In this document: positions 1 to 64,000 of the stretch, piece by piece
How the letters are laid out: every line of letters begins with the position of its first letter
Numbering within the stretch: the first letter of the stretch is position 1
Assembly (NCBI RefSeq): GCF_001447785.1
Contig: NW_015165238.1
Coordinates: forward strand, 343,633 to 407,632
Length of the DNA stretch: 64,000 nt
Source: Gekko japonicus
Lineage: Eukaryota
Reading direction: 5' to 3'
Position numbers and translations under genes: made by a program
The notes under the pieces: model-generated
What the model was told of the DNA's origin: nothing
Seen by the model: the letters and a program-made list of their open reading frames with translations, nothing else
The model's database searches: none

Positions 1-204
1 TTCCTCCCCATGACTAGATAGTGCTTGCATGCAGTCAACCTTCTGACCAAGGATGCTTTTGAGATTTACAGGAACCAGGAATTTGTAGATTAACAGTGGG
101 ATCCAGCCAGCCTTTTCACTCAGTTTTGGCCAGTTCCCCTTCTTGTTACAGCCCATATCCCATGTTCCCTAGCAGTACCTTTTTTGGGTGTTTACTTAAT
201 AGTT

Positions 205-400
205 TTCTTCACTTACAACGTATCTTTGTTCCCAGTGGGGACTCAAAGTGACTTACATTGTTTTCTTCTCTTCCATATTATCCTCAGTATGACCCTGTGA
301 AGTAGTTTTTGCTGAGAGTGTGTGGCTGGCCCAAGTTTCCATGGCAGAGTGGAGATTCAAACCTGGTTGTCCCAAATCCTACTCCAGCACTCTAACCATG
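205..400 (-). mobile_element. Degenerate Squam3-like SINE
   Basis: Reverse complement resembles the SINE at 17451/60400 (ggtttgaatctccactctgccatgg, tcacagggtc). Confidence 0.65.
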
Positions 401-1661
401 ACTAGTAAAGAGAAATTCTCTTAATTCCTCTTTACCTAATTTCTACCTGGAATCCAACGATCTATTTTTCTCCCTCTTTTTAGGAATCTGGAATCTGTTC
501 CTAATGAACTCCATTTTGATTAAAGAGAAATCCAAAGAGTAGAGTGGCAGGAAGGGAACTTCTGCAAGATTTTGTAATTTCATTCTGCAGATGCTGAGAG
601 GCAGGAAATGTCTTCCCAAACCCTATCCTCCTGCTAGAACACCACCCTCTGGTATGTAACATAAAATAACTTCAAGGGATGAAGCTAAACAAGGTACACT
701 GATTTCTCTTCAAAGAGAAATGAAAGGGAAATCCCTCTTTTAAGGAAAACAAAAACCAGGAGGAATGAATAATGATATTTCAAAAAGTGAATTTCAGCTC
801 TCAAATGGTTCCCTCAGAAACTTGGTCATTTTAAAATCTTCAGTTCAGGCCTCAGAAGTGGCCTAGTATAAGTTCCCAGAGACAGAGAGAGACTTTGCTA
901 AGCAGAGCAAGCTGACCTTGTTATTCTTAGATAAGCCTGCAGCTGTGTAAGGGAGTGTGTTTCACCTGTGGAAAAAGGGGTCAAGACCATCTGCAGTGGG
1001 TTTTGGTTCCTTTCACCCTGGTCAAGTTATCCTATAGGTCAATTGCCCATCAGTAGGGAGCTGTGTCATCAGTAAAGGTTTTCCTTGGTTCAACAGGCCT
1101 GAGACCATGATACCCCTTCCTCATAAAGAAGTTACATTTTCCATTCAGTGTGTGCCTGATGGTGACTACCACACCATGCAGTTGCTGTTATTCTTCTGTC
1201 ATCCATCTTGATTGCTTGCTCAGGAGGGCCAAACAGTATGCTTGCCCTGGCTGACTCTGGAGGGAGAGCTGCTTTGATGCTGAGAGCCTTCAGCCTGAGA
1301 TGAAATAACAATTGGTACCTTAGAACCATTGTATTACTGTGTTAGCTAGTGTTTTAATTCTAAGATTTCTTGTTTTCCCTCACAGTTGTGTTTTAATGTA
1401 TCCGTGCTTGTGGTTTCTGCCTTCAACTGAACTCAACCCAAATTCAGTGTTTAGACCCAGTGACCGCCTACCAGCTAGCTTGATTGGTGCTTGGAAACTT
1501 GTTTTGCAGGCCCATCCTGCAGGGTTCACTCCCTTGGTTAAACCCCTGAGGGGCTAGGAGATTTGCTCTTTTGCTCCTAAGCCATGGGGCTGGTGGTAGC
1601 CTACCTGACTAGTAAAAGGTTAGCCATACCTTAGGATTTGGTAATTGTGTTGTGCTCCAAT

Positions 1662-1868
1662 CAATGCTCCCTCTAAGCCGTGGAGTCTTGTGAGCAAAAA
1701 TTCTACTTTGTGAGCTACTAACATTAAAGTTGTGAGTGAGTGATTGGGCTACTGCATAAATTAGTTTGCTCTGGAACCATCCTTCCTAAGCTAAGACAAA
1801 AATGTGTGAGTCAGAGGCTAAAAAACCTGTGAGCTAGCTCACACTAACTCAATTTAGAGGGAACACTG
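1662..1868 (+). mobile_element. ~206-bp hAT MITE
   Basis: TIR caatgctccctcta / tagagggaacactg; degenerate 8-bp TSD gctccaat/gctgcagt; same family at 10921 and 17600. Confidence 0.88.
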
Positions 1869-2040
1869 GCTGCAGTCGTTCTACCCAAAGGTCCTTTAGC
1901 CCAGGCTGGACTGGGGACCATTGACAGACCCCTTTTTCTTTCTTTTCTTTGACTAAGAGGAAAGCTGGTTGGATGCAACCCTTCATTTTCCTCCTTCTGC
2001 TACTTCCCCCTCCCCCAACTGATAATATTTGATGATCATG

Positions 2041-2561
2041 GGCTGCGGTCACACGGAGCATTAGCCATGTTACAGAGATGGAAGATAGGCAGATTTTCCA
2101 GGCAACATCTGGGAAGCGTAGAGCTCCTGTGGCTAACCCGAGGCTTCCCGCCAAAGATGTGTCGTAAAAAACTAGTACCTCCGAGGTACTACTTTCCAGA
2201 AACCGTGGGGCAAGGGCGGGCATCTGATCGCATTTCTGGTGGTAGTTTGTGGCATCTGGCGCCCGCCCATGTCCCGTTTTTTTCCCCAAGTCTCCATGGG
2301 ATGCACACAAGCACCCAACGGCACATGCACACACTTCGGTTTTTTTAAAAAACCACAACCCCGTTTGCCACGGCAGCAGCACCTAGCCATTGCTGCTGTG
2401 ATTGCACCGCACCACTTCTTTGCCGCGCCACAGGATTGTCGTGTGATCAGCACCTCCCCCCAAACCACGGGACGTCTGATCCGACGGCCGTGCATTAGTT
2501 TTCTCCAGGGCAAACAGCCACGCTCCCCCCCCCACATTTTCTGGCCCATGTGACCGGGGTC
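2041..2561. mobile_element. Harbinger-like MITE with termini related to the 12722 element
   Basis: TIR ggctgcggtcacacgg / gaccccggtcacatgg; 3-bp TSD ATG; CpG-rich. Confidence 0.75.
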
Positions 2562-2989
2562 ATGGCAGATTTTTGGGCCACCAAGAGAACTTGTTTTGCT
2601 CCTTCCCTTAAACTGCCACAATGTGAGTTGAGCACTGGAGGGGGGGCAAGAGTGGCCATTTCTATTTGCAGCAAGTCATTTAGATGTGGCCCATTTTCCA
2701 CTACCACAGATCCCACTGTCTGAATGAAAGAAGCAGCCTCTTACCAGCACAGCCAACCAGAATCAAAGGCAGGACGAGCCAAGACCAGAGCAGAAAAGAA
2801 AAACAGCATAACAATTCAAATATGAGTTGTGAGTTTTCTCTGCTATGCATTCACTTGCTTTGCAGTTTTGGCTGAGAAGCGCCAACTGTCCCTAACTGTG
2901 CAAAATGGACATAGAATTCCCCAAACCAGCTGTCACAACTACACTCTCTTTTGTTGTTGTTAGATAAAGTGTGTCTTTAACTTTGTCTT

Positions 2990-3856
2990 TAACTATGGAG
3001 GGATCGTGCCACTTTCTCAGTGCAACTCCAATGACAGAGGGGATATAACGTTTTAATCCCACATCTCTGGAATCATGCCACAGAGGTGGCATGCTCCATC
3101 CATTGAAGGAAAGGCAATTGTCTTCCCTTCAGTGAGAAGAGTGGGCCACCTTGATGGCCACCAGGGACTTTAAACCCCCTCCTCTCTGGAGTAATACTGT
3201 GGCAATGGGACATTCCATCTATTGAAGGGAAGGGAAATTACCTTCTTTCAACGGAAGGAGCATGCCACCACTTGACTCCAAAGAATGGGGGTTAAATGCC
3301 TTCCCGATCTCTTCCCCCTTCTCCAGCTGGCCTGCAGCTGGGAAAGGAAGCAAAGTGGGGAGGGGCATTTAAACATGCTTCCCCTCCCATCCCCAGGCTG
3401 TCTGGGGAAGGGAGGAAAGATCAGAAAATTACCTTCTTTCAGCCACCACTTGACTTCAGAGAATGGGGGTTAAATGCCTTCCCAATCTCTTCCCCCTTCT
3501 CCAGCTGGCCTGCAGCTGGGAAAGCAAGCAAAGTAGGGAGGGGCATTTAAACATGCTTCCCCTCCCATCCCCAGGCTGTCTGGGGAAGGGAGGAAAGATC
3601 AGCCCCTCTGCAGGCCATTTAAACGTAGAAGCTGACGGACTGCCTGTCAGCTTTTAGTTTTGAATGCCCCGCAGCTCCAGTAAGGTGAATGCACCGGAAT
3701 AGAAGCTGAATAAAATCAATTTATATTTGGGATTATCTGATTGGTTTGCCAAATCAGATTAGAAAATCTGATTCTGCTGAATAAATGCCCCAAAAATACA
3801 GATAAGGTATTTGTCAGGTATTTATTCAGTTTGGCTTAGTTGAAAGCACATCCCTA
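2990..3856. mobile_element. hAT-like remnant with internal 178-bp tandem duplication (3268-3600)
   Basis: Right end gcacatcccta (TAGGGATGTGC type); two near-identical 178-bp units; left end not identified. Confidence 0.5.
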
Positions 3857-4269
3857 AATCACAGTGATTCCCTAGTACTGGATAAGAAATAGTGGTGGAG
3901 GTATACACAGTGTTGGAATGCAGAACAAAGTTATAGAGACGATTAGTGTATTTTATACCATTTATGGATGCACCTAGAGGAAGACAGAAACAAAGACTGG
4001 GAAATAAACAGATAAATATTTTTGGGAATTTAGTGGAACATTTTAATAAAAACGCATAATACTAAACTCAGTACTGATAATAGATTAATGACAGTAGAAA
4101 GTGTAGAATGTGCTATCTGTATAACAGTTTGTTATATGTGAAGCTAAAGAAAAAGACCTTGATAAGTGAATTTCCAGTGTGATAGGAGAAGAAGCCAGAG
4201 TGGTAGGGAAAACACAAAGTATAATTTAATGACACTGCTCATTTTGCCTACAACAGAAAAAAAAATAAT

Positions 4270-4660
4270 TTAAATATGCAACCAATTACTGTGCTTGAGG
4301 TCCTTTGAATTTGATTACATCAGCAACAAAATTGTCTACAGTCAATGTAATGTCTGAATCCATGCCTGCCAGAAGTTTCGTAACTTTATCTGGTCTTGAG
4401 AGTCCCTTATTATTGCAGAAAAGTGGAGTAATCCACAAATCCTTAATACTGCAAAAGGTATTGCATTCCAGTAACCACTGCTCTGGAATTTCTGTCTGTC
4501 CAGAAGCACAGCCACAAAGTCTGAGTATGGAGTCCTTTGCATTCAACCTTGCATTACTTGAGAAGGGATATAATCTATTCTTGCAAGCATAAATGCTCTC
4601 TTGTATCAAGGAAAAGTTTAAAAATCTAGATATGGTAAGGGTGCCTTTGGGTAAGACAAT
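4270..4660 (-). mobile_element. Degraded 3' end of a non-LTR retrotransposon ORF2
   Basis: YKRAFMLARIDYIPS, then RLCGCASGQTE...LLEC (C-terminal zinc-knuckle-like region) across a frameshift. Confidence 0.65.
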
Positions 4661-5039
4661 CCTAAAAATAACTGGGTGTATTCCCTATGGGCTTTCTTCA
4701 TGGTGCTGATAAAATCCGTTGTACAGACATTTATTCACCACAGAACATGTTCCAGATCTTCCCAATATCTTGCATTATCTTATATGGCAAAAAGAATTTT
4801 CAGCCAAAGTATACAGTGCTATCCTATGTAGAGTTCGTCCCATAGATTCTATGGGTTGATACTGGCATAACTCTTAAAAGGATTGCACTGTAATAGTGTC
4901 AAAATTAAGAATGGATGAGTCTAAAAATAACAAAAAAATGGCTATGAGAAAAAAAAGTCAATCGTTGTAAAGTACTTTGTAAATGGAAATAGCAATTAAC
5001 AGCTGGGAAAAGACATAAAGTCACCATAATGGTGATACC

Positions 5040-6032
5040 TCATCCCCTTGTTAGCAGCAAAGTGTTCTGTTCCTTTTTTTCATTGGAACAGACAAATCTA
5101 CCCAAAGCCCTTCTTAAAGACTCCTTCACTTCTTTGTTCCTCAGACTGTATATGAGGGGATTCACCATGGGGGTCAGAACTGTGTATGGGACAGAAAACA
5201 CCTTTTTAAGGTCTCTGAGTGTGCTGGTGTTTGGCAAGATATAGACAATTGTTAATGTTCCATAGAAAATGGTGACCACTATGAGGTGAGAGGAGCAGGT
5301 GGCGAATGCTTTTTCTCTGCCAGTGGTGGATGAAATTCTAAAGATGGCAGTGATTATGAATACATAGGAGGTGATGGTCAGTATGAATGGAGGTAAGATA
5401 TCAATTGACCCAAATGTGAGAGTAAATAATTTAACGTGGCTTCTCTCACTGCAGGAGAGTTGAAGCAATGGGCTCAAGTCACAAAAGAAGTGGTCAATTT
5501 CATTGGGGCCACAGAATGCTAACTGTGAAAGCATAGATGTGATAATAATTAATGTGGCTGCCGCAGACAGCCAAGACCCTACTACCAGGTACATGATGAC
5601 CCTGTCACTCATAATAGTTGCATAATGAAGTGGTTTACATATGGCAACATACCTATCGAAAGACATCACCGAGAGGAGGTAGCATTCCACAATGACAAGA
5701 CAACCAAAGAAAAAAAGTTGTGTGAAACAGCCTGAGACAGAAATGGATTTGTCCCCAGTGAGAAAACCTGCCAACATCTTAGGCAGAATGGTTGAGCTAT
5801 AGCAGACCTCCAAGAAGGACAAATTCCCCAGGAAATAGTACATGGGAGTGTGAAGGTGCTGATCTGATGCAACCAAGGTAATAACAAGGATATTTCCTGC
5901 CATGGTAAAAATGTAGATCACCACAAGCACCAGGAAAAGAAGAGTCTGGAACTCTTCAGCTTCTCCAAGTCCCAACAAAATGAATTCCGTGATGGCTGTG
6001 TGGTTCCACTGTTCAGAGGTGGCGATCTGCAT
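5040..6032 (-). CDS. Olfactory receptor, class II (family 6/10/11-like), intact 330 aa
   Basis: Motifs LHTPMYYFL, MSFDRYVAIC, HFFCD, KAFATCSSH, PMVNPLIYSLRN; N-terminal NHT sequon; pyrimidine tract+AG (ttcttttcccccag) directly before ATG. Confidence 0.97.
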   Translation of the reverse strand: MQIATSEQWNHTAITEFILLGLGEAEEFQTLLFLVLVVIYIFTMAGNILVITLVASDQHLHTPMYYFLGNLSFLEVCYSSTILPKMLAGFLTGDKSISVSGCFTQLFFFGCLVIVECYLLSVMSFDRYVAICKPLHYATIMSDRVIMYLVVGSWLSAAATLIIITSMLSQLAFCGPNEIDHFFCDLSPLLQLSCSERSHVKLFTLTFGSIDILPPFILTITSYVFIITAIFRISSTTGREKAFATCSSHLIVVTIFYGTLTIVYILPNTSTLRDLKKVFSVPYTVLTPMVNPLIYSLRNKEVKESLRRALGRFVCSNEKKEQNTLLLTRG

Positions 6033-7363
6033 CTGGGGGAAAAGAACTATATTGAATTAAATTATTTAATTAGCTTGGAGAACATTTTACCGTGCACTGA
6101 TTTTTGAAACAAGTGTGATAATTGTACTTTTTGATACCCCAGGTGTATTCCAGCCTGAGCTCAGTGAAAGAATGATTAGATACCAGGGTGACCGATGAAG
6201 TAGTAAAGGTTACAGCATGCAGTACATCTTTAAAAATCATTGAATTAACTTTTTTTAAAGTCTCAACCCCCCTAAGCAGATGTTTAGGATCCTGTCGAAG
6301 TGTACTCAATGGAGTTTACTACCAGCTAAGTGTTCGCAGGATTGTATTATAATTATGAGAGTAGCAAGAGTCTTGGAGACACATCTGTAGCCATCCAGTA
6401 GCTAATCTATCTGCATTCCTTCTTCCAATTAGAGAAATTCTTTCGAAGCCTCTTGAGCTTAGATAAACAATGTTGTTTATGCTTTTTCAATATTGTCCTT
6501 AGGTGTGGTGGCTTGGATGAATATTTGGAGGTTATAGTTTGTTGTATGAAGAATTTAAAGGAGGTGGAGGAATCCTGCAGACTCCTCTGTGCTTAGCTAG
6601 GTTTTCAGGGCAGCAAATCTGGGACAAAATTTAGAATGTATAAAAAAAATGAATCCAGATTTGTTCTCTGGACCTAGCTCCTCCCTTACTCATTGAGCAC
6701 ATTCCAGGACAGCTATAGCCTGAAAGTGGTGTCAAAACTGCTATAGCACTGCTGAATCTCAATAGTTCTTGCATGATGGTTTATCATTAAGTATGACAGT
6801 TCTTACTGTAAGAGCAGGAACCAACAGATCTGTTTTCATTGCATTTCCTTCCATGTACCTAAAATTCTAAGCTGTCATTGAACTGCTGATTCCTGATTAT
6901 TATTATTTTTTTACTGCAAGGAGAAAAACATAAAACAAAACGATAACCAGGAATGGATTTACCTTAAGCAAAGAATGCTGAGTGCTTTAGCTTCTTCAAC
7001 CAGAGTGGCGGAAGCTGATATGTTTTTTCATTAGCCTCATCTCCACCTTGGAGACGCCAAAGCTTTTCACAAGATTTTCAACATAGTGAATCTGTTCTCG
7101 TCTTTGTCTTGACAACATGTTGCCTTCCAAAGCGAAACAGCTAAGATCTCCAACCTGGAACGAGCAGTTAAAATGAAGAAGAATTCATTCTTATATTAAA
7201 AGTTCAGCTTTCCCTTGTGATGGTTTGTGCCTAATCCTGATTACAGTAGTTTATTAACATAGTGGTCTTCCTAAATGATAGCAAGCTGATCAGAACTTTA
7301 GGGCATTTTTAATAGCATGTCCCTCATCTCAAGGTAAAAATAAAGAAGAAGAGAAACACATAA

Positions 7364-7380
7364 TCCCCTGAGATTAATTA
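7364..7380 (-). promoter_or_regulatory. Candidate composite EBF + homeodomain (Lhx2-type) site for the minus-strand OR
   Basis: TCCCCTGAGA immediately followed by TTAATTA; candidate 5'UTR donor at 6961-62 and acceptor at 6033-34. Confidence 0.45.
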
Positions 7381-7880
7381 CCACATAAACAATTTGTTGA
7401 TGAAGTTCTCTTGTAAAGAAAAGAAAGGAAGAGTGTTTCCAGCTTGTGAGAAGAGATGAGTGAATATTCCCAGTTTTTTGTATTTCTGTAACACTAGATC
7501 TGTTAATCAACTGTCCAGCTCCCATACAGATGATGAAAATTATCAGTCTTCCTCCACACAACTAGATAGTACATGCAGACAGTCTTGTGACCAAGGATGC
7601 TTTTGATATTTCAATTCTTGCTATTTGGACTGGATGATTCTTATTTTGGGATAGGATCAAGCCAACTTTTTCAATCCAGTCCCAGAGCAGTGTATTTGGG
7701 ACCAGAGACCTTAATGGAAAATCCATTCTGCATTTTCTTTGCAACTCTTCTTGATCTCTAGTGTATTTCAATGGAGCCCATGCAAGTCAATTGGCATTTC
7801 TAGCTCCCATTATTTCCAATGGGCCTTCAAGTCTCTCCCATTGTTTCCAATGGGCAATCCTGTCCTTCCTTTCAGTACAT

Positions 7881-8136
7881 CTCCGGTCAGGCAGCTGCAC
7901 CGTTATTGCCTGCTGTCCAGCAGTGGGGGGGGTGCACCAGAGGGAGTGCAATCTTCCGGTCAGGCAGCTGCACCGTTTGCCTGCTGTCCAGCAGTGGGGG
8001 GGGTGCACCAGAGGGAGTGCAATCTGCACAGCCTTCTGCCATGGAATGTGCTCACTCACCAGCTGCCTGGCCTGCACACCAATCCTGGGTCAGGGGCAGT
8101 TACAGCTCTGCAGTGGGAGTGCAAATCAGTGACACA

Positions 8137-8191
<55 letters not shown>
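7881..8191. repeat. ~73-bp tandem duplication followed by a (CA)n(GA)n microsatellite
   Basis: Two copies of tccggtcaggcagctgcaccgtt...gagggagtgcaatct; microsatellite 8132-8191. Confidence 0.9.
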
Positions 8192-8194
<3 letters not shown>

Positions 8195-8253
8195 CTTGGC
8201 TGGATCCAGCCCAGATTTTTGCTTCTGCCAAGGTTTTCCCAACTCATTAAGGA

Positions 8254-8698
8254 NNNNNNNNNNNNNNNNNNNNNNNNNNNNNNNNNNNNNNNNNNNNNNN
8301 NNNNNNNNNNNNNNNNNNNNNNNNNNNNNNNNNNNNNNNNNNNNNNNNNNNNNNNNNNNNNNNNNNNNNNNNNNNNNNNNNNNNNNNNNNNNNNNNNNNN
8401 NNNNNNNNNNNNNNNNNNNNNNNNNNNNNNNNNNNNNNNNNNNNNNNNNNNNNNNNNNNNNNNNNNNNNNNNNNNNNNNNNNNNNNNNNNNNNNNNNNNN
8501 NNNNNNNNNNNNNNNNNNNNNNNNNNNNNNNNNNNNNNNNNNNNNNNNNNNNNNNNNNNNNNNNNNNNNNNNNNNNNNNNNNNNNNNNNNNNNNNNNNNN
8601 NNNNNNNNNNNNNNNNNNNNNNNNNNNNNNNNNNNNNNNNNNNNNNNNNNNNNNNNNNNNNNNNNNNNNNNNNNNNNNNNNNNNNNNNNNNNNNNNNN
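8254..8698. other. Assembly gap (others: 14910-15426, 31816-32181, 36431-36495, 59211-59454)
   Basis: Runs of N. Confidence 1.
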
Positions 8699-9679
8699 TT
8701 TCCCAGAAACCATCCAGCTGAAAACAGTTGGGGTGGGATTCATGCCTTGGCCACACTTCTTGACCATAAAAAATAACTGTCACTTGAAACCTGACATAGT
8801 ACTACTACAACACCATACAAACATCAGTCACATTGCTGCTGTAGACTCCTGTCTTATGCCTACAGACCACAGCATCAATGATTTACCACCATGAGAACCT
8901 ACCAGACCAAAAAAAAAAAAAACCCTCACTCTTGAAGAACATTCTGAGGAAAAAACAACAAAAGTAACATACAACCATGGCAACTGGGCAAACCGAATTT
9001 CCACCAAAGACAAGTAATATAAAAACGAATGATGTGAACAACAAACTGCCCTATTTGGCATAGTGTGCAGAATGGAGACTGTGGAATTACAAAGGTACAA
9101 GGCAGTGCAGAACCCGTGTCCCATCTCAAAATGCTCTCTAAAGCAGGCAAGTGATATGGTATACTAGAGAGCCCCCAATCTTGTTCTGTTATCAAGCTAC
9201 CTGGGTGAAGTTGGGCTAGTCACCTCCATGCAGTCTCTCTTTCCTCCCCACCCCCCATTGCCTCTATCTGACATGCACTGCATCCCAGAGCAGGTGCTGC
9301 TGTGTTAGCCTTTGGCAGCAATAACCAAAGAAAAGAGCTGTGTGACACTGTAACGACTGGCAAACTTATCATAGCATAATGTTTTATGGCTATAAGCCCA
9401 TGTTGCCAGATGCAGTGGAACATATGGATGCACTGAGTCCTGAGCTACATTGAATAGCAAAGCCTGTTGTTCTTATTTAGAACATTTCAGTTTCTGAGAG
9501 CAGAAATGGTCAGGACTCATGCTGTGGTCTCCTGTCCTTATGTTACCAATAATGGCACTTCAGCTGCCACATTAATCAGACTAAAAGGCCTGCTGGAAAA
9601 GGAAGGTCTTATTTTTTTTATGCTCCCCCCCTCCCCAAGGTTCAATACTTCCAGTGAGAAGAAGCCATTAAAGCAGATG

Positions 9680-10018
9680 ATCTCCCCAAAGAATTGGGAT
9701 ATTGTCTTCTTAATATTCACTTCCCCCTGAGAATTTGAATGGTTGCTAGTAGATGAGGCTGCTTATAAAAACCATAAATTGGCTGCTGAATAAAATGGAA
9801 AGCTCAGATCAGTAGATAACACTGAAAGATTAATTTTAACAAGGAAATCTTATTAATAGCAGGACTTTGAAAGCACTAGGTACAGGATGGATAGGGCTAA
9901 GGTGGTGAGATTGAAGACCTGAAGAATACATTTTATGTGAGCCTTTTGCCCCAATGCTTTCTTGAGAAATGCCAAAACAAAACATCAGATGTTAATGTAT
10001 TCAAGATATAAGGTAAGA
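9680..10018 (+). promoter_or_regulatory. Candidate promoter and 5'UTR exon of the 11794 OR
   Basis: O/E-like tccccctgaga (9722), TATAAAA (9764), donor AG|GTAAGA (10012/13). Confidence 0.4.
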
Positions 10019-10920
10019 ACACTTGAGACTTCTTTATCACAGATTAATTCATCACTGAGACTCAAATGGGATTGTAGAATATAGAACAAAAATTGTAATT
10101 ATCTAATGGACAATGTAATAGGACTAGGAAATAAAATGGAATGATGATGTGAACAGCACACTGCACTAATTGGCAGAGTACAAACAATGCAGAATGTGGA
10201 ATGACAAAGGTGTAGGATAATGCAGTACCCACTCCCCATTTCAAGATGCTCTAAACCAGGCAAACAATATGGTGTAGCAGTTACAGTGCCTCTGATCCTC
10301 CTCTGTTATAAGCCTACCTGGTTGAGCTTGGGCCAGTCACCCTCCTTTCTTCCCCCATCTGACACACATTCCATCCCAAGAACAGGAGCTTCTGAGTTAG
10401 CCTTTGGCAGCAATAACCAAAGAAATAACCTGTATGACACCATAACTACTAGCAAATCTATTGTAGTGTAAGGTTTTGTGGCAATGACCCCATGTTACCT
10501 GATGCAGTGGAACATACTGATGTAATGAGTTCTGAGCTCTGTTGAACAGCAAAGCCTGATTGTTCTTCTTCAGACTGTCTCAGTTTCTGAGAGCAGAAAT
10601 GTTCAGGACGTTGAGTTGAAATCCTTCCGATGCTGGCATGTGTTACATCAGTGGTTTGATGGTTCCTCCCTCCCTCCCCCCACAGGGAGGAAGCAGCTCT
10701 AGCTTTGCCTTCATCTCAACATACTATTTTAATGTATGGGGAGGCCTTTAAAAATAAAAAAGTGTAGGAACATTCAAGCATTCACCTTTTTAACCTGAAG
10801 ACAGAAATGATAGAACAGCCCTACAAAAGAATTAGGAATGTCCTTTTCTGATTTGAGACATACATCGTAGAATTTCAGGTATTCCATTCAGATTCATCAG
10901 TAGAAGCAAAGGGTCACACC

Positions 10921-11126
10921 CAATGTTCCCTCTAAGCTGTGGAGTCTTGTGAGAAAAAATTCTGCTTTGTGAATTACTGGTTTTAAAGTTGTGAGCCAAT
11001 GATCTGGCTACTGCATAAATCAGTTAGCTCTGGAGCCCTCCTTCCTGAGCCACGGCAAAAGTGTGTGAGCTGGAGGCTAAAAAATTGTGAGCTAGCTCAC
11101 ACTAACTCAGCTTAGAGGGAACACTG
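10921..11126 (+). mobile_element. ~206-bp hAT MITE
   Basis: TIR caatgttccctctaag; perfect 8-bp TSD gtcacacc. Confidence 0.92.
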
Positions 11127-11793
11127 GTCACACCCAGCCTGGATTGCACATTCAACCTTTTTCATGACTTTTACATCTGTTTTACATTTACATGGTACTT
11201 CCTGCATCCTCTCCTTCCCCTTCCTCTTTCCACCTATATATCTCTGGCCAGTTTCTTCATACCCTCCATGCATCTGACGAACAGAGCATCTCTTCATGAA
11301 AGAACAATTTAGCTTTCTGACATGAATTGACCAGGCAATGAAGTGACTATTAAATGAATGTCTTGTCAAAATCTGATCCAATTTTGTATGGTATGGGATT
11401 TTTTATGGTTTTAGTAGCTAAGGCTTGTAGAATACTTTTTTTCTCATTTGGAAGATGCTATAGGAATCATGGCATAGGATAGTTTATTATCATGGCAGCC
11501 CTAAGCAGCGTTACACCCTTCTAAGCCCACTGAAGTCAATGCCATAGGAAGGCATAGTTGAAACAACACGAATGTCACTGTAGGGTTAATGGAATAGCAT
11601 CTCTTCATGAAAGAACAATTTAGCTTTCTGAGATGAATTGACCAGGCAATGAAGTGACTGGTTGGTGAAAACTGTTTTTCTTCCTCTCCTGCATGACAGA
11701 CCCCCTGCAGAACTGCTAATCCTTTAAATGTTTTGAATTAGAATTATATCTAATACTTCCTGATACATTCTTCTGTTTCAGAGGTACCTGAGC

Positions 11794-12771
11794 ATGAATT
11801 CAGAAGAAGGAAACCAAACAAGCCCTACAGAATTCATCCTCCTAGACTTCAATATCAAAGATCTACAGATTCTACTTTTTATACTGTTCCTTCCTATCTA
11901 CCTTGTGACCATGGTGGGAAACATCCTCCTTGTTGTGCTTGTGTTCATTGATCAGCACCTTCACACCCCCATGTACTTCTTCCTGGGGAATTTGTCCTTC
12001 TTGGAGACCTGCTACAGCTCAACCATTATGCCGAGAATGCTGATCAGATTTCTAAGTGGGGATAAAGGCATTTCCATAGGTGGCTGCATTGCCCAAATGT
12101 ATTTCTTCGGGTTTCTTGCAACCACTGAATGTTATTTTCTTGCAGTAATGTCTTATGACCGTTATTTGGCAATATGCAGGCCGTTGCATTATGCAATGCT
12201 CATGAATGGAAGAATCTGCATCCTCTTGATTGCTGTTTCCTGGATATTTGGAGCACTGAAACTTGGTATTGTAATATTTTTGGTGTCTCGGTTGACTTTC
12301 TGTGGACCCAACAAAATTAATCATTTCTTCTGTGATTTCACCCCAGTGATAAGGCTCTCTTGTGATGACACCTATGTAGTTGAAATGACCCTCCTGATAT
12401 TCTCCTCCATAGGCACTCTGTTCCCACTGGTCATAATTGTCATATCTTATGTTAGCATCATTAAGAGTATATTGAGAATCCCATCCACTACTGGGAAACA
12501 AAAGGCCTTCTCCACTTGCTCTTCACACATCATTGTGGTGTCCTGTTTTTATGGGTCTTTGATGATAGTCTATGTCTTACCAAACACCAGCTCCCTGAGG
12601 GAGGTGAAGAAACTGTTCTCTCTGTTCTATACACTTCTCACCCCACTGGTCAATCCACTCATATATAGCTTGAGGAACAAAGAAGTAAAGGAAGCAATGC
12701 AGAAAAATTTCAAGATTCTTAGGTCCTTGCCACACGGCAGGGAAAACACCAGCCAAAGTGCGGCTAATTAG
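11794..12771 (+). CDS. Olfactory receptor, class II, intact 325 aa; last 16 aa come from a MITE
   Basis: LHTPMYFFL, MSYDRYLAIC, KAFSTCSSH, NPLIYSLRN; NQT sequon; acceptor ttctgtttcag 12 nt upstream of ATG. Confidence 0.97.
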   Translation: MNSEEGNQTSPTEFILLDFNIKDLQILLFILFLPIYLVTMVGNILLVVLVFIDQHLHTPMYFFLGNLSFLETCYSSTIMPRMLIRFLSGDKGISIGGCIAQMYFFGFLATTECYFLAVMSYDRYLAICRPLHYAMLMNGRICILLIAVSWIFGALKLGIVIFLVSRLTFCGPNKINHFFCDFTPVIRLSCDDTYVVEMTLLIFSSIGTLFPLVIIVISYVSIIKSILRIPSTTGKQKAFSTCSSHIIVVSCFYGSLMIVYVLPNTSSLREVKKLFSLFYTLLTPLVNPLIYSLRNKEVKEAMQKNFKILRSLPHGRENTSQSAAN

Positions 12772-13166
12772 AGCCGCACCAAAATAGAAATGCCGCAGTG
12801 GGATCCCACAGATCCCCTTAGCCGCGGCGCCGTTGCTCCCCGGCATGATCAGATGCCGGGGAGGAAGCTACAGTTGGGAGGGGGAGGCTGCCGAACTGCG
12901 CATGTCTGAGCATGCACAGTTCGGGCAGGAGCCGGGGATGCACCAGCAAAAGGACGCGCCGGCGATCCCACGGCTGGCTTTGATGCGGCCTTCTCGGATG
13001 AACCACCACGGTAGGTGGTTCATTTTTTCACTGGGGTTTTGGGTGGAAGGGGTGGATCGGGAATGGGCGCGCAACGCTTCCCAGATGTTGTGGTGGGATC
13101 GCGCCCATTTGCTGTGCCCCCGATCCGTCCCTCTCCTGGCCCAAAACCTCTCATGTGACCGGGGCC
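12722..13166. mobile_element. Harbinger-like MITE inserted in the 3' end of an OR CDS
   Basis: TTA TSD; imperfect TIR ggtccttgccacacg / ggccccggtcacatg; CpG-rich. Confidence 0.82.
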
Positions 13167-16100
13167 TTACTATAGCAAAATGAAATGCATGAGGGAATTT
13201 GACTGTATGTCTTCTAAGTGTTCATAATGGAGGCAATGAACTAGAATGCTTTCTGCCAAATTACAAAGAAGGAATCCTGATTGCATGCAATCAAGTTAGA
13301 GGGACTTCTTAAGACGTCACAACTATCAGGATACATTTTTACTAACTGCATGTGTATCTTTTGATCATCCCTCATACTGGCATAATTTGGTTGGAAGTAT
13401 CTAGAGATTCTGTGAATTAGTTCGCCAGGCAATTTTGATAAAATCATTATCAGCTATTATTGTGAGCCAGTCTCTGCAGATTACTTTGTTAATCCAGCAA
13501 ACACCACTATCACCTTGTGAGCTGACTAAAATTAGCTTTTTTGCCTAATCATGGTGTTCACTGACTGACTCACCAGCTGAAGAATTGAACTGGCTCCGTT
13601 GAAACACATTGGTGTACTGAGAAGACCAGTTTAGGACTGCACTCTGAGTCCCCACTGAAATGGCATTGCTCAGAGGAGGCTCTGGGACTACAATGACTGC
13701 TTTAGGATGGGAATGAGATCTGCCAAAATGAAATGATGATCCCTGGGAGTAGAATGATCAAGTAGGGAACATACAGAAACTTGCAGAGGACATCTAATTT
13801 TCCCATGTATCCCCTTCCCTGCTGTTTGTCTGTTCTTTCCCATGGCAGCCTACACTTAGAATCACGGCCCCTTTCCTCTTTGCTTTTTACCATCCATCCT
13901 TTTGAAGACTTCTGATAAATTTGAAAGCTTGCACAGTATTTTGGAAATTTATGGATTTGGCTTTTGAGATAAACAAATATAAAAGCAGAGGAAGTGTACA
14001 GGAAAAAATACACCATCTGCAAAGATGTTGCTTGGAAAGCCAATTCTTTTGGCTAGGACACTGCCATGATAATGTGTCGGACTGTTATATTGCATCCCTG
14101 TGCAGAGTTGTTCCTGTCTAAGCCCAAGTAAGTTAAATGTCTTTGACTGGAGTAACTCTGTTTAGGATAGCACTGTCAGAAAGTGCTTCCCCTCTCCTGA
14201 CTTCTTTTTGTACAGTTTGTAGACCGAGCTGTGAGATAAAATTTAATGGTGAGTTTGGGGTAAAAATAATGAGGATCCATACTTTGAATTCATGCTTTGG
14301 AACCCTGTTTTTGCACCGTGGTAGTACCATAACGCTGTGGATCCATATTTGGTGTGTTTTTTTGTGTTGTTTTATGGTGCAATCTGTGGGCATGGCTGTG
14401 ATTTTCAATTGAAATGTATGTTTGGGGTAAATAACATGAAGATCCATGAATATCTGTGCCTTTGGATCCATGCCCCACTCATGCTTCAGACACAATCACA
14501 TCTTCCTAAATTGGCATGAGGGGGACCTTTACCAGTGGTGTTTTGCTCCCCCTAAAGAGGTCTACTGAGATGAAAGACCCCTTTCATCTCATTCTACTTG
14601 TGGATATCATATTAGACTCCATACCATAGTTTTTCTGGATCATGTCTAAGTTTTTTTTGGGGGAAACTGAGCTCTTTTGCAAAGGTATGCAGAAAATCCA
14701 TGCTGACAAAAGCAAAAGGTAGGGTCTAATATAATAAAAGCAAAATAATTAATTTTGGTAGTCTTTTGTCATCGATTTTAGTTTGGTTGCAGAGAAAATA
14801 ATTGTGCAGCAGCACCACTGGGCTATGTAACAGACCACACATGTGTGAAAGCTAAGCTTGTATGCATGCTGGTTTGTGGCCAGCCAGTGAGCTGCTATGA
14901 AGAAGAAGANNNNNNNNNNNNNNNNNNNNNNNNNNNNNNNNNNNNNNNNNNNNNNNNNNNNNNNNNNNNNNNNNNNNNNNNNNNNNNNNNNNNNNNNNNN
15001 NNNNNNNNNNNNNNNNNNNNNNNNNNNNNNNNNNNNNNNNNNNNNNNNNNNNNNNNNNNNNNNNNNNNNNNNNNNNNNNNNNNNNNNNNNNNNNNNNNNN
15101 NNNNNNNNNNNNNNNNNNNNNNNNNNNNNNNNNNNNNNNNNNNNNNNNNNNNNNNNNNNNNNNNNNNNNNNNNNNNNNNNNNNNNNNNNNNNNNNNNNNN
15201 NNNNNNNNNNNNNNNNNNNNNNNNNNNNNNNNNNNNNNNNNNNNNNNNNNNNNNNNNNNNNNNNNNNNNNNNNNNNNNNNNNNNNNNNNNNNNNNNNNNN
15301 NNNNNNNNNNNNNNNNNNNNNNNNNNNNNNNNNNNNNNNNNNNNNNNNNNNNNNNNNNNNNNNNNNNNNNNNNNNNNNNNNNNNNNNNNNNNNNNNNNNN
15401 NNNNNNNNNNNNNNNNNNNNNNNNNNCACTTAACCACTATACCAAACTGGCTCAGTGATTATTGATCTAATCAACCAATACTTTGGTGGCATATGCACAT
15501 GTGGTGATTAAAAGATAGTCTGAACCTGCAGTAGTTTGGGCATCCCTAGAAAGGGATAATCCTCAAAACAAAAGCCTGAGGCCTTGGAACCTTCTTGGAC
15601 TTGGGACAGGAGCACCAAGAAAGATCCTATTATCCTTGACCCATAGACCTCATAGCTAGGGGGATAAAACATGGCACACTTCCCTCGGACACTAAAGAAG
15701 GCTTTGCAAGGAGGAGCAGGAGCTATACCCATGTGAGGGCTTGGAGCCAGGGTGGATGCACAAAGAGAGGAGGCCTGGCTTTCTGCATCTCACCAATTGC
15801 CTGCACTGTAATTTGGTCTGAAATGAGTGTTTGGCCTTTGTGCACCGTCAAACTCTCTTGAGCAATGAAAATACAGTTGACCTTTTGATTATCACAGCTT
15901 ATAATGTTGGCTGTCCTTATTCCATGTCTGCAGGCAATTTTTTTTTTAATGGATTATTCTTCAAAGCTAGGCTGTCCCCAGGTTTCTAGAAAAACCTTCC
16001 CTTTCCACAGGGAAAAATCTCCCTTTTATGTATCTGAGCCCATTGTGCGGATTTTTTCATTTGTGCTCAGGAGCTAAGTTGAGAATTAGATGTGTACGTA

Positions 16101-17450
16101 TGGAAATTCATTCAGACATGGCAACCCCCATCTGCGCGCTGAAGTGGAATGGTCCCCAAGACAGATTTACCACTTCATCTACTATTTGTGAGATTTAGGA
16201 CTACATTTTATAAATATGACTTTTATAAACACAGAATTATTTCCCCTAGCTCAGAGATATAATTTGAATGAGAAGTGGAAAGAGAGTGACACCGTGTCTG
16301 TTAATTCTGAATGCATGTGATTTATCTCAGTTCTATATTACCCATGATCCCCTGGGACAGAAATGTTTTTTACAGAGAAATGTACTTGGGGGAACAATTG
16401 CTGTTCTGTAAATGGTTTCCCTACCAAGAATAAAAGGCTGATGTAATTGAGCTGTGTGTGTCTTTGTGTGTGTATACATAAAAATAGAAGAATACAGACA
16501 TTCATTCTACCAGACGAAACCCATCAACAGGTAAACCAGAGACATTTTAGTTGGCCTTCTGAAAGGAGCATGAAAAGAAACAAATACTTTAGAAATAGAT
16601 ACAGACTATCAGAAGCAGGCACAATTTGTTGTTTAAATTTGTCGTGCAATTGCTTAAAGCTGTGGTTTTTAAATCTGGCTTGTGAGAACCCTTGGTGTTC
16701 TCCAGGGCTTTACTGGGATTCAACAGTGAAAAAGCAGCAATGTCAAACAAGTTCCCCTGAAAACCGCTTGTCCACCAGACTCCAGTACTTAATATTTATA
16801 TAGCATATTCAGTGAGTATAGCACATACAGCCCTATGGGTAGATCTTTCTACCTTTTTTCACTGGCACATTGATCTCATCCAGTTACCTTTCTTTGTTGT
16901 GGCCCTCTCCCATCTGGCTTTTTGTCCATATATACTCTGTAACCCCTGGCATACATTTTCCCTGGAAAATGGTAGCCATCTTTTCCCCTGCAAAAAACCT
17001 CATGCGATCCAACAAGAGAGACAGAGAGCCCTTAAACTGAGGAACTTCTAATTTAAATTCCAGCATGTTTCATCACAAAAAGATGAAGCATAGAGAAGGA
17101 AGATTAACAGGAAGAATTATGGATATTAGTCAATGCTTAATGGTTTGTTCTTACTCCTTCTCTTGTCTTCCTCTTAACGACTGTGCACTGGTTGCTATTT
17201 ATCATCCAAATTATTTGCTCTCTCCAATTATGTATGTGTTTTTTTTGGGGGGGGGATGTTCTATTATCCTTGTTCACATGCATGCTTCAGACTTTCTTAC
17301 AGATACGCACAATATGAACAGTCGTTCATAGTTGTTGTTTTGCATTCAGCATTCTTGTCTATCTTTGACAGTTTATAGAAGGTATTTATGCAGTATTTGA
17401 TCAATGTGTTTGCATGCAGTTATCTAAGAGTCTTTACATTTTCCCAAATG

Positions 17451-17888
17451 AGAGCCAGTCTGGTGTAGTGGTTAAGAAAGGCAGACCCTAATCTGGAGAA
17501 CCAGGTTTGATTCTCCACTCTTCCACATGAAGCTAGCTGGGCAACCTTGGGTCAGTCACAGTTCTCTCAGAGCCTTCTCAGTCCTACCTACCTTACAGTC
17601 AATATTCCCTCTAAACTGAGTTAGTGTGAGCTAGCTCACAGTCTTTTAGCCTCTGGCTCACACATTTTTGTCTTAGCTCAGGAAGGATGGCTCCAAAGCA
17701 AACTAATTTATGCAGTAGCCAAATTGCTCACTCACAATTTTAATGCCAGTAGCTCACAAAGTAGAATTTTTGCTCACAAGACTCCACAGCCTAGAGGGAG
17801 CATTGCTCACAGGGTGTCTGTTGTGTGAACAGGAAAGTAAAGTGATTGTAAGCCAGTTCGAGACTCCATAAAAACCAACTCTTCTTCT
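17451..17888 (+). mobile_element. Squam3-like tRNA-derived SINE (interrupted); paralogous copies at ~26880-27100 and 36496-36575
   Basis: A-box tggtgtagtgg, B-box-like ggtttgattc, body cctcacagggtg, (ctt)n tail. Confidence 0.8.
17600..17805 (-). mobile_element. ~206-bp hAT MITE nested in a SINE
   Basis: Same family, opposite orientation; TSD cttacagt/ctcacagg; absent from the paralogous SINE at ~26995. Confidence 0.9.
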
Positions 17889-17992
17889 AAAGGTCTTGAT
17901 CTGAATAGCAGTGGGTACGAAAGAGAGTGGGAAAGGGAGGGAGTTAATCTCTAATCTTTTCCAGTACACAATATATGATTTCTTCTTTACAG

Positions 17993-18979
17993 ATGCAGCA
18001 TATGAAAAACTCAGAGTGGCAAAACAGAACTGCTGTCACCACCTTCATCCTTCTAGGGTTTGGCAATGCTGAGGATCTGAACATTCTCCTTTTCTTACTA
18101 TTTCTAGCTATCTACCTTGTGACTCTGTCAGGCAATCTTCTCATTGTCCTCCTGGTGATGTTTGACCAGCACCTCCATACTCCCATGTATTTATTTCTGG
18201 CAAATCTGTCCTTTTTGGAGTCCTGCTACACTTCAACAATATTACCAAGAATGCTGGCCAGTTTTGTCACAAGGGACAAAACCATCTCGCTTTTGGGTTG
18301 CATTCTTCAGATGCATTTCTTTACTACTCTGGCAGCCACAGAATGTTACCTCTTGGCTGCTATGTCATATGATCGCTACCTGGCCATATGTAAACCTTTG
18401 CATTATGCCACACTTATGAATGAGAGAATGTGTATCCTGCTTGTTTCAGTATCATGCATAATTGGCCTACTTCTTATAACCATCTTAACATGTTTGGTTT
18501 CACAGCTTAACTTTTGCAACCGATATATAATTGACCATTTCTTTTGTGATTTCACCCCCATGGTTCGACTTTCCTGTAGTGACACCCAGGTTGCGGAAAC
18601 GGCAGCTTTTATAACATCGTCTATAGGGATTCTACCTACATTTCTTGTAACTGTGGCATCCTATGTTTTTATTATCACAACAATCCTGAAAATCCCTTCC
18701 ATCACTGGGAGACAGAAGGCGTTTTCCACCTGCTCCTCTCATCTCACTGTAGTTTCCATTTTTTATGGCTCCTTAATGTTTGTCTATGTCTTGCCGACAA
18801 CAGAGAAGTTCAAAGATCTCAATAAGGTCTTCTCTTTATTGTATACATTCCTAACGCCAATGGCCAATCCTTTCATATACAGCCTAAGGAACAAAGAAGT
18901 AAGGAGCAGTCTTAGAAAACTGGTATACCAGTTCTGGGAGTTTTCTGTGACACAAAAGAAATTATGCATCTGTGATTGA
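17993..18979 (+). CDS. Olfactory receptor, tandem copy A
   Basis: All OR motifs present; ORF track starts at 17975 but ttcttctttacag|ATG indicates a start at 17993 (or the next Met). Confidence 0.96.
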   Translation: MQHMKNSEWQNRTAVTTFILLGFGNAEDLNILLFLLFLAIYLVTLSGNLLIVLLVMFDQHLHTPMYLFLANLSFLESCYTSTILPRMLASFVTRDKTISLLGCILQMHFFTTLAATECYLLAAMSYDRYLAICKPLHYATLMNERMCILLVSVSCIIGLLLITILTCLVSQLNFCNRYIIDHFFCDFTPMVRLSCSDTQVAETAAFITSSIGILPTFLVTVASYVFIITTILKIPSITGRQKAFSTCSSHLTVVSIFYGSLMFVYVLPTTEKFKDLNKVFSLLYTFLTPMANPFIYSLRNKEVRSSLRKLVYQFWEFSVTQKKLCICD

Positions 18980-20044
18980 AACCATGATTTATTTAATTGG
19001 GTTTTTTTACTGCTAATCAAAGTCTTTCAGTTCTTATTTCATGAAATTTCTGAGTATTATTGTTCCTTCACTCCTGATTATGCATGGGGGGGGGGAAGTG
19101 TAGCATTCAGTCATGTACTTTGTATGCAGATCATTGTCTCCTCCCACTAAAAAAGATGTCAGCAGACTGTAGGTTTAAACACAATAGTCTAATGGGAGGG
19201 TTTCAAAAACAATGTCGTCAAATGAACAAGATTTTTTTTTAAACTGAAACAGAGAACAAATAAATTTTCTCCTTGTGGCTGGGTGGACCCAGGTCCCAAA
19301 CACTCCTGTCTGCTCTCGTTTGTTCTAGGGAAGCAGGGATCCTGCTGACTGCACCTAGAATAGGTAGTCTAGTTGGGCTTGCTGTTCTTCACTTGGACCA
19401 ATTTCCCATGAACTGGATCCATCAGCAGAAGATCACAGGTCTCACAGCCACCAACAACAGTCTCTAGAATCGTGCTTGCTTGTGAGCTTCAGGCAACTCT
19501 TGGCTGATTAGGCTGTCTTGTGGGTTGAAGGATCAAAGAAGTTTGGGCTAGATAGACAAGTGATCTGGCTCTCTATAAACAGTGTTATATGTACTTGTTG
19601 GTTCACTGGACTGTGGGCAAAACTTTCAGATATGATACTTGATTTTAGCAACTGACAGTACAATTTTAAAAACAGTTTCCTGGGAATACGACCTGGGAGT
19701 AGAAGTAATTGGTATTCTGAGTAGACCTGTTTAAGATTGCACTGGAAATCTGGCAGATATTTTATGCTGATATATTGTGGTTGTGTGCCTCTTCAAAGAC
19801 CACCTATGGTAAGGAATTCAAGTTAGAAATGCTTGGAAAAAGTTGATAACATTGAGGCTTTAATTCGATGCTCACTTAGATGGGATTGAGCCCCATCAAC
19901 TCTAATGGGCCTAAATTCTGAGTATAGGGGACTTACATAGGTTTGTGCTGTAAATTACAATCAAGACTGCATTTTTCAAAACTAGCAGAACTAGCTTTTC
20001 TCTATTTTTTAAGGTATTTTTGCATCTGCATGTCTGAGCACCTA

Positions 20045-20233
20045 TGCCTCATGGTCATGCTGACCCATACCGGGCACAGAGGACATTCATAGAAATGGTG
20101 TGATAGCTTGCCTCTGACCTCCTGGTCCTGGCATTCTCTGGAGGTCTCCCATACAAGTACTTTCAAGGGTCAGCCGTGCTTAGCTTTTGAGATCTGATGA
20201 AATCAGGCTTGCCTGGGCTATTCAGGTCAGGGC
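20045..20233 (-). mobile_element. 5S rRNA-derived SINE (SINE3 type); paralogs ~29250-29422 and ~38710-38889
   Basis: Reverse complement gives a 5S-like head (cctgatttcatcagatctcaaaagctaagcac...tgggagacc) followed by a non-5S body. Confidence 0.75.
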
Positions 20234-21623
20234 TAAAACTAGCTTTTCCACTAGTGGAAAAGAGAGAAGAGACTCACAAATGGTTGAATATAGCTCAGCA
20301 TGGCTGTAACAGTTCATTGAAGAATGGGTGTGGTAATATTTTGAGATATTTCAATGTCTACACTTGCTTTAATGTTTTAAAAGTAATATTAAATTGTAAA
20401 GGTGTAGTACTAAATTCTGGAATCAGAATTGCAATTTTACTTCGGAGACCACAAGGTCTGCACTTTCAGGATACATTATTTAAAATCTAAAAAGTCCAAG
20501 GACTGCTTTAGAAGTTGTACAATCTAAAATCCAATCCTATGCATATTTTCTCAAAAAAATGTTAATAAGTTTGATGGAACTTAAAAGAAACAGATTGTAG
20601 CCTTGGATGTTCTCTCAACTAACATCTTCTAAAAGTTCAAAATTCAATACTTCGGTTTGACAGGTTTGACACATTCCTCTGTGGCTGAGAGATGCTAGGA
20701 GGAAGCTCGGTCTGGTGACAGGGAGAAGGAACACTTTGGGATATGGAGGTGAGGGGGTTAGTGGGCCAGTGGCATGAACTGGGTGGCCTCCCTTAATAGG
20801 GAGAGTCTGGCCCAGTGGTCCTTCTGTGAGGAATGGGTAGCTGGCAACATCTGCATCTGAGGAAGGGCAGGGAGAACCCTTATGAGTACGAGGGATAAGA
20901 AGATTTGGAGAGGGCCTTGAGTGCAGGTCCAGATGTTAGGGTGATCATTAAAGGAGGTAGTCAAGCATAGCCTGGGGTAGATGGGGGGGAGGAGAGAAGG
21001 GTGGTACACAGCATGAACCACTGTGTAAGCTCATCAGTATACTGCAGATATGACAGAATCTTCATGTCTGGGAGTTCTTCTTGCAATGGGAAGAAGGCTA
21101 TGGAAACATATCCAACTTGTTGTGCCCCAATTGTGCAAGCATCTCATCAGCCCACATTAACAGCTATACTCCCTCTCAAATGCACAGTTCATATAAACAT
21201 ACTCATAGAAACATGCCTGTCCCTCAAGCACAATCACCCTTCTTACAAACCAAACATATCAGTAATGCCTCCCTGGGTTTACCTGCAGATGTGCAATTAA
21301 GGATGGCGGAGTTTACTGTAGCATTCTTCACCACAGCCCAGCCTAATATACAGATTATGATTATGCCAACCCTTCCTAGTAGAACAGCAAATACTTGGGC
21401 ATTGGAGTGGGATAAGCATGAGCTCTTGTTGAGGTGGTAAAAGGAAATGTTGTGTGGTTGCCCCATGGGCCACACCTGGCTACTGGCCTCGCCATAGAAC
21501 CAATAGTGAAAAGAAGGGAAGAGGGATTTTCTAAGAGGGATTTTCTAAGCCCTGTGCCAATGGATGCATGCAACTGCTTCTCTGCTTTCAAGAGAAATGT
21601 GAGGCTGCTCCCACTCTGACAGC

Positions 21624-23402
21624 TAGGCCCGTAGCTAACAACTTTTTGCTCAGGGGGCCCATATTTTTCTCAGGGGGCCACCACCAGTATGTTCCCTCTA
21701 AGATGTGGAGTTTTGTGAGCAAAACTTCTACTTTGTGAGCTACTGCCATTAAAGCTTCAGTGCAGCCTGCAAGACAGGAATTAGGAGGGCGACAAGGCGC
21801 AGCTCCACCAAAGGCAAGAGGCGCGGGCAGCCAGGGCATCCTCTTACCGCAGCAGCTTGCAGCAGTGGGTCAGCCTTGTCCTTCCCCGGAAAGCGGCTGG
21901 GGAATCTGGCGGGGGCCAGAGACTGCCTCGCCTGTGGCCGAGGAGGGCCAGCAGGGTGCCGAGAAAGAAGGAGCCGGCGGTGCAGCACAAGTAGAAGAGG
22001 AGACGGAGCAGAAGCAATGCCAAGCATTGCTGTCCTCCGGGTGCCTCTTCCTCCGCGCACAGTCGGCCCAGGTGGAAAAGGGGCACCGCTAGCAGGCCGC
22101 CCCCGCCCAGTGACAAAGTGCAAAAAGATCGGAGAGATTGACAGCTATGTACAGATCTGTGGTTGCCCTTTTGCCCCACCTCCCCGCCACGATGGAGGGG
22201 CACCCGGGCGTGACCCCCCGAACAACTTTGGTGCGCTCTCGTTTACCCCCTTCCCTTCTGCCCCACGTAGAAAGGCCTGGTGAGACGGCAGGGATTGGCA
22301 CGGGGGCAAAATGGCTGAGGGAGGGAGGGGGCTCTGCCTTGGTGTCTCTATTCTTCCCCCCCCCCCACACTTGGGACCCATCGGACTTCCTTCGCTGCCA
22401 CTGTCAGGCACCCCAAAGGCCCCCGCAAGCGAGAGGAGACGGGAAGGCTCGGGGAGCGATGCGCGTGTAAGAGGCAACAGGCCTTGCAAACCCTTCCACG
22501 CGTCCGCACCATGGACTGGAAGCAGTCTCGGGCCACCGGGTCTGCCCAAGAATGTGGCCGTTCTGGGGAGGGGGGGACGCAGCCCTTTAGGCTGCTCCGT
22601 CAAGGTGGCCAGGCTGGAGAAAGCGAGGGACAAGAAAGCGGACTCCGCATTTGCTGCATTGCAGCACGGGGGGGGGTGCTCCCCCACAGCAGACTGTGGC
22701 CCCGCAGATGGCCACTGGGACGCAGTGTGGAGGAGCCCCCGAGGGGGGAGACGATGCTGCCGTGTTGAGAAATCCCGGGGAGGGAGGGGGGAAACCCGCA
22801 TCTGGGCGCTGCTTCCCTTGCTTCTGCACTAAACGGACCAGGGGTGTGTGTTGGGAGTGCGGCAGCAGTCCCAGCCCGGTGGCAGCAGCATAGAGCGGGA
22901 CAAGCCACCGCGCTCCAGCATCACCGGCGTCTCCTCCTCGTCGTTGCCTTCGGCCACGGTTGCTAGGATGCTGCTGCTGCAGGATTCGCTGCCTGAGACT
23001 CTGAGCTTCGTGCGCTCTGCGCATCCCACGGCAGGGCTCGCCGACTCAAGCTGGCCGCTGCTGCTGCTGGAGATGTTAGCAGTGGTGTCTGCATTGGGGA
23101 ACATGCTGCTCCAGCCAGTGGCGGGAACAAGCGCATCTCCCACCCAGGAGGCCCGCTTGCAAGGTCGCGTGGCCCTGCAAAGACACGGGGGGCGGAGAAG
23201 GCTTTGCAGGGACCCGCGCTTCAGCACAGCCCTGCAAAGACGTGGGAGGGCCCGCCCCTGTTGTCGTGGCGCCTTGAGGAAGATGAAGGCGCCTGTCATT
23301 GGGAGAGACGCAGGGGGAGGAGGGGGAGCAGAGGATGGGGGAGGAGGCCCGCAAAACCCGTGGGGTCCAGGCCCTGAGGGCCCCACGCAGGCTACGGGCC
23401 TG
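21624..23402. mobile_element. Non-autonomous hAT element with GC/CpG-rich cargo
   Basis: TIR (t/c)aggcccgtagc; perfect 8-bp TSD ctgacagc (21616-23, 23403-10); empty site ccactctgacagcacatttt at ~33081. Confidence 0.92.
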
Positions 23403-23604
23403 CTGACAGCACATTTTGAGACTCTGCTGTTCTGTCCCTGCACCAAAGCAGGCTTCACAGGCTTCAGAATGGGAGGAGAGGGGATAGTATTTCCTGGTTG
23501 CTCCTTATCCGTGTTGTGCTCAGCCCTTGGTGCTGCACATGGGAGGCCAACACTTTCCTCTCTGGCCTCTTCCTGGAGCTACCATTTAAAGACAGCAAGG
23601 CCAC

Positions 23605-23933
23605 AGTGGCTCAGAGGTTAAGATGCTGAGTGGAAGACCAGAAGGTCTGTAGTTCATCAGTTTAAGACCCTAGTGCTGCATGATGGAGTGAGCTCCTATC
23701 TGTGGCCCCAGCTCTGGCCAACCTAGCAGTGTAAAAGCGCATGTAGAGAAATAGGTACTGCTTCCGTGTAAAGGTAACAGTGTTCCATGTGCCTCAGCAT
23801 TTAGTCATGTCAGCCACATGACCAGAGAAATGTCTTTGGACAGTGCTGGCTCTTCGGCTTGGAAATGGAGAGGGGCACTGCCCCCTAGAGTCAAATTCTA
23901 CTAGCTTTTGAGCAAGGGAAACCTTTACCTTTT
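23605..23933 (+). mobile_element. Sauria SINE
   Basis: tRNA-like head, (accttt)n tail, TSD aggccac; empty site at ~33281. Confidence 0.85.
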
Positions 23934-24529
23934 AGGCCACCTTGCCCCATGCAGTCCACCTGTTTGACCCAGGCTCTTCCCTCCCCTGGGTGGATATTGG
24001 TCCTCTTGGGCAGACCACACCCAGCTGCCCATCTTCTTTTGCCCCCTTTTGACTGCCTTCAGCTACCTTAGGTGGGATGCCTTCTCAGCCACCTTGACCC
24101 TGACCCATCTAAGCCCTGCCCTCACCTGAGCTAGCCATTCTGCCAGTCCAGGCTTGATGATAAGGAGTTGCCACCGGCCTCTGGTCCTGGGCTGAGCAGT
24201 GCAGGGCTGACCGGCCAGTTTGGGGCTTATTTGGGGGCAGCACTGCTCCAGATCACTCAGAAGATCTGCTTGTTGAAAGGATAGGTGGAAAAAATTATCT
24301 CTCTGTAACACCATTTATTTTATTTTATTTTATTGGAATCAATAGTTTAGCGCATGCACTACTGCATCCTCTAAATGACCTCTGCATGGGCCCGTGTTGC
24401 GGGGAGGGCGGGGTATAAATTGAATTAAATAAATAAATATCAGACAACACCATAACTTCTTATTTTTCTTATACTGTCACAAAGAATATATTTCCCTTTA
24501 GAAAATAATTGCATCTCTACTACATAATC

Positions 24530-24610
24530 TGCTCCTGGGGGAGTATAGGTATTTTAATTTCCCCATTGGCATAGGTCCCTAGGGAATCCCTTATATATAT
24601 ATATATATGA
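24530..24610 (+). promoter_or_regulatory. Candidate OR promoter with O/E (EBF) palindrome; copies at 33947, 41700, 47787
   Basis: TCCCTAGGGA at 24576-85, nearby ctcctggggga and ttaatt, TA-rich tract; ~2.6 kb upstream of the next OR. Confidence 0.5.
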
Positions 24611-25262
24611 ATGTGGGGAAATGAGAGCTAGTACATACTGGTTCACTTATGGGACAACAGTACAGATAAAAAGAAGGTGTTGCTACATCTACCACATTGT
24701 ATTTTATTATACAAAGAAAGGGTGACAGATGATGGAACCACACAAGCCAAGCAGACTTCAATAACATTCACTGAATGTGATGACAACCCATTGCAGGCCT
24801 TATCCCAGTCATACCAATGATGAAGGTAATGCAGCTTCCTTCTCAAACGAAAAGGAAAATAGTGGATTGTATCCTATTATTATTATTTTCTGCTGAATCT
24901 CACTCCCATACAGTACCACCCATTTCATGGTGTATATGTGTGTTAGAACATACTAGGTTTTTGTAGAACCCGCAAAGTACAATGACATAAATGTTCATAG
25001 TGGATGAGTTACCTGAAAGAAATGTATGTATCTTTCTACATAATGAAGAACCTTGAGGGAATCATGGAAAATGTCAATGTTATCAACACTACTGCTTCAA
25101 GGTTCTTATCACTACACCCAGTTTCCTGTCTTGGCTTAGTTTCCCCCTTCTGCAAAGTCAACAGGAGAGAGAAAAAGAAAAACCTGTGGAAAATGAAGGT
25201 ACTATGAAAAAAATATTTCTGGCTTGTAAAAGAGGTTTCTTTAATACTCGGAGATTTTTTTG

Positions 25263-25350
25263 CAACATCCTTTGCAGAATTAAACCCTTCCAAACCCATT
25301 GAAGTCAATGGATTTAGCAGGGTATAACTCTGTTTAGGATTGCACTGTTA
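25263..25350. mobile_element. Short palindromic MITE (~90 bp); relatives at 4812-4892, 34633-34722, 42335-42420, 48117-48202
   Basis: Dyad centred on ccattgaagtcaatgg, ending aggattgcactgt. Confidence 0.7.
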
Positions 25351-25708
25351 GAGAGTGATGCTTTGGAACTATTTTCTACCTGCCTGCCAGCATACCCCTA
25401 TGTGCTCAACAAATACACTACTAAAGCTAAAGTTCACTGCAAGAGGGATCATAAATCTCCAATATCCTCTGCTGTTTAATGAATCTATGTCTGAATCTTT
25501 CTAATGGATGGCAAGATGGCATTATTCATTTTTGTAATTTAATATAGCTTTTGTTCAACACATTTATTTAGACAGTTTCTGCATCAAATTATAGCTGTCT
25601 AGTGTATAAATTAGACCTTCCACATTATGTTGGCTTCTGAGAACTTGTGATCACCAAGGGCAAAAATCTTAATTCCATGTCCAGAGTTTTGATCACATCT
25701 CATTCTTA

Positions 25709-26241
25709 GGCTGAATTCAGACTTGCAGTTTGCAGTGCTATGGAGTCGCTGCAAAGAAGACCCAGAACAGAGCCGTAATGGCCTGGTCCCGGTATTTCTG
25801 TTCACATAGCAGCAAATCAAGCGGGAGGATACCGTGGAGGAAGCACAAGGGAGCGTTGGCACTGTAGGGCCACCCCTGGCGGCTCTTGCGGCTGTTTTGG
25901 CACTTGGCCGCATCTGCAAATAGGGCAGGATCGCAAAGCCACCACCAGCATTGGAACAGCCAGCATCTATTAGCAACGTCTCCTTTGTTCCTGCCTTACA
26001 GCACTTGCGTTCACACAGTCAGGAACCGTAATCAACACGCTATCCACATGCTCTCTGCCTGGTTTGCTACCACTTCCAGGTGGTACTTTTTATACTTGAG
26101 AGGGGAGTGCTACAAAATGGTATGAGTACGACTGGAGGACGACAGACAGATTTGCCTGTATGAACCCGCGCCTTTGCGCCGCTACTCAGTCGCTCCTGAA
26201 ACGTTTCCCTGTCGGTCCAAACTGCCAGTCTGAACTTGGCC
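25709..26241. mobile_element. Harbinger-like MITE
   Basis: TTA TSD; ~24-bp imperfect TIR ggctgaattcagacttgcagtttg; empty site at ~42781. Confidence 0.88.
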
Positions 26242-27204
26242 TTAATGTTTCCTTCTCTTCACCCCTCATTCTACAATCCAGTCTTGTACACCAGATATCA
26301 AACTGCTAATACATATATGCAAAAGCAACCTTGACGAATGTAAACAAAATCTGTGGTTTTTTGCAAAAATATTTATAGTAATATAAGATCACCTATCATG
26401 CAGAGTGAAAATAAAGTACAAAGTGTGCAATTACATTAAAAGACATAAAATTACAAGTGGGACATAAACCCTGCTGAAGTACAATCCTAAAGGGACTGAT
26501 TCTATGAACAATCTTCTTTGTGCTGTAAGAACAGAAGGAAGCCTCCTCCTTAACAGCCAAGGATAAGTCCCTCGGAGCATGCAGTTTTCTCCTTCTTTCC
26601 TCACGTTTTCAGAATCCTCAGTATTAGTGAGTTCTGAAAATCTGGGGGGGGGGGAGGAGAAAACTTTGGGTTTGCCCCTGGTGAACAAAAATCTACTGCA
26701 GAAAATTTCACATAACACGCAGATTTTAAAATGTCAATGTGGGGAATTTCACTGCTGTGGAAACAGTTCTTCTTTTGCATTCAGCATTCTTGTCCACCTT
26801 TGCCTTAGTTTATATAAGTTATTTATGTAGTATTTGATCAATGTGTTTGCATGCAGTTATCTTTACATTTTCCTTAATGAGAACCAGTCTGGTATAGTGG
26901 AGGACTGGGTGTGATTATACACTTTTCCACGTGAAGGCAGCTGGGTAAAATTGAGTCACTCACAGTTCTCTCAGAGCCCTCTCAGCCCTACCTACCTCAC
27001 AGGGTGTCTGTTGTAGGGAGAGGAAGGGAATGTGATTGTAAGCCACTTTGAGACTCCTTCAGGTAGTGAAAACTAAGGTATAAAACCCAACTCTTCTTCT
27101 AAAGGTCTTGATCTGAATAGCACTGGGTATGAAAGAAAGTGGGAAATGGAGGGAGTTAATTCCTAATCTTTTCCAGTACTCAGTATATGATCTCTTATTT
27201 ACAG

Positions 27205-28188
27205 ATGCAGCATGTGAAAAACTCAGAGTGGCAAAACAGAACTGCTGTCACCACCTTCATCCTCCTCGGGTTTGGCAATGTTGAGGATCTGAACATTCTC
27301 CTTTTCTCATTATTTCTAGCTATCTACGTTGTGATTCTGTCAGGAAATGTTCTGATTGTTGTCCTGGTAATGGTTGAACAGCACCTCCATACTCCCATGT
27401 ATTTCTTTCTGGCAAATCTGGCCTTTTTGGAGTCCTGCTACACTTCAACAATATTACCAAGAATGCTGGCCAGTTTTGTCACAAGGGACAAAACCATCTC
27501 GCTTTTGGGCTGCGTTCTCCAGATGCATTTCTCTTCTACTCTGGGGGCTACAGAATGTTACCTCTTGGCTGCTATGTCATATGATCGCTATCTGGCCATA
27601 TGTAAACCTTTGCATTATGCCACACTTATGAATGAGAGAATGTGTATCCTGCTTGTTTCAGTATCATGGACAAATGGGCTACTTCTTATAACCATCTTAA
27701 CATGTTTGGTTTCACAGCTTAACTTTTGCAACCAATATATAATTGACCATTTCTTTTGTGATTTCACCCCCATGGTTCGACTTTCCTGTAGTGACACCCA
27801 GGTTGCGGAAACGGCAGCTTTTATAACATCGTCTATAGGGATTCTACCTACATTTCTCATAACTGTGGCGTCCTATGTTTTTATTATCACAACAATCCTG
27901 AAAATCCCTTCCATCACTGGAAGACAGAAGGCGTTTTCCACCTGCTCCTCCCATCTCACTGTAGTTTCCATTTTTTATGGCTCCTTAATATTTGTCTATG
28001 TCTTGCCGACAACAGAGAAGTTCAAAGATCTCAATAAGGTCTTCTCTTTCTTGTATACAATCCTAACGCTAATGGCCAATCCTTTCATATACAGCCTAAG
28101 GAACAAAGAAGTAAGGAGCAGTCTTAGAAAACTGGTATACCAGTTCTGGTGGTTTTCTGTGATACAAAAAAAAATTATGCATCTGTGA
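27205..28188 (+). CDS. Olfactory receptor, tandem copy B
   Basis: OR motifs; acceptor tatttacag|ATG; C-terminal 1-nt frameshift (KKIMHL vs KKLCICD); TM7 PMANP changed to LMANP. Confidence 0.94.
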   Translation: MQHVKNSEWQNRTAVTTFILLGFGNVEDLNILLFSLFLAIYVVILSGNVLIVVLVMVEQHLHTPMYFFLANLAFLESCYTSTILPRMLASFVTRDKTISLLGCVLQMHFSSTLGATECYLLAAMSYDRYLAICKPLHYATLMNERMCILLVSVSWTNGLLLITILTCLVSQLNFCNQYIIDHFFCDFTPMVRLSCSDTQVAETAAFITSSIGILPTFLITVASYVFIITTILKIPSITGRQKAFSTCSSHLTVVSIFYGSLIFVYVLPTTEKFKDLNKVFSFLYTILTLMANPFIYSLRNKEVRSSLRKLVYQFWWFSVIQKKIMHL

Positions 28189-30439
28189 TTGAAACCATGA
28201 TTTATTTATTTTATGCTGTTAATCAAAGTCTATTAGTTCTAGTTTCATCAATTTTCTGAGTACTATTATTCTTTCACTCCTAACTATGCATGGGGGGGGC
28301 AGGATTCAGTAATGTACTTTGTATGCAGAAAGACCTGGATTCAATTATTGACTCCCCCCATTAAAAAAGATATCAGCAGGCTGCAGGTTTAAACACAATA
28401 GTCTAATGGGGGTTTTCCCCCCGAAAACAATGTAGTCAAATGAACAAGATTTTTTTTTTTTTAACTGAAACAGAGAAAAAATATTTTTTCTCCCTGTGGC
28501 TGGTTACACCAAGGTCCACAACACTCCTGTCTGTTCTCGTTTGTTCTAGGGAAGTAGTGCTGACTGCACCTAGAAAAGGTAGTCTAGTTGGGCTTGCTGC
28601 TCTTCACTTGAACCAATTTCCCATGAACCGGATCCACCAGCAGAAGATGACAGTTCTCACAGCCACCAACAAGAGTCTCAGGGATCATGTTTGCTTGAGA
28701 GCTCCAGGACACTCTTGGCTGATTAAGCTGTCTTGTGGGTTGAAAGATCAAAGATGTTCGGACTAGATAGACCAGTGATCTGTCTCTCTAGAAGCAGTTT
28801 TATACGGACTTATCGTTTCATTGGATTGTGGGCAAAACTTTCAAATATGATACTTGATTTAACAACTGACAGTGCAATTTTCTCGGGAGTATGACCTAGG
28901 AGTAGAAGAAAGTGGGATTCTGAGTAGACCTACTTAGGATTGCACTGTAAATCTGGTAGATATTTTACGCTGGTATATTGTGGTTGTGTGCCTCTTCAAA
29001 GGCCAGCTATGGTAAGGAATTCAAGTTTGAAACACTTGGAAAAATTGATAACATTGAGGCTGTAATTTGATGGTCATTTAGAGGGTATTGAGATGGGAAC
29101 GGGCCTAAATTCTGAGTATAGGAGACTTGCATAGGGTTGTGCTGTAAATTTCAATTAATGCTGCATTTTTCAAAATGTAGAACTAGCTTTTCTTGTTTTA
29201 AGGTATTTTTACATTTGTGTCTGTGTGCGTGCATGTGTGTGCCCATGCCTGTAAGTCATGGTGACCCCTACTGGAACACAGAGATGGCTTGATAGCCTGT
29301 CTCTGGCCTCTTGGCCCTGGTATTCTTTTGAGATCTCCCATCCACGTACTTGCCAGGGTCGCCCCTGCTTAGCTTCTGAGATCTGACATGATAGGGCTTG
29401 CTTGAGCTATCCAGGCCAGGGATAGAACTAGATTTTCCACTAATGAAAAAGAGAGAAGAGACTTGCAAATGGCTGAGTATAGCAGAGTCTGGCTTTCACA
29501 GTTCATTGAAAAATAGGCAAGGTAATATTTCTAGGTATTTCAATGTGTACAACTGCTTTAGTGTTTTAAAAGTAATGTGATTAAACTGTAACAATGTAGT
29601 ACTCAATATTGGAATCAGAATTTCAGTTTTACTTCAGAGACCTCAAAGCCTGCACTTTCAGGATGCATTACTTAAAATCTAAAAAGTCTAAGGACTGCTT
29701 TGGAAGTCATGCAATGTACAATCCAATCCTATGCATATTTTCTCAAAAATATGTTAATGACTGTGATGGAACTTAAAGGAGACAGTAGCCTTGGATGTTC
29801 TATCAACTAATATCTGCTGAAAGTTCAAAATACAATACTTCTGTTTGACACATTCTGTTACACTCCATGTGGCTGAGAGATACTAGGAGGAAGCTTGGTC
29901 TGGTGACAGGGAGAAGGAACACTTTGGGATGTGGAGGTGATGAAGTTAGTGGCCCAGTGGCAAGAACTGTCTTGGAGGCCCAGATGGGACAAGGTCCCCT
30001 TAATAAGGAGAGTCTAACCCTATAGATCTTCTGTGGGGAATAGGTAGCTTGCAGCATCTGCAGCTGAGGGAGGGCAGGGAGAACCCTTTCGAGTACAAGG
30101 GATAAGAAGATTGGGAGAGGGCCTTGAGGGCAGGGCCAGATGTTAGGGTGATCATTAAAGGAGGTAGTCAAGCATAGCCTGGGGTAGATGGGGGAGGAGG
30201 AGTCAGGGGTTAAGATTTCCATTTGAGGGGAAGATGGTGCACAGCATGAACCACTGTGTAAACTCATGAATATACTGCAGATTGGACAGAACCTTCATGT
30301 CTTGGAGTTCTTTTGGCAATGGGGAGGAGGTTATGAAAACGTAGACAACTTGTTATGGGGCCCAATAGTGCAAGCATCCCATGAGGCCACAATGGCCACA
30401 TTAGCAACTACACTCCCTTTCAAATGCATAGTTCATATA

Positions 30440-32450
30440 GGGTGCGTTCAGACGCGGCCTTTCTGCCGGCATAAACTGCACCGGTTCCAACCGGTGCAGT
30501 TTATGCCAGCTGAAACGCGATCACACTCACCTCCATTCTCATTCACCAAAATACAGAAAGTGCAGATAATCAAACGCCAGGCTAAAACAGCGTGGGGGAG
30601 CTGATCCCTAGGCGGCTAAGCAAGGATCTCGACATGGGCGAAGGAAGGGGAAAATCAACAGGAGAGTAAAGAAAGACTCATCCAAGACGGAGTTTAAAAA
30701 CGTGGCCACAGAAATGGAGAGTTAAGGAAGCCTTACCTGTAATGTATTGGTAATGTATCTGTCCAGACCAGAGCAAGTAATTAAAGAGGACGTTTCCGAA
30801 CTGAGGAATGAGCTACAGAGGAAAGAAGCACTGATTCAGAAGCACTTGGGGAAGCTGCGACACTGGCACCAAGTTCTTGAAGACCTCAATGTGCAGCATA
30901 AAAAGCCGGCTGAAATGCCTCAAGGAGCTTTGGCTTACCTAGAGCAAGCTTCGGCAAATATCCCAGCACCTCTTAAGCAGACATGAACAAGCAAGCTCAT
31001 TCTACTTTTAGAACACCATCTCTACTTTTGAGACCAAGTGATGTGGGAACTTTTAAAAACCTTGTTGAAGTTGAAAAAGAAAGTAAATGAGAACACCCAC
31101 ACCCTCCCCTCCCCCCCTAGTAACAAGATGTTTAAACAAGCTGTAAACGTCAACATTGATGAATGCATGCAATAAAACTAGAATAACAAACTGTTAGCAA
31201 GAACCAAGTGCAGGATCCTTATGGAAGCTAGAAGTCACGTCTGGAGCTTTAAGCAAGTTTCCTTGTCAATGCAGTTCTGGCGATCTCTTGCTTAAGTGGG
31301 AAGACAGAAAACACCGAGGAAGTTAAAACAAACAACAAGCTAGTGAGAAGATGATTAACTGAAATGAGGAATGTTTTATAGATGGTTCCTTATCCTTCCA
31401 CTGAGGTGAGACCTAGTTTTTAAACTTTCAGCAATATTGCTAAGGTTGAAAATGCAATTTGTCATCTAGGGAGGGGGCTTCTTTTTGTGTGTATTCTATC
31501 TGGGAGGGGGGGAAATGAAACTGCAACTTGGGAGTGTAGACTGAAGACACTGCTGTTGGGGGTATTCAAAATAGTAATTGGAAGAACAGCAGCAAGCTTC
31601 CTTCTTAAATATTGCATGGGTGCCCTGGGAAACAGTAGTAAAAAGAAAGACTCAGCCACTGAAGGGATTGCTTCGTGCCTTGCTTTTCTGGCTGAAGTCA
31701 TGTCCTTTGGTTCCTGACAGCGCCGTGTCCTGAAGGGTCTCTTCAAGATAACCTCAGCTTCGTTGTTCAAAGTCACACAATGGAGAACCCAATAGGTAGC
31801 TAACCTGAACGGCACNNNNNNNNNNNNNNNNNNNNNNNNNNNNNNNNNNNNNNNNNNNNNNNNNNNNNNNNNNNNNNNNNNNNNNNNNNNNNNNNNNNNN
31901 NNNNNNNNNNNNNNNNNNNNNNNNNNNNNNNNNNNNNNNNNNNNNNNNNNNNNNNNNNNNNNNNNNNNNNNNNNNNNNNNNNNNNNNNNNNNNNNNNNNN
32001 NNNNNNNNNNNNNNNNNNNNNNNNNNNNNNNNNNNNNNNNNNNNNNNNNNNNNNNNNNNNNNNNNNNNNNNNNNNNNNNNNNNNNNNNNNNNNNNNNNNN
32101 NNNNNNNNNNNNNNNNNNNNNNNNNNNNNNNNNNNNNNNNNNNNNNNNNNNNNNNNNNNNNNNNNNNNNNNNNNNNNNNNNAAATAAAATGGCGGGGGAA
32201 AACCGGAAGCCTCAGGCTTCCCACGGAAATGCCTAGGCACCGGTGGAGAGCGATCAGACGCCGGTTTGCATCGGAAGCCACCGTTGCACCCTGTTTACCA
32301 CCACTTCCGACCTAGTGGCAGAGTGCAATGGTGTACAGCTCTTTACAACGGATAGAGAGGGAAGACAGATGTTCCCCGTCTGAACGCCGGTATGTACATC
32401 GATTGCAACTGGCACAGAATCCGTTGTAAAGGCTGCGTCTGAACGCACCC
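30440..32450. mobile_element. Non-autonomous PIF/Harbinger-like element carrying the MED28 fragment
   Basis: 23-bp TIR gggtgcgttcagacgc(g/a)gccttt; ATA TSD at 30437-39 and 32451-53; empty site gttcatataaacatac in copy A (~21187). Confidence 0.88.
30756..30986 (+). pseudogene. MED28: 5'-truncated MED28 (Mediator subunit 28) fragment, apparently processed; probable 3'UTR continues toward the gap at 31816
   Basis: [72 protein letters not shown] matches the vertebrate MED28 C-terminus; upstream tct gtc cag (SVQ) is out of frame by a 2-nt deletion. Confidence 0.93.
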
Positions 32451-32479
32451 ATAAACATACACACAGGATGCCTATCTGT

Positions 32480-32689
32480 TAGGGTTGTCAACTTCCAGCT
32501 GACAGTTGGAAATCTCCCACGATTGACCTCCAAGAAATAGGGATCAGATCACCTGAATAAAATGGCAACTTTGGAAGGTGGACTATATGGAATTATATCC
32601 CAGAAAAGTCCCCCCCCCGAAACCCCACCCTCCTCAGACTCCACCGCCCAAATATCCAGGTATTTCCCAACCTGGAACTGGCAACCCTA
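32480..32689. mobile_element. hAT MITE with TAGGGTTGCCA-type termini; related pieces at 35915-36430, 40400-40605, 43570-44070, 44935-45044, 52604-52795
   Basis: tagggttgtca...tggcaacccta; degenerate TSD ctatctgt/ctatccct; absent in unit A (~21220). Confidence 0.82.
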
Positions 32690-35600
32690 CTATCCCTCAA
32701 CCACAGTCACCCTCCATACAAAACAAGCATACCAATAATGCCTCCCCAGGTTTACCTGCAGATGTGCAATTGAAGGATGACAGAGCTTACTGTGACATTC
32801 TTCACCACAGCCCAGCCCAAGAGACACATGATGATGCCAAACCTTCCTAGGTATATAGTACAACAGCTTATACTTGGGCATGGGGGGGGCACTCATGGGG
32901 CTCTTGTTGAGGTCGCCAAAGGAAATGTTGGGTGGTTCCCTCATGGGCCACACCTGGCTACTAGCCTGGCCAAAGGGCAAAAAGGCAAAAGAAGGGAAGA
33001 ATAATTTTCTAAGCTCTGTGCCAATGGCTAGCCATGCATGCAAATACATCTCTGTTTTCAAGAGAAGTGTGAGGCTGCTCCCACTCTGACAGCACATTTT
33101 GGGACTCTGCTGTTCTATCCCTGCACTGAAGGAGCCTTCACAGGCCTCAGAATGGAAGGAGAGGGGATAGTATTTCCTGGTTCCTCCTCATCCGTGTTGT
33201 GCTCAGCCCTTGGTGCGCCACATGGGAGGCCAACACTTTCTTCTCTGGTCTCTTCCTAGAGCTACCATTCAAAGACAGCTAGGCCACCTTGCCCCATGCA
33301 GCCCACCTGTCTGACCCTGGCTCTTCCCTCCCCATGGGTGGAGATTGGGCCTCTTGGGCAGACCACACCCAGCTGCTCATCATCTTTTGCCCCCTGTTGG
33401 CTATCTTCACCTGGCTTTGGTGGGATGCCTTCTCAGCCACCTTGACCCTGACCCATCTAAGCCCTGCCCTCACCTGAGTCAGCCATTCTGCCAGTCCAGG
33501 CTTGATGATAAGGAGTTGCCACTGGCCTCTGGTCCTAAGTCGAGCAGCGCAGGGCTGGCCGGCCAGTTTGGGGCTTATTTGGGGGCAGCACGGCTCCAGA
33601 TCACCCAGAAGATCTGCTTGTTGAAGGATAGGTGGAAAAAATTATCTCTCTGTAACACCATTTATTTTATTTTATTGGAATCCATAGTTTAGCACATGCA
33701 CAACTGCATCCTCTAAATGACCTCTGCGTGTGATATCATTCAACACCATAACTTCTTATTAGTTTAGCACATGCACAACTGCATCCTCTAAATGACCTCT
33801 GCATGGGATATCAGTCAACACCATAACTTCTTATTTTTCTTATACTGTCACAAAGAATATATTTCCCTTTAGAAAATAATTGCATCTCTACTACATAATC
33901 TGCTCCTGGGAGAGTATAGGTATTTTAATTGCCCCATTGGCATAGGTCCCTAGGGAATCCCTTATATATATATATGAATGTGGGGAAATGAGAGCTAGTA
34001 CATACTGGTTCACTTATGGGACAACAGTACAGATACAAAGAAGGTATTGCTACATCTACCACATTGTATTTTATTATACAAAGAAAGGGTGACAGATGAT
34101 GGAACCACACAAGCCAAGCAGACTTCAATAACATTCACTGAATGTGAAGACAACCTATTGTGGGCCTTGTCCCAGTCATACCAATGATGCAGGTAATGCA
34201 GCTTACTTCTCTATTGGAAAGGAAAACAGTGGATCGGATCCTATTAGTTTTTTTCTGCTCAGTCTTACTACTATTCTGTACCTCCCATTCCATGGTGTAT
34301 GTGTGTGTCTTAGGACACTGATCATACTAGGTTTTTGTAGAATCGTCAAAGTACAATGACATAAATGTTCATAGTGGATGAGTTACCTGAAAGAAATGTA
34401 TGTATCTTTCTACATAATGAAGAACCTTGAGGGAATCATGGAAAATGTCAATGTTATCAACACTACTGCTTTCATCACTACACCCAGTTTCCTGTCTTGG
34501 CTTAGTTATCCGCTTCTGCAAACTCGGCAGGAGAGAGAGAGGAAAAACCTGTGGAAAATGAAGGTGGTATGAAACAATATGTATATATTTCTGGCTTGTA
34601 AAAGAGGGTTCTTTGAAACTAGGAGAATCTTTTGCAACATCCTAAACAGAATTAAACCTTTCCAAACCCATTAAAGTCATATGGACTTAGCAGGGTATAA
34701 CTCTGTTTAGGATTGCACTGTTAGAGAGTGATGCTTTGAAACTATTTCCTATCTGCCTGCCAGCATACCTCTATGTGCTCAACAAATACTCTACTAATAC
34801 TAAAGTTCATTGCAAGAGGGATCACAAATCTCCAAGATTTTATGCTGTTCAATGAATCTATGTCTGAATCTTTCTAGGGGATGGCAAGATGGCATTATTC
34901 ATTTTTGTAATTTAATATAGCTTTTGTTCAACACATTTATTTAGACAGTTTCTGCATCATATTATGTCTAGTGTATATATTTGACTTCCACATTATGTTG
35001 GCTTCTGAGAACTTGTGATCACCAAGGGCAAAAATCTTAATTCCATGTCCAGAGTTTTGATCACATCTCATTCTTAGGCCGAATTCAGACTGGCAGTTTG
35101 CAGTGCTATGGAGTCTGATCATATCTCATTCTTAATGTTTCCTGCTCTTCCCCCCTCATTCTACAATACAGTCTTGTACACCAAATATCAAACTGCTGAA
35201 ACATTTATGTAAAAGTAACCTTGAAGAATGTAAACAAAATCTGTTTTTTGCAAAAGTATTTATAGTAATATAAGATAAGCTATCATGCAGATTGCAAATA
35301 AAGCACACAATTACATTAAAAGACATAAAATTGCAAGTGGGACATAAACCCTGCTGAAGTACAATCCAGAGGGACTGATTCTATGAACAATCTTCTTTAT
35401 GCTGTAAGAACAGAAGAAAGCCTTCTCTTTAACAGCTAAGTTCTTTGGAGCATGAAGTTTTCTTCTTCTTTCCTCATGTTTTTAGAATTCCCAGTTTTAG
35501 TGAGTTCGGTAAATGTGCGGAAAGGAGAAAACTTTGGGTTTGTGCCTGGTGAACAAAAATCGACTGCAGAAAATCTCCCTATATAATAATTCTCTGTTGG

Positions 35601-36679
35601 TGGTGGCACATTGCTGAACATTTCACATGGCTCCCACAGCCTTTGGCTCCATGATCTGTCAGTCAGAAGCTCTCCCTATCCATGGGCTGCGTTGCCTGAG
35701 TCTCACCTCCAACATTCTAAACAGTTCGCTGTTCCTTTCCCCCCCCATAGCCAGTCAGAAAACAGAGGTTATTTGCATATGTGGCTTGATTGGCCTTTGC
35801 CTCAGAGCACAGAGGTCGTTAGAGGCCTTTGCCTCTAACACTCTAAACAGTTTTCTGTGGCTGTTCTGAGGTAAAATGTGTTCTGAGGTACCCTTAGTGC
35901 CTGTTGCGAGAAACCATTCTTGCCAATCTCCAGTTTAGGGCTGAAGATCACTCAGAATTACAACTGCTTTCCATATGGCAGAGATCAGTTCCCCTGGAGA
36001 AAATGGTGGACTCTGTCTCCTTATATCCTGCTCAGATGCCCCCTGTATGAAAGCCAATGTGACATAGCAGTCAGGGCTTCAGAGCACGGTAGAGGCTGCA
36101 GGTGAGGGGAGGTGGAAAGCTGTCAAGTGAGTGGGAAATAAAGGTAGGTTGATGATTGGCTGGGAAGGAGATTGGGTTGCCAACTCCAGGTGGGAAATTC
36201 CTGGAGATTTGAGGGATGGAGCCTGGAGAGGGTGAGGTTTCAGGAGGGGTGGGACCTCATTCTGGTATAATGCCATAGACTCCACCTTCCAAACCAGCAA
36301 TTCCGTCATGGGGAACCATTGTTGCCAACCTCCAGGTGAGGGCTGGAGATCATTCAAAATTACAACTGTTCTTCAGGTAGCAGAGATCAGTTCCCCCGGA
36401 GAAAATGGTGAACTTGGTGTCATATCCTGCNNNNNNNNNNNNNNNNNNNNNNNNNNNNNNNNNNNNNNNNNNNNNNNNNNNNNNNNNNNNNNNNNAGGAA
36501 GGGAATGTGATTGTAAGCCACTTTGAGACTCCTTCAGGTAGTGAAAACTAAGGTATAAAACCCAACTCTTCTTCTAAAGGTCTTGATCTGAATAGCAGTG
36601 GGTATGAAAGAAAGTGGGAAATGGAGGGAGTTAATTCCTAATCTTTTCCAGTACTCAGTATATGATCTCTTATTTACAG

Positions 36680-37666
36680 ATGCAGCATGTGAAAAACTCA
36701 GAGTGGCAAAACAGAACTGCTGTCACCACCTTCATCCTCCTCGGGTTTGGCAATGTTGAGGATCTGAACATTCTCCTTTTCTTATTATTTCTAGCTATCT
36801 ACATTGTGATTCTGTCAGGAAATCTTCTCATTTTTGTCCTGGTGATGGTTGAACAGCACCTCCATACTCCCATGTATTTCTTTCTGGCAAATCTGGCCTT
36901 TTTGGAGTTCTGCTACACTTCAACAATATTACCAAGAATGCTGGCCAGTTTTGTCACAAGGGACAAAACCATCTCGCTTTTGGGTTGCATTCTTCAGATG
37001 CATTTCTTTACTACTCTGGCAGCCACAGAATGTTACCTCTTGGCTGCTATGTCATATGATCGCTACCTGGCCATATGTAAACCTTTGCATTATGCCACAC
37101 TTATGAATGAGAGGATGTGTATCCTGCTTGTTTCAGTATCATGCATAATTGGGCTACTTCTTATAACCATCTTAACATGTTTGGTTTCACAGCTTAACTT
37201 TTGCAATGGATATATAATTGACCATTTCTTCTGTGATTTCACCCCTATAGTTCGACTTTCCTGCAGTGACACCCAGGTTGTGGAAACGGCAGCTTTTATA
37301 ACATCGTCTATAGGGATTCTACCTACATTTCTCATAACTGTGGCGTCCTATGTTTTTATTATCACAACAATCCTGAAAATCCCTTCCATCACTGGAAGAC
37401 AGAAGGCGTTTTCCACCTGCTCCTCCCATCTCACTGTAGTTTCCATTTTTTATGGATCCTTAATATTTGTCTATGTCTTGCCAACAACGGAGACGTTCAA
37501 AGATCTCAATAAGGTCTTCTCTTTCTTGTATACAATCCTAACGCCAATGGCCAATCCTTTCATATACAGCCTAAGGAACAAAGAAGTAAGGAGCAGTCTT
37601 AGAAAAATAGTATGTCAGTTCTGGAGGTTTTCTGTGACACAAAAGAAATTATGCATCTGTGACTGA
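36680..37666 (+). CDS. Olfactory receptor, tandem copy C
   Basis: OR motifs; acceptor tatttacag|ATG. Confidence 0.96.
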   Translation: MQHVKNSEWQNRTAVTTFILLGFGNVEDLNILLFLLFLAIYIVILSGNLLIFVLVMVEQHLHTPMYFFLANLAFLEFCYTSTILPRMLASFVTRDKTISLLGCILQMHFFTTLAATECYLLAAMSYDRYLAICKPLHYATLMNERMCILLVSVSCIIGLLLITILTCLVSQLNFCNGYIIDHFFCDFTPIVRLSCSDTQVVETAAFITSSIGILPTFLITVASYVFIITTILKIPSITGRQKAFSTCSSHLTVVSIFYGSLIFVYVLPTTETFKDLNKVFSFLYTILTPMANPFIYSLRNKEVRSSLRKIVCQFWRFSVTQKKLCICD

Positions 37667-39657
37667 AACCATGATTTATTTAATTCGTTTTTTTGCTGCT
37701 AATCAAAGTCTATTAGTTCTAGTTTCATCAAATTTCTATTATTATCACTCCTAACTATGCATGGGGGGAAAGTGCAGCATTCAGTCATGTACATGTATGT
37801 AAAAAGACCTGGATTCAATCACTGACTCCTCCTGTTAAAAAAGATGTCAGTAGGCTACAGGTTTAAACACAATGGTCTAATATGGTCAAATGAACAAGAT
37901 TATTATTATTTAACTGAAGCAGAGAACAAATAAATTTTCTCCTTGTGGTTGGTTACACCAAGGTCCACAACACTCCTGTCTGCTCTCATTTGTTCTAGGG
38001 AAGCAGGGATTCCTGATGAGTGTACCTGGAGAAAGTACACTACTTGGGCTTGCTGTTATGCACTTTGACCAGTTTTCTATGAACTGGATCCACCAGCAGA
38101 AGATCACAGTTCTCACAGCCACCAACAAGAGTTTCGGGGATCATGTTTGCTTGAGAGGTCCAGGCAACTCTTGGCTGATTAGGCTGTCTTGTGGGTTGAA
38201 GGATCAAAGATGTTTGGGCTAGATAGACAAGTGAACTGTCTCTCTAGAAGTAGTATTATACAGACTTATGGCTTCACTGAACTGTGGGCAAAACTTTCAA
38301 ATATGATACTAGATTTTACAACTGACAGTGCAATTTTCCCAGGTGTATGATCTGGGAGTAGAAGTAAGTGGGATTCTGAGTTTAGGATTTGTTTAGGATT
38401 GCACTATAAATCTGGCAGATATTTTATGCTGATATATTGTCGTTGTGTGCCTCTTCAAAGGCCAGCTATGGTAAAGGTATTCAAGTTAGAATTCCTTGGA
38501 AAAATTGGTAACATCAAGGTTGTAATTTGATGCTCACTTAGATGGGATTGAGCCCCATAAACTCTAATGTTCCTAAATTCTGTGTATAGGAGACTTGCGT
38601 AGGGTTGTGCTGTAAATTTCAATTAACACTGCATTTTTCAAAATGTAGAACTAGCTTTTCTTTTTAAAGGTATTTTTGAATTTGTGTCTGTGTGTATGCA
38701 TGTGTGTGCCCATGCCTGTAAGTCATGGCGAACCCTACTGGGACACAGAGGTGGTTCGATAGCCTGCCTCTGGCCTCCTGGCCCTGGTATTCTTTGGAGA
38801 TTTCTGATTCAAGTACTTGCCAGGATCGCCCCTGCTTAGCTTCCGAGAGCTGACGTAATTGCACTTGCCAGGGCTATCCAGGTCAGGGCTAGAACTAGCT
38901 TTTTGACTAGTGATAAAGAAAGAAGAGACTTGCAAATGGCTGAGTATAGCAGAGCCTGGCTGTCACAGTTCATTGAAAAATAGGTGAGGTAATATTTCAA
39001 GATATTTCAATGTCTACAATTGCTTTAGTGTTTTAAAAGTAATGTCATTAAACTGTAAAGATGTAGTACTCGATCCCAGAATCAGAATTGCAGTTTTACT
39101 TCGTAGACCTCAAAGTTTGCACTTTCAGGATGCATTATTTAAAATCTAAAAGGTCCAAGGACTGCATTGATGTCATGCAATCTACAATCCAATCCTATGC
39201 ATATTTTCTAAAAAATATGTTAATGAGTGTGATGGAACTTAAAAGAGACAGATTGTAGCCCTGGATGTTCTCTCAAGTAATATCTTCTGAAAGTTCAAAA
39301 TTCAATACTTCTGTTTGACACATTCTGTTATACCCTCTGTGGCTGAGAGATGCTAGGAGGAAACTTGGTCTGGTGACAGGGAGAAGGAACACTTTGGAAC
39401 GTGGAGGTGAGGGGGTTAGTGGACCAGTGGCAAGAACTGTGTCTCAAGCCTAGATGTCACAGGGTCCCCTTAATAGGGAGAGTCTAACCCTATAGATCAT
39501 CTGTGAGGAATGGGTAGCTGGTAACATCTGCAGCTGAGGGAGGGCAGGGAGAACCCTTATGAGTATGAGGGATAAGAAGATTGGCAGAGGGCCTTGAGGG
39601 CAGGGCCAGATTTTAGGCTGATCATTACAGGAGGTAGTCAAACATAGCCTGGGGTAG

Positions 39658-40187
39658 CAGGGGTCATTTTGTATAAAAAAGGTGCAGGAACGCATTAGCA
39701 TAACTCATTAGCATAACTTATTTGCATATACCACTCCCCCTGACATCATGGGAAGTCAGAAGGTAACACTCACTGCTCAGGCTCCACTGGACTGTTTTGG
39801 ATTTCTAGCTATGGGGGGGGGAGGAGACGACAGATATGCAGATCTGTCTTTGCAGAGGAGGGAGAGCTTGTACCTGAATAAAACTTGGTCTTAAAGGTGC
39901 CACTGGACTGTTTTGGACTGCTAGCTGGGGGGTTCGCACAGATCTTCCCTCACAGAGATCTGTGCAGAGAGAGAGAAAGAAGGAGGGAAAGAAAGAAGGA
40001 AAAAAGGAGGAAAAGAAAAAAGAAAGAAAAAGAAGTAAATAAATAGAAGGAAATAAGGAGGGAAAGAAAGAGGGAAAGAAAGAGGGAGAGAAGAAGCAGG
40101 GGGCGGGGCTTCTTGCATGTCCCTGCCCCCTGGGACCTTTACTGCTGGAGCTCCACTCCTGTGCGCTCCTGCAGGAAATGACCTCTG
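39658..40187. mobile_element. Non-autonomous hAT element, specific to unit C
   Basis: TIR caggggtcattt / cagaggtcattt; TSD tggggtag/tgtggtag; empty site at ~30180; internal GA-rich microsatellite and Penelope-like snippet. Confidence 0.85.
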
Positions 40188-43100
40188 TGTGGTAGACAGG
40201 GGAGGAGGAGTCAGGGGTTAAGATTTCAATTAGAGGGAAAGATGGTGCATAGCATAAACCACTGTGTAAGCTCATGAAAATTTATTTATTTATCAAATTC
40301 AGGGCTCTTTTTGAAGCAGGAACTCCTTTGCATATTAGGCAACATGTCCCTAATGTAGACACTCCTCCAAGAGCTTACACTTGCCCCTGTAAGAAGATTG
40401 TGGGAGATCTGCGAGCTGGAGATCTCCCACAATTACAATTGACCTCCAGGAAGCAGGGATCAGTTCACCTGGATAAAATGACCACTTTGGAAGGTGGACT
40501 ATATGGAATTATACCCCCCGGAAAGTCCTTACCCAAACCCCACCCTCCTCAGACTCCACCGCCCATATATCCAGGTATTTCTCAACCCAAAGCTGGCAAG
40601 CCCTACAAAACCTCAGTCACCCTCCATACAAAAGAAGCATACCAATAATGCCTCCCTGGGTTTACCTGCAGATGTGCAACTGAAGGTTGGCAGAGTTTAC
40701 TTTGACATTCTTCACCACAGCCCAGCCCAGGAGACAGATGATGATGATGATGCCAAATCTTCCTAGATATTCAGTAGAACAGCTCATACTTGGGCATGGG
40801 GGGGCAATCATGGGACTCTTCTTGAGGTGGGCAAAGGAGATGTTGGGTGGTTCCCACATGGGCGACACATGGTTCTGTGTTTTCTAGAGAAATGTGAGGC
40901 TGCTCCCACTCTGACAGCCCATTTTAGGACTCTTCTGTTCTGTCCCTGCACCGAAGGAGGCTTCACAGGCCTCAGAACGGGAGGAGGGGGATAGTATTTC
41001 CTGGTTGCGCCTCATCCGTGTTGTGCTCAGCCCTTGGTGTTCCACACGGGAGGCCAACACTTTCCTCTCTGGTCTCTTCCTGGAGCTACCATTCAAAGAC
41101 AGCTAGGCCACCTTGCCCCATGCAGTCCACCTGTCTGACCCTGGCTCTTCTCTCCCCCCGGGTGGAGATTGGTCTTTTTGGGCAGACCACACCCAGCTGC
41201 TCATCATCTTTTGCCCCCTGTTGGCTGTCTTCCCCTGGCTTTGGTGGGATGCCTTCTCAGCCACCTTGACCCTGACCCATCTAAGCCCTGCCCTCCCCTG
41301 AGCCAGCCATTCTGCCAGTCCAGGCTTGATGATAAGGAGTTGCCACTGGCCTCTGGTCCTGGGCTGAGCAGCACAGGGCTGGCCAGCCAGTTTGGGGCTT
41401 ATTTGGGGGGCAGCACTGCTCCAGATCACCCAGAAGATCTGCTTGTTGATTGGCTAGGTGGAAAAAAATTATCTCTCTGTAACACCATTTATTTATTTAT
41501 TTTTTGGAATCAATAGTTTAGCACAGGCACAATCACTCCTTAACATGACCTCTGCATAGGATATCAGTCAACACCATAACTTATTAGCTTGCTTATACTG
41601 TCACAAAGAATATATTTCCCTTTAGAAAATAATTGCATCTCTACTACATAATCTGCTCCTGGGAGAGTATAGGTATTTTAATTGCCCCATTGGCATAGGT
41701 CCCTAGGGAATCCCTTATATATATATATGAATGTGGGGAAATGAGAGCTAGTACATACTGGTTCACTTATGGGACAACAGTACAGATACAAAGAAGGTAT
41801 TGCTACATCTACCACATTGTATTTTATTATACAAAGAAAGGGTGACAGATGATGGAACCACACAAGCCAAGCAGACTTCAATAACATTCACTGAATGTGA
41901 AGACAACCTATTGTGGGCCTTGTCCCAGTCATACCAATGATGCAGGTAATGCAGCTTACTTCTCTATTGGAAAGGAAAACAGTGGATCGGATCCTATTAG
42001 GTTTTTTTCTGCTCAGTCTTACTACTATTCTGTACCTCCAATTCCATGGTGTATGTGTGTGTCTTAGGACACTGATCATACTAGGTTTTTGTAGAATCGT
42101 CAAAGTACAATGACATAAATGTTCATAGTGGATGAGTTACCTGAAAGAAATGTATGTATTGCTTCAAGGTTCTCATCACTACACCCAGTTTCCTGTCTTG
42201 GCTTAGTTTCCCCCTTCTGCAAACTCGACAGGACAGAGAGAGGGAAAACCGGTGGAAAATGAAGGTGCTATGAAACAATATGTATATAATTCTGGCTTGT
42301 AAAAGAGGGTTCTTTTATACTAGGAGATTCTTTTGCAACATCCTAAACAGAATTAAACGTTTCCAAACCCATTAAAGTCATATGGACTTAGCAGGGTATA
42401 ACACTGTTTAGGATTGCACGGAGAGTGATGCTTCGAAACTATTTCCTACCTGCCTGCCAGCATACCTCTATGTGCTCAACAAATACTCTACTAAAACTAA
42501 AGTTCATTGCAAGAGGGATCACAAATCTCCACGATTTTATGCTGTTCAATGAATCTATGTCTGAATCTTTCTAGGGGTTGGCAAGATGACATTATTCATT
42601 TTTGCAATTTAATATAGCTTTTGTTCAACACATTTATTTAGACAGTTTCTGCATCATATTATAGCTGTCTAGTGTATATATTAGACTTCCACATTATGTT
42701 GGCTTCTGAGAACTTGTGATCACAAGGAACACAAAGAGCAAAAATCTTAATTCCATGTACAGAGTTCTGATCATATCTCATTCTTAATGTTTCCTGCTCT
42801 TCCCCCCTCATTCTACAATACAGTCTTGTACACCAAATATTAAACTGCTGATACATTTATGCAAAAGTAACCTTGAAGAATGTAAACAAAATCTGTTATT
42901 GCAAAAATATTTATAGTAATATAGGATAAGCTATCATGCAGATTGCAAATAAAGCACGCAATTACATTAAAAGACATAAAATTGCAAGTGGGATATAAAC
43001 CTTGCTGAAGTACAATCCAGAGGGACTGATTCTATGAATAATCTTCTTTATGATGTAAGAACAGAAGAAAGCCTTCTCTTTAACAGCTAAGTTCTTTGGA

Positions 43101-44451
43101 GCATGAAGTTTTCTTCTTCTTTCCTCATGTTTTTAGAATTCCCAGTTTTAGTGAGTTCGGTAAATGTGCGGAAAGGAGAAAACTTTGGGTTTGTGCCTGG
43201 TGAACAAAAATCGACTGCAGAAAATCTCCCTATATAATAATTCTCTGTTGGTGGTGGCACATTGCTGAACATTTCACATGGCTCGCACAGCCTTTGGCTC
43301 CATGATCTGTCAGTCAGAAGCTGTCCCTATCCACGGGCTGCATTGCCTGAGTCTCACCTCCAACATTCTAAACAGTTTGCTGTTCCTTTCCCCCCCATAG
43401 CCAGTCAGAACACAGAGGTTATTTGCATGTGTGACCTGATTGGCCTTTGCCTCAGAGCACATAGGTCATTAGAGGCCTTTGCCTCTAACACTCTAAACAG
43501 TTTGCTGTTGCTGTTCTGAGGCAAAATGTGTTCTGAGGTACCCTTAGTGCCTGTTGGGAGAAACCATTGTTGCCAATCTCCAGGTGAGGGCTGAAGATCA
43601 CTCAGAATTACAACTGCTTTCCCGATGGCAGAGATCAGTTCCCCTGGAGAAAATGGTGCACTCTTTGTCCTTATATCCTGCTGAGATGGTGCCTGTATGA
43701 CAGCCAATGTGACATAGCAGTCAGGGCTTCAGAGCACAGTAGAGGCTGCAGGTGGGGGTGTGTGGAAAGCTGAAGAGTGAGTGGCAAATAAAGGTAGATT
43801 GATGATTGTCTGGGAAGGAGATAGGGTTGCCAACTCCAGGTGGGAAATTCCTGGAGATTTGAGGGATGGAGCCTGGAGAGGGTGAGGTTTCAGGAGGGGT
43901 GGGACCTCAGACTGGTATAATGCCATAGACTCCACCCTCCAAACCAGCCATTCCATCATAGGGAACCATTGTTGCCAACCTCCAGGTGAGGGCTGTAGAT
44001 CACTCGAAATTACAACTGTTCTTCAGTTCCTCTGGAGAAAATGGTGAACTTGGTGTCATTATACCCTGCTGAGGTCGCCACAGCAAATTGACGATGAGTG
44101 CTCAAGGTCAGGGCACCCGCACAGAGCCTGTTTCTAGAGGTCGTTGTATTTATTTCCACAATGGGCCTTATTCCTAGTAACATAAATAGCATATAACTGA
44201 CACACACATATTTTAATAGTAAAGTCAACCAAATCTTTGGATACCTAAATCCAGTAACTGGAGCTGCGAACAGGCAAGACAGATCTTTCTACAGACCTGA
44301 ATAGGGTCCTAGGTTTGCACAAAAATGTGAAATCTAAAAAACCCCAACGCATTGGGGATTTTAAAAAGCCAAAAATGCTAAAAGGAGCACCTGTACCTTT
44401 AAACACTGGATTTTGCCAGTGGCTGTTGCTAGGCAACCTCAGTATTCTAGG

Positions 44452-44832
44452 TAGGGTTGCCAGGTCCTACCTTCATGATGTCGGAGGGATTTGGAGGACA
44501 TTCCTGGAGGGGGAGGGGATGTCATGAAGCATCCCTGATGCAATGATGTCATATGGAAGTGGTGTCATTATGTTGAGGATGTCACATGGCGACACTCTGC
44601 TGTTTGGGTAAAACTCTATGGTAAAAATTGTCCTCACACCATAGAGTTTTGCCCAAAAAGCAGAGTGTCACCGCACAATGTCTCCGATGTGATGATGTCA
44701 CTTCCATATGACATCATCATGTTGGGGACATTGCCACCTGAGGCCACTGTTTGGGGTGGGATTTCCCTGCTGGCCAGTGGCAGACAGAAGACCTGGTGAT
44801 CCCCTGTGCCAACCTGGGGAATGGGAACCCTA
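44452..44832. mobile_element. hAT MITE with internal palindrome; related copy at 54611-54954
   Basis: tagggttgcc...gggaacccta termini; dyad gacactctgc...aaaactctatggt / accatagagtttt...gcagagtgtc. Confidence 0.75.
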
Positions 44833-45044
44833 ATTTCAGAATTGGCTCTGTTAGTAAAAGGCAAGGGGAGGGGGCAGGGTCTTTTTCAGGCATATGTTGA
44901 CCTTTGAGGGGAGACTTATTGAGGCTAGGCCTGCCTAAGGTTGCCAGATGCAGTTGGGAAATTCCTGAAGATTTTGTGGTGGAGCCTGAGGAGTTCAGGG
45001 TTTGAGGAGGGAAGAGGCCTCAGCTGAATATAATGTCAGAGTCC

Positions 45045-46031
45045 ATGCAGCATGTGAAAAACTCAGAGTGGCAAAACAGAACTGCTGTCACCACCTTCAT
45101 CCTCCTCGGGTTTGGCAATGTTGAGGATCTGAACATTCTCCTTTTCTTATTATTTCTAGCTATCTACATTGTGATTCTGTCAGGAAATCTTCTCATTTTT
45201 GTCCTGGTGATGGTTGAACAGCACCTCCATACTCCCATGTATTTCTTTCTGGCAAATCTGGCCTTTTTGGAGTTCTGCTACACTTCAACAATATTACCAA
45301 GAATGCTGGCCAGTTTTGTCACAAGGGACAAAACCATCTCGCTTTTGGGTTGCATTCTTCAGATGCATTTCTTTACTACTCTGGCAGCCACAGAATGTTA
45401 CCTCTTGGCTGCTATGTCATATGATCGCTACCTGGCCATATGTAAACCTTTGCATTATGCCACACTTATGAATGAGAGGATGTGTATCCTGCTTGTTTCA
45501 GTATCATGCATAATTGGGCTACTTCTTATAACCATCTTAACATGTTTGTTGTCACAGCTTAACTTTTGCAACGGATATATAATTGACCATTTCTTCTGTG
45601 ATTTCACCCCTATAGTTCGACTTTCCTGCAGTGACACCCAGGTTGTGGAAACGGCAGCTTTTATAACATCGTCTATAGGGATTCTACCTACATTTCTCAT
45701 AACTGTGGCGTCCTATGTTTTTATTATCACAACAATCCTGAAAATCCCTTCCATCACTGGAAGACAGAAGGCGTTTTCCACCTGCTCCTCCCATCTCACT
45801 GTAGTTTCCATTTTTTATGGATCCTTAATATTTGTCTATGTCTTGCCAACAACGGAGAAGTTCAAAGATCTCAATAAGGTCTTCTCTTTCTTGTATGCAG
45901 TCCTAACGCCAATGGCCAATCCTTTCATATACAGCCTAAGGAACAAAGAAGTAAGGAGCAGTCTTAGAAAAATAGTATGTCAGTTCTGGAGGTTTTCTGT
46001 GACACAAAAGAAATTATGCATCTGTGACTGA
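45045..46031 (+). CDS. Olfactory receptor, tandem copy D (ORF intact, native splice acceptor missing)
   Basis: 4 aa differences from copy C; ATG abuts TE sequence. Confidence 0.92.
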   Translation: MQHVKNSEWQNRTAVTTFILLGFGNVEDLNILLFLLFLAIYIVILSGNLLIFVLVMVEQHLHTPMYFFLANLAFLEFCYTSTILPRMLASFVTRDKTISLLGCILQMHFFTTLAATECYLLAAMSYDRYLAICKPLHYATLMNERMCILLVSVSCIIGLLLITILTCLLSQLNFCNGYIIDHFFCDFTPIVRLSCSDTQVVETAAFITSSIGILPTFLITVASYVFIITTILKIPSITGRQKAFSTCSSHLTVVSIFYGSLIFVYVLPTTEKFKDLNKVFSFLYAVLTPMANPFIYSLRNKEVRSSLRKIVCQFWRFSVTQKKLCICD

Positions 46032-49000
46032 AACCATGATTTATTTAATTCGTTTTTTTGCTGCTAATCAAAGTCTATTAGTTCTAGTTTCATCAAATGT
46101 CTGAGTATTTATTATCACTCCCTACTTTGTATGGGGGGGAAAGTGCAGCATTCAGTCATGTACATGTATGTAAAAAGACCTGGATTCAATCACTGACTCC
46201 TCCTGTTAAAAAAGATGTCAGTAGGCTACAGGTTTAAACACAATAGTCTAATATGGTCAAATGAACAGGGTTATTATTTTTTAACTGAAGCAGAGAACAA
46301 ATAAATTTTCTCCTTGTGGTTGGTTACACCAAGATTCACAACACTCCTGTCTGCTCTCGTTTGGTCTAGGGAAGCAGGGATTCCTGATGAGTGTACCTGG
46401 AGAAAGTACACTACTTGGGCTTGCTGTTCTGCACTTTGACCAGTTTTCTATGAACTGGATCCACCAGCAGAAGATCACAGTTCTCACAGCCACCAACAAG
46501 AGTTTCAGGGATCATGTTTGCTTGAGAGGTCCAGGCAACTCTTGGCTGATTAGGCTGTCTTGTGGGTTGAAAGATCTAAGATGTTTGGGCTAGATAGACC
46601 AGTGAACTGTCTCTCTAGAAGTAATATTATACAGACTTATGGGTTCACTGGACTGTGGGCTAAACTTTCAAATATGATACTAGATTTAACAACTGACAGT
46701 GCAATTTTCCCAGGTGCATGACCTGGGAGTAGAAGTAAATGGGATTCTGAGTTTAGGATTTGTTTAGGATTCCACTGTAAATCTGGCAGATATTTTATGC
46801 TGGTATATTGTGGTTGTGTGCCTCTTCAAAGACCAGCTATGGTAAGGAATTAAAAATAGAAATCCTTGGAAAAATTGGTAACATCAAGCCTGTAATTTGA
46901 TGCTCACTTAGATGGGATTCAGCCCCATGAACTCTAATGTGCCTAAATTCTGAGTATAGGATACTTTCATAGGGTTGTGCTGTAAATTTCAATTAACGCT
47001 GCATTTTTCAAAATGTAAAACTAGCTTTTCTTGCTCTGCTGTTGTATCCCTGCACCGAAGGAAGCTTCACAGGCCTCAGAATGGGAGGAGAGGGGATAGT
47101 ATTTCCTGGTTGCTCCTCATCCATGTTGTGCTCAGCCCTTGGCACTCCACATGGGAGGCCAACAGTTTCCTCTCTGGTCTCTTCCTGGAGCTACCATTCA
47201 AAGAAAGCTAGGCCACCTTGCCCCATGCACTCCACCTGTCTGACCCTTGCTCTTCCCTCCCCCGGGTGGAGATTGGTCTTTTTGGGCAGACCACACCCAG
47301 CTGCTCTTCATCTTTTCCCCTCTTTTGGCTGTCTTCCCCTGGCTTTGGTGGGATGCCTTCTCAGCCACCTTGACCCTGACCCTCACCTGAGCCAGCCATT
47401 TTGCCAGTCCAGGCTTGATGATAAGGAGTTGCCACTGGCCTCTGGTCCTGGGCTGAGCAGCGCATGGCTGGCCAGCCAGTTTGGGGCTTATTTGGGGGCA
47501 GCACTGCTCCAGATCACCCAGAAGATCTGCTTGTTGATAGGCTAGGTTGAAAAAATTATCTCTCTGTAACACCATTTATTTTACTTTATTGTAATCAATA
47601 GTTTAGCACAGGCACAATCGTATCCTCAACATGACCTCTGCATAGGATATCAATCAACACCATAACTACTTAGTTTGCTTATACTGTCACAAGGAATGTA
47701 TTTTCCTTTAGAAAATAATTGCATCTCTACTACATAATCTGCTCCTGGGAGAGTATAGGTATTTTCCATTTCCCCATTGACATGGGTCCTTAGGGAAGTC
47801 CTTACATATATGAATGTGGGGAAAAGAGAGCTAATACATACTGGTTCACTTATGGGACAACATTACAGATGCAAAGAACATGTTGCTACATCTACCACAT
47901 TGTATATTATTATACAAAGAAAGGGTGACAGATGATTGAACCACACAAGCCAAGCAGACTTCAATAACATTCACTGAATGTGATGAGAACCCATTGTGGG
48001 CCTTGTCCCAGTCATACCAATGATGAAGGTAATGCAGCTTCCTTCTCTATTGGAAAGGAAAACAGTGGATCAATTAGGTTTTTTTTTTGCTTCTTTGATA
48101 CTTGGAAATATATTGCAGCATCCTTAACAGAATTAAACTCTTCCAAGCCCATTGAAGTCAGTGGGCTTTGCAGGGTATAACTCTGTTTAGGATTGCACTG
48201 TTAAAGTGTGATGCTTTGGAACTATTACCTACCTGACACCATACTTCCGTGTGCTAAAAAAATGCACTACTAAAACAAAAGTTCACCGCAAAAGGCACTT
48301 CAAATCTCCAATATTCTCTGCTGTTCAATGCGTGTATTTCTGAATCTTTCTAGGGGATAGCAAGATGGTATTATTTATGTTTGTATTCTAGTATAGCTTT
48401 TATTGAACTCATTTATTTAGACAATTTCTGCATGTATAAATTAGACCTTCCACATTATGTTGGGTTCTGAGAAGTTGTGATCACAAGAAACATCAAGAAC
48501 TCTCCATGTGACATGTGACAGGGGTCTGATCACACCCCATTCTGATCATTGTTTCCTCCTCTTTCCCCCTCATTCTACAATCTGATCTTGTGTCCTAATT
48601 ATCAAACTACTGATACATTTATGCAAAAGCAACCTTGAAGAATATAAACAAAATCTGTTGGATTTGGGGTTTTTTTGCAAAAAATATGTAAAGTAATATA
48701 AAATAAACAATCATCCGGAGTGCAAACAAAGTACAATGTGTGTAATTACATTAAAAGACCTACAATTACAAGCAAGACATAAACCCTTCTGATGTACAAT
48801 CTTAAAGGGACTGAGCCTATGAACAATCTTCTTTATGCTGTAAGAAGAGAAAGAAACATTCTCTTTAACAGCCAAAAATAAGACCCTCGGAGCACGAAGT
48901 TCTCTCCTTTCCCAATGTTTTTGCAATCCCCAGTTTAAGTGAGTTCCAAAAAACATGGGGAAAGGAGGAAAAAACTATGGGTTTGCGCCTGTTGAGGAAA

Positions 49001-49077
49001 AATTTAGTGTGGAAAATTTCACATAATGTGCAGATTTTAAAATGTCAATGTGGGGAATTTCACTATTGTGGAAACGG

Positions 49078-49430
49078 TTTAAGTGAATACAGAGATATTT
49101 CTGTTAACACATGCCTTGCACAATTGTATTTATTTGGTTTTTTCATAGCTACTGAATGTTATTTTCTAGCTGTATTATCTTATGATCATTATTTAGCAAT
49201 ATGCAAACCACTGTATTATGCTACCCCATGAATGGCAGAATTTTGATCCTGTTGATTGCTGTATCCTGGATGTGTGGATCACTGAGTGTCAACATCCTAA
49301 TATTCTTGGTGTTCCAGTTTACTTTTTTGTGGACCCACAAAATCAACCATTTTTTCCCATGTGATTTCACAGCAGTGGTGATGCTCTTCTGCAATGATAC
49401 TCATTTGGTTGAAATGACGACCTTCATAAA
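49078..49430 (+). pseudogene. Truncated, frameshifted OR pseudogene (TM3 to ECL2), closest to the 11794 gene
   Basis: CLAQLYLFGFFIATECYFLAVLSYDHYLAICKPL / MNGRILILLIAVSW / KINHFF-CDFT split across frames; 5' part absent; LINE debris at 3' end. Confidence 0.92.
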
Positions 49431-49449
49431 TTTCCTAGATTTTGGAATT

Positions 49450-49968
49450 CTTTTTTTTCTCCTTAATTTTTATTTGATTTTAACACATAATAGGATAGGA
49501 AGGGTACAAGGGATGGGATAAGACATAAAGGGAAGTTCCATCAAGTTTATATAATAGCTGTTACAAATTTTCCATCTTAATGCTTTGTTTCCAGATCTCT
49601 TTCATTTATATATTTACTAAAGCTAGTAACACTTAAACAAATCGCTAAAATCTTCTATAGTGATTCCTGAAGAAAGTCAAGTTGTGTACAGTTCAAGTTA
49701 GAGTTTCACCAAGTTTATAATAGTTATATTCATTGATCATGGTCTTCAAAGTTTCTTTCCACCCAGTCATAAAATGGTATCCAATTATCTCTTGCTTTTT
49801 GTTTACTTCGGTCTTTTAACAAGTCCAACAGTATATCAATTTCTACTGTTATAAATTATTCACAAGTTCATTTTCCGTTGGTATCTCTGATTTCTTCCAG
49901 TAGTTAGCATAAAGAATTCTTGCTGCTGTAACTATATGTATAATTAAGTGCTCAACTTTCTTATCTTT
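49450..49968 (-). mobile_element. L1/Tx1-clade LINE 3' fragment
   Basis: HIVTAARILYANYWKKSEIPT motif, AT-rich 3'UTR, AATAAA and A-rich tail. Confidence 0.7.
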
Positions 49969-52256
49969 TACTCCCATCTCTTTAAGGACTTGCCATAGTT
50001 TGTTGTGGTTCACACAATCAAAGGCTTTAGTGTAGTCAATGAAGCAGAAGTAGATGTTTTTCTGGTACTCCCTTGCTCTCTCTATAATCCAGCAAATGTT
50101 GGCAATTGAATCTCTAGTTCCTCTACCTCTTTGAAACCCAGCTTGTATTTCTGGCAGTTCTCTATCCACGTACTGCTGAAGTCTAGCTTGTAGGATCTTG
50201 AGCATGAACTTGCTAGCGTGTAAAATGAGTGCAACTGTGAAATAGTTTGAACATTCCTTGGCATTGCTCTTCTTTGGGATTGGAATATAAACTGACCTTT
50301 TCCAATCCTGTGGCCACTGTTGTGTTTTCCAAATTTTGCTGGCATATGGAGTGTCACAATGTCACGAACCTCCATCCATAGTTCTTCAGGCACTCCGTCT
50401 ATCAAATCTAGTCCCTTAAACTTATTCTTCACCTCCACTGTATATTCATCAGGGATGTGATGTAGGTCAAACCTGAATGGCCTAGTGGTTTCCCCAACTT
50501 TCTTCAGTTTAAGCCTGAATTTTTCAACGAGTAGGTCATATCTGAGCCACAGTCAGCTCCGGGTCTTGTTTTTACTGACTGTATGGAGCTTCTCCATCTT
50601 TAACTACAAATTATATAATCAATCAGATTTTGATGTTGCCCTTTTGTTGATGTCAATTTGTAGAGTCGCCTCTTAGGTTGTTGGGAGAGGGTGCTTGCTA
50701 TGACCAGTGTGTTCTCTTGACAAAACTCTGTTAGCCTTTGCCCGGCTTCATTTTATTCTCTAATGCCAAACTTGTCCATTATTCCAGTTACCTTTTGACT
50801 TCCTACTTTAGCATTCCAGTCACCTATGATGATAAGGACTGTATTGTATCCCATTACTGCCTTTCTCACTCTCTTGTTGACTATAAAGGCCACACCATTT
50901 TTTCTATGGGATTCTTGGCCACAGTAGTAGATATAATTCACCCATTTCTTTACAGGCTTTACAGTCTGTGGCGGGTTGGCTTAGACTGAGTCGACTGAAG
51001 CTGAATCCAGCGAAGACAGAGGTCCTGTGCTTGAGTCGGGGCGGTGCGGGGGCAGGGGCGGGGATCCCACTTCCGAACTTCGGGGGGGCTCCATTGGTGC
51101 CAGCACAGGAGGTGCGGAGTTTGGGTGTCCTCCTGGATCCCTCCCTCACTATGGAGGCCCAGGTGGTGGCCACTGCCAGGTCGGCCTTTTACCATCTCAG
51201 GCTGATCATGCAGTTGGTTCCCTTCCTCGACAGCGCTGACCTAGCAACAGTGATCACCTCAAGACTAGACTACTGTAACACTCTCTACATGGGGCTGCCC
51301 TTGTCATGGATCCGGAAGCTGCAGCTGATGCAGAATGCCGCGGCCAGGCTGTTGATGGGCCTCCCTAGACAAGAGCACATCCAGCCTGTGCTGAGGACAC
51401 TGCACTGGCTGCCAATAGCATACCGAATCCGCTTCAAGGTGCTGGTTCTTACCTTTAAAGCCCTATATGGCCGAGGTCCGACATACCTAAGGGACCGCCT
51501 TTCCCCGTATATACCCCAGAGAGCACTATGGTCAGGATCTCAAAATCGGTTGATCCTCCCTGGCCCGAGGAAGGGCAAGCTAGCTATCACCAGGGCCGGA
51601 GCCTTTTCAATGGCGGCCCCTACCTGGTGGAACAAGCTCCCGGAGGAGATCAGGGCCCTGCGGGACCTCCTGCAGTTCCGCAGGGCCTGCAAGACGGAGC
51701 TCTTCTGCCAGGCATTTAGTTAGGGGCTGCCGCTACTGCAGGCCACTGCGGGCTCCTACTGCAGGCCGCTATAGCAGAGCCTGGCCTGTGGTCTTAACAT
51801 CTAACTGACTAAGAGCAGAAAACATCACGGAACATCTGGGCAGTGGAAATTTATTCCTGTAATATACCATCTAGATTAATTTAATCTGCCGCCAGCCCTT
51901 TGTATTTATAATGTTTTATTGTATGGTTAAATATTGTGTATTTTAATGTATTTATGCTTTTATGGAAGCCGCCCTGAGCCCGCTCGCGGGGAGGGTGGGG
52001 TATAAGTTTGATAAATAAATAAATAAATTCCCATCCACCTTAGTTCACTGATTCCCAAGATGTCAATTTTCAGTCTTGCCATCTCATTTTTGACCACATC
52101 AAGCTTACGTTGATTCATAGATCTTACTTTCCAGGTTCCTATGCAGCATTGTTCTTTGCAGCATTGAACTTTCCTTTCACTGCCAGACACATCCACAGCT
52201 GAATGTCCTTTCAGCTTTGGCCCAGCCACTTCATTCTTTCTGGGGTTACTTGAACT
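49969..52256 (-). mobile_element. RTE-BovB LINE remnant, internally deleted and interrupted by L2
   Basis: MLKILQARLQQYV...IQAGF..GRGTRD...CFIDYTKAFDCV (RT); IGTWKVRSMNQ...IDILGISELRW and YYCGQESHRKNGVA (APE). Confidence 0.92.
50947..52026 (+). mobile_element. 5'-truncated L2 LINE with open ORF2 end (50968-51723)
   Basis: LKLNPAKTE, SRLDYCN, LQLMQNAAARL, LHWLPI; (taaa)n tail. Confidence 0.93.
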
Positions 52257-53970
52257 GAATGCCATGTAAAAGGCTGGTTGTGGATCACCTAATGCAGGAA
52301 CCTGGGGCAGATTTCACCTTTCCTTACAATTTGTACTTAAAAATTGCAAGAAAAATCCTACTTCATATGTGTGCAATACAAACAGTACTGTAAAAACAAC
52401 AGGGAGGGAGGGAGAATGGAAACCACTGACAAAAGAAGTGAATCTAAAAAGAATATACAGAACATGTACTCATCCCTGTCTTGACAGCTACTTCTGTCTT
52501 TTGTCTTCCCTCCACCTCTCTGACCTCTCCTACTAAATGTTGAATACACTGGAACTAGTGGGATGACTGCAGGCTAACTTGGCTTCTTACATGTGCTAGA
52601 ACATAGGGTTGTCAACTATGGCTTGAAAAATTTCTGGAGATTTGGGGTTGGTACCTGTGGAGGGAATTCAGCCAGAATGAGAAGCCATGGAGTCTGCCTT
52701 CCAAATCTATCATTTCCTCCAGGGGAACTGATCTCTATTGTGTGCAAATCAGTTTTAATTCCAGAAGAACTCCAGATCCCACCTGGAGATTGGTAATCAT
52801 CGGTGTACTTTCAAGATCCACAAGAACTCAGGAGTAGCCTGTGAACTTGTCATTACATTAGGAGATAGATTCATGGTTTTTACCCTCCTTTCTTGCCAGG
52901 GAGGGTTATCATACTTGAGATCTTCTGCCATCTGATGCAGGATTGACTTAGCAATATCATCACAGAGAAAAAGCCTGTTTATCAGTTTGAAATTGGAAGC
53001 AGGTGGACTTCTTGAATGAATAAAAAACTGGAATTGAAATATTTTAAAATATTTTTCTATTTAGTATATGTTATATCTGTACTTTGCCTATTAAAATTCT
53101 AATTCTAAATTTTGCTTACTATTTAGCCACAAAAATGACTAATTTTCCATAGATAGGTATCTCTATTGTTCCTAGAAAATATAGGAACTGAAGCTTAGAG
53201 GGATATATTGCCAAGACGAAAGGTGCATGAGAAACAGGTTTATTTGTTAAAAATGCTGATGAAAAACAAACTCAAAGAGGCACTAGGTTTATATTATGCT
53301 GAAATCAATGCAACTGGGAACAAATGTGAAGTCTCTTGCTGCATTTAAGCCATTTGTTTAGGCTTGGCTATTATACAGGTACTGTGTCACTTCGGCAGCT
53401 AAAATATAACCTGTTCAGCTGAGCCAGGGCAAGACAAAACTACTCTGCCATCTGTCAAATGAGTAACTGAGGATTATTTTAAGGTTTTATTGGCTCTTTA
53501 TCTTTCCCTGAATTGTTCCCTGTCACCTTCACCTGATCTGTAGTGCACAGCTTCTTCACCTTTTCCAGCTTATATTAGCTTTCAGGGAGAAAGAGGTGCT
53601 CCCCCACCTCAAACAGGGGTCTTCAGTTAGGCAAGATCCATGTGCAAATAGGACTTCTACACTAGCAAACTCATTTAATTGATCAATGAACAGAGAAGGA
53701 TGAGCTTCAACATATACCATTAATATCTGAAAGATTTCTCGGTGCAGTGTCATATTATTGACAGCCCAAATCAGGCTACAGCTGCATTCCAACTGGAAAG
53801 TTTATTACAGTAGTACTTGTGGAGTGCTGGTATCATTGGATGCGACCAAAAAAAAGATCTTTGGATTCTAGATATTATTGAATGTTTAATTTCTCTCCCT
53901 CTCCATTTATGCTTCAGGGATATTTCAGAGTCTTATTGGATCTCAATATAACCTTCTGATTGGTTGGGAA

Positions 53971-54337
53971 TGTAATGTATTCTTAGCTGCCATGAGTACA
54001 TTAGGATGTATGGGAAACCTCCCATAGGGAAGCAATGTTAAGCTTCGTCTTGGACAGAGGATTCTAGTCCAAGACTCACGACCCAATCACATTAAAGCAA
54101 GCTGCAAGCGGGAACGTTTGTGATTGGTCCTTATGCGCTCAACCTGATAGGTTGTTATGTGTATAGTGGGAGTGGCTATGTTAGCCGGGAATGTTTAAAT
54201 ACCGGGCAGTTTCAATGGGCAAACTGTTCGGGCTATCAGATGTTGTACCGTGTCGAAGAAGTGAAGAAAGAGCTGAATAAACTTGAGTCTTTTACTGAAA
54301 TCACTCTCCGACTCATTGTTAAGCGCCGGACTTAACA
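53971..54337 (+). mobile_element. Solo LTR (367 bp), probably Ty3/Gypsy type
   Basis: TGT...ACA termini, perfect 5-bp TSD gggaa, CCAAT and TATA-like motifs, AATAAA. Confidence 0.88.
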
Positions 54338-54342
54338 GGGAA

Positions 54343-55090
54343 CTTTTATTATTTTAATGTTTTTTTAATAATTACAAACCACAAACAGAAAGGGGGTGAA
54401 TAAAAACTGTTATAACAATGGGGGCAAGTCTACACATAAACATCTATAAAAGGTTTCCAAATATCTAAAAATATGTCCATACCTAGTTGTTGTCTATATG
54501 CCACATGTTCAAATGTTGATAAGGCTGTAAGGTCCTCAATCCATTCAGTTATAGTAGGTGGGCATTTATCTCTCCAATGTTGTAATATAAGTCTTTTAGG
54601 AACAGTAAGTTAGGGCTGCCAGGCCACACCGATCAGTTGGCCAGTGACTTACTGGCAGTGGGGGCGGCTAGGCCAGCATCACAGCAACATCGTCAGCAAC
54701 ATGGCAACGTCACTTCTGGCATGTACCAGAAGTGACATCATTGCATCACCAGCAATGCAGGATGTTCTGGTGTTTTGGCAAAAACTATGGTAAAAACAGA
54801 GTTTTTGCTCAAATACCAGAGCATCTCCATGTCACCAGTTACACAAAGACACACCAGAAGTGACATCATCGCTGCAACACCAACCTAGGCCTTCCCTCAC
54901 TGCCGATAAGTCTCTCTTTCTCCCACCATTTTCCTGGAGGGACTGGCAACCTTACAGAGGGTCCATTTTCATTGACCATCAGTTAGCCTCTTGAGAGACA
55001 GGCAAATAGTTTAAAAGTACATAAGCTATACTCAAAAAAATCAATTAATATTACTTTCGACCAAATAACTGGATGTGCTCAAAGCATATG
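54343..55090 (-). mobile_element. Degraded L1-like 3' fragment interrupted by a hAT MITE (54611-54954)
   Basis: Minus-strand KRLILQHWRDKCPPTITEWIEDL motif. Confidence 0.65.
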
Positions 55091-55448
55091 TTTAGGAGAT
55101 GCATCTGGCTGGGAACTGTTACATAAAAGTCTTCCTGAGTCAGTTCAGCCTTTGTCCTGCATATGGGCTTCTTGCCCGTTTACACTGTAGCTATCAGATC
55201 AGCTTGATGTTTCTGCCTCCATTTCCTATTATGTCTGTCTTATTTTTCTGGAAAACATTTAGTTGCTTCTATCAACCAGTGGAAAAAATTAACAGTGAGT
55301 GAAAAGTTGCTGGACATCAGCTGATTTCACAAAAGTGGGCTCCATACTCATCAAATCTAGTGAATACTTTATGTGCTTTAATCCAGTCTCTCCTGGTTAC
55401 ACTGACAGGGACAAAAACAGCCCATCTCCCAAGAAGTGTGTGTGTTCG

Positions 55449-55658
55449 GGGGGAAGCAAGCAACTGCCCATGGGTTGTTTTGGGAACCAGCCAGCTTGCC
55501 TGCCAGTGCAGTGGCAGCTTACTAGCTACTGCACTGGCTACTCACATCTCCCAAGAAGGGGGGGGAAGCAAGCCAACTGCCCATGGGTCATTTTGGGAAC
55601 CAGCCAGCTTGCCTGCCACTGCAGTGACAGCTTACTAGCTACTGCACTGGCTACTCAC
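55449..55658. repeat. ~110-bp tandem duplication
   Basis: ggggaagcaagc...ctactgcactggctactcac occurs twice. Confidence 0.9.
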
Positions 55659-58600
55659 TTGGGCTGACAGCCTGCAGCAGTGGCAGCTGATCATCCATTA
55701 GTTGTGGGGGTGCCCCCCCAGGCTGTTGACCCACCAGGACTTTCCCCAGTGACCTTAATGGGCAATCCGCCCTGCTGATGGGAACAAGCACCATAATGCC
55801 CTGAATACATTCAGTCACAGAAAGAGCTTGTTTACAGGGATACGGTATAATGGGTATACACATAGCCTCAGCACAACCTGTAAGGATACTTTTAGAATCA
55901 CAGGTGCACTGGCTTTTCCAAAAGGAAAACTAAGTTTATGCCTTAGGCATTGAATATTTGCATGAATGCAGTTTTCAGATACACCATTGGTCTTCTGGAC
56001 AGGAGTAAAGATGTTTAAGAAAGAACAAAATATAATAGTTACAGAAGAGTTAAAGGTTTTTTTCTTATGAACAGAATGAGACATTGAGGAGGAACTGATA
56101 AAATAATAGCGGACAGTTGTGACAGCAAGAATCTACGATTTAAAAGCTGTGCTTCAGAAAATCTAATGCAAGATATCTGGAGTTTTGTCTTGGAAGTCTT
56201 TTTTTAATGCATTGTCCACATACAACTGCCTTTTAGTGAGTCAGATCACTGGTCCATCAACCCAGTCTACTTGTACTTTAGCAGCTACTTTTCAATCTCT
56301 CTGACAGAAAGAGGTCTTTTCTACCCTGCTATCTGGGATTCTTTCAAGTGGAGACACAAAGGATGGAAGTGTGCTCTACTAATGAGCCATGACCTCTTCC
56401 CCTTCTCTGATTCTTAGGGCTATGTGTGTGTTTTCTCCAGAAAATTATCAAGAAAGCATGCATTTGTCTTTGTAAGTGTATAAATACAGGCAGCATATTT
56501 CCTATAGGCAAGGAGCATTTCTTTTGATGAGAACAAAGTGTCTCTTGTCCCTTAGCAAAGCGAAACTATAACAATCGAGAGGCAAGCAAAGGAGCTTGCA
56601 GTGCTACCTGCCAGATGCCACATTTGGAAATCCATCTGTTCTACTTCAGGACACATTGCTGTTGTACAGAGCAACATGTAAAACCCAGGAGTTTTGGCTG
56701 AATGACATACACGTTCCCTTCCATGGATAATTTTTCCCTCTTTGAAACGCTAGGGGAAAATATTGGCAGACAGCCGGGAAGTGGTTTGTTGTTTTTTTAA
56801 ACTGCCCCCCCCCCTGCAGAAGAAAGTACTCGATGCAAAAAAATTGGCATTTAGCATGCCACCCAGGAAAAAGCCAGGGAAGGTAGATATTTCAAAAGCC
56901 CATGAAGGAGGATACAAATATAAGCATTTGGCAGATTGCAGTACTCATTGTCCAGATACAGGTATGTAGTGACTGGGGGGAGCAAAAATTTCATGGGAAA
57001 GCTGGCACAGAACTGCAAAGGTCCTGTTTTGACAGAGAGCTTCACACAATCCCAGTTAATATTTTATCAGACAATCAAAATCGTAGATCAGGAAGGGGAA
57101 GTGGGAAAATCAGTTTCCTTGGAACAATAAGGTTCAACAACAAATGGTAAAAAAAGATGGTGAGGTGAATACTGAAACCATAAAGTATCTTTGTATGATG
57201 TTGGATTGTTGTTTACAAAGTATGTATTTTATCCTTCCATAAATCTAATCAGGCAGCAGTGTGGTTTGAATCCAGGCCTCTTATTTATGAGACAAATGCC
57301 CTAGCCAGTCATTTGCAGTAACAAACATTAAAGAAACATTGCTGGAAGTGAAGTCACAGTACACTTTATTTAAAACTCTGACCTTCTGTAAATGTTATGT
57401 TGATGTTCTGTTCATACTGCATGGGAGCTGGCCAGCTGTGCATTTTGGGAATGCAATTCATACCATCATTGTGTCATGTGAATTGGACAGTGCATGGATT
57501 TTCCATGCAAGAAAAGGTCCCCATGCACTGGTTCATATGAGTGGAAGCTATAGCCATATGAAAAATCCATGCATTATCCAAGTAACATGAACTGGGAGCT
57601 GTGCTTACTGGGTGCATTGTGGGGACCTGTGTACTCATGGTAAGCATGGGTGGCCAGCTTTCACTCTGCATGAATGCAACATCAATGTGATGTCTGTAGA
57701 GCACTTCTGGCTTCCGAACATGTAGAGTTGGGGTATCATCTGGCTCTTCACTATTCAGCATAATGATAAAAGTATTTCAGTATTCCACAGAAAATGTTTC
57801 ATTTTCCAGTTTAATGCAGAACCCATTTGATATATTTGCAGTGTAAATGGTGTTCTTGGATGCTATTGTTGTTCGTGCAAGGTGCATCTAATTACTTCTG
57901 AAGCTGCAAAGAGAGCTGTTTTGTAACAAAAGGAAATTGGCACTTTCTCAGTCAAAGAGATTACCTTTCTCTGCAACGTTTTGTGTTGCTGAAATTACTA
58001 CTAAATTGCAATTTGTCATGGGTTTTCTGTTTCTGAGCTGTCAGAGGAGCTAGTTCCAGAGTGCTATAGGAGAAAATGTGAGCCCCCCCCAAGTCATGCA
58101 TTTATGAGACAAATAACGTCTATATTAATAATAAAATACCCTATGGTTTTAAGGTATTGAGAGGCACCTGCTTTAAAACCTTGGTATTCAGATCAATATA
58201 CCATGCTCAGCTCTGTACAAGACAACATGTTCCCTCCACAAACAATCACAGTAGTGGTGTACTTTATTGATGTCCCGTAATATCAGGGAAATGAAAGTAT
58301 AATTTTCTTCAGCATAGAAAACATAATAACTAAAATGAGCCGAATAGTTATGTTCAAAAGAGATCTGTCTTTTAAAAATACCAATAAATGCCTGTTCAGT
58401 CTGCATGCTGAATTTCTTATAATTGACTAATTTACGAATGTACACGTTTCCCCATGGTCCTTTTATTTTCCTGGCATTTCTCTCAACGCAACATTCCACT
58501 CTTCCTTAATTCCAGTGTAACTAAAAGACAGTCTAAAATGAATTCCAGCAACGAATCATGCACAGTTTGCTGCTGCTCCATTCCTTTGCATCTCCCTCAT

Positions 58601-59089
58601 CCTTCATAGTACCGTAAGCTTCACTGCCAGCTCGGAGGGAGAGGAAATCGAGCCACTTCCCTTCAGCCTACATCTCACCACTTCAAAAATGTTAAATTAA
58701 TCTGTCCCCCCTTTTCATATGGATGACCAGGCTTGAATAATGACTTTATGGAGGTGTTTCTATCAAACCAATAGTTTATTACGTTGTTTGTTTCTGTAAT
58801 TTACAGCCCTATTTTTCCTCTATGAAGCCCTGGATATCTAAATCTATAAAACCATTAATTGAAATAACTCTAAAATCCATTCAAGTACAATAACAAATGA
58901 CATATGCTAAATCAAAGGAAAAATGACCCAGTTAGTATAGTTCAAGGAAGAGTTCTGGTTCATAAAAGCTTGGATGAATAAAAATGCATTTTCTTTCTGA
59001 TTAGTTCTAATGCTTTAGGAGGGATGCCATGCCACCTTCTTTTTGTGACTCAATTTCATACAATAAAATGAAATTGCTGGGTGGGCAGA

Positions 59090-60019
59090 AGAAGCAGGGC
59101 GGGGTGGGTGAGGGGCCTGTGAAAGCTTTCCCCATCCGTCCAGATTCCTGGGTTGGTGGGAGAAGCGGGGCGGGGGGGGGCTGTGAAAACTTCGCCCAGC
59201 CATCCACACTNNNNNNNNNNNNNNNNNNNNNNNNNNNNNNNNNNNNNNNNNNNNNNNNNNNNNNNNNNNNNNNNNNNNNNNNNNNNNNNNNNNNNNNNNN
59301 NNNNNNNNNNNNNNNNNNNNNNNNNNNNNNNNNNNNNNNNNNNNNNNNNNNNNNNNNNNNNNNNNNNNNNNNNNNNNNNNNNNNNNNNNNNNNNNNNNNN
59401 NNNNNNNNNNNNNNNNNNNNNNNNNNNNNNNNNNNNNNNNNNNNNNNNNNNNNNACAGTTCAGGAAGGGGGGAGAAGGAAGCGGCGACCCTGGGCCTGGT
59501 GAGACCCAGAGAAGCCACGGCCAAGGATCGGGGGGAGAAGGAAGTGGTGACACTGGACCTAGCAGGGCCCAGGGTAGCCACGGTGAGAGTTTGGGACGGG
59601 AGGGATGGAAGCGGCGACCCTGGGCCTAGTAGGGCCCAGGAGAGCTGTGGCCATGGAGTGGGGGGGTGAGAAGGAAGGCAGGGCCCAGAGAAGCCGCGGG
59701 ACTGGTGGGAGGGGGGGAAGAGGGGAGAAGCGACTGTGGGCCTGGCAGGGCCCAGAGCGGGTACAGGACTGGTGGAGGGGTCCCCGGCTTGCCTGCCTTG
59801 GCCTTAAGGGCCTGTCCCTGCGCTTACCCTGGAGATGGTCCTGACCTGTCCGAGGACCAGAGCAAAGTGAGCTGAATATGCTGGCCGGGGCTGATGTGGG
59901 CAGGACTCTGTAAAACAGCCAGCCAACCCAGCCAGCATCTTCTGACTGGCAGTTCTTGCGGCCATCCACTGTTGGTGCGCATTGAACGTTGGACACGAAA
60001 ATGGCTTTATATATAAGGA
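59090..60019 (-). repeat. GC-rich minisatellite-bearing element, possibly Helitron-like
   Basis: Repeated gaaggaagcggcgaccctgggcct units; minus-strand TCCTTATATATAAAG terminus; other end obscured by a gap. Confidence 0.4.
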
Positions 60020-60399
60020 CAGGATTGTATTGTTCTGATTTTATTTAATTCTTATTTTAATTGTTTTATATTTTCTGTGTAAGCCACCCTGAGCCTGCCT
60101 TGGTGGGGAGGGTGGGACATAAATTAAATAAATAAATAAAATAAAAAATAATAAAGGGAGCTCCTGTAGCTTTCAGAAATGGATGCCCTCAGTGGCCATT
60201 GCTAGGCAACAACAATATTGTCAGCCTTCAAGCTTTGTTTTCTGTCAGCTATCAGGGCTCTTTCTAGGGTGGTTTTGGCCTTTGCAGGATGACTTACCAG
60301 GGCCAGGTCCACCAGCAACCACTGGATGACTTGCTAACACATGACTTGCATGACTCACCCAGGTCCAGCTGCTTCTACTATTCAACAGCAGCCACCCAT

Positions 60400-60596
60400 G
60401 AAAGCCAGTGTAGTGCAGTAGTTAGAGATTTAGACTAGGATCTGGGAGACAAATTGAATCCCAAGTCTGCTGTGGAAGCTCACTGGGTGACTCTGGGCCA
60501 GTCACAAACTCTCATCTTTAACCTACCTTACAGGGTTGTTGTGAAGATACAATGGAGCAGAGGAGAATTATGCAAGCTGCTTTGGGTTCCCATTGG
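60400..60596 (+). mobile_element. Squam3-like SINE
   Basis: tRNA-like head and body ctgggtgactctgggccagtcac...cttacagggttgttgtg. Confidence 0.72.
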
Positions 60597-61628
60597 ACAT
60601 CACCACCATTTTACAGCTGAACTCAGACCATTTAAAAATGCCATGAGGGCCCAATCCTGATTGGGCAAACAGTGCGGTGGGACCAAGTATTCTTGCCCCT
60701 CCCCCCAGAACTTTTCAGATGGTCTCAGCTCAGCTGTAAAATGCGGGCAGCTTCCACAAGTAGGATCCATGGACACCATAATGTCTAGTTGTGCCCTCAG
60801 TCTTTAAGACACTACAAGACTCCTGTCTATTTTTTGCTTCCACAGACAAACATCGCTCCATCTCAAGTTATCAATGAATGTATAAATTAACTGTATCAGG
60901 ACTCTAGAAGGTTTGTCAGAACATGTATCTTAACTGCAGCTACACAACACAGACAGCAGCAAAATACAAGAAGAGCACTGCTGGATCAGACCAAGATCCT
61001 TATGATCCAGTATCTTGTTTCTAAGTATGGCCAGCCAAATGTTTTCTTGTTGTCTACAAGCCGGGTTTGAATACAACATCCCTCCTCTGGTGCTTTGTCT
61101 CCTCACCTGTATTCTGTGTTATATTGCTCTGAGTTAGCCCTGTCTCTGGAAAATGACTAAGCCCTATCTCTTCCCCTACCAATAATTTGTCACCCCTCCC
61201 TCAACAATAACCTTTCACCACTCCCAATTTCAATTACTCTCCCTACCTCTTTCCCACCAAAACCCTCAAATCTTGGTTCATCATTCCTCAGTACAAGTTT
61301 CCCATGATCAATGTCACATGTAACTAGGAGTATGTTTACAAGTCTGTGAGAGCCGCTTCATATGGTTTACATGGGCAACTGCCTTCAAGCAGTATAGCAG
61401 TACAACCAGTATAGCTTCCCTAGTAAGAGTTACATACATACACATGTTGTTTCTGTGTCATTGTATGTATTTTAGCTCTGCTTTAACAATGAGTGGTTTG
61501 GGGGGGTTGTTTTTAAAATGATTTTATTATCTTAGCCACCATGGTGCCCTTATGAGAAAGGTGAGACAAACATTTTGTAAAATAAATAAATATTATAACA
61601 TTATATTATAATGCATGTATATATTTTA

Positions 61629-62738
61629 TTAGCCTGATACCCGTGCTTCACTATGGTATTTAAGTTCCGTAAATCCAGTTATAATACTGATGATGTGAAG
61701 TCTGAAATGTAACATTTGTTGTGGGAATTCTAATGGAGAAGATTGTAGGTTAAAAAAAGAAGTGAGACCGCTAAGGTGATCCTGCTGGGGTGGTGTCCCT
61801 GATGGATTAAAGTACCCAGGTCCTGCTCCTACACCTGACAGACACCCGCCTGTCTGGTGTTGGGGGGGATCATGTTTAAAGGCATCAGGGAGACTGGGCC
61901 AGCAGCAGGGCTAAGGCAATCTTGCTGAGCAAACCTCTCCAGTGGCTGTAAGCATCCACCTCATCTCCTACACCTGATAGGCAGCTGCCTGTCCAATGTG
62001 GGAGGGGGAGGAGTATTAGAAGCCACTGCAGAGGCGAGCTGGCAGGACCACTAAGGCATTACTGCTGGGACAGGCTCCCTCATGGCTTTAAGCACCCTGC
62101 AACCACTGCTGCACTTGACAGACAACCGCCTGTTAGTGTAGGAGGTGGGGGGAGTGTGTTGGAAGCTATCAGAGAGGCCGGGCCAGTGTAGCATGGGGAG
62201 GGGGGAGAAGTATTAGAAGCCACTGTGGAGGCACGGCTGGCAAGATCACTAAGGCATTACTGCTGGTGCAGGTTTCTTTGTGGCTTTAAGCACCCTGCAC
62301 CTGAAAGACAACTGCCTGTTAGGTGTAGGAGGTGGGTGGAGTGTGTTGGAAGCCATCAGAGAAGCTGTGCCAGCAGCATTACTGCACCTCACTGGAGGTT
62401 GTTGGCCATTCCTGATTTCCTCAACCATCGTTAGCTCTGTGCAGTCTCCCATAACTGTTTTTTTTAAACTTCAGAATGCTGAGCTCTGCAGCTGACCAAT
62501 CAGAGAGTGGGGGGGGGGTTGCAAAGAGGCAGCAGCGTGGCAGCCACTTAGGAATCAATGGGGGGAGCACATTTTACCCCTGTTGATCCCTTTAGGGGTC
62601 GAATTTTTAAAAATCCCTTCTTAGTGTGCATCTACGTCATGGTAGGAGCGTTATCCCCAAATTTTGTGTTTCTAAGGTCCAGGGGTTTGGCCTGGGCATT
62701 GATTTTACAGTGAGGGGACTTTCTTTTTTATATATAGA
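61629..62738 (-). mobile_element. Non-autonomous Helitron with internal ~140-bp tandem repeats
   Basis: Minus strand: A|TCTATATATAAAAA 5' end; 3' degenerate hairpin ccatagtgaagcacggg followed by CTAA|T; no TSD. Confidence 0.82.
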
Positions 62739-62743
62739 TGCAT

Positions 62744-63897
62744 GTATATTACGAAGCTCCTGGTGACCCGGCAACGCCAGTGGTTGCCAGGGGCTATTTT
62801 GCTGCCCTGAGGAAGATGGGCAGCAACAGAGACATGACACCTGGCGTTGTGACATCGGCAGGGGGCAGAGCTGACTTAGATAAACTGCCAGGCTCCGCTC
62901 CCACCCGATGACAGTTGGTCCAATGACAAAGACATTGTGCTACGAGTGGAAACTGACCTTGCAATGATAACAGCAAGGTGGCCCGGAGTACAGATAGGTT
63001 GGCTATTCTGCTTTGCTATGAATGACAAAGACTGGTGCTACGAGTGAGACTGGCCTTGCGATGATAAGAGCAAGGTGGCCTAGAGTGCAGATATTCTGGT
63101 TGGCTACTCTGAATCACCATCAGGGCAGGGCCCTGGTGTTACAAGTGGAGGCTGACCTTGCGATGATAAGAGCAAGGTGGCACGATAGTGCAGATAGTGG
63201 GGTTGGTTATTCTGCCCTGCCAGGTATGGCACAAGGTAGAGAACCCCGCTGGGCTTAAAGCCACCTGCCAGGTGAAGAAGGCCATCGAGGGTGGTGGAGT
63301 TCCAGGAACTGTATAGGCTAGGGTGGTGGAGTTCCAGGAACTGTATAGGGATGATGGAGCAATGGGTTAATTTTGCAGGACTTGCGACAAGGGATTAGGT
63401 CAGCCTTGGGCTTTTGGTGGGAAGCAAAGACCAAAGCAGAGGCTTGGTCTTGGCTGTGGCAGGTTGGTGCGGGCAAGAAACCGGAACCAGTGAGCACCTT
63501 GCGGCATTTTCCCCATTAGGGAACAGGGGGTCATCAGGAACTGCCTTCAGATTTCGAAGGTCCAAGGTGGGGAATGGTGATCACCTCCTCTGGGAACCTC
63601 TTAGGCTATGCTCCTCCCTGCAAGTTGGAAGGCTTCAAAGGTAGGCGCTCCTAGGTGGCGACCAGTTTGCTGGGCTGCCGGTCCCGAGCCAGACCGATGG
63701 CTCAAAACCGGAGCTGGGTGACCCGCCCGAGAAAAGGGCAAGGAGGTTGGTCAAAGGAATGACACCTGCCTTCCCTGTTCCGTGCTCGCTTAGCTGGTCC
63801 CTTGCCGCAATGTTATTTTAAATAGTTAATAAAGTGGCCCTTGTTTACTTCCAAACTGTTGTCTGTCTCATTATTCTGACTGGGGGAGCAAAGTACA
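62744..63897 (+). mobile_element. Probable solo LTR with internal repeats
   Basis: CpG-rich; three accttgcgatgataagagcaaggtggc-like repeats, a 31-bp tandem duplication, AATAAA, ends ...gtaca; TSD not convincing. Confidence 0.55.
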
Positions 63898-64000
63898 TAT
63901 GACCTTTAAAAACATAACGTCTGAATTGGTCTGAAAAATCCATGGTTTGATGCTTCTATATTTAGGAATCTCAGTGAGAAAGAGAACTGATTCTTGGAAA

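Follow-up and report, generated by a model that had tools for sequence, protein, structure and literature searches.

Transposons are known to donate stop codons, C-termini and 3′ UTRs to host genes, and squamate Harbinger elements are among those described as doing so (PMC8437027). One comparison system, likened to the gecko locus by its published description, is the set of Harbinger-Snek exon insertions in sea kraits, in which an autonomous, horizontally acquired family makes a transcript-confirmed contribution (PMC8437027). Unlike that system, the gecko case has an olfactory receptor as its target, takes its stop codon from the element and is known from DNA alone. Transposon sequence also replaces a C-terminus, as it would here, in the accounts of SMN exon 6B (PMC4969610) and of a miniature element in a wheat coding exon (PMC6824096). 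In contrast to these cases, the gecko tail would arise by direct read-through of a coding exon, for which splicing is not needed.

In its structure, the gecko element resembles Tourist-like MITEs and other non-autonomous PIF/Harbinger elements such as rice mPing, which are described as short and non-coding, with terminal inverted repeats and a 3-bp TTA duplication (PMC4561436). It differs from them in that its repeats are degenerate (10 of 15 bases match), it is GC-rich, and no partner transposase was found in the window, by which we mean the whole 64-kb stretch of Gekko japonicus DNA analyzed. A search of titles and abstract openings, covering few subscription journals, returned nothing on an olfactory receptor whose tail comes from a transposon, which is weak evidence of absence.

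We propose that a non-autonomous PIF/Harbinger-type transposon, mobilized in trans by a transposase encoded at another site, landed in a TTA across codons 309 and 310 of a class II olfactory receptor gene with a single coding exon. The event would fall on the Gekko lineage, later than its divergence from the other geckos compared. Translation would enter the element for 16 codons and end at a TAG within it, and the remaining element plus the old TIAK-stop would become 3′ UTR. The insertion itself is, at the genomic level, very likely in our judgment. The whole chain, from trans-mobilized insertion on the Gekko branch through read-through to a tolerated tail, we consider moderately probable.

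The receptor gene and its interrupted end

The ORF at 11794-12771 (+ strand) encodes 325 amino acids without an internal stop, residues 1-309 being host-derived. It matches Pfam 7tm_4 over residues 35-306 (173 bits against a cut-off of 27, E = 1.5e-50) and carries the olfactory motifs LHTPMY, MSYDRYLAIC, KAFSTCSSH and PLVNPLIYSLRN, as well as RxK at tail positions 3-5, which is the class II form. The label OR11L1/6B1-like comes from the names of its matches. An alignment of 65 homologues (kept from 120 matches, with 55 left out) has 136 columns conserved at 90% or more, and the receptor differs at three of these, all three changes being common to Heteronotia and Paroedura. Judged by these features, the ORF is an intact class II olfactory receptor. 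A probable splice acceptor, seen as a pyrimidine tract plus AG at 11766-11781 (+ strand), lies 12 bases before the ATG and would presumably be used. Elsewhere in the window, positions 49079-49464 hold a broken receptor fragment.

Near the 3′ end of the ORF, 445 bp at 12722-13166, containing several internal hairpins, are flanked by TTA duplicates at 12719-12721 and 13167-13169. The preliminary description had given these same boundaries, and they proved exact; an alternative 4-bp duplication, CTTA, was rejected on inspection by eye because it makes the end match worse. As also described there, the reading frame runs intact into the element. R310 is encoded across the junction, by the final base of the target duplication together with the first two element bases, and the element-derived codons R310-N325 (tail positions 19-34) with the new stop occupy 12721-12771 (+ strand). 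The present receptor ends in FKILRSLPHGRENTSQSAAN-stop, with the TAG at 12769-12771. Without the element and one TTA, 13169-13183 (+ strand) continues L309 in frame as TIAK-stop, in the same register as the orthologue stops, which bears out the ancestral stop position first proposed. Four old residues have given way to sixteen from the element, a net gain of 12, and the element also supplies the stop. The boundaries, the target duplication, the frame, the ancestral register and the place of the junction relative to helix 8 are direct observations; we infer that the new tail is translated. The first AATAAA downstream of the stop, a candidate signal, is at 14733-14738 (+ strand), the motif being absent from the 445-bp element.

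The ancestral end can be compared with those of three OR11L1-like gecko orthologues. Over the host-derived part, Heteronotia binoei P0001 is identical at 289 of 309 residues, Paroedura picta P0005 at 267 and Euleptes europaea P0006 at 265, and each protein has 313 residues and a 22-residue tail, compared to 34 residues in the window's ORF. The four-row orthologue clade has an SH-aLRT of 100 in a quick tree of 41 rows (35 of the 120 matches listed plus six window receptors, with 85 matches left out). The expectation that these proteins would themselves end in TIAK did not hold: they end in PITK, PIRK and HMRP, respectively, although their length and stop position are equal. Because the TIAK-stop restores the orthologue register, the insertion appears to be the derived state, arising on the Gekko branch. 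Across squamates, the tail is exactly 22 residues in 33 of 52 matches, a set that leaves out the long or fused models P0003, P0008 and P0014 and the gene itself (P0004); the tail count over the 120 matches drops one, P0068, which has no NPxxY near its end. This strong conservation within the subfamily hints at a constraint on length.

Evidence for an insertion and identity of the element

The composition of the 445 bp sets it apart from its surroundings, with a GC content of 0.62 versus 0.40 and 0.39 in the flanks, a CpG observed/expected ratio of 0.74 versus 0.13, and a strand folding z of -7.5. The point at which the receptor frame resumes is also distinctive. Among 4,720 downstream resumption points, 193 give a 22-residue tail and five of these match at least two of the four orthologue residues; only 13169 among the five has TT before it and sits at the element end.

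The left terminal inverted repeat (12722-12736, + strand) matches the right one (13152-13166, - strand) at 10 of 15 bases. By themselves, the terminal repeats do not exceed chance, as TWA-GG...CC-TWA pairs matching at 10 or more of 15 bases occur three times in the window, while 100 shuffles average 2.3. The right repeat, however, agrees with the right end of a second element at 2041-2561, itself flanked by a 3-bp duplication, at 14 of 15 bases (chance expectation about 0.002 sites) and with the left end of that element at 12 of 15. The two elements are no more than distantly related (local score 48 versus 46 for the best of 200 shuffles), and BLASTN of the 445 bp against the 64-kb window found matches of 12-25 bases and no second full copy. 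Two other elements in the window have GG...CC ends, 3-bp duplications and empty paralogous sites (25709-26241, empty at ~42785; 30440-32450, empty at ~21195).

The degenerate repeats and the missing full copy would fit a 445-bp stretch that arose through misassembly, or a GC-rich insert of some unrelated kind whose ends are similar by chance. We regard this as exceedingly improbable: the breakpoint is marked by an exact 3-bp duplication that brings back the orthologue register, the right end matches that of the second element, and the assembly is free of N gaps for 2 kb upstream and 1.7 kb downstream of the insertion.

The element is non-coding in a six-frame translation read by eye, and the longest stretch open on the + strand (126 aa) matched none of 496 longer-protein candidates at E <= 0.01, which is weak evidence from a search of that one frame. 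Two Rfam matches within it fall far below the gathering score and were put down to chance. No autonomous partner with shared ends, coding for the DDE transposase and Myb-like protein of the superfamily, was recognized in the window. Kolobok and piggyBac elements duplicate TTAA, and neither flank has this sequence; CACTA/EnSpm ends begin with CACT, and both ends here begin with GG. Such GG-ended repeats resemble, we presume, the ends of vertebrate Harbinger elements. The 3-bp TTA duplication is of the PIF/Harbinger kind, TTA/TAA targets with 3-bp duplications being described as typical of Tourist/PIF/Harbinger elements (PMC4561436), and PIF elements have been annotated in G. japonicus (bioRxiv 2023.04.01.535199). 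Ends and target together fit a non-autonomous element that we would assign to the PIF/Harbinger superfamily. A MITE in the strict sense would come in many copies of uniform size, and we therefore call the element MITE-like. Elements of this type are reported to excise precisely in most cases (PMC4561436), so the allele would be expected to revert cleanly if a transposase still recognized the ends.

The RefSeq model and a possible splice across the insertion

The RefSeq model of the G. japonicus gene, P0004, labeled PREDICTED, ends in RCSI and lacks the new tail, which counts against read-through. Its structure implies that the insertion is spliced out: the exon would end at 12722, from a donor formed where the target duplication meets the element end (12720-12728, + strand; intron start 12723), and skip 5,270 bases to reach the neighboring receptor's acceptor (exon resuming at 17993), giving a chimeric transcript. 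The acceptor region, 17968-18005 (+ strand), comprises the AG at 17991-17992 and the first 13 bases of the neighbor's coding exon, read out of frame. The 12722/17993 join yields the exact P0004 sequence from M40 onward, and no other canonical join in the window gives the RCSI end; the acceptor is the neighbor's own, with its context repeated at two paralogues, and the spliced form would have a 22-residue tail, as in the ancestor.

The donor, however, is weak. Scored against the donor consensus, it fits five of nine positions, departing at -3, +3, +4 and +5, and 21 of 47 upstream GT sites in the exon score equal or better. P0004 also starts at M40, without the N-terminus and part of helix 1, likewise in four other short models, a pattern that suggests the gene-finder's choice. 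Given the weak donor, the RCSI end is probably a model artefact, and we consider removal of the insertion by this splice unlikely.

A combined possibility is that one insertion has two outputs, a read-through tail whose extra phosphorylation sites alter desensitization and a junction donor that links two receptor loci to give the 22-residue tail. This seems to us very unlikely, but if it were true, with both forms made in olfactory neurons and the allele fixed in Gekko, the locus would be a natural three-way experiment on the distal tail.

Possible consequences of the new tail

Helix 8 has been placed at tail positions 5-15 and the conserved tail motifs at positions 3-15, with a mean tail length of 25 (PMC12315510), and the insertion junction follows position 18. 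The insertion thus spares all seven helices, helix 8 and the motifs near the membrane, and on this basis folding, trafficking and signaling of the receptor are most likely preserved. The stretch immediately after helix 8 does matter, since OR8D1 lacking only tail residues 16-18 is reported to have surface expression and signaling about 40% lower (PMC12315510). An AlphaFold2 model from a 66-row alignment, in which residues 296-310 are helical and 311-325 form coil, agrees with this layout, but it is poor (mean pLDDT 53, pTM 0.36) and too weak to count. A 34-residue tail is ordinary for the cluster, in which five neighboring receptors have tails of 31, 32, 32, 32 and 35 residues.

The replacement does change the chemistry of the distal tail. 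Ser/Thr residues rise from one to four (S311, T319, S320 and S322), compared to at most two after tail position 18 in 49 of the 52 squamate matches, and the terminal lysine common to the three Gekkonidae ends is lost. Five 5-mers of the new tail, which is represented here by one allele of one species, are carried by none of the 120 matches listed. One could therefore suppose that the new tail retunes the receptor and that the allele is kept for it, either through added GRK3/PKA sites and beta-arrestin-2 desensitization or through altered trafficking upon loss of the lysine; GRK3/PKA phosphorylation of the receptor and arrestin binding are reviewed as ending olfactory signaling (PMC7676898). 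Yet the available portion of that review does not place olfactory phospho-sites in the distal tail, and, checked by eye, the new tail creates none of the retention or export motifs given in Tables 1-2 of PMC12315510. For element DNA, moreover, neither the number of Ser/Thr residues nor the RxxT motif exceeds chance: when the element is shuffled, 19.5% of 16-mers have at least four Ser/Thr, 23% contain RxxS/T and 42% meet a stop within 16 codons. The functional effect of the added Ser/Thr suggested at the outset is so far not supported, the count lying within chance and the insertion beyond helix 8, and we find selective retuning improbable.

The opposite outcome would be a mildly harmful or silencing insertion, acting through methylation or an unstable mRNA, with the gene an incipient pseudogene or a rare allele of the sequenced animal. 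The high CpG content and strong folding of the element are in keeping with a young insertion, and receptor genes turn over fast, a broken fragment being present in the same window. On the other hand, the receptor frame is free of stops and frameshifts and has no change of its own at any highly conserved position. Nor do lineage-unique substitutions (7 versus 7 and 9 versus 7) give any rate excess, in a test that is low-powered and mostly spans time before the young insertion. We accord this possibility little credence.

Taken together, these observations point to a genuine transposon-donated C-terminus that is most likely tolerated. The longer, unstructured tail would be near-neutral, tolerated rather than selected. 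Because olfactory receptor tails vary widely, a specialist may find the case neat rather than surprising. It also flags an annotation problem, in that the RefSeq end of the gene differs and is chimeric. Its value is as a clean, polarized natural variant: with the old and new ends both legible in the DNA and the subfamily tail held at 22 residues, the role of the distal tail becomes directly testable.

Receptor gene and insertion

The window holds an olfactory receptor cluster of squamate type, made up of six receptor ORFs of full length plus a single broken fragment. The receptor encoded at 11794-12771 on the plus strand scores 173 bits against Pfam 7tm_4, and 3 of its 136 highly conserved columns are altered, all three changes being common to its two nearest orthologues. 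With one outgroup, lineage-unique substitutions number 7 in this protein and 7 in that of Heteronotia, and with another they number 9 and 7, a comparison of low power that mostly covers pre-insertion time if the insertion is young. By its sequence, the gene is intact. Elsewhere in the cluster, tandem units of ~9 kb (17806-48100) carry four close receptor paralogues at 17975, 27187, 36662 and 45033, the last two with 99% protein identity, and are distinguished by transposon insertions. The fragment at 49079-49464 is frameshifted and truncated, and its nearest relative in DNA is the receptor gene studied here (76% over 309 bases).

The anatomy and polarity of the insertion are clear. A 445-base element (12722-13166) is flanked by a TTA target duplication (12719-12721 and 13167-13169), and GC content between the TTA copies is 0.62, compared to 0.40 and 0.39 in the adjoining 500-base stretches. 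The CpG observed/expected ratio is 0.74 in the element versus 0.13 in the coding exon and 3' flank, and the element strand folds strongly (z -7.5 against 100 shuffles) because it contains several internal hairpins. Past L309, the reading frame runs through 16 element codons to a stop at 12769-12771, and TIAK-stop is found at 13169-13183 in the frame that would continue from L309. From the element bounds to this downstream TIAK-stop, the sequence is as the preliminary description gave it.

Ancestral C-terminus and the spliced model

The best single-domain matches of the receptor, after its own Gekko japonicus RefSeq model (P0004), are gecko proteins from Heteronotia (94%), Paroedura (86%) and Euleptes (85%), with which it clusters at SH-aLRT 100 in a quick 41-row maximum-likelihood tree. 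Each of these orthologues has 313 residues, 22 of them beyond the NPxxY tyrosine, a tail length shared exactly by 33 of 52 squamate matches; the 309 host-derived residues plus the four of TIAK also give 313. Among 4,720 downstream resumption points tested, 193 yield a 22-residue tail and 5 match the orthologues at two or more of four residues, and only the one at 13169 is both preceded by TT and coincident with the element end. The orthologues thus fix the breakpoint. The preliminary description had proposed FKILTIAK as the ancestral end. The orthologues do not end literally in TIAK (ILPITK in Heteronotia, ILPIRK in Paroedura, IHHMRP in Euleptes), but register, isoleucine and terminal lysine all match. 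The window and Heteronotia ends differ at two residues (P/T and T/A), each of which can be explained by one base under the genetic code. If proline is ancestral, the TTA target would have arisen in the Gekko lineage prior to the insertion.

P0004 matches the ORF with 100% identity across 83% of its length and ends differently, in FKILRCSI. It is unlikely that the real transcript is spliced from 12722 to 17993 to give this end, although no other canonical splice in the window does so and this join reproduces P0004 exactly from M40. The donor at 12722/12723, which owes its existence solely to the insertion, agrees with only 5 of 9 consensus positions, and 21 of 47 upstream GT sites in the exon are as good or better. 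The acceptor belongs to the coding exon of the next receptor, which lies 5,270 bases downstream and is read out of frame. There is no AATAAA inside the element, and the first one, at 14733, lies well upstream of this acceptor. P0004 is also labelled PREDICTED and is missing residues 1-39, a feature of four other short models too. Its spliced end is probably a gene-finder artefact. P0004 starts at M40, a methionine also used as the start in four other short gecko models, despite an upstream in-frame ATG and N-glycosylation site (11794-11910); this suggests a recurring annotation fault.

Identity of the element and its relatives

The terminal ends of the element agree at 10 of 15 positions, pairs of this quality being at chance level in a scan of the window (3 found versus 2.3 expected), and by themselves are insufficient as proof of a transposon. 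That proof comes from a 14/15 end match, the empty paralogous sites of two more elements and the orthologue-fixed breakpoint. The right end is identical at 14 of 15 positions to one end of a 521-bp element at 2041-2561 (~0.002 matches expected). That element, flanked by a 3-bp duplication of its own (ATG), has ends that resemble this right end and is a distant relative in opposite orientation. A 533-bp element at 25709-26241 has GG...CC ends, 12/15 terminal repeats and a TTA duplication, and its paralogous site near 42785 is empty; another, at 30440-32450, has GG...CC ends and the 3-bp duplication ATA, with the paralogous site near 21195 empty. Near 35077-35115, a paralogue keeps only ~39 bases from the left end of the 25709-26241 element, followed by a short flank repeat. 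An end-like motif at 48505-48526 (13/15 to the right repeat), within a short insertion at a site paralogous to 25709, is possibly a remnant.

Tourist-like and PIF/Harbinger elements are characterised by TTA/TAA target duplications of 3 bp (PMC4561436), and the Gekko japonicus genome has annotated PIF elements (bioRxiv 2023.04.01.535199). We infer the superfamily and consider 'non-autonomous PIF/Harbinger-type element' the safe label; 'MITE' is likely but unproven. TTAA-targeting and CACTA identities, as generally defined, do not fit. Harbingers have been stated to be previously unreported from solely terrestrial vertebrates (PMC8437027), whereas PIF or PIF-Harbinger repeats are listed in two gecko genome papers (bioRxiv 2023.04.01.535199; PMC12549870, on another gecko).

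The element at 30440-32450, part of which is concealed by a 366-N gap, has a perfect 16-bp terminal inverted repeat with ATA on either side. It carries a C-terminal coding piece of the Mediator subunit MED28 with its stop (30768-30986; Pfam Med28, E 4.9e-13; MED28 residues 102-178 in PDB, E 3.9e-38) and an AATAAA at 31171, and resembles either a gene captured in Pack-TIR style or a retrocopy that sits within a DNA transposon. In the main text of a Pack-TIR survey (PMC8277862), the words gecko, lizard, reptile, Harbinger and MED28 do not occur. The interest of this element may exceed that of the receptor tail itself. A GC-rich insert at 21624-23403 (~0.61 in the 22001-24000 bin) is missing from paralogous units and has several chance-looking ORFs, the one scanned giving no Pfam match. 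The 190-residue ORF at 51151-51723 likewise has no Pfam match; it may be similar to the terminal part of a LINE reverse transcriptase ORF.

Consequences for the receptor tail

Numbered from the NPxxY tyrosine, receptor tails average 25 residues, with helix 8 at positions 5-15 and the main motifs at positions 3-15 (Kotthoff et al., PMC12315510). The insertion junction comes after position 18, so helix 8 and the main motifs are untouched. The new tail has 34 residues, in line with five neighbouring receptors (31, 32, 32, 32 and 35), and 9 of 119 matches have tails at least that long. An AlphaFold2 model places a helix at 296-310 and coil beyond, with a pLDDT of 53 that is too poor to count.

The proposed gain of Ser/Thr residues is real as a count, which rises from 1 to 4 past position 18, but is at chance level in shuffles. 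Of the stop-free 16-mers drawn from shuffles of the element, 19.5% have at least four Ser/Thr and 23% contain RxxS/T, and a stop falls within 16 codons in 42% of the shuffles. Because all three are common in shuffles, the new tail looks like random sequence of the element's composition. Several points speak against neutrality: the receptor's subfamily conserves its tail length, 49 of 52 close matches have at most two distal Ser/Thr, olfactory signalling is ended by phosphorylation and arrestin binding (PMC7676898), and OR8D1 without residues 16-18 loses ~40% of surface expression and signalling (PMC12315510). It is very unlikely that the one insertion has two outputs, a phospho-site-rich tail altering desensitisation and a splice donor linking two receptor loci.

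In the literature searched, we found no earlier account of an olfactory receptor tail derived from a transposon. Receptor expansion in Gekko japonicus has been reported, with RNA-seq deposited, in a paper whose available passages do not mention this gene (PMC4673495). In the proposed mechanism, the element would have inserted by cut-and-paste at TTA, duplicating its target; translation would read through to the stop that the element supplies, and the former gene end would stay behind in the 3' UTR. The receptor would be translated with its new tail and would tolerate it.

Follow-up and report, generated by a model that had tools for sequence, protein, structure and literature searches.

The window analyzed here, 64,000 nucleotides of a Gekko japonicus contig, contains six open OR-like frames and one broken OR (5040–6056, 11764–12771, 17948–18979, 27160–28188, 36635–37666, 45006–46031 and 48869–49521), four of them within tandem units of ~9 kb that are 85–97% alike. 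Within one OR repeat unit, downstream of OR A by 2.6 kb and upstream of the OR B frame by 3.8 kb, lies a GC-rich insertion, which a preliminary description, made from the letters alone, took for a hAT element that had picked up the promoter and first exon of a host gene. This raises the question from which gene the cargo derives, how it came into the element and whether it could still work as a promoter-exon module.

The borders of the insertion are well defined (Table 1). Its TIRs of 12 bp match at 11 of 12 positions, and the flanking TSD, CTGACAGC, is identical at 8 of 8 positions in its two copies. A pattern scan for such TIR and TSD combinations returned two matches in the window, i.e. the element itself and a MITE at 10921, and one match across 20 locally shuffled windows, which served as control. 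Empty sites carrying one TSD copy are present in the paralogous OR units B (33086) and C (40911), that is in two of the three paralogous units, because unit D lacks the left flank. Insertion thus took place in one of the OR repeat units, and later than their duplication. Pfam searches with all 17 given frames of the element detected no family and hence no transposase inside, and Rfam gave no match within it. In these respects the preliminary description, which had listed TIRs, a perfect 8-bp TSD, empty sites and the lack of a transposase, was borne out. It had also spoken of a GC/CpG-rich insertion in AT-rich OR DNA. Indeed, GC content and CpG o/e are 0.64 and 0.56 in the element as compared to 0.42 and 0.21 in the rest of the window, but the flanks (GC 0.47–0.52) are CpG-poor and not AT-rich.

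Depth of public contigs identifies both ends of the element as high-copy TIR-element sequence. Subterminal repeats are present at each end, but their sequences differ between left and right. The MITE piece near the left end is 85–91% identical to full copies and has loose contig ends at both borders; full copies of this MITE reside at 1664–1869, 10921–11126 and 17596–17805, the one at 10921 with an 8-bp TSD.

Table 1. Features of the insertion and its cargo (positions refer to the window)
Feature	Position	Strand	Basis
TSD, left copy, 8 bp	21616..21623	.	single copy in units B and C
hAT-type element	21624..23402	n/a	TIRs and TSD
hAT-type end with TIR (21624–35) and two 16-nt subterminal repeats (21644, 21664)	21624..21685	.	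high-copy family sequence
MITE piece, initial 66 bp of a ~205-bp MITE from a different family with very high copy number	21689..21754	.
Probable 5' end of SNX25 intron 1, beginning with donor GTAAGA at 21847	21755..21847	-	donor after last exon-1 codon
SNX25 coding exon 1, 3' half, transmembrane anchor	21848..22091	-	70/80 residues identical to G. kuhli KAL8207342
Second cargo, 770 bp, GC-rich, splitting the SNX25 exon	22092..22861	.	contig joint 22091>22862
SNX25 coding exon 1, 5' half, from true ATG (23104)	22862..23104	-	57/79 residues identical to G. kuhli
SNX25 5' UTR, last 66 nt	23105..23170	-	collinear with X4 record 27
Carrier subterminal repeats CCTGCAAAG at 23174, 23202 (inverted) and 23231	23171..23251	.	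raised contig depth
Tentatively, inverted piece of SNX25 5' UTR, ~37 nt	23252..23288	+	precedes 23170, in opposite orientation, in other records
Other hAT-type end with TIR (23391–23402)	23289..23402	.	high-copy family sequence
TSD, right copy	23403..23410	.	repeat comparison

The cargo does include a CpG-rich first exon captured from a host gene, as had been supposed, and the parent, which the preliminary description had left to be sought, was found by protein comparison to be SNX25. When the minus-strand frame 22089–21889 was used as query, 4 of 925 protein candidates matched, all of them squamate (E 2e-25 to 9e-6). One was a Gekko kuhli model (E 2e-25), the other three were SNX25 proteins from Heteronotia, Paroedura and Tiliqua. 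The G. kuhli model, which is two accessions away from the SNX25 model of the G. kuhli genome, was also retrieved with 22832–23299 as query (E 1.3e-11). In the 3' half of the exon, 66 of 80 residues are identical to Heteronotia SNX25 as well. All three gecko proteins cease matching at 21848, where GTAAGA starts, and therefore the donor at 21847 that the preliminary description had pointed out is the true end of SNX25 exon 1. Apart from this donor, GCG|GTAAGA, the element has no GTRAG on its minus strand. By these alignments, SNX25 exon 1 is present in the element with its complete coding part, from the ATG at 23104 to the donor at 21847 on the minus strand, and thus antisense to OR copy A, as had been noted before. 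Protein alignment detected no match to SNX25 exon 2 in the window, and SNX25 was not found elsewhere in it. The retained intron donor and the missing exon-2 match together show that capture took place from genomic DNA, and the former speaks against a processed (retro) pseudogene. Another protein that came up as possible parent (P0002, E 1.3e-12) was rejected, since it is repetitive and gave a best tblastn E of 1.1.

SNX-RGS proteins possess an N-terminal ER anchor (PMC8864675). The frame 22089–21889 is hydrophobic (19-residue mean hydropathy 1.99) and corresponds to this anchor. Hence, what had been read as a mitochondrial presequence is, in its true frame, the membrane anchor of SNX25, a member of the SNX-RGS family (PMC8864675). 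The cargo comprises the N-terminal acidic stretch and the ER membrane anchor of SNX25, whereas the PXA, RGS, PX and PXC domains are absent; in Heteronotia, PXA begins at residue 191.

The exon is interrupted by a second cargo. Position 22091 is joined directly to 22862 in contigs of the public runs X1 (three contigs), X2 (two) and X4 (one), and therefore 22092–22861 represents a separate piece of 770 bp. A 4-bp microhomology, GCAG, is present at its borders. None of the contigs listed spans either border by 31 letters on each side; record 5 of X1 passes the right border by 7 nt only. Record 28 of X4 (1898 nt) matches 22097–22789 with ~9–11% divergence, a value similar to that of the SNX25 parts, which suggests a second expressed donor, possibly another CpG-island transcript. 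A three-frame profile of this cargo matched 0 of 1540 candidates (three frames, proteins of 148–2000 aa), and in the control a local three-frame profile still recovered SNX25. The best scores in the ESM Atlas, 0.76 and 0.77, are not meaningful, and no codon periodicity was seen in 22097–22340. A nested TIR element was rejected as the source, since no inverted ends were seen. This second cargo had escaped the preliminary description, as had the true ATG at 23104 and the 66-bp MITE piece.

These results bear on the proposed promoter. Each of the features described can be read in the letters, i.e. a GC-box motif at 22101, an ATG at 22027, the run of 60 codons and the donor. That they make up one promoter-ATG-exon unit was not borne out, because the GC box resides in the 770-bp piece, which is missing from other copies. 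The ATG at 22027 spans parts of two SNX25 codons and does not share the frame of the parent exon; another base is found at this place in other copies, accounting for 836 of 1036 X1 depth units (eight contigs). Only about the last 15 of the 60 codons coincide with SNX25. In comparison with longer proteins the 60-codon peptide matched 0 of 785 candidates at E≤1, which is weak evidence on its own.

The 5' end of the cargo can be judged from record 27 of X4 (3788 nt). It matches the element from 23170 to 22862 and from 22091 to 21848, where the match halts exactly at the donor and the record continues for 3 kb. Record 10 of X2 runs across the donor border. The coding length implied by record 27 is 543 nt or 181 codons (174, 170 and 178 codons in the three geckos), as compared to 487 nt of SNX25 coding sequence in the window. 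The unique flanks of the element received no X4 depth, and the lack of window-identical pieces in X4 was not taken as a sign of silence. We infer that record 27 is a spliced SNX25 mRNA and X4 an RNA run, despite the label 'DNA?' attached to it. The record reaches 155 nt further 5' than its collinear match to the element, and therefore the cargo begins inside the SNX25 5' UTR. Thus, if X4 is read as RNA, a collinear SNX25 promoter would not be carried, and the promoter proposed before dissolves into a GC box from another piece and an SNX25 match that halts inside the 5' UTR. Upstream of 23170, one contig each in X1, X2 and X4 has this position joined to 23288 on the opposite strand. Tentatively, since the match is short, 23252–23288 is read as a probable segment of the SNX25 5' UTR in inverted orientation.

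Next, other versions of the element were assessed in public contigs from the four runs X1 to X4 at 80% likeness, leaving aside the small share of words in X3; X1 may be the sample from which the window itself derives. Summed contig depth in X1, which is not equal to copy number, was ~80 for unique pieces, 430–1,530 for the SNX25 parts, 190–580 for the second cargo, 140,537 and ~21,000 for the left and right end, respectively, and 11 million for the 66-bp MITE piece. Up to 12 X1 contigs differ at one place of the SNX25 parts. The SNX25 copy in the window has two frameshifts, one per half, the first near 22886; in the 3' half, 13 nt that the geckos encode are deleted near 21890. These 13 nt are present in only 122.7 of 462.9 units of X1 depth. 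Record 10 of X2 likewise lacks them, yet it differs from the window at 16 of 221 places. Sister copies thus have the derived 13-nt deletion in common, and since these contigs have diverged, amplification after capture is probable. The element is accordingly regarded as probably multicopy, a judgment drawn from contigs and not from distinct TSDs. Shorter relatives contain the joints 21719>23187 or 21874>23015, skipping 21720–23186 or 21875–23014, and are candidates for an empty carrier and a deletion derivative, respectively.

The comparison with X4 also revealed directional decay. Of 112 places changed between X4 and the window, 68 are A>G or T>C, as opposed to 6 in the reverse direction. Among the 32 rows listed (302 further rows being outside this count), 18 of 23 such changes fall within a CpG of the other copy. 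This is what would be expected if the copy in the window had been methylated, and such CpG-type loss points to methylation in the germline.

Taken together, we consider it highly probable that the insertion is a non-autonomous hAT-type element of the Pack-hAT or Pack-TIR kind, a decayed mosaic of two donors that is probably multicopy and most likely an inactive passenger. According to the scenario that we propose, template switching in the course of repair or replication would have brought genomic DNA from the SNX25 CpG island into a small carrier, and the resulting Pack element would have been amplified by a transposase acting in trans. One sub-lineage would then have acquired the second piece through the 4-bp microhomology, and one copy would have transposed to the present site, where methylation may since have eroded its CpGs.

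Very unlikely by our estimate, an empty hAT element could have inserted first and been filled in place without transposition, the other SNX25 exon-1 versions being unrelated duplications. This is the route of most animal Pack-TIRs and the usual one for those present in single copy (PMC8277862), and both the cargo-less relative with the joint 21719>23187 and the microhomology at one internal junction are compatible with it. However, the same 13-nt deletion and the intron-side stretch recur in other contigs (record 10 of X2, X1 depth shares), and the failure to find SNX25 elsewhere in the window leaves no close donor in cis in view.

Slightly further down the scale, we regard it as improbable that the element is an active promoter-exon module, with transcription starting in it, splicing from 21847, antisense or chimeric RNA toward OR A, or an ER anchor lent to another gene. 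The donor is intact, CpG o/e of the cargo is still 0.56–0.72 and GC-box motifs remain. Moreover, ~30% or more of the Pack-TIRs studied by Tan et al. are transcribed as chimeras (PMC8277862). Nevertheless, the exon suffers from the two frameshifts and the 770-bp interruption, the frame from the true ATG stops after 91 codons before the anchor is reached, the SNX25 match stops within the 5' UTR, and the directional CpG loss indicates germline methylation. Most likely, this copy is an inactive passenger that lacks a working promoter-exon module. Least probable of all, the mosaic interior would have arisen when the assembly merged several related repeats, and the real allele would be simpler. There are N gaps in the window, members of the family are repeated and vary in structure, and none of the pieces listed spans the whole element. 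Against this, pieces with 0–2 differences at unique depth lie in the second cargo and in the 5' half of SNX25: in X1 these are records 4 and 5, the latter crossing the right border by 7 nt, in X2 it is record 11, and X3, from a second study, provides record 17. Moreover, the TSD is perfect.

A second cargo element, already noticed in the preliminary description as belonging to another superfamily, is located ~7 kb away at 30440–32450, so that both lie within 11 kb. Its TIRs measure 15 bp and its TSD (ATA) 3 bp, unit A has the corresponding empty site near 21190, and judging from the length of the TSD it is presumably a PIF/Harbinger element. It contains a splice acceptor, an open last exon of 72 codons (30767–30986) and following sequence, with one N gap; Pfam identified the exon as Med28 (E 5e-12). 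Two such elements are a hint at gene-fragment shuffling throughout this genome. Pfam searches for further cargo covered 74 of 371 frames (55 or more codons, outside the element and the intact ORs) and yielded MED28, an OR fragment plus a reverse transcriptase and nothing else; these frames were mainly taken from GC-rich stretches, and Pfam would have missed SNX25 exon 1. Elsewhere in the window, CpG-rich patches at 1870–2700 and 12770–13200 have no Pfam match and are candidates for additional TIR elements, cargo-bearing or not. At 20117–20231 there is a weak 5S rRNA match (40 bits, gathering 38), either a pseudogene or the head of a 5S-derived SINE. An insertion at ~23605–23932, 200 bp from the SNX25 element and missing from the paralogous units, resembles what we take to be a squamate SINE. 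LINE remains at 49852–50361 and 50887–51723 comprise an RVT_1 reverse transcriptase fragment according to Pfam and an adjacent CpG-rich frame without Pfam match.

Capture of gene fragments by TIR elements is common in plants, and repeated copies have seldom been reported in vertebrates. Here, the first coding exon of a lipid-trafficking gene was caught in a small DNA transposon. Because the parent could be named, the element is a mosaic from two donors and another cargo-bearing element lies 7 kb from it, geckos are a direct place to ask whether the rarity in vertebrates is real or due to poor repeat libraries. The series of junctions could also be used to test the model of template switching followed by transposition, and copies of this kind interfere with the annotation of SNX25 and MED28 and with the mapping of reads to these genes. 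It is conceivable, if rather doubtful, that multicopy Pack-TIRs with several donors, belonging to two or more superfamilies, spread in the gecko lineage in a burst like those of plants and sampled expressed CpG-island exons genome-wide, with some copies donating intact first exons to other genes. If so, this would be far above the four multicopy cases in 100 animal genomes, and the SNX25 ER anchor would be among the donated exons. The survey in question found its four vertebrate cases in frog and alligator and none in the one lizard included, anoCar2 (PMC8277862). Our literature search, whose coverage left out most subscription papers and bioRxiv supplements, retrieved no paper on a squamate Pack-TIR.

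How does the SNX25 element compare with known systems? MULEs have long TIRs and TSDs of 9–10 bp, whereas the SNX25 element has TIRs of 12 bp and a TSD of 8 bp. Rice Pack-MULEs assemble fragments of several loci in one element. They resemble the SNX25 element in their GC-rich cargo and in being multicopy (PMC8277862), as the SNX25 element probably is. Drosophila Ssk-FB4 is a multicopy TIR element that also holds coding sequence of a membrane protein (PMC8277862), but it carries a nearly whole expressed gene as opposed to one broken exon. Maize Ds2 and Ds-l4 (PMC3260210) and plant Pack-hATs (PMC8903248) share with it short TIRs, an 8-bp TSD, a filler of genomic exon and intron, and decay that in the SNX25 element probably followed methylation; they also have subterminal repeats, which in the SNX25 element differ between the two ends. 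The likeness drawn here is one of structure, the TIRs of Ac measuring 11 bp (PMC3260210), and the SNX25 element differs in having a vertebrate host. As defined by Tan et al. (2021), Pack-TIRs have a non-TE interior with a named parent, in this case SNX25, the ends of a TIR element and capture from genomic DNA, all of which were found here. Relative to multicopy animal Pack-TIRs, whose cargo has a median of 224 bp (PMC8277862), that of the SNX25 element is larger, i.e. ~0.65 kb of SNX25 plus 0.77 kb, and it stands apart by a whole coding first exon with donor, two sources, a MITE piece and a squamate host. The SNX25 element thus displays the Pack-hAT features tested, and it likely belongs to the multicopy subclass. 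Pack-hAT-N8_XT of Xenopus tropicalis, which carries the CAPSL 5' UTR, provides the parallel: hAT ends enclose a GC-rich 5' piece of a host gene, amplification probably followed capture, and there is microhomology at a junction (PMC8277862).

What the first reader, a model, noticed from the sequence alone, without database searches (positions are those of the whole stretch)
30440..32450. Harbinger-like DNA transposon carrying an apparently spliced MED28 fragment (Pack-type element with RNA-derived cargo)
Seen: a 23-bp TIR pair, ATA TSD and an empty site in paralogous unit A define a ~2-kb insertion. It contains the MED28 C-terminal ~73 codons and probable 3'UTR, with no transposase in the sequenced part. 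Recalled knowledge: human MED28 has an intron between ...EQVIKE and DVSEL..., yet here these are contiguous (aaagag|gacgtt), which implies an mRNA-derived piece. Inference: either the element captured a cDNA/retrocopy and moved it, or a retrocopy landed inside a resident MITE. Pack-type elements are known (Pack-MULEs, some animal cases), but a spliced cargo in a reptile Harbinger is unusual. A short gtaatgtat duplication marks the left cargo junction.
Basis: partly seen in the sequence, partly recalled or inferred. Interest (0 to 1): 0.85.

Follow-up and report, generated by a model that had tools for sequence, protein, structure and literature searches.

The report
Gecko transposon carrying spliced MED28 fragment
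A 2-kb cut-and-paste jumping gene in a gecko genome carries an intron-less, so RNA-derived, piece of the host gene MED28; it stands in roughly ten copies and is missing at this exact spot in other individuals, so it moved recently, which is rare in vertebrates but probably has no function.

Summary
30440-32450 is bounded by 23-nt inverted repeats (22/23) and an ATA duplication. The empty site is seen in the paralogous unit (about 21190). It is also seen at this same locus in assembled contigs of two other individuals, which join 30436 to 32451 without a mismatch.

The interior encodes the last 73 residues of MED28 (Pfam Med28, 1.6e-12; 70/72 identical to Paroedura picta MED28). More than a dozen gene models, from fish to mammals and including a snake, lose homology exactly before DVSEL. 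That places a conserved intron where the cargo is continuous (30788|30789), so the cargo is spliced.

New here: raw DNA reads and contig depths put the cargo at about 8-15 copies, and 8 of 10 reads cross the left junction. RNA reads come almost entirely from a distinct parent gene.

The Harbinger assignment rests only on the 3-bp duplication and the shape of the ends. How the cargo was acquired is open, because its 3' end lies in the 366-N gap.

The closest precedent is retrogenes carried by bat Helitrons. The main animal Pack-TIR survey discarded intron-less captures by design. The scan earlier noted a similar DHX38-carrying element elsewhere in this genome.

The parts
30437..30439 (.). Left copy of the 3-bp target site duplication (ATA)
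   Evidence: Joint 30436->32451 with 3 shared letters in X1/X2 contigs.
30440..30462 (+). Left terminal inverted repeat
   Evidence: I2: 23 nt, 96%.
30440..30540 (+). High-copy left arm: TIR plus an internal palindrome (30457-30518). It resembles a ~96-bp mini-MITE form seen in X1/X2 contigs (30440-30517 + G + 32434-32450).
   Evidence: depth about 1080x in 30405-30505 but only about 18x at 30545; table 5c. (I1).
30541..30757 (.). Left internal segment of unknown origin, at the same low copy number as the cargo
   Evidence: 14-18x in X22 against 1-4x for the flanks. All other DNA and RNA reads differ from this copy at 30579, 30580 and 30632, and nearly all at 30634.
30739..30758 (+). 9-bp microduplication gtaatgtat-tg-gtaatgtat abutting the cargo's 5' junction
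30758..30788 (+). Tail of MED28 exon 3 (SVQKPEQVIKE). This copy lacks 2 bases (AA after 30766) that most other copies have.
   Evidence: table 4: +AA in 8 of 10 DNA reads.
30789..30986 (+). MED28 exon 4 coding part (DVSEL...KQT plus stop), joined to exon 3 without the intron
   Evidence: Intron position.
30987..31065 (+). Proximal MED28 3'UTR
   Evidence: RNA depth, and X2 contig 12 contiguous with the end of the coding sequence.
31066..31421 (.). 356-bp segment that the parent lacks: an X2 DNA contig and 3 RNA reads have 30 other letters here. It is shared by most cargo copies (about 6-10x); origin unknown.
   Evidence: joint 31065->31422, table 5c. X1 contig 5 is a single-copy, 91%-identical relative of 31214-31414.
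31422..31815 (+). Distal MED28 3'UTR, running into the gap. Beyond about 31515 it stands in only about 1-3 copies.
   Evidence: X2 contig 12, X1 contig 6, RNA depth 4-9x, DNA depth 3-5x.
31816..32181 (.). Assembly gap (366 N, length estimated); hides the cargo's 3' end
32182..32450 (+). High-copy right arm with internal TIR-like motifs at 32246-32261 and 32374-32387
   Evidence: 290-470x.
32428..32450 (-). Right terminal inverted repeat
32451..32453 (.). Right copy of the target site duplication (ATA)

Best explanation
A non-autonomous cut-and-paste DNA transposon, most likely PIF/Harbinger-like, lies between two olfactory-receptor genes of a gecko. Its interior carries a 5'-truncated, intron-less copy of the last 84 codons and 3'UTR of MED28, so the cargo passed through a spliced mRNA at some step.

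The composite is moved in trans by a transposase that recognises the 23-nt ends. It has spread to roughly 8-15 copies, which fall into at least two sequence sub-lineages and include shorter, internally deleted forms. It inserted here, or excised precisely in others, so recently that the site is still polymorphic.

Shown: the ends, the TSD, the empty allele, MED28 identity, the multi-copy state with a shared left junction, and a distinct expressed parent.

Inferred: the intron in this species' own MED28, the superfamily, and the route of acquisition. The most likely route is that a LINE-made MED28 retrocopy was inserted into, or copied by repair into, a resident element. No function is expected; the MED28 tail is probably a passenger.
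For: Ends, TSD and paralogous empty site.

Empty allele at the same locus in X1 and X2: 0 mismatches, depth 78 and 64.7, about that of neighbouring single-copy contigs (tables 5 and 8).

Cargo identity: Pfam Med28 1.6e-12; 70/72 identical to Paroedura picta MED28, including the HWHQ/EDL residues that, among the MED28 proteins read here, only that gecko protein has.

Intron: P0015, P0016, P0019, P0022, P0024, P0031-33, P0035, P0037, P0040, P0242, P0244 and P0248 diverge right before D(V/I/L)SEL, after a Q or K and residues typical of a translated pyrimidine tract. P0023 reads through the retained intron (...EQVEKE|VGF...FDMQ|DISEL). P0018 and P0246 skip exons onto DVSEL.

Copy number: X22 raw DNA gives 10-18x over 30607-31111 against 1-4x for the flanks. 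Contig depth is 598/78 in X1 and 786/65 in X2.

Shared junction: 8 of 10 reads span 30766 with +AA, and they can only be laid that way if they also fit the left internal segment (table 4).

Distinct parent: RNA has T at 30869 in 29/30 reads against 0/11 DNA reads. RNA lacks the GATTCA insertion (0/17) that 8/13 DNA reads carry.

X2 contig 11 starts at 30787, the point where a parental intron ending in ...ag would merge with the copies. Depth rises there from 674 to 786. This is weak support.
Against: No read was shown to link the flank, the 100-bp high-copy arm and the cargo at this locus, and the gap is unbridged. The interior therefore rests on the assembly.

The TSD ATA is not the TWA recalled for many PIF/Harbinger families, and no autonomous partner was found or could be searched for.

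Other copies were seen only as read depth and short contigs. Their TIRs and TSDs were not seen.

No cargo-like ORF from geckos turned up in the protein database.
Confidence: 0.78

Rival explanations
1. Simple nested retrocopy. A MED28 mRNA was retroposed into this one resident MITE copy, and the composite never moved.
For: The cargo is 5'-truncated and intron-less, as LINE-made retrocopies are. Its 3' end, where a poly(A) tail and retro-TSD would lie, is hidden in the gap.
Against: The whole 2,011-bp insert, cargo included, is absent from the empty allele, which shows a single ATA. The cargo therefore arrived with the element. The cargo and its left junction stand in about 8-15 copies.
Confidence: 0.03
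2. DNA-level capture. Geckos lost MED28 intron 3, and the element copied a plain genomic piece of the gene.
For: The gecko parental locus was not read. The cargo starts inside exon 3, and DNA capture allows any start point.
Against: The intron position is conserved from teleosts to mammals, birds, turtle-like models and a snake-like model. Intron loss is rare in vertebrates (general knowledge). An X2 contig breaks at 30787 with a rise in depth of about one gene copy, as expected where a parental intron joins.
Confidence: 0.05
3. Assembly chimera. The locus holds an ordinary short MITE of this family, and the assembler threaded in the cargo-bearing interior of another copy through the 100-bp arm that is repeated about 1000 times.
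For: The arms stand at hundreds to a thousand copies. The scaffold has an unbridged gap of estimated size inside the element. No listed read links flank, arm and cargo.
Against: The left contig runs unbroken from unique flank through the arm into 1.3 kb of interior. This copy's private letters (30579/80, 30632/34, 30878, 30927, the missing AA) appear in no X1 or X2 contig, and those individuals also carry the empty site. That point is weak, because contigs drop rare variants. Even if this rival were true, a cargo-bearing multi-copy family would still exist.
Confidence: 0.08
4. The extra copies are dispersed MED28 retrocopies or segmental duplicates. They are not transposon copies, so this element did not amplify its cargo.
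For: The TIRs and TSDs of the other copies were not seen. The window itself is a tandemly duplicated region.
Against: The non-MED28 left internal segment has the same depth as the cargo, and reads cross their junction. Independent retrocopies would not share that junction. Only one of the tandem units in the window carries the element.
Confidence: 0.06

Closest known systems
Retrogenes carried and amplified by Helitrons in vespertilionid bats (Thomas et al. 2014, PMC4224331)
   Same: A DNA transposon propagates an intron-less, 5'-truncated host gene fragment (exons plus 3'UTR) to tens of copies. That paper distinguishes both routes: retroposition into the element and capture of an existing retrogene. 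Empty sites were used as proof.
   Different: Those are rolling-circle Helitrons in a mammal. This is a cut-and-paste TIR element with a 3-bp TSD in a gecko, and the insertion is still polymorphic.
Pack-TIRs of animals (Tan et al. 2021, PMC8277862) and Pack-MULE / Pack-CACTA of plants
   Same: A non-autonomous TIR element whose interior is replaced by host gene fragments. It is multi-copy by transposition, shows microhomology or a duplication at the capture junction, and has a mosaic interior.
   Different: Classical Pack elements copy genomic DNA with its introns. The animal survey explicitly discarded intron-less captures of multi-exon parents, so this kind would have been filtered out.
PIF/Harbinger MITEs (Tourist-like)
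   Same: 3-bp TSD, an AT-rich target, short TIRs, subterminal repeats of the TIR motif, and very high copy number of short forms.
   Different: No link to a transposase or Myb-like gene pair was shown. The TSD ATA is not the TWA recalled for many families.
DHX38-carrying non-autonomous transposon noted earlier in this genome (scan finding s1-821532)
   Same: Same genome and the same kind of event: a host gene fragment amplified inside a small TIR element.
   Different: Different cargo and size. Nothing is on record about splicing of that cargo, and whether it is the same TIR family is unknown.

Membership tests
PIF/Harbinger superfamily (non-autonomous member) | 3-bp target site duplication | tested here: met
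   ATA on both sides and single in two kinds of empty site. The 3-bp TSD for PIF/Harbinger is stated in PMC4122938.
PIF/Harbinger superfamily (non-autonomous member) | Terminal inverted repeats of the usual kind (about 25-50 bp) | tested here: inconclusive
   The TIR is 23 nt (22/23), just under the range quoted in PMC9179366. The resemblance of the GGG...GTT start to PIF ends is from memory only.
PIF/Harbinger superfamily (non-autonomous member) | Target preference TWA / AT-rich | tested here: inconclusive
   One site only: ATA, within catATAaac. It is AT-rich but not TWA.
PIF/Harbinger superfamily (non-autonomous member) | Ends shared with an autonomous element encoding a DDE transposase and a Myb-like protein | not testable with these tools
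   No search of this genome was available. There is none in the window.
Pack-type TIR element (transduplication) | TIRs and TSD enclosing host gene sequence, with no transposase | tested here: met
   The gap of about 366 nt is too short for a transposase gene.
Pack-type TIR element (transduplication) | A separate parental gene exists elsewhere | tested here: met
   The RNA and one DNA contig carry parent-specific letters: T at 30869, no GATTCA, and 30 nt in place of 31066-31421.
Pack-type TIR element (transduplication) | Cargo moved with the element (several copies, empty site) | tested here: met
   About 8-15 copies by depth, junction-crossing reads, and an empty allele at this locus. The TIRs and TSDs of the other copies were not seen.
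Processed (LINE-mediated) retrocopy | Introns of the parent are missing | tested here: met
   The exon 3/exon 4 junction is continuous at 30788|30789. The intron is conserved across vertebrates. It was not read in this species.
Processed (LINE-mediated) retrocopy | Poly(A) tail and a flanking direct repeat of 7-20 bp | not testable with these tools
   The 3' end lies in the N gap, which was not to be filled. The 9-bp repeat at the 5' junction is tandem, not flanking.
MED28 (Mediator subunit 28) | Match to the family profile | tested here: met
   Pfam PF11594, 48.2 bits against a cut-off of 29. Only the C-terminal part of the profile is matched (positions 65-102 of 102).

The most novel reading that the evidence does not exclude
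The family took up MED28 sequence directly from mRNA or cDNA while the double-strand break left by its own excision was being repaired (RNA- or cDNA-templated gap filling). On this reading the gecko holds a currently active cut-and-paste transposon that repeatedly shuttles RNA-derived gene pieces. That route for making new gene copies in vertebrates is one that surveys have filtered out by design.
Probability: 0.12. Interest if true: 0.8.

Novelty: new variant of a known kind. Interest (0 to 1): 0.6.

Why it matters
Gene fragments carried by cut-and-paste transposons are well known in plants but poorly documented in vertebrates. The one large animal survey removed intron-less captures on purpose, so RNA-derived cargo in TIR elements is essentially uncounted.

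This case combines three things: retroposition, DNA transposition and very recent mobility (a presence/absence polymorphism). That makes the gecko a candidate vertebrate in which DNA-transposon activity and transposon-mediated gene shuffling could be studied in living populations.

In itself the MED28 tail is most likely a passenger without function.

Tried and rejected
The parental intron could therefore not be read in any gecko.
- A protein search with the 79-aa cargo ORF found no gecko cargo-like ORFs, only MED28 genes and fragments of other vertebrates.
- The search of earlier findings by sequence gave nothing.
- Rfam gave only a sub-threshold miRNA-like hit on the arm's palindrome (27 bits against a gathering score of 86). 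I take it as chance, or as a MITE hairpin.
- The other ORFs inside the element have no Pfam match.
- A second intron near ...QKH|L..., suggested by hits that start at query residue 25, was rejected. Those models simply start at an internal Met.
- A TA target duplication (Tc1/mariner-like) also fits the empty site, but it would make the ends asymmetric by one base. I rejected it in favour of ATA.
- A composite of two MITEs flanking host DNA remains possible. The left arm resembles a mini-MITE with a decayed inner end, and the right arm has TIR-like motifs at 32246 and 32374. This could not be separated from ordinary subterminal repeats.
- The gap was neither filled nor looked up.

Full report
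**What is there.**
- The stretch 30440-32450 is bounded by inverted repeats of 23 nt (22 of 23 complementary).
- The 16-nt tip occurs exactly only at these two places in the window. Even with up to 3 mismatches allowed, only 0.06 matches are expected by chance.
- ATA stands directly outside both ends.
- The window is a tandem array of olfactory-receptor units about 9.2-9.5 kb long.
- In the preceding unit the homologous site reads ...agttcatataaacatac.... That is unit B with the element and one ATA removed.

**The gap, tested first.**
- No listed read or contig bridges 31816-32181 (table 8), so continuity through the gap is not shown directly.
- Contigs of two other individuals of the same species label (X1, X2) join 30436 straight to 32451. 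They skip 2014 letters, which is the 2,011-bp element plus one ATA. Three letters fit both sides, and there is no mismatch over 272 and 195 nt of flank. Depth is 78 and 64.7, about that of neighbouring single-copy contigs, which lie at 76-92 (tables 5 and 8).
- The two flanks are therefore true neighbours. The left contig (flank, TIR, cargo) and the right contig (arm, TIR, flank) must be the two sides of one insertion.
- What lies in the gap, and its true length, stay unknown. I neither filled it nor looked it up.
- No ORF of interest crosses the gap, so reading frame does not matter.

**The same result shows a polymorphism.** The element is present in the reference and absent in two other animals. 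This is either the state before insertion or a precise excision. Either way the element moved recently.

**The cargo.**
- 30759-30983 translates to [15 protein letters not shown]...APLKQT followed by a stop.
- It matches Pfam Med28 at 1.6e-12.
- It is 70/72 identical to MED28 of the gecko Paroedura picta. This fits the earlier scan note that the genome is a gecko's.

The intron position is nevertheless well supported by many independent gene models returned by the protein searches.
- In P0015, P0016 (snake-like), P0019, P0022, P0024, P0031-33, P0035, P0037, P0040, P0242, P0244 and P0248, homology to MED28 stops exactly before D(V/I/L)SEL. That residue is preceded by a Q (a K in P0040) and by F/L/S/P-rich residues, which is what a translated pyrimidine tract plus ...cag acceptor looks like.
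- P0023 reads through the retained intron (...EQVEKE|VGFLL...FDMQ|DISEL).
- P0018 and P0246 are exon-skipping forms that join an upstream exon directly to DVSEL (alignment A1).
- The same models place the two other introns at SSFE|ACFASLV and IRTG|VDQC.
- Exon 4 therefore begins at DVSEL from fish to mammals, including squamates.
- In the window, ...attaaagag|gacgtttcc... is continuous at 30788|30789. The last 11 codons of exon 3 are fused to exon 4.
- A weak second line of evidence: in X2 a contig starts exactly at 30787. That is where a parental intron ending in ...ag would merge with the copies, and depth rises there from 674 to 786, about one gene copy.
- I put the chance that the cargo is RNA-derived at about 0.9.

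**Is the cargo only here?** No.
- In raw DNA reads (X22, about 1x per copy), the flanks have depth 1-4. The interior has 18, 14, 12, 13 and 10 over 30607-31111, then 6-10 up to about 31515, then 3-5 beyond.
- The arms have about 400-1080 (left, only to about 30540) and 290-470 (right) (table 2).
- Contig depths agree: 598 against 78 in X1 and 786 against 65 in X2, which is about 8-12 copies.
- Eight of ten reads across 30766 carry two extra A's. They can only be laid that way if they also fit the non-MED28 segment to the left. The junction between that segment and MED28 is therefore shared by most copies.
- Those two A's restore ...SVQKPEQ..., so this window's copy has a private 2-bp deletion.
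- Eight of 13 DNA reads carry a GATTCA duplication after 30832 that this copy lacks. There are thus at least two sub-lineages.
- The fall in depth along the 3'UTR suggests that most copies are shorter, internally deleted forms.

**The parent is separate and expressed.**
- RNA reads (X21) cover the coding part at about 34x.
- They have T at 30869 in 29 of 30 reads, against 0 of 11 DNA reads.
- They never carry GATTCA (0/17).
- They rarely carry the A at 30879 (3/50) that 6 of 9 DNA reads have.
- Nearly all MED28 RNA therefore comes from a parent gene distinct from the copies. The copies contribute only a few per cent (tables 3 and 4).

**A complication in the 3'UTR.**
- An X2 DNA contig and three RNA reads go from 31065 through 30 other letters to 31422.
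- The parent's 3'UTR therefore lacks 31066-31421. That 356-bp piece is nonetheless shared by most copies (6-10x).
- Part of it has a single-copy relative at 91% identity that continues into unrelated sequence (X1 contig 5).
- The interior is thus a mosaic: 217 bp of unknown origin, spliced MED28, 356 bp of unknown origin, then more MED28 3'UTR.
- A 9-bp tandem microduplication sits at the left junction. Mosaic interiors and junction duplications are usual in Pack-type elements.

**What kind of element.**
- No ORF in the sequenced part resembles a transposase, and the gap is too short to hold one. The element is non-autonomous.
- A 3-bp TSD in an AT-rich target, short TIRs, repeats of the TIR motif inside the right arm (32250, 32376), and very abundant short forms all fit PIF/Harbinger (PMC4122938; PMC9179366). 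One such short form is a 96-bp mini-MITE seen in table 5c.
- ATA is not the TWA I recall for many families, and no autonomous partner could be sought. I rate the Harbinger assignment at about 0.65.

**How the cargo got in.** This is open. The 5' truncation fits LINE-made retrocopies. The poly(A) tail and flanking repeat that would prove nesting would lie in the gap. Three routes remain: a retrocopy inserted into a resident element, a pre-existing retrocopy copied in during repair, or direct cDNA-templated repair.

**Comparison with what is known.**
- Bat Helitrons carry and amplify retrogenes by both of the first two routes. Its authors called this the first such report for any DNA transposon (PMC4224331).
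- The survey of Pack-TIRs in 100 animal genomes found 370 cases, but it discarded intron-less captures of multi-exon parents by design (PMC8277862).
- This finding is therefore a new variant of a known kind: spliced cargo in a cut-and-paste element of a reptile that is still polymorphic.
- The scan had earlier followed up a DHX38-carrying element of the same general kind elsewhere in this genome.

**Limits.**
- The other copies were seen only as depth and short contigs.
- The link from flank through arm to cargo at this locus rests on the assembly.
- Copy numbers are rough.
- The read tables were truncated (227 differences and 1031 loose ends were not shown).

Noticed in passing
window 11794-46031: Tandem array of at least five olfactory-receptor genes (ORFs at 11794, 17975, 27187, 36662 and 45033; 325-334 aa; Pfam 7tm_4 about 1e-51 for the two that were scanned). 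The units are about 9.2-9.5 kb long and 85-100% identical in places. The element lies about 2.2 kb downstream of the third gene.
   Followed up: partly
window 32519-32690: A very high-copy short repeat, SINE-like, directly beside the element. Depth is about 1,500-7,400x in raw DNA reads and it is abundant in RNA. It is present in the empty allele too, so it is older than the insertion. It is absent from paralogous unit A.
   Followed up: partly
window 30753-30986: The private 2-bp deletion of this copy (AA after 30766) puts an ATG at 30753 in frame with the MED28 tail. This gives a 77-aa ORF (MYLSRPEQ...KQT) that the majority copies would not have. No RNA read carries this copy's private letters.
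   Followed up: partly
window 31066-31421: A 356-bp segment inside the cargo that the parental MED28 3'UTR lacks (30 other letters stand there). Most copies share it. A single-copy relative at 91% identity continues into unrelated DNA (X1 contig 5). It may be a second captured fragment.
   Followed up: partly
window 30440-30517 + 32434-32450: Contigs of other individuals show a mini-MITE form of the family of about 96 bp (left arm joined to the right TIR through one G). This form probably accounts for most of the ~1000x depth of the left arm. The arm's palindrome gives a sub-threshold Rfam mir-3136 hit (27 bits against 86).
   Followed up: partly
window 40279-40434: In the following tandem unit, the site homologous to the insertion point is replaced by about 157 bp of unrelated sequence. 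That unit is therefore uninformative as an empty site.
   Followed up: no
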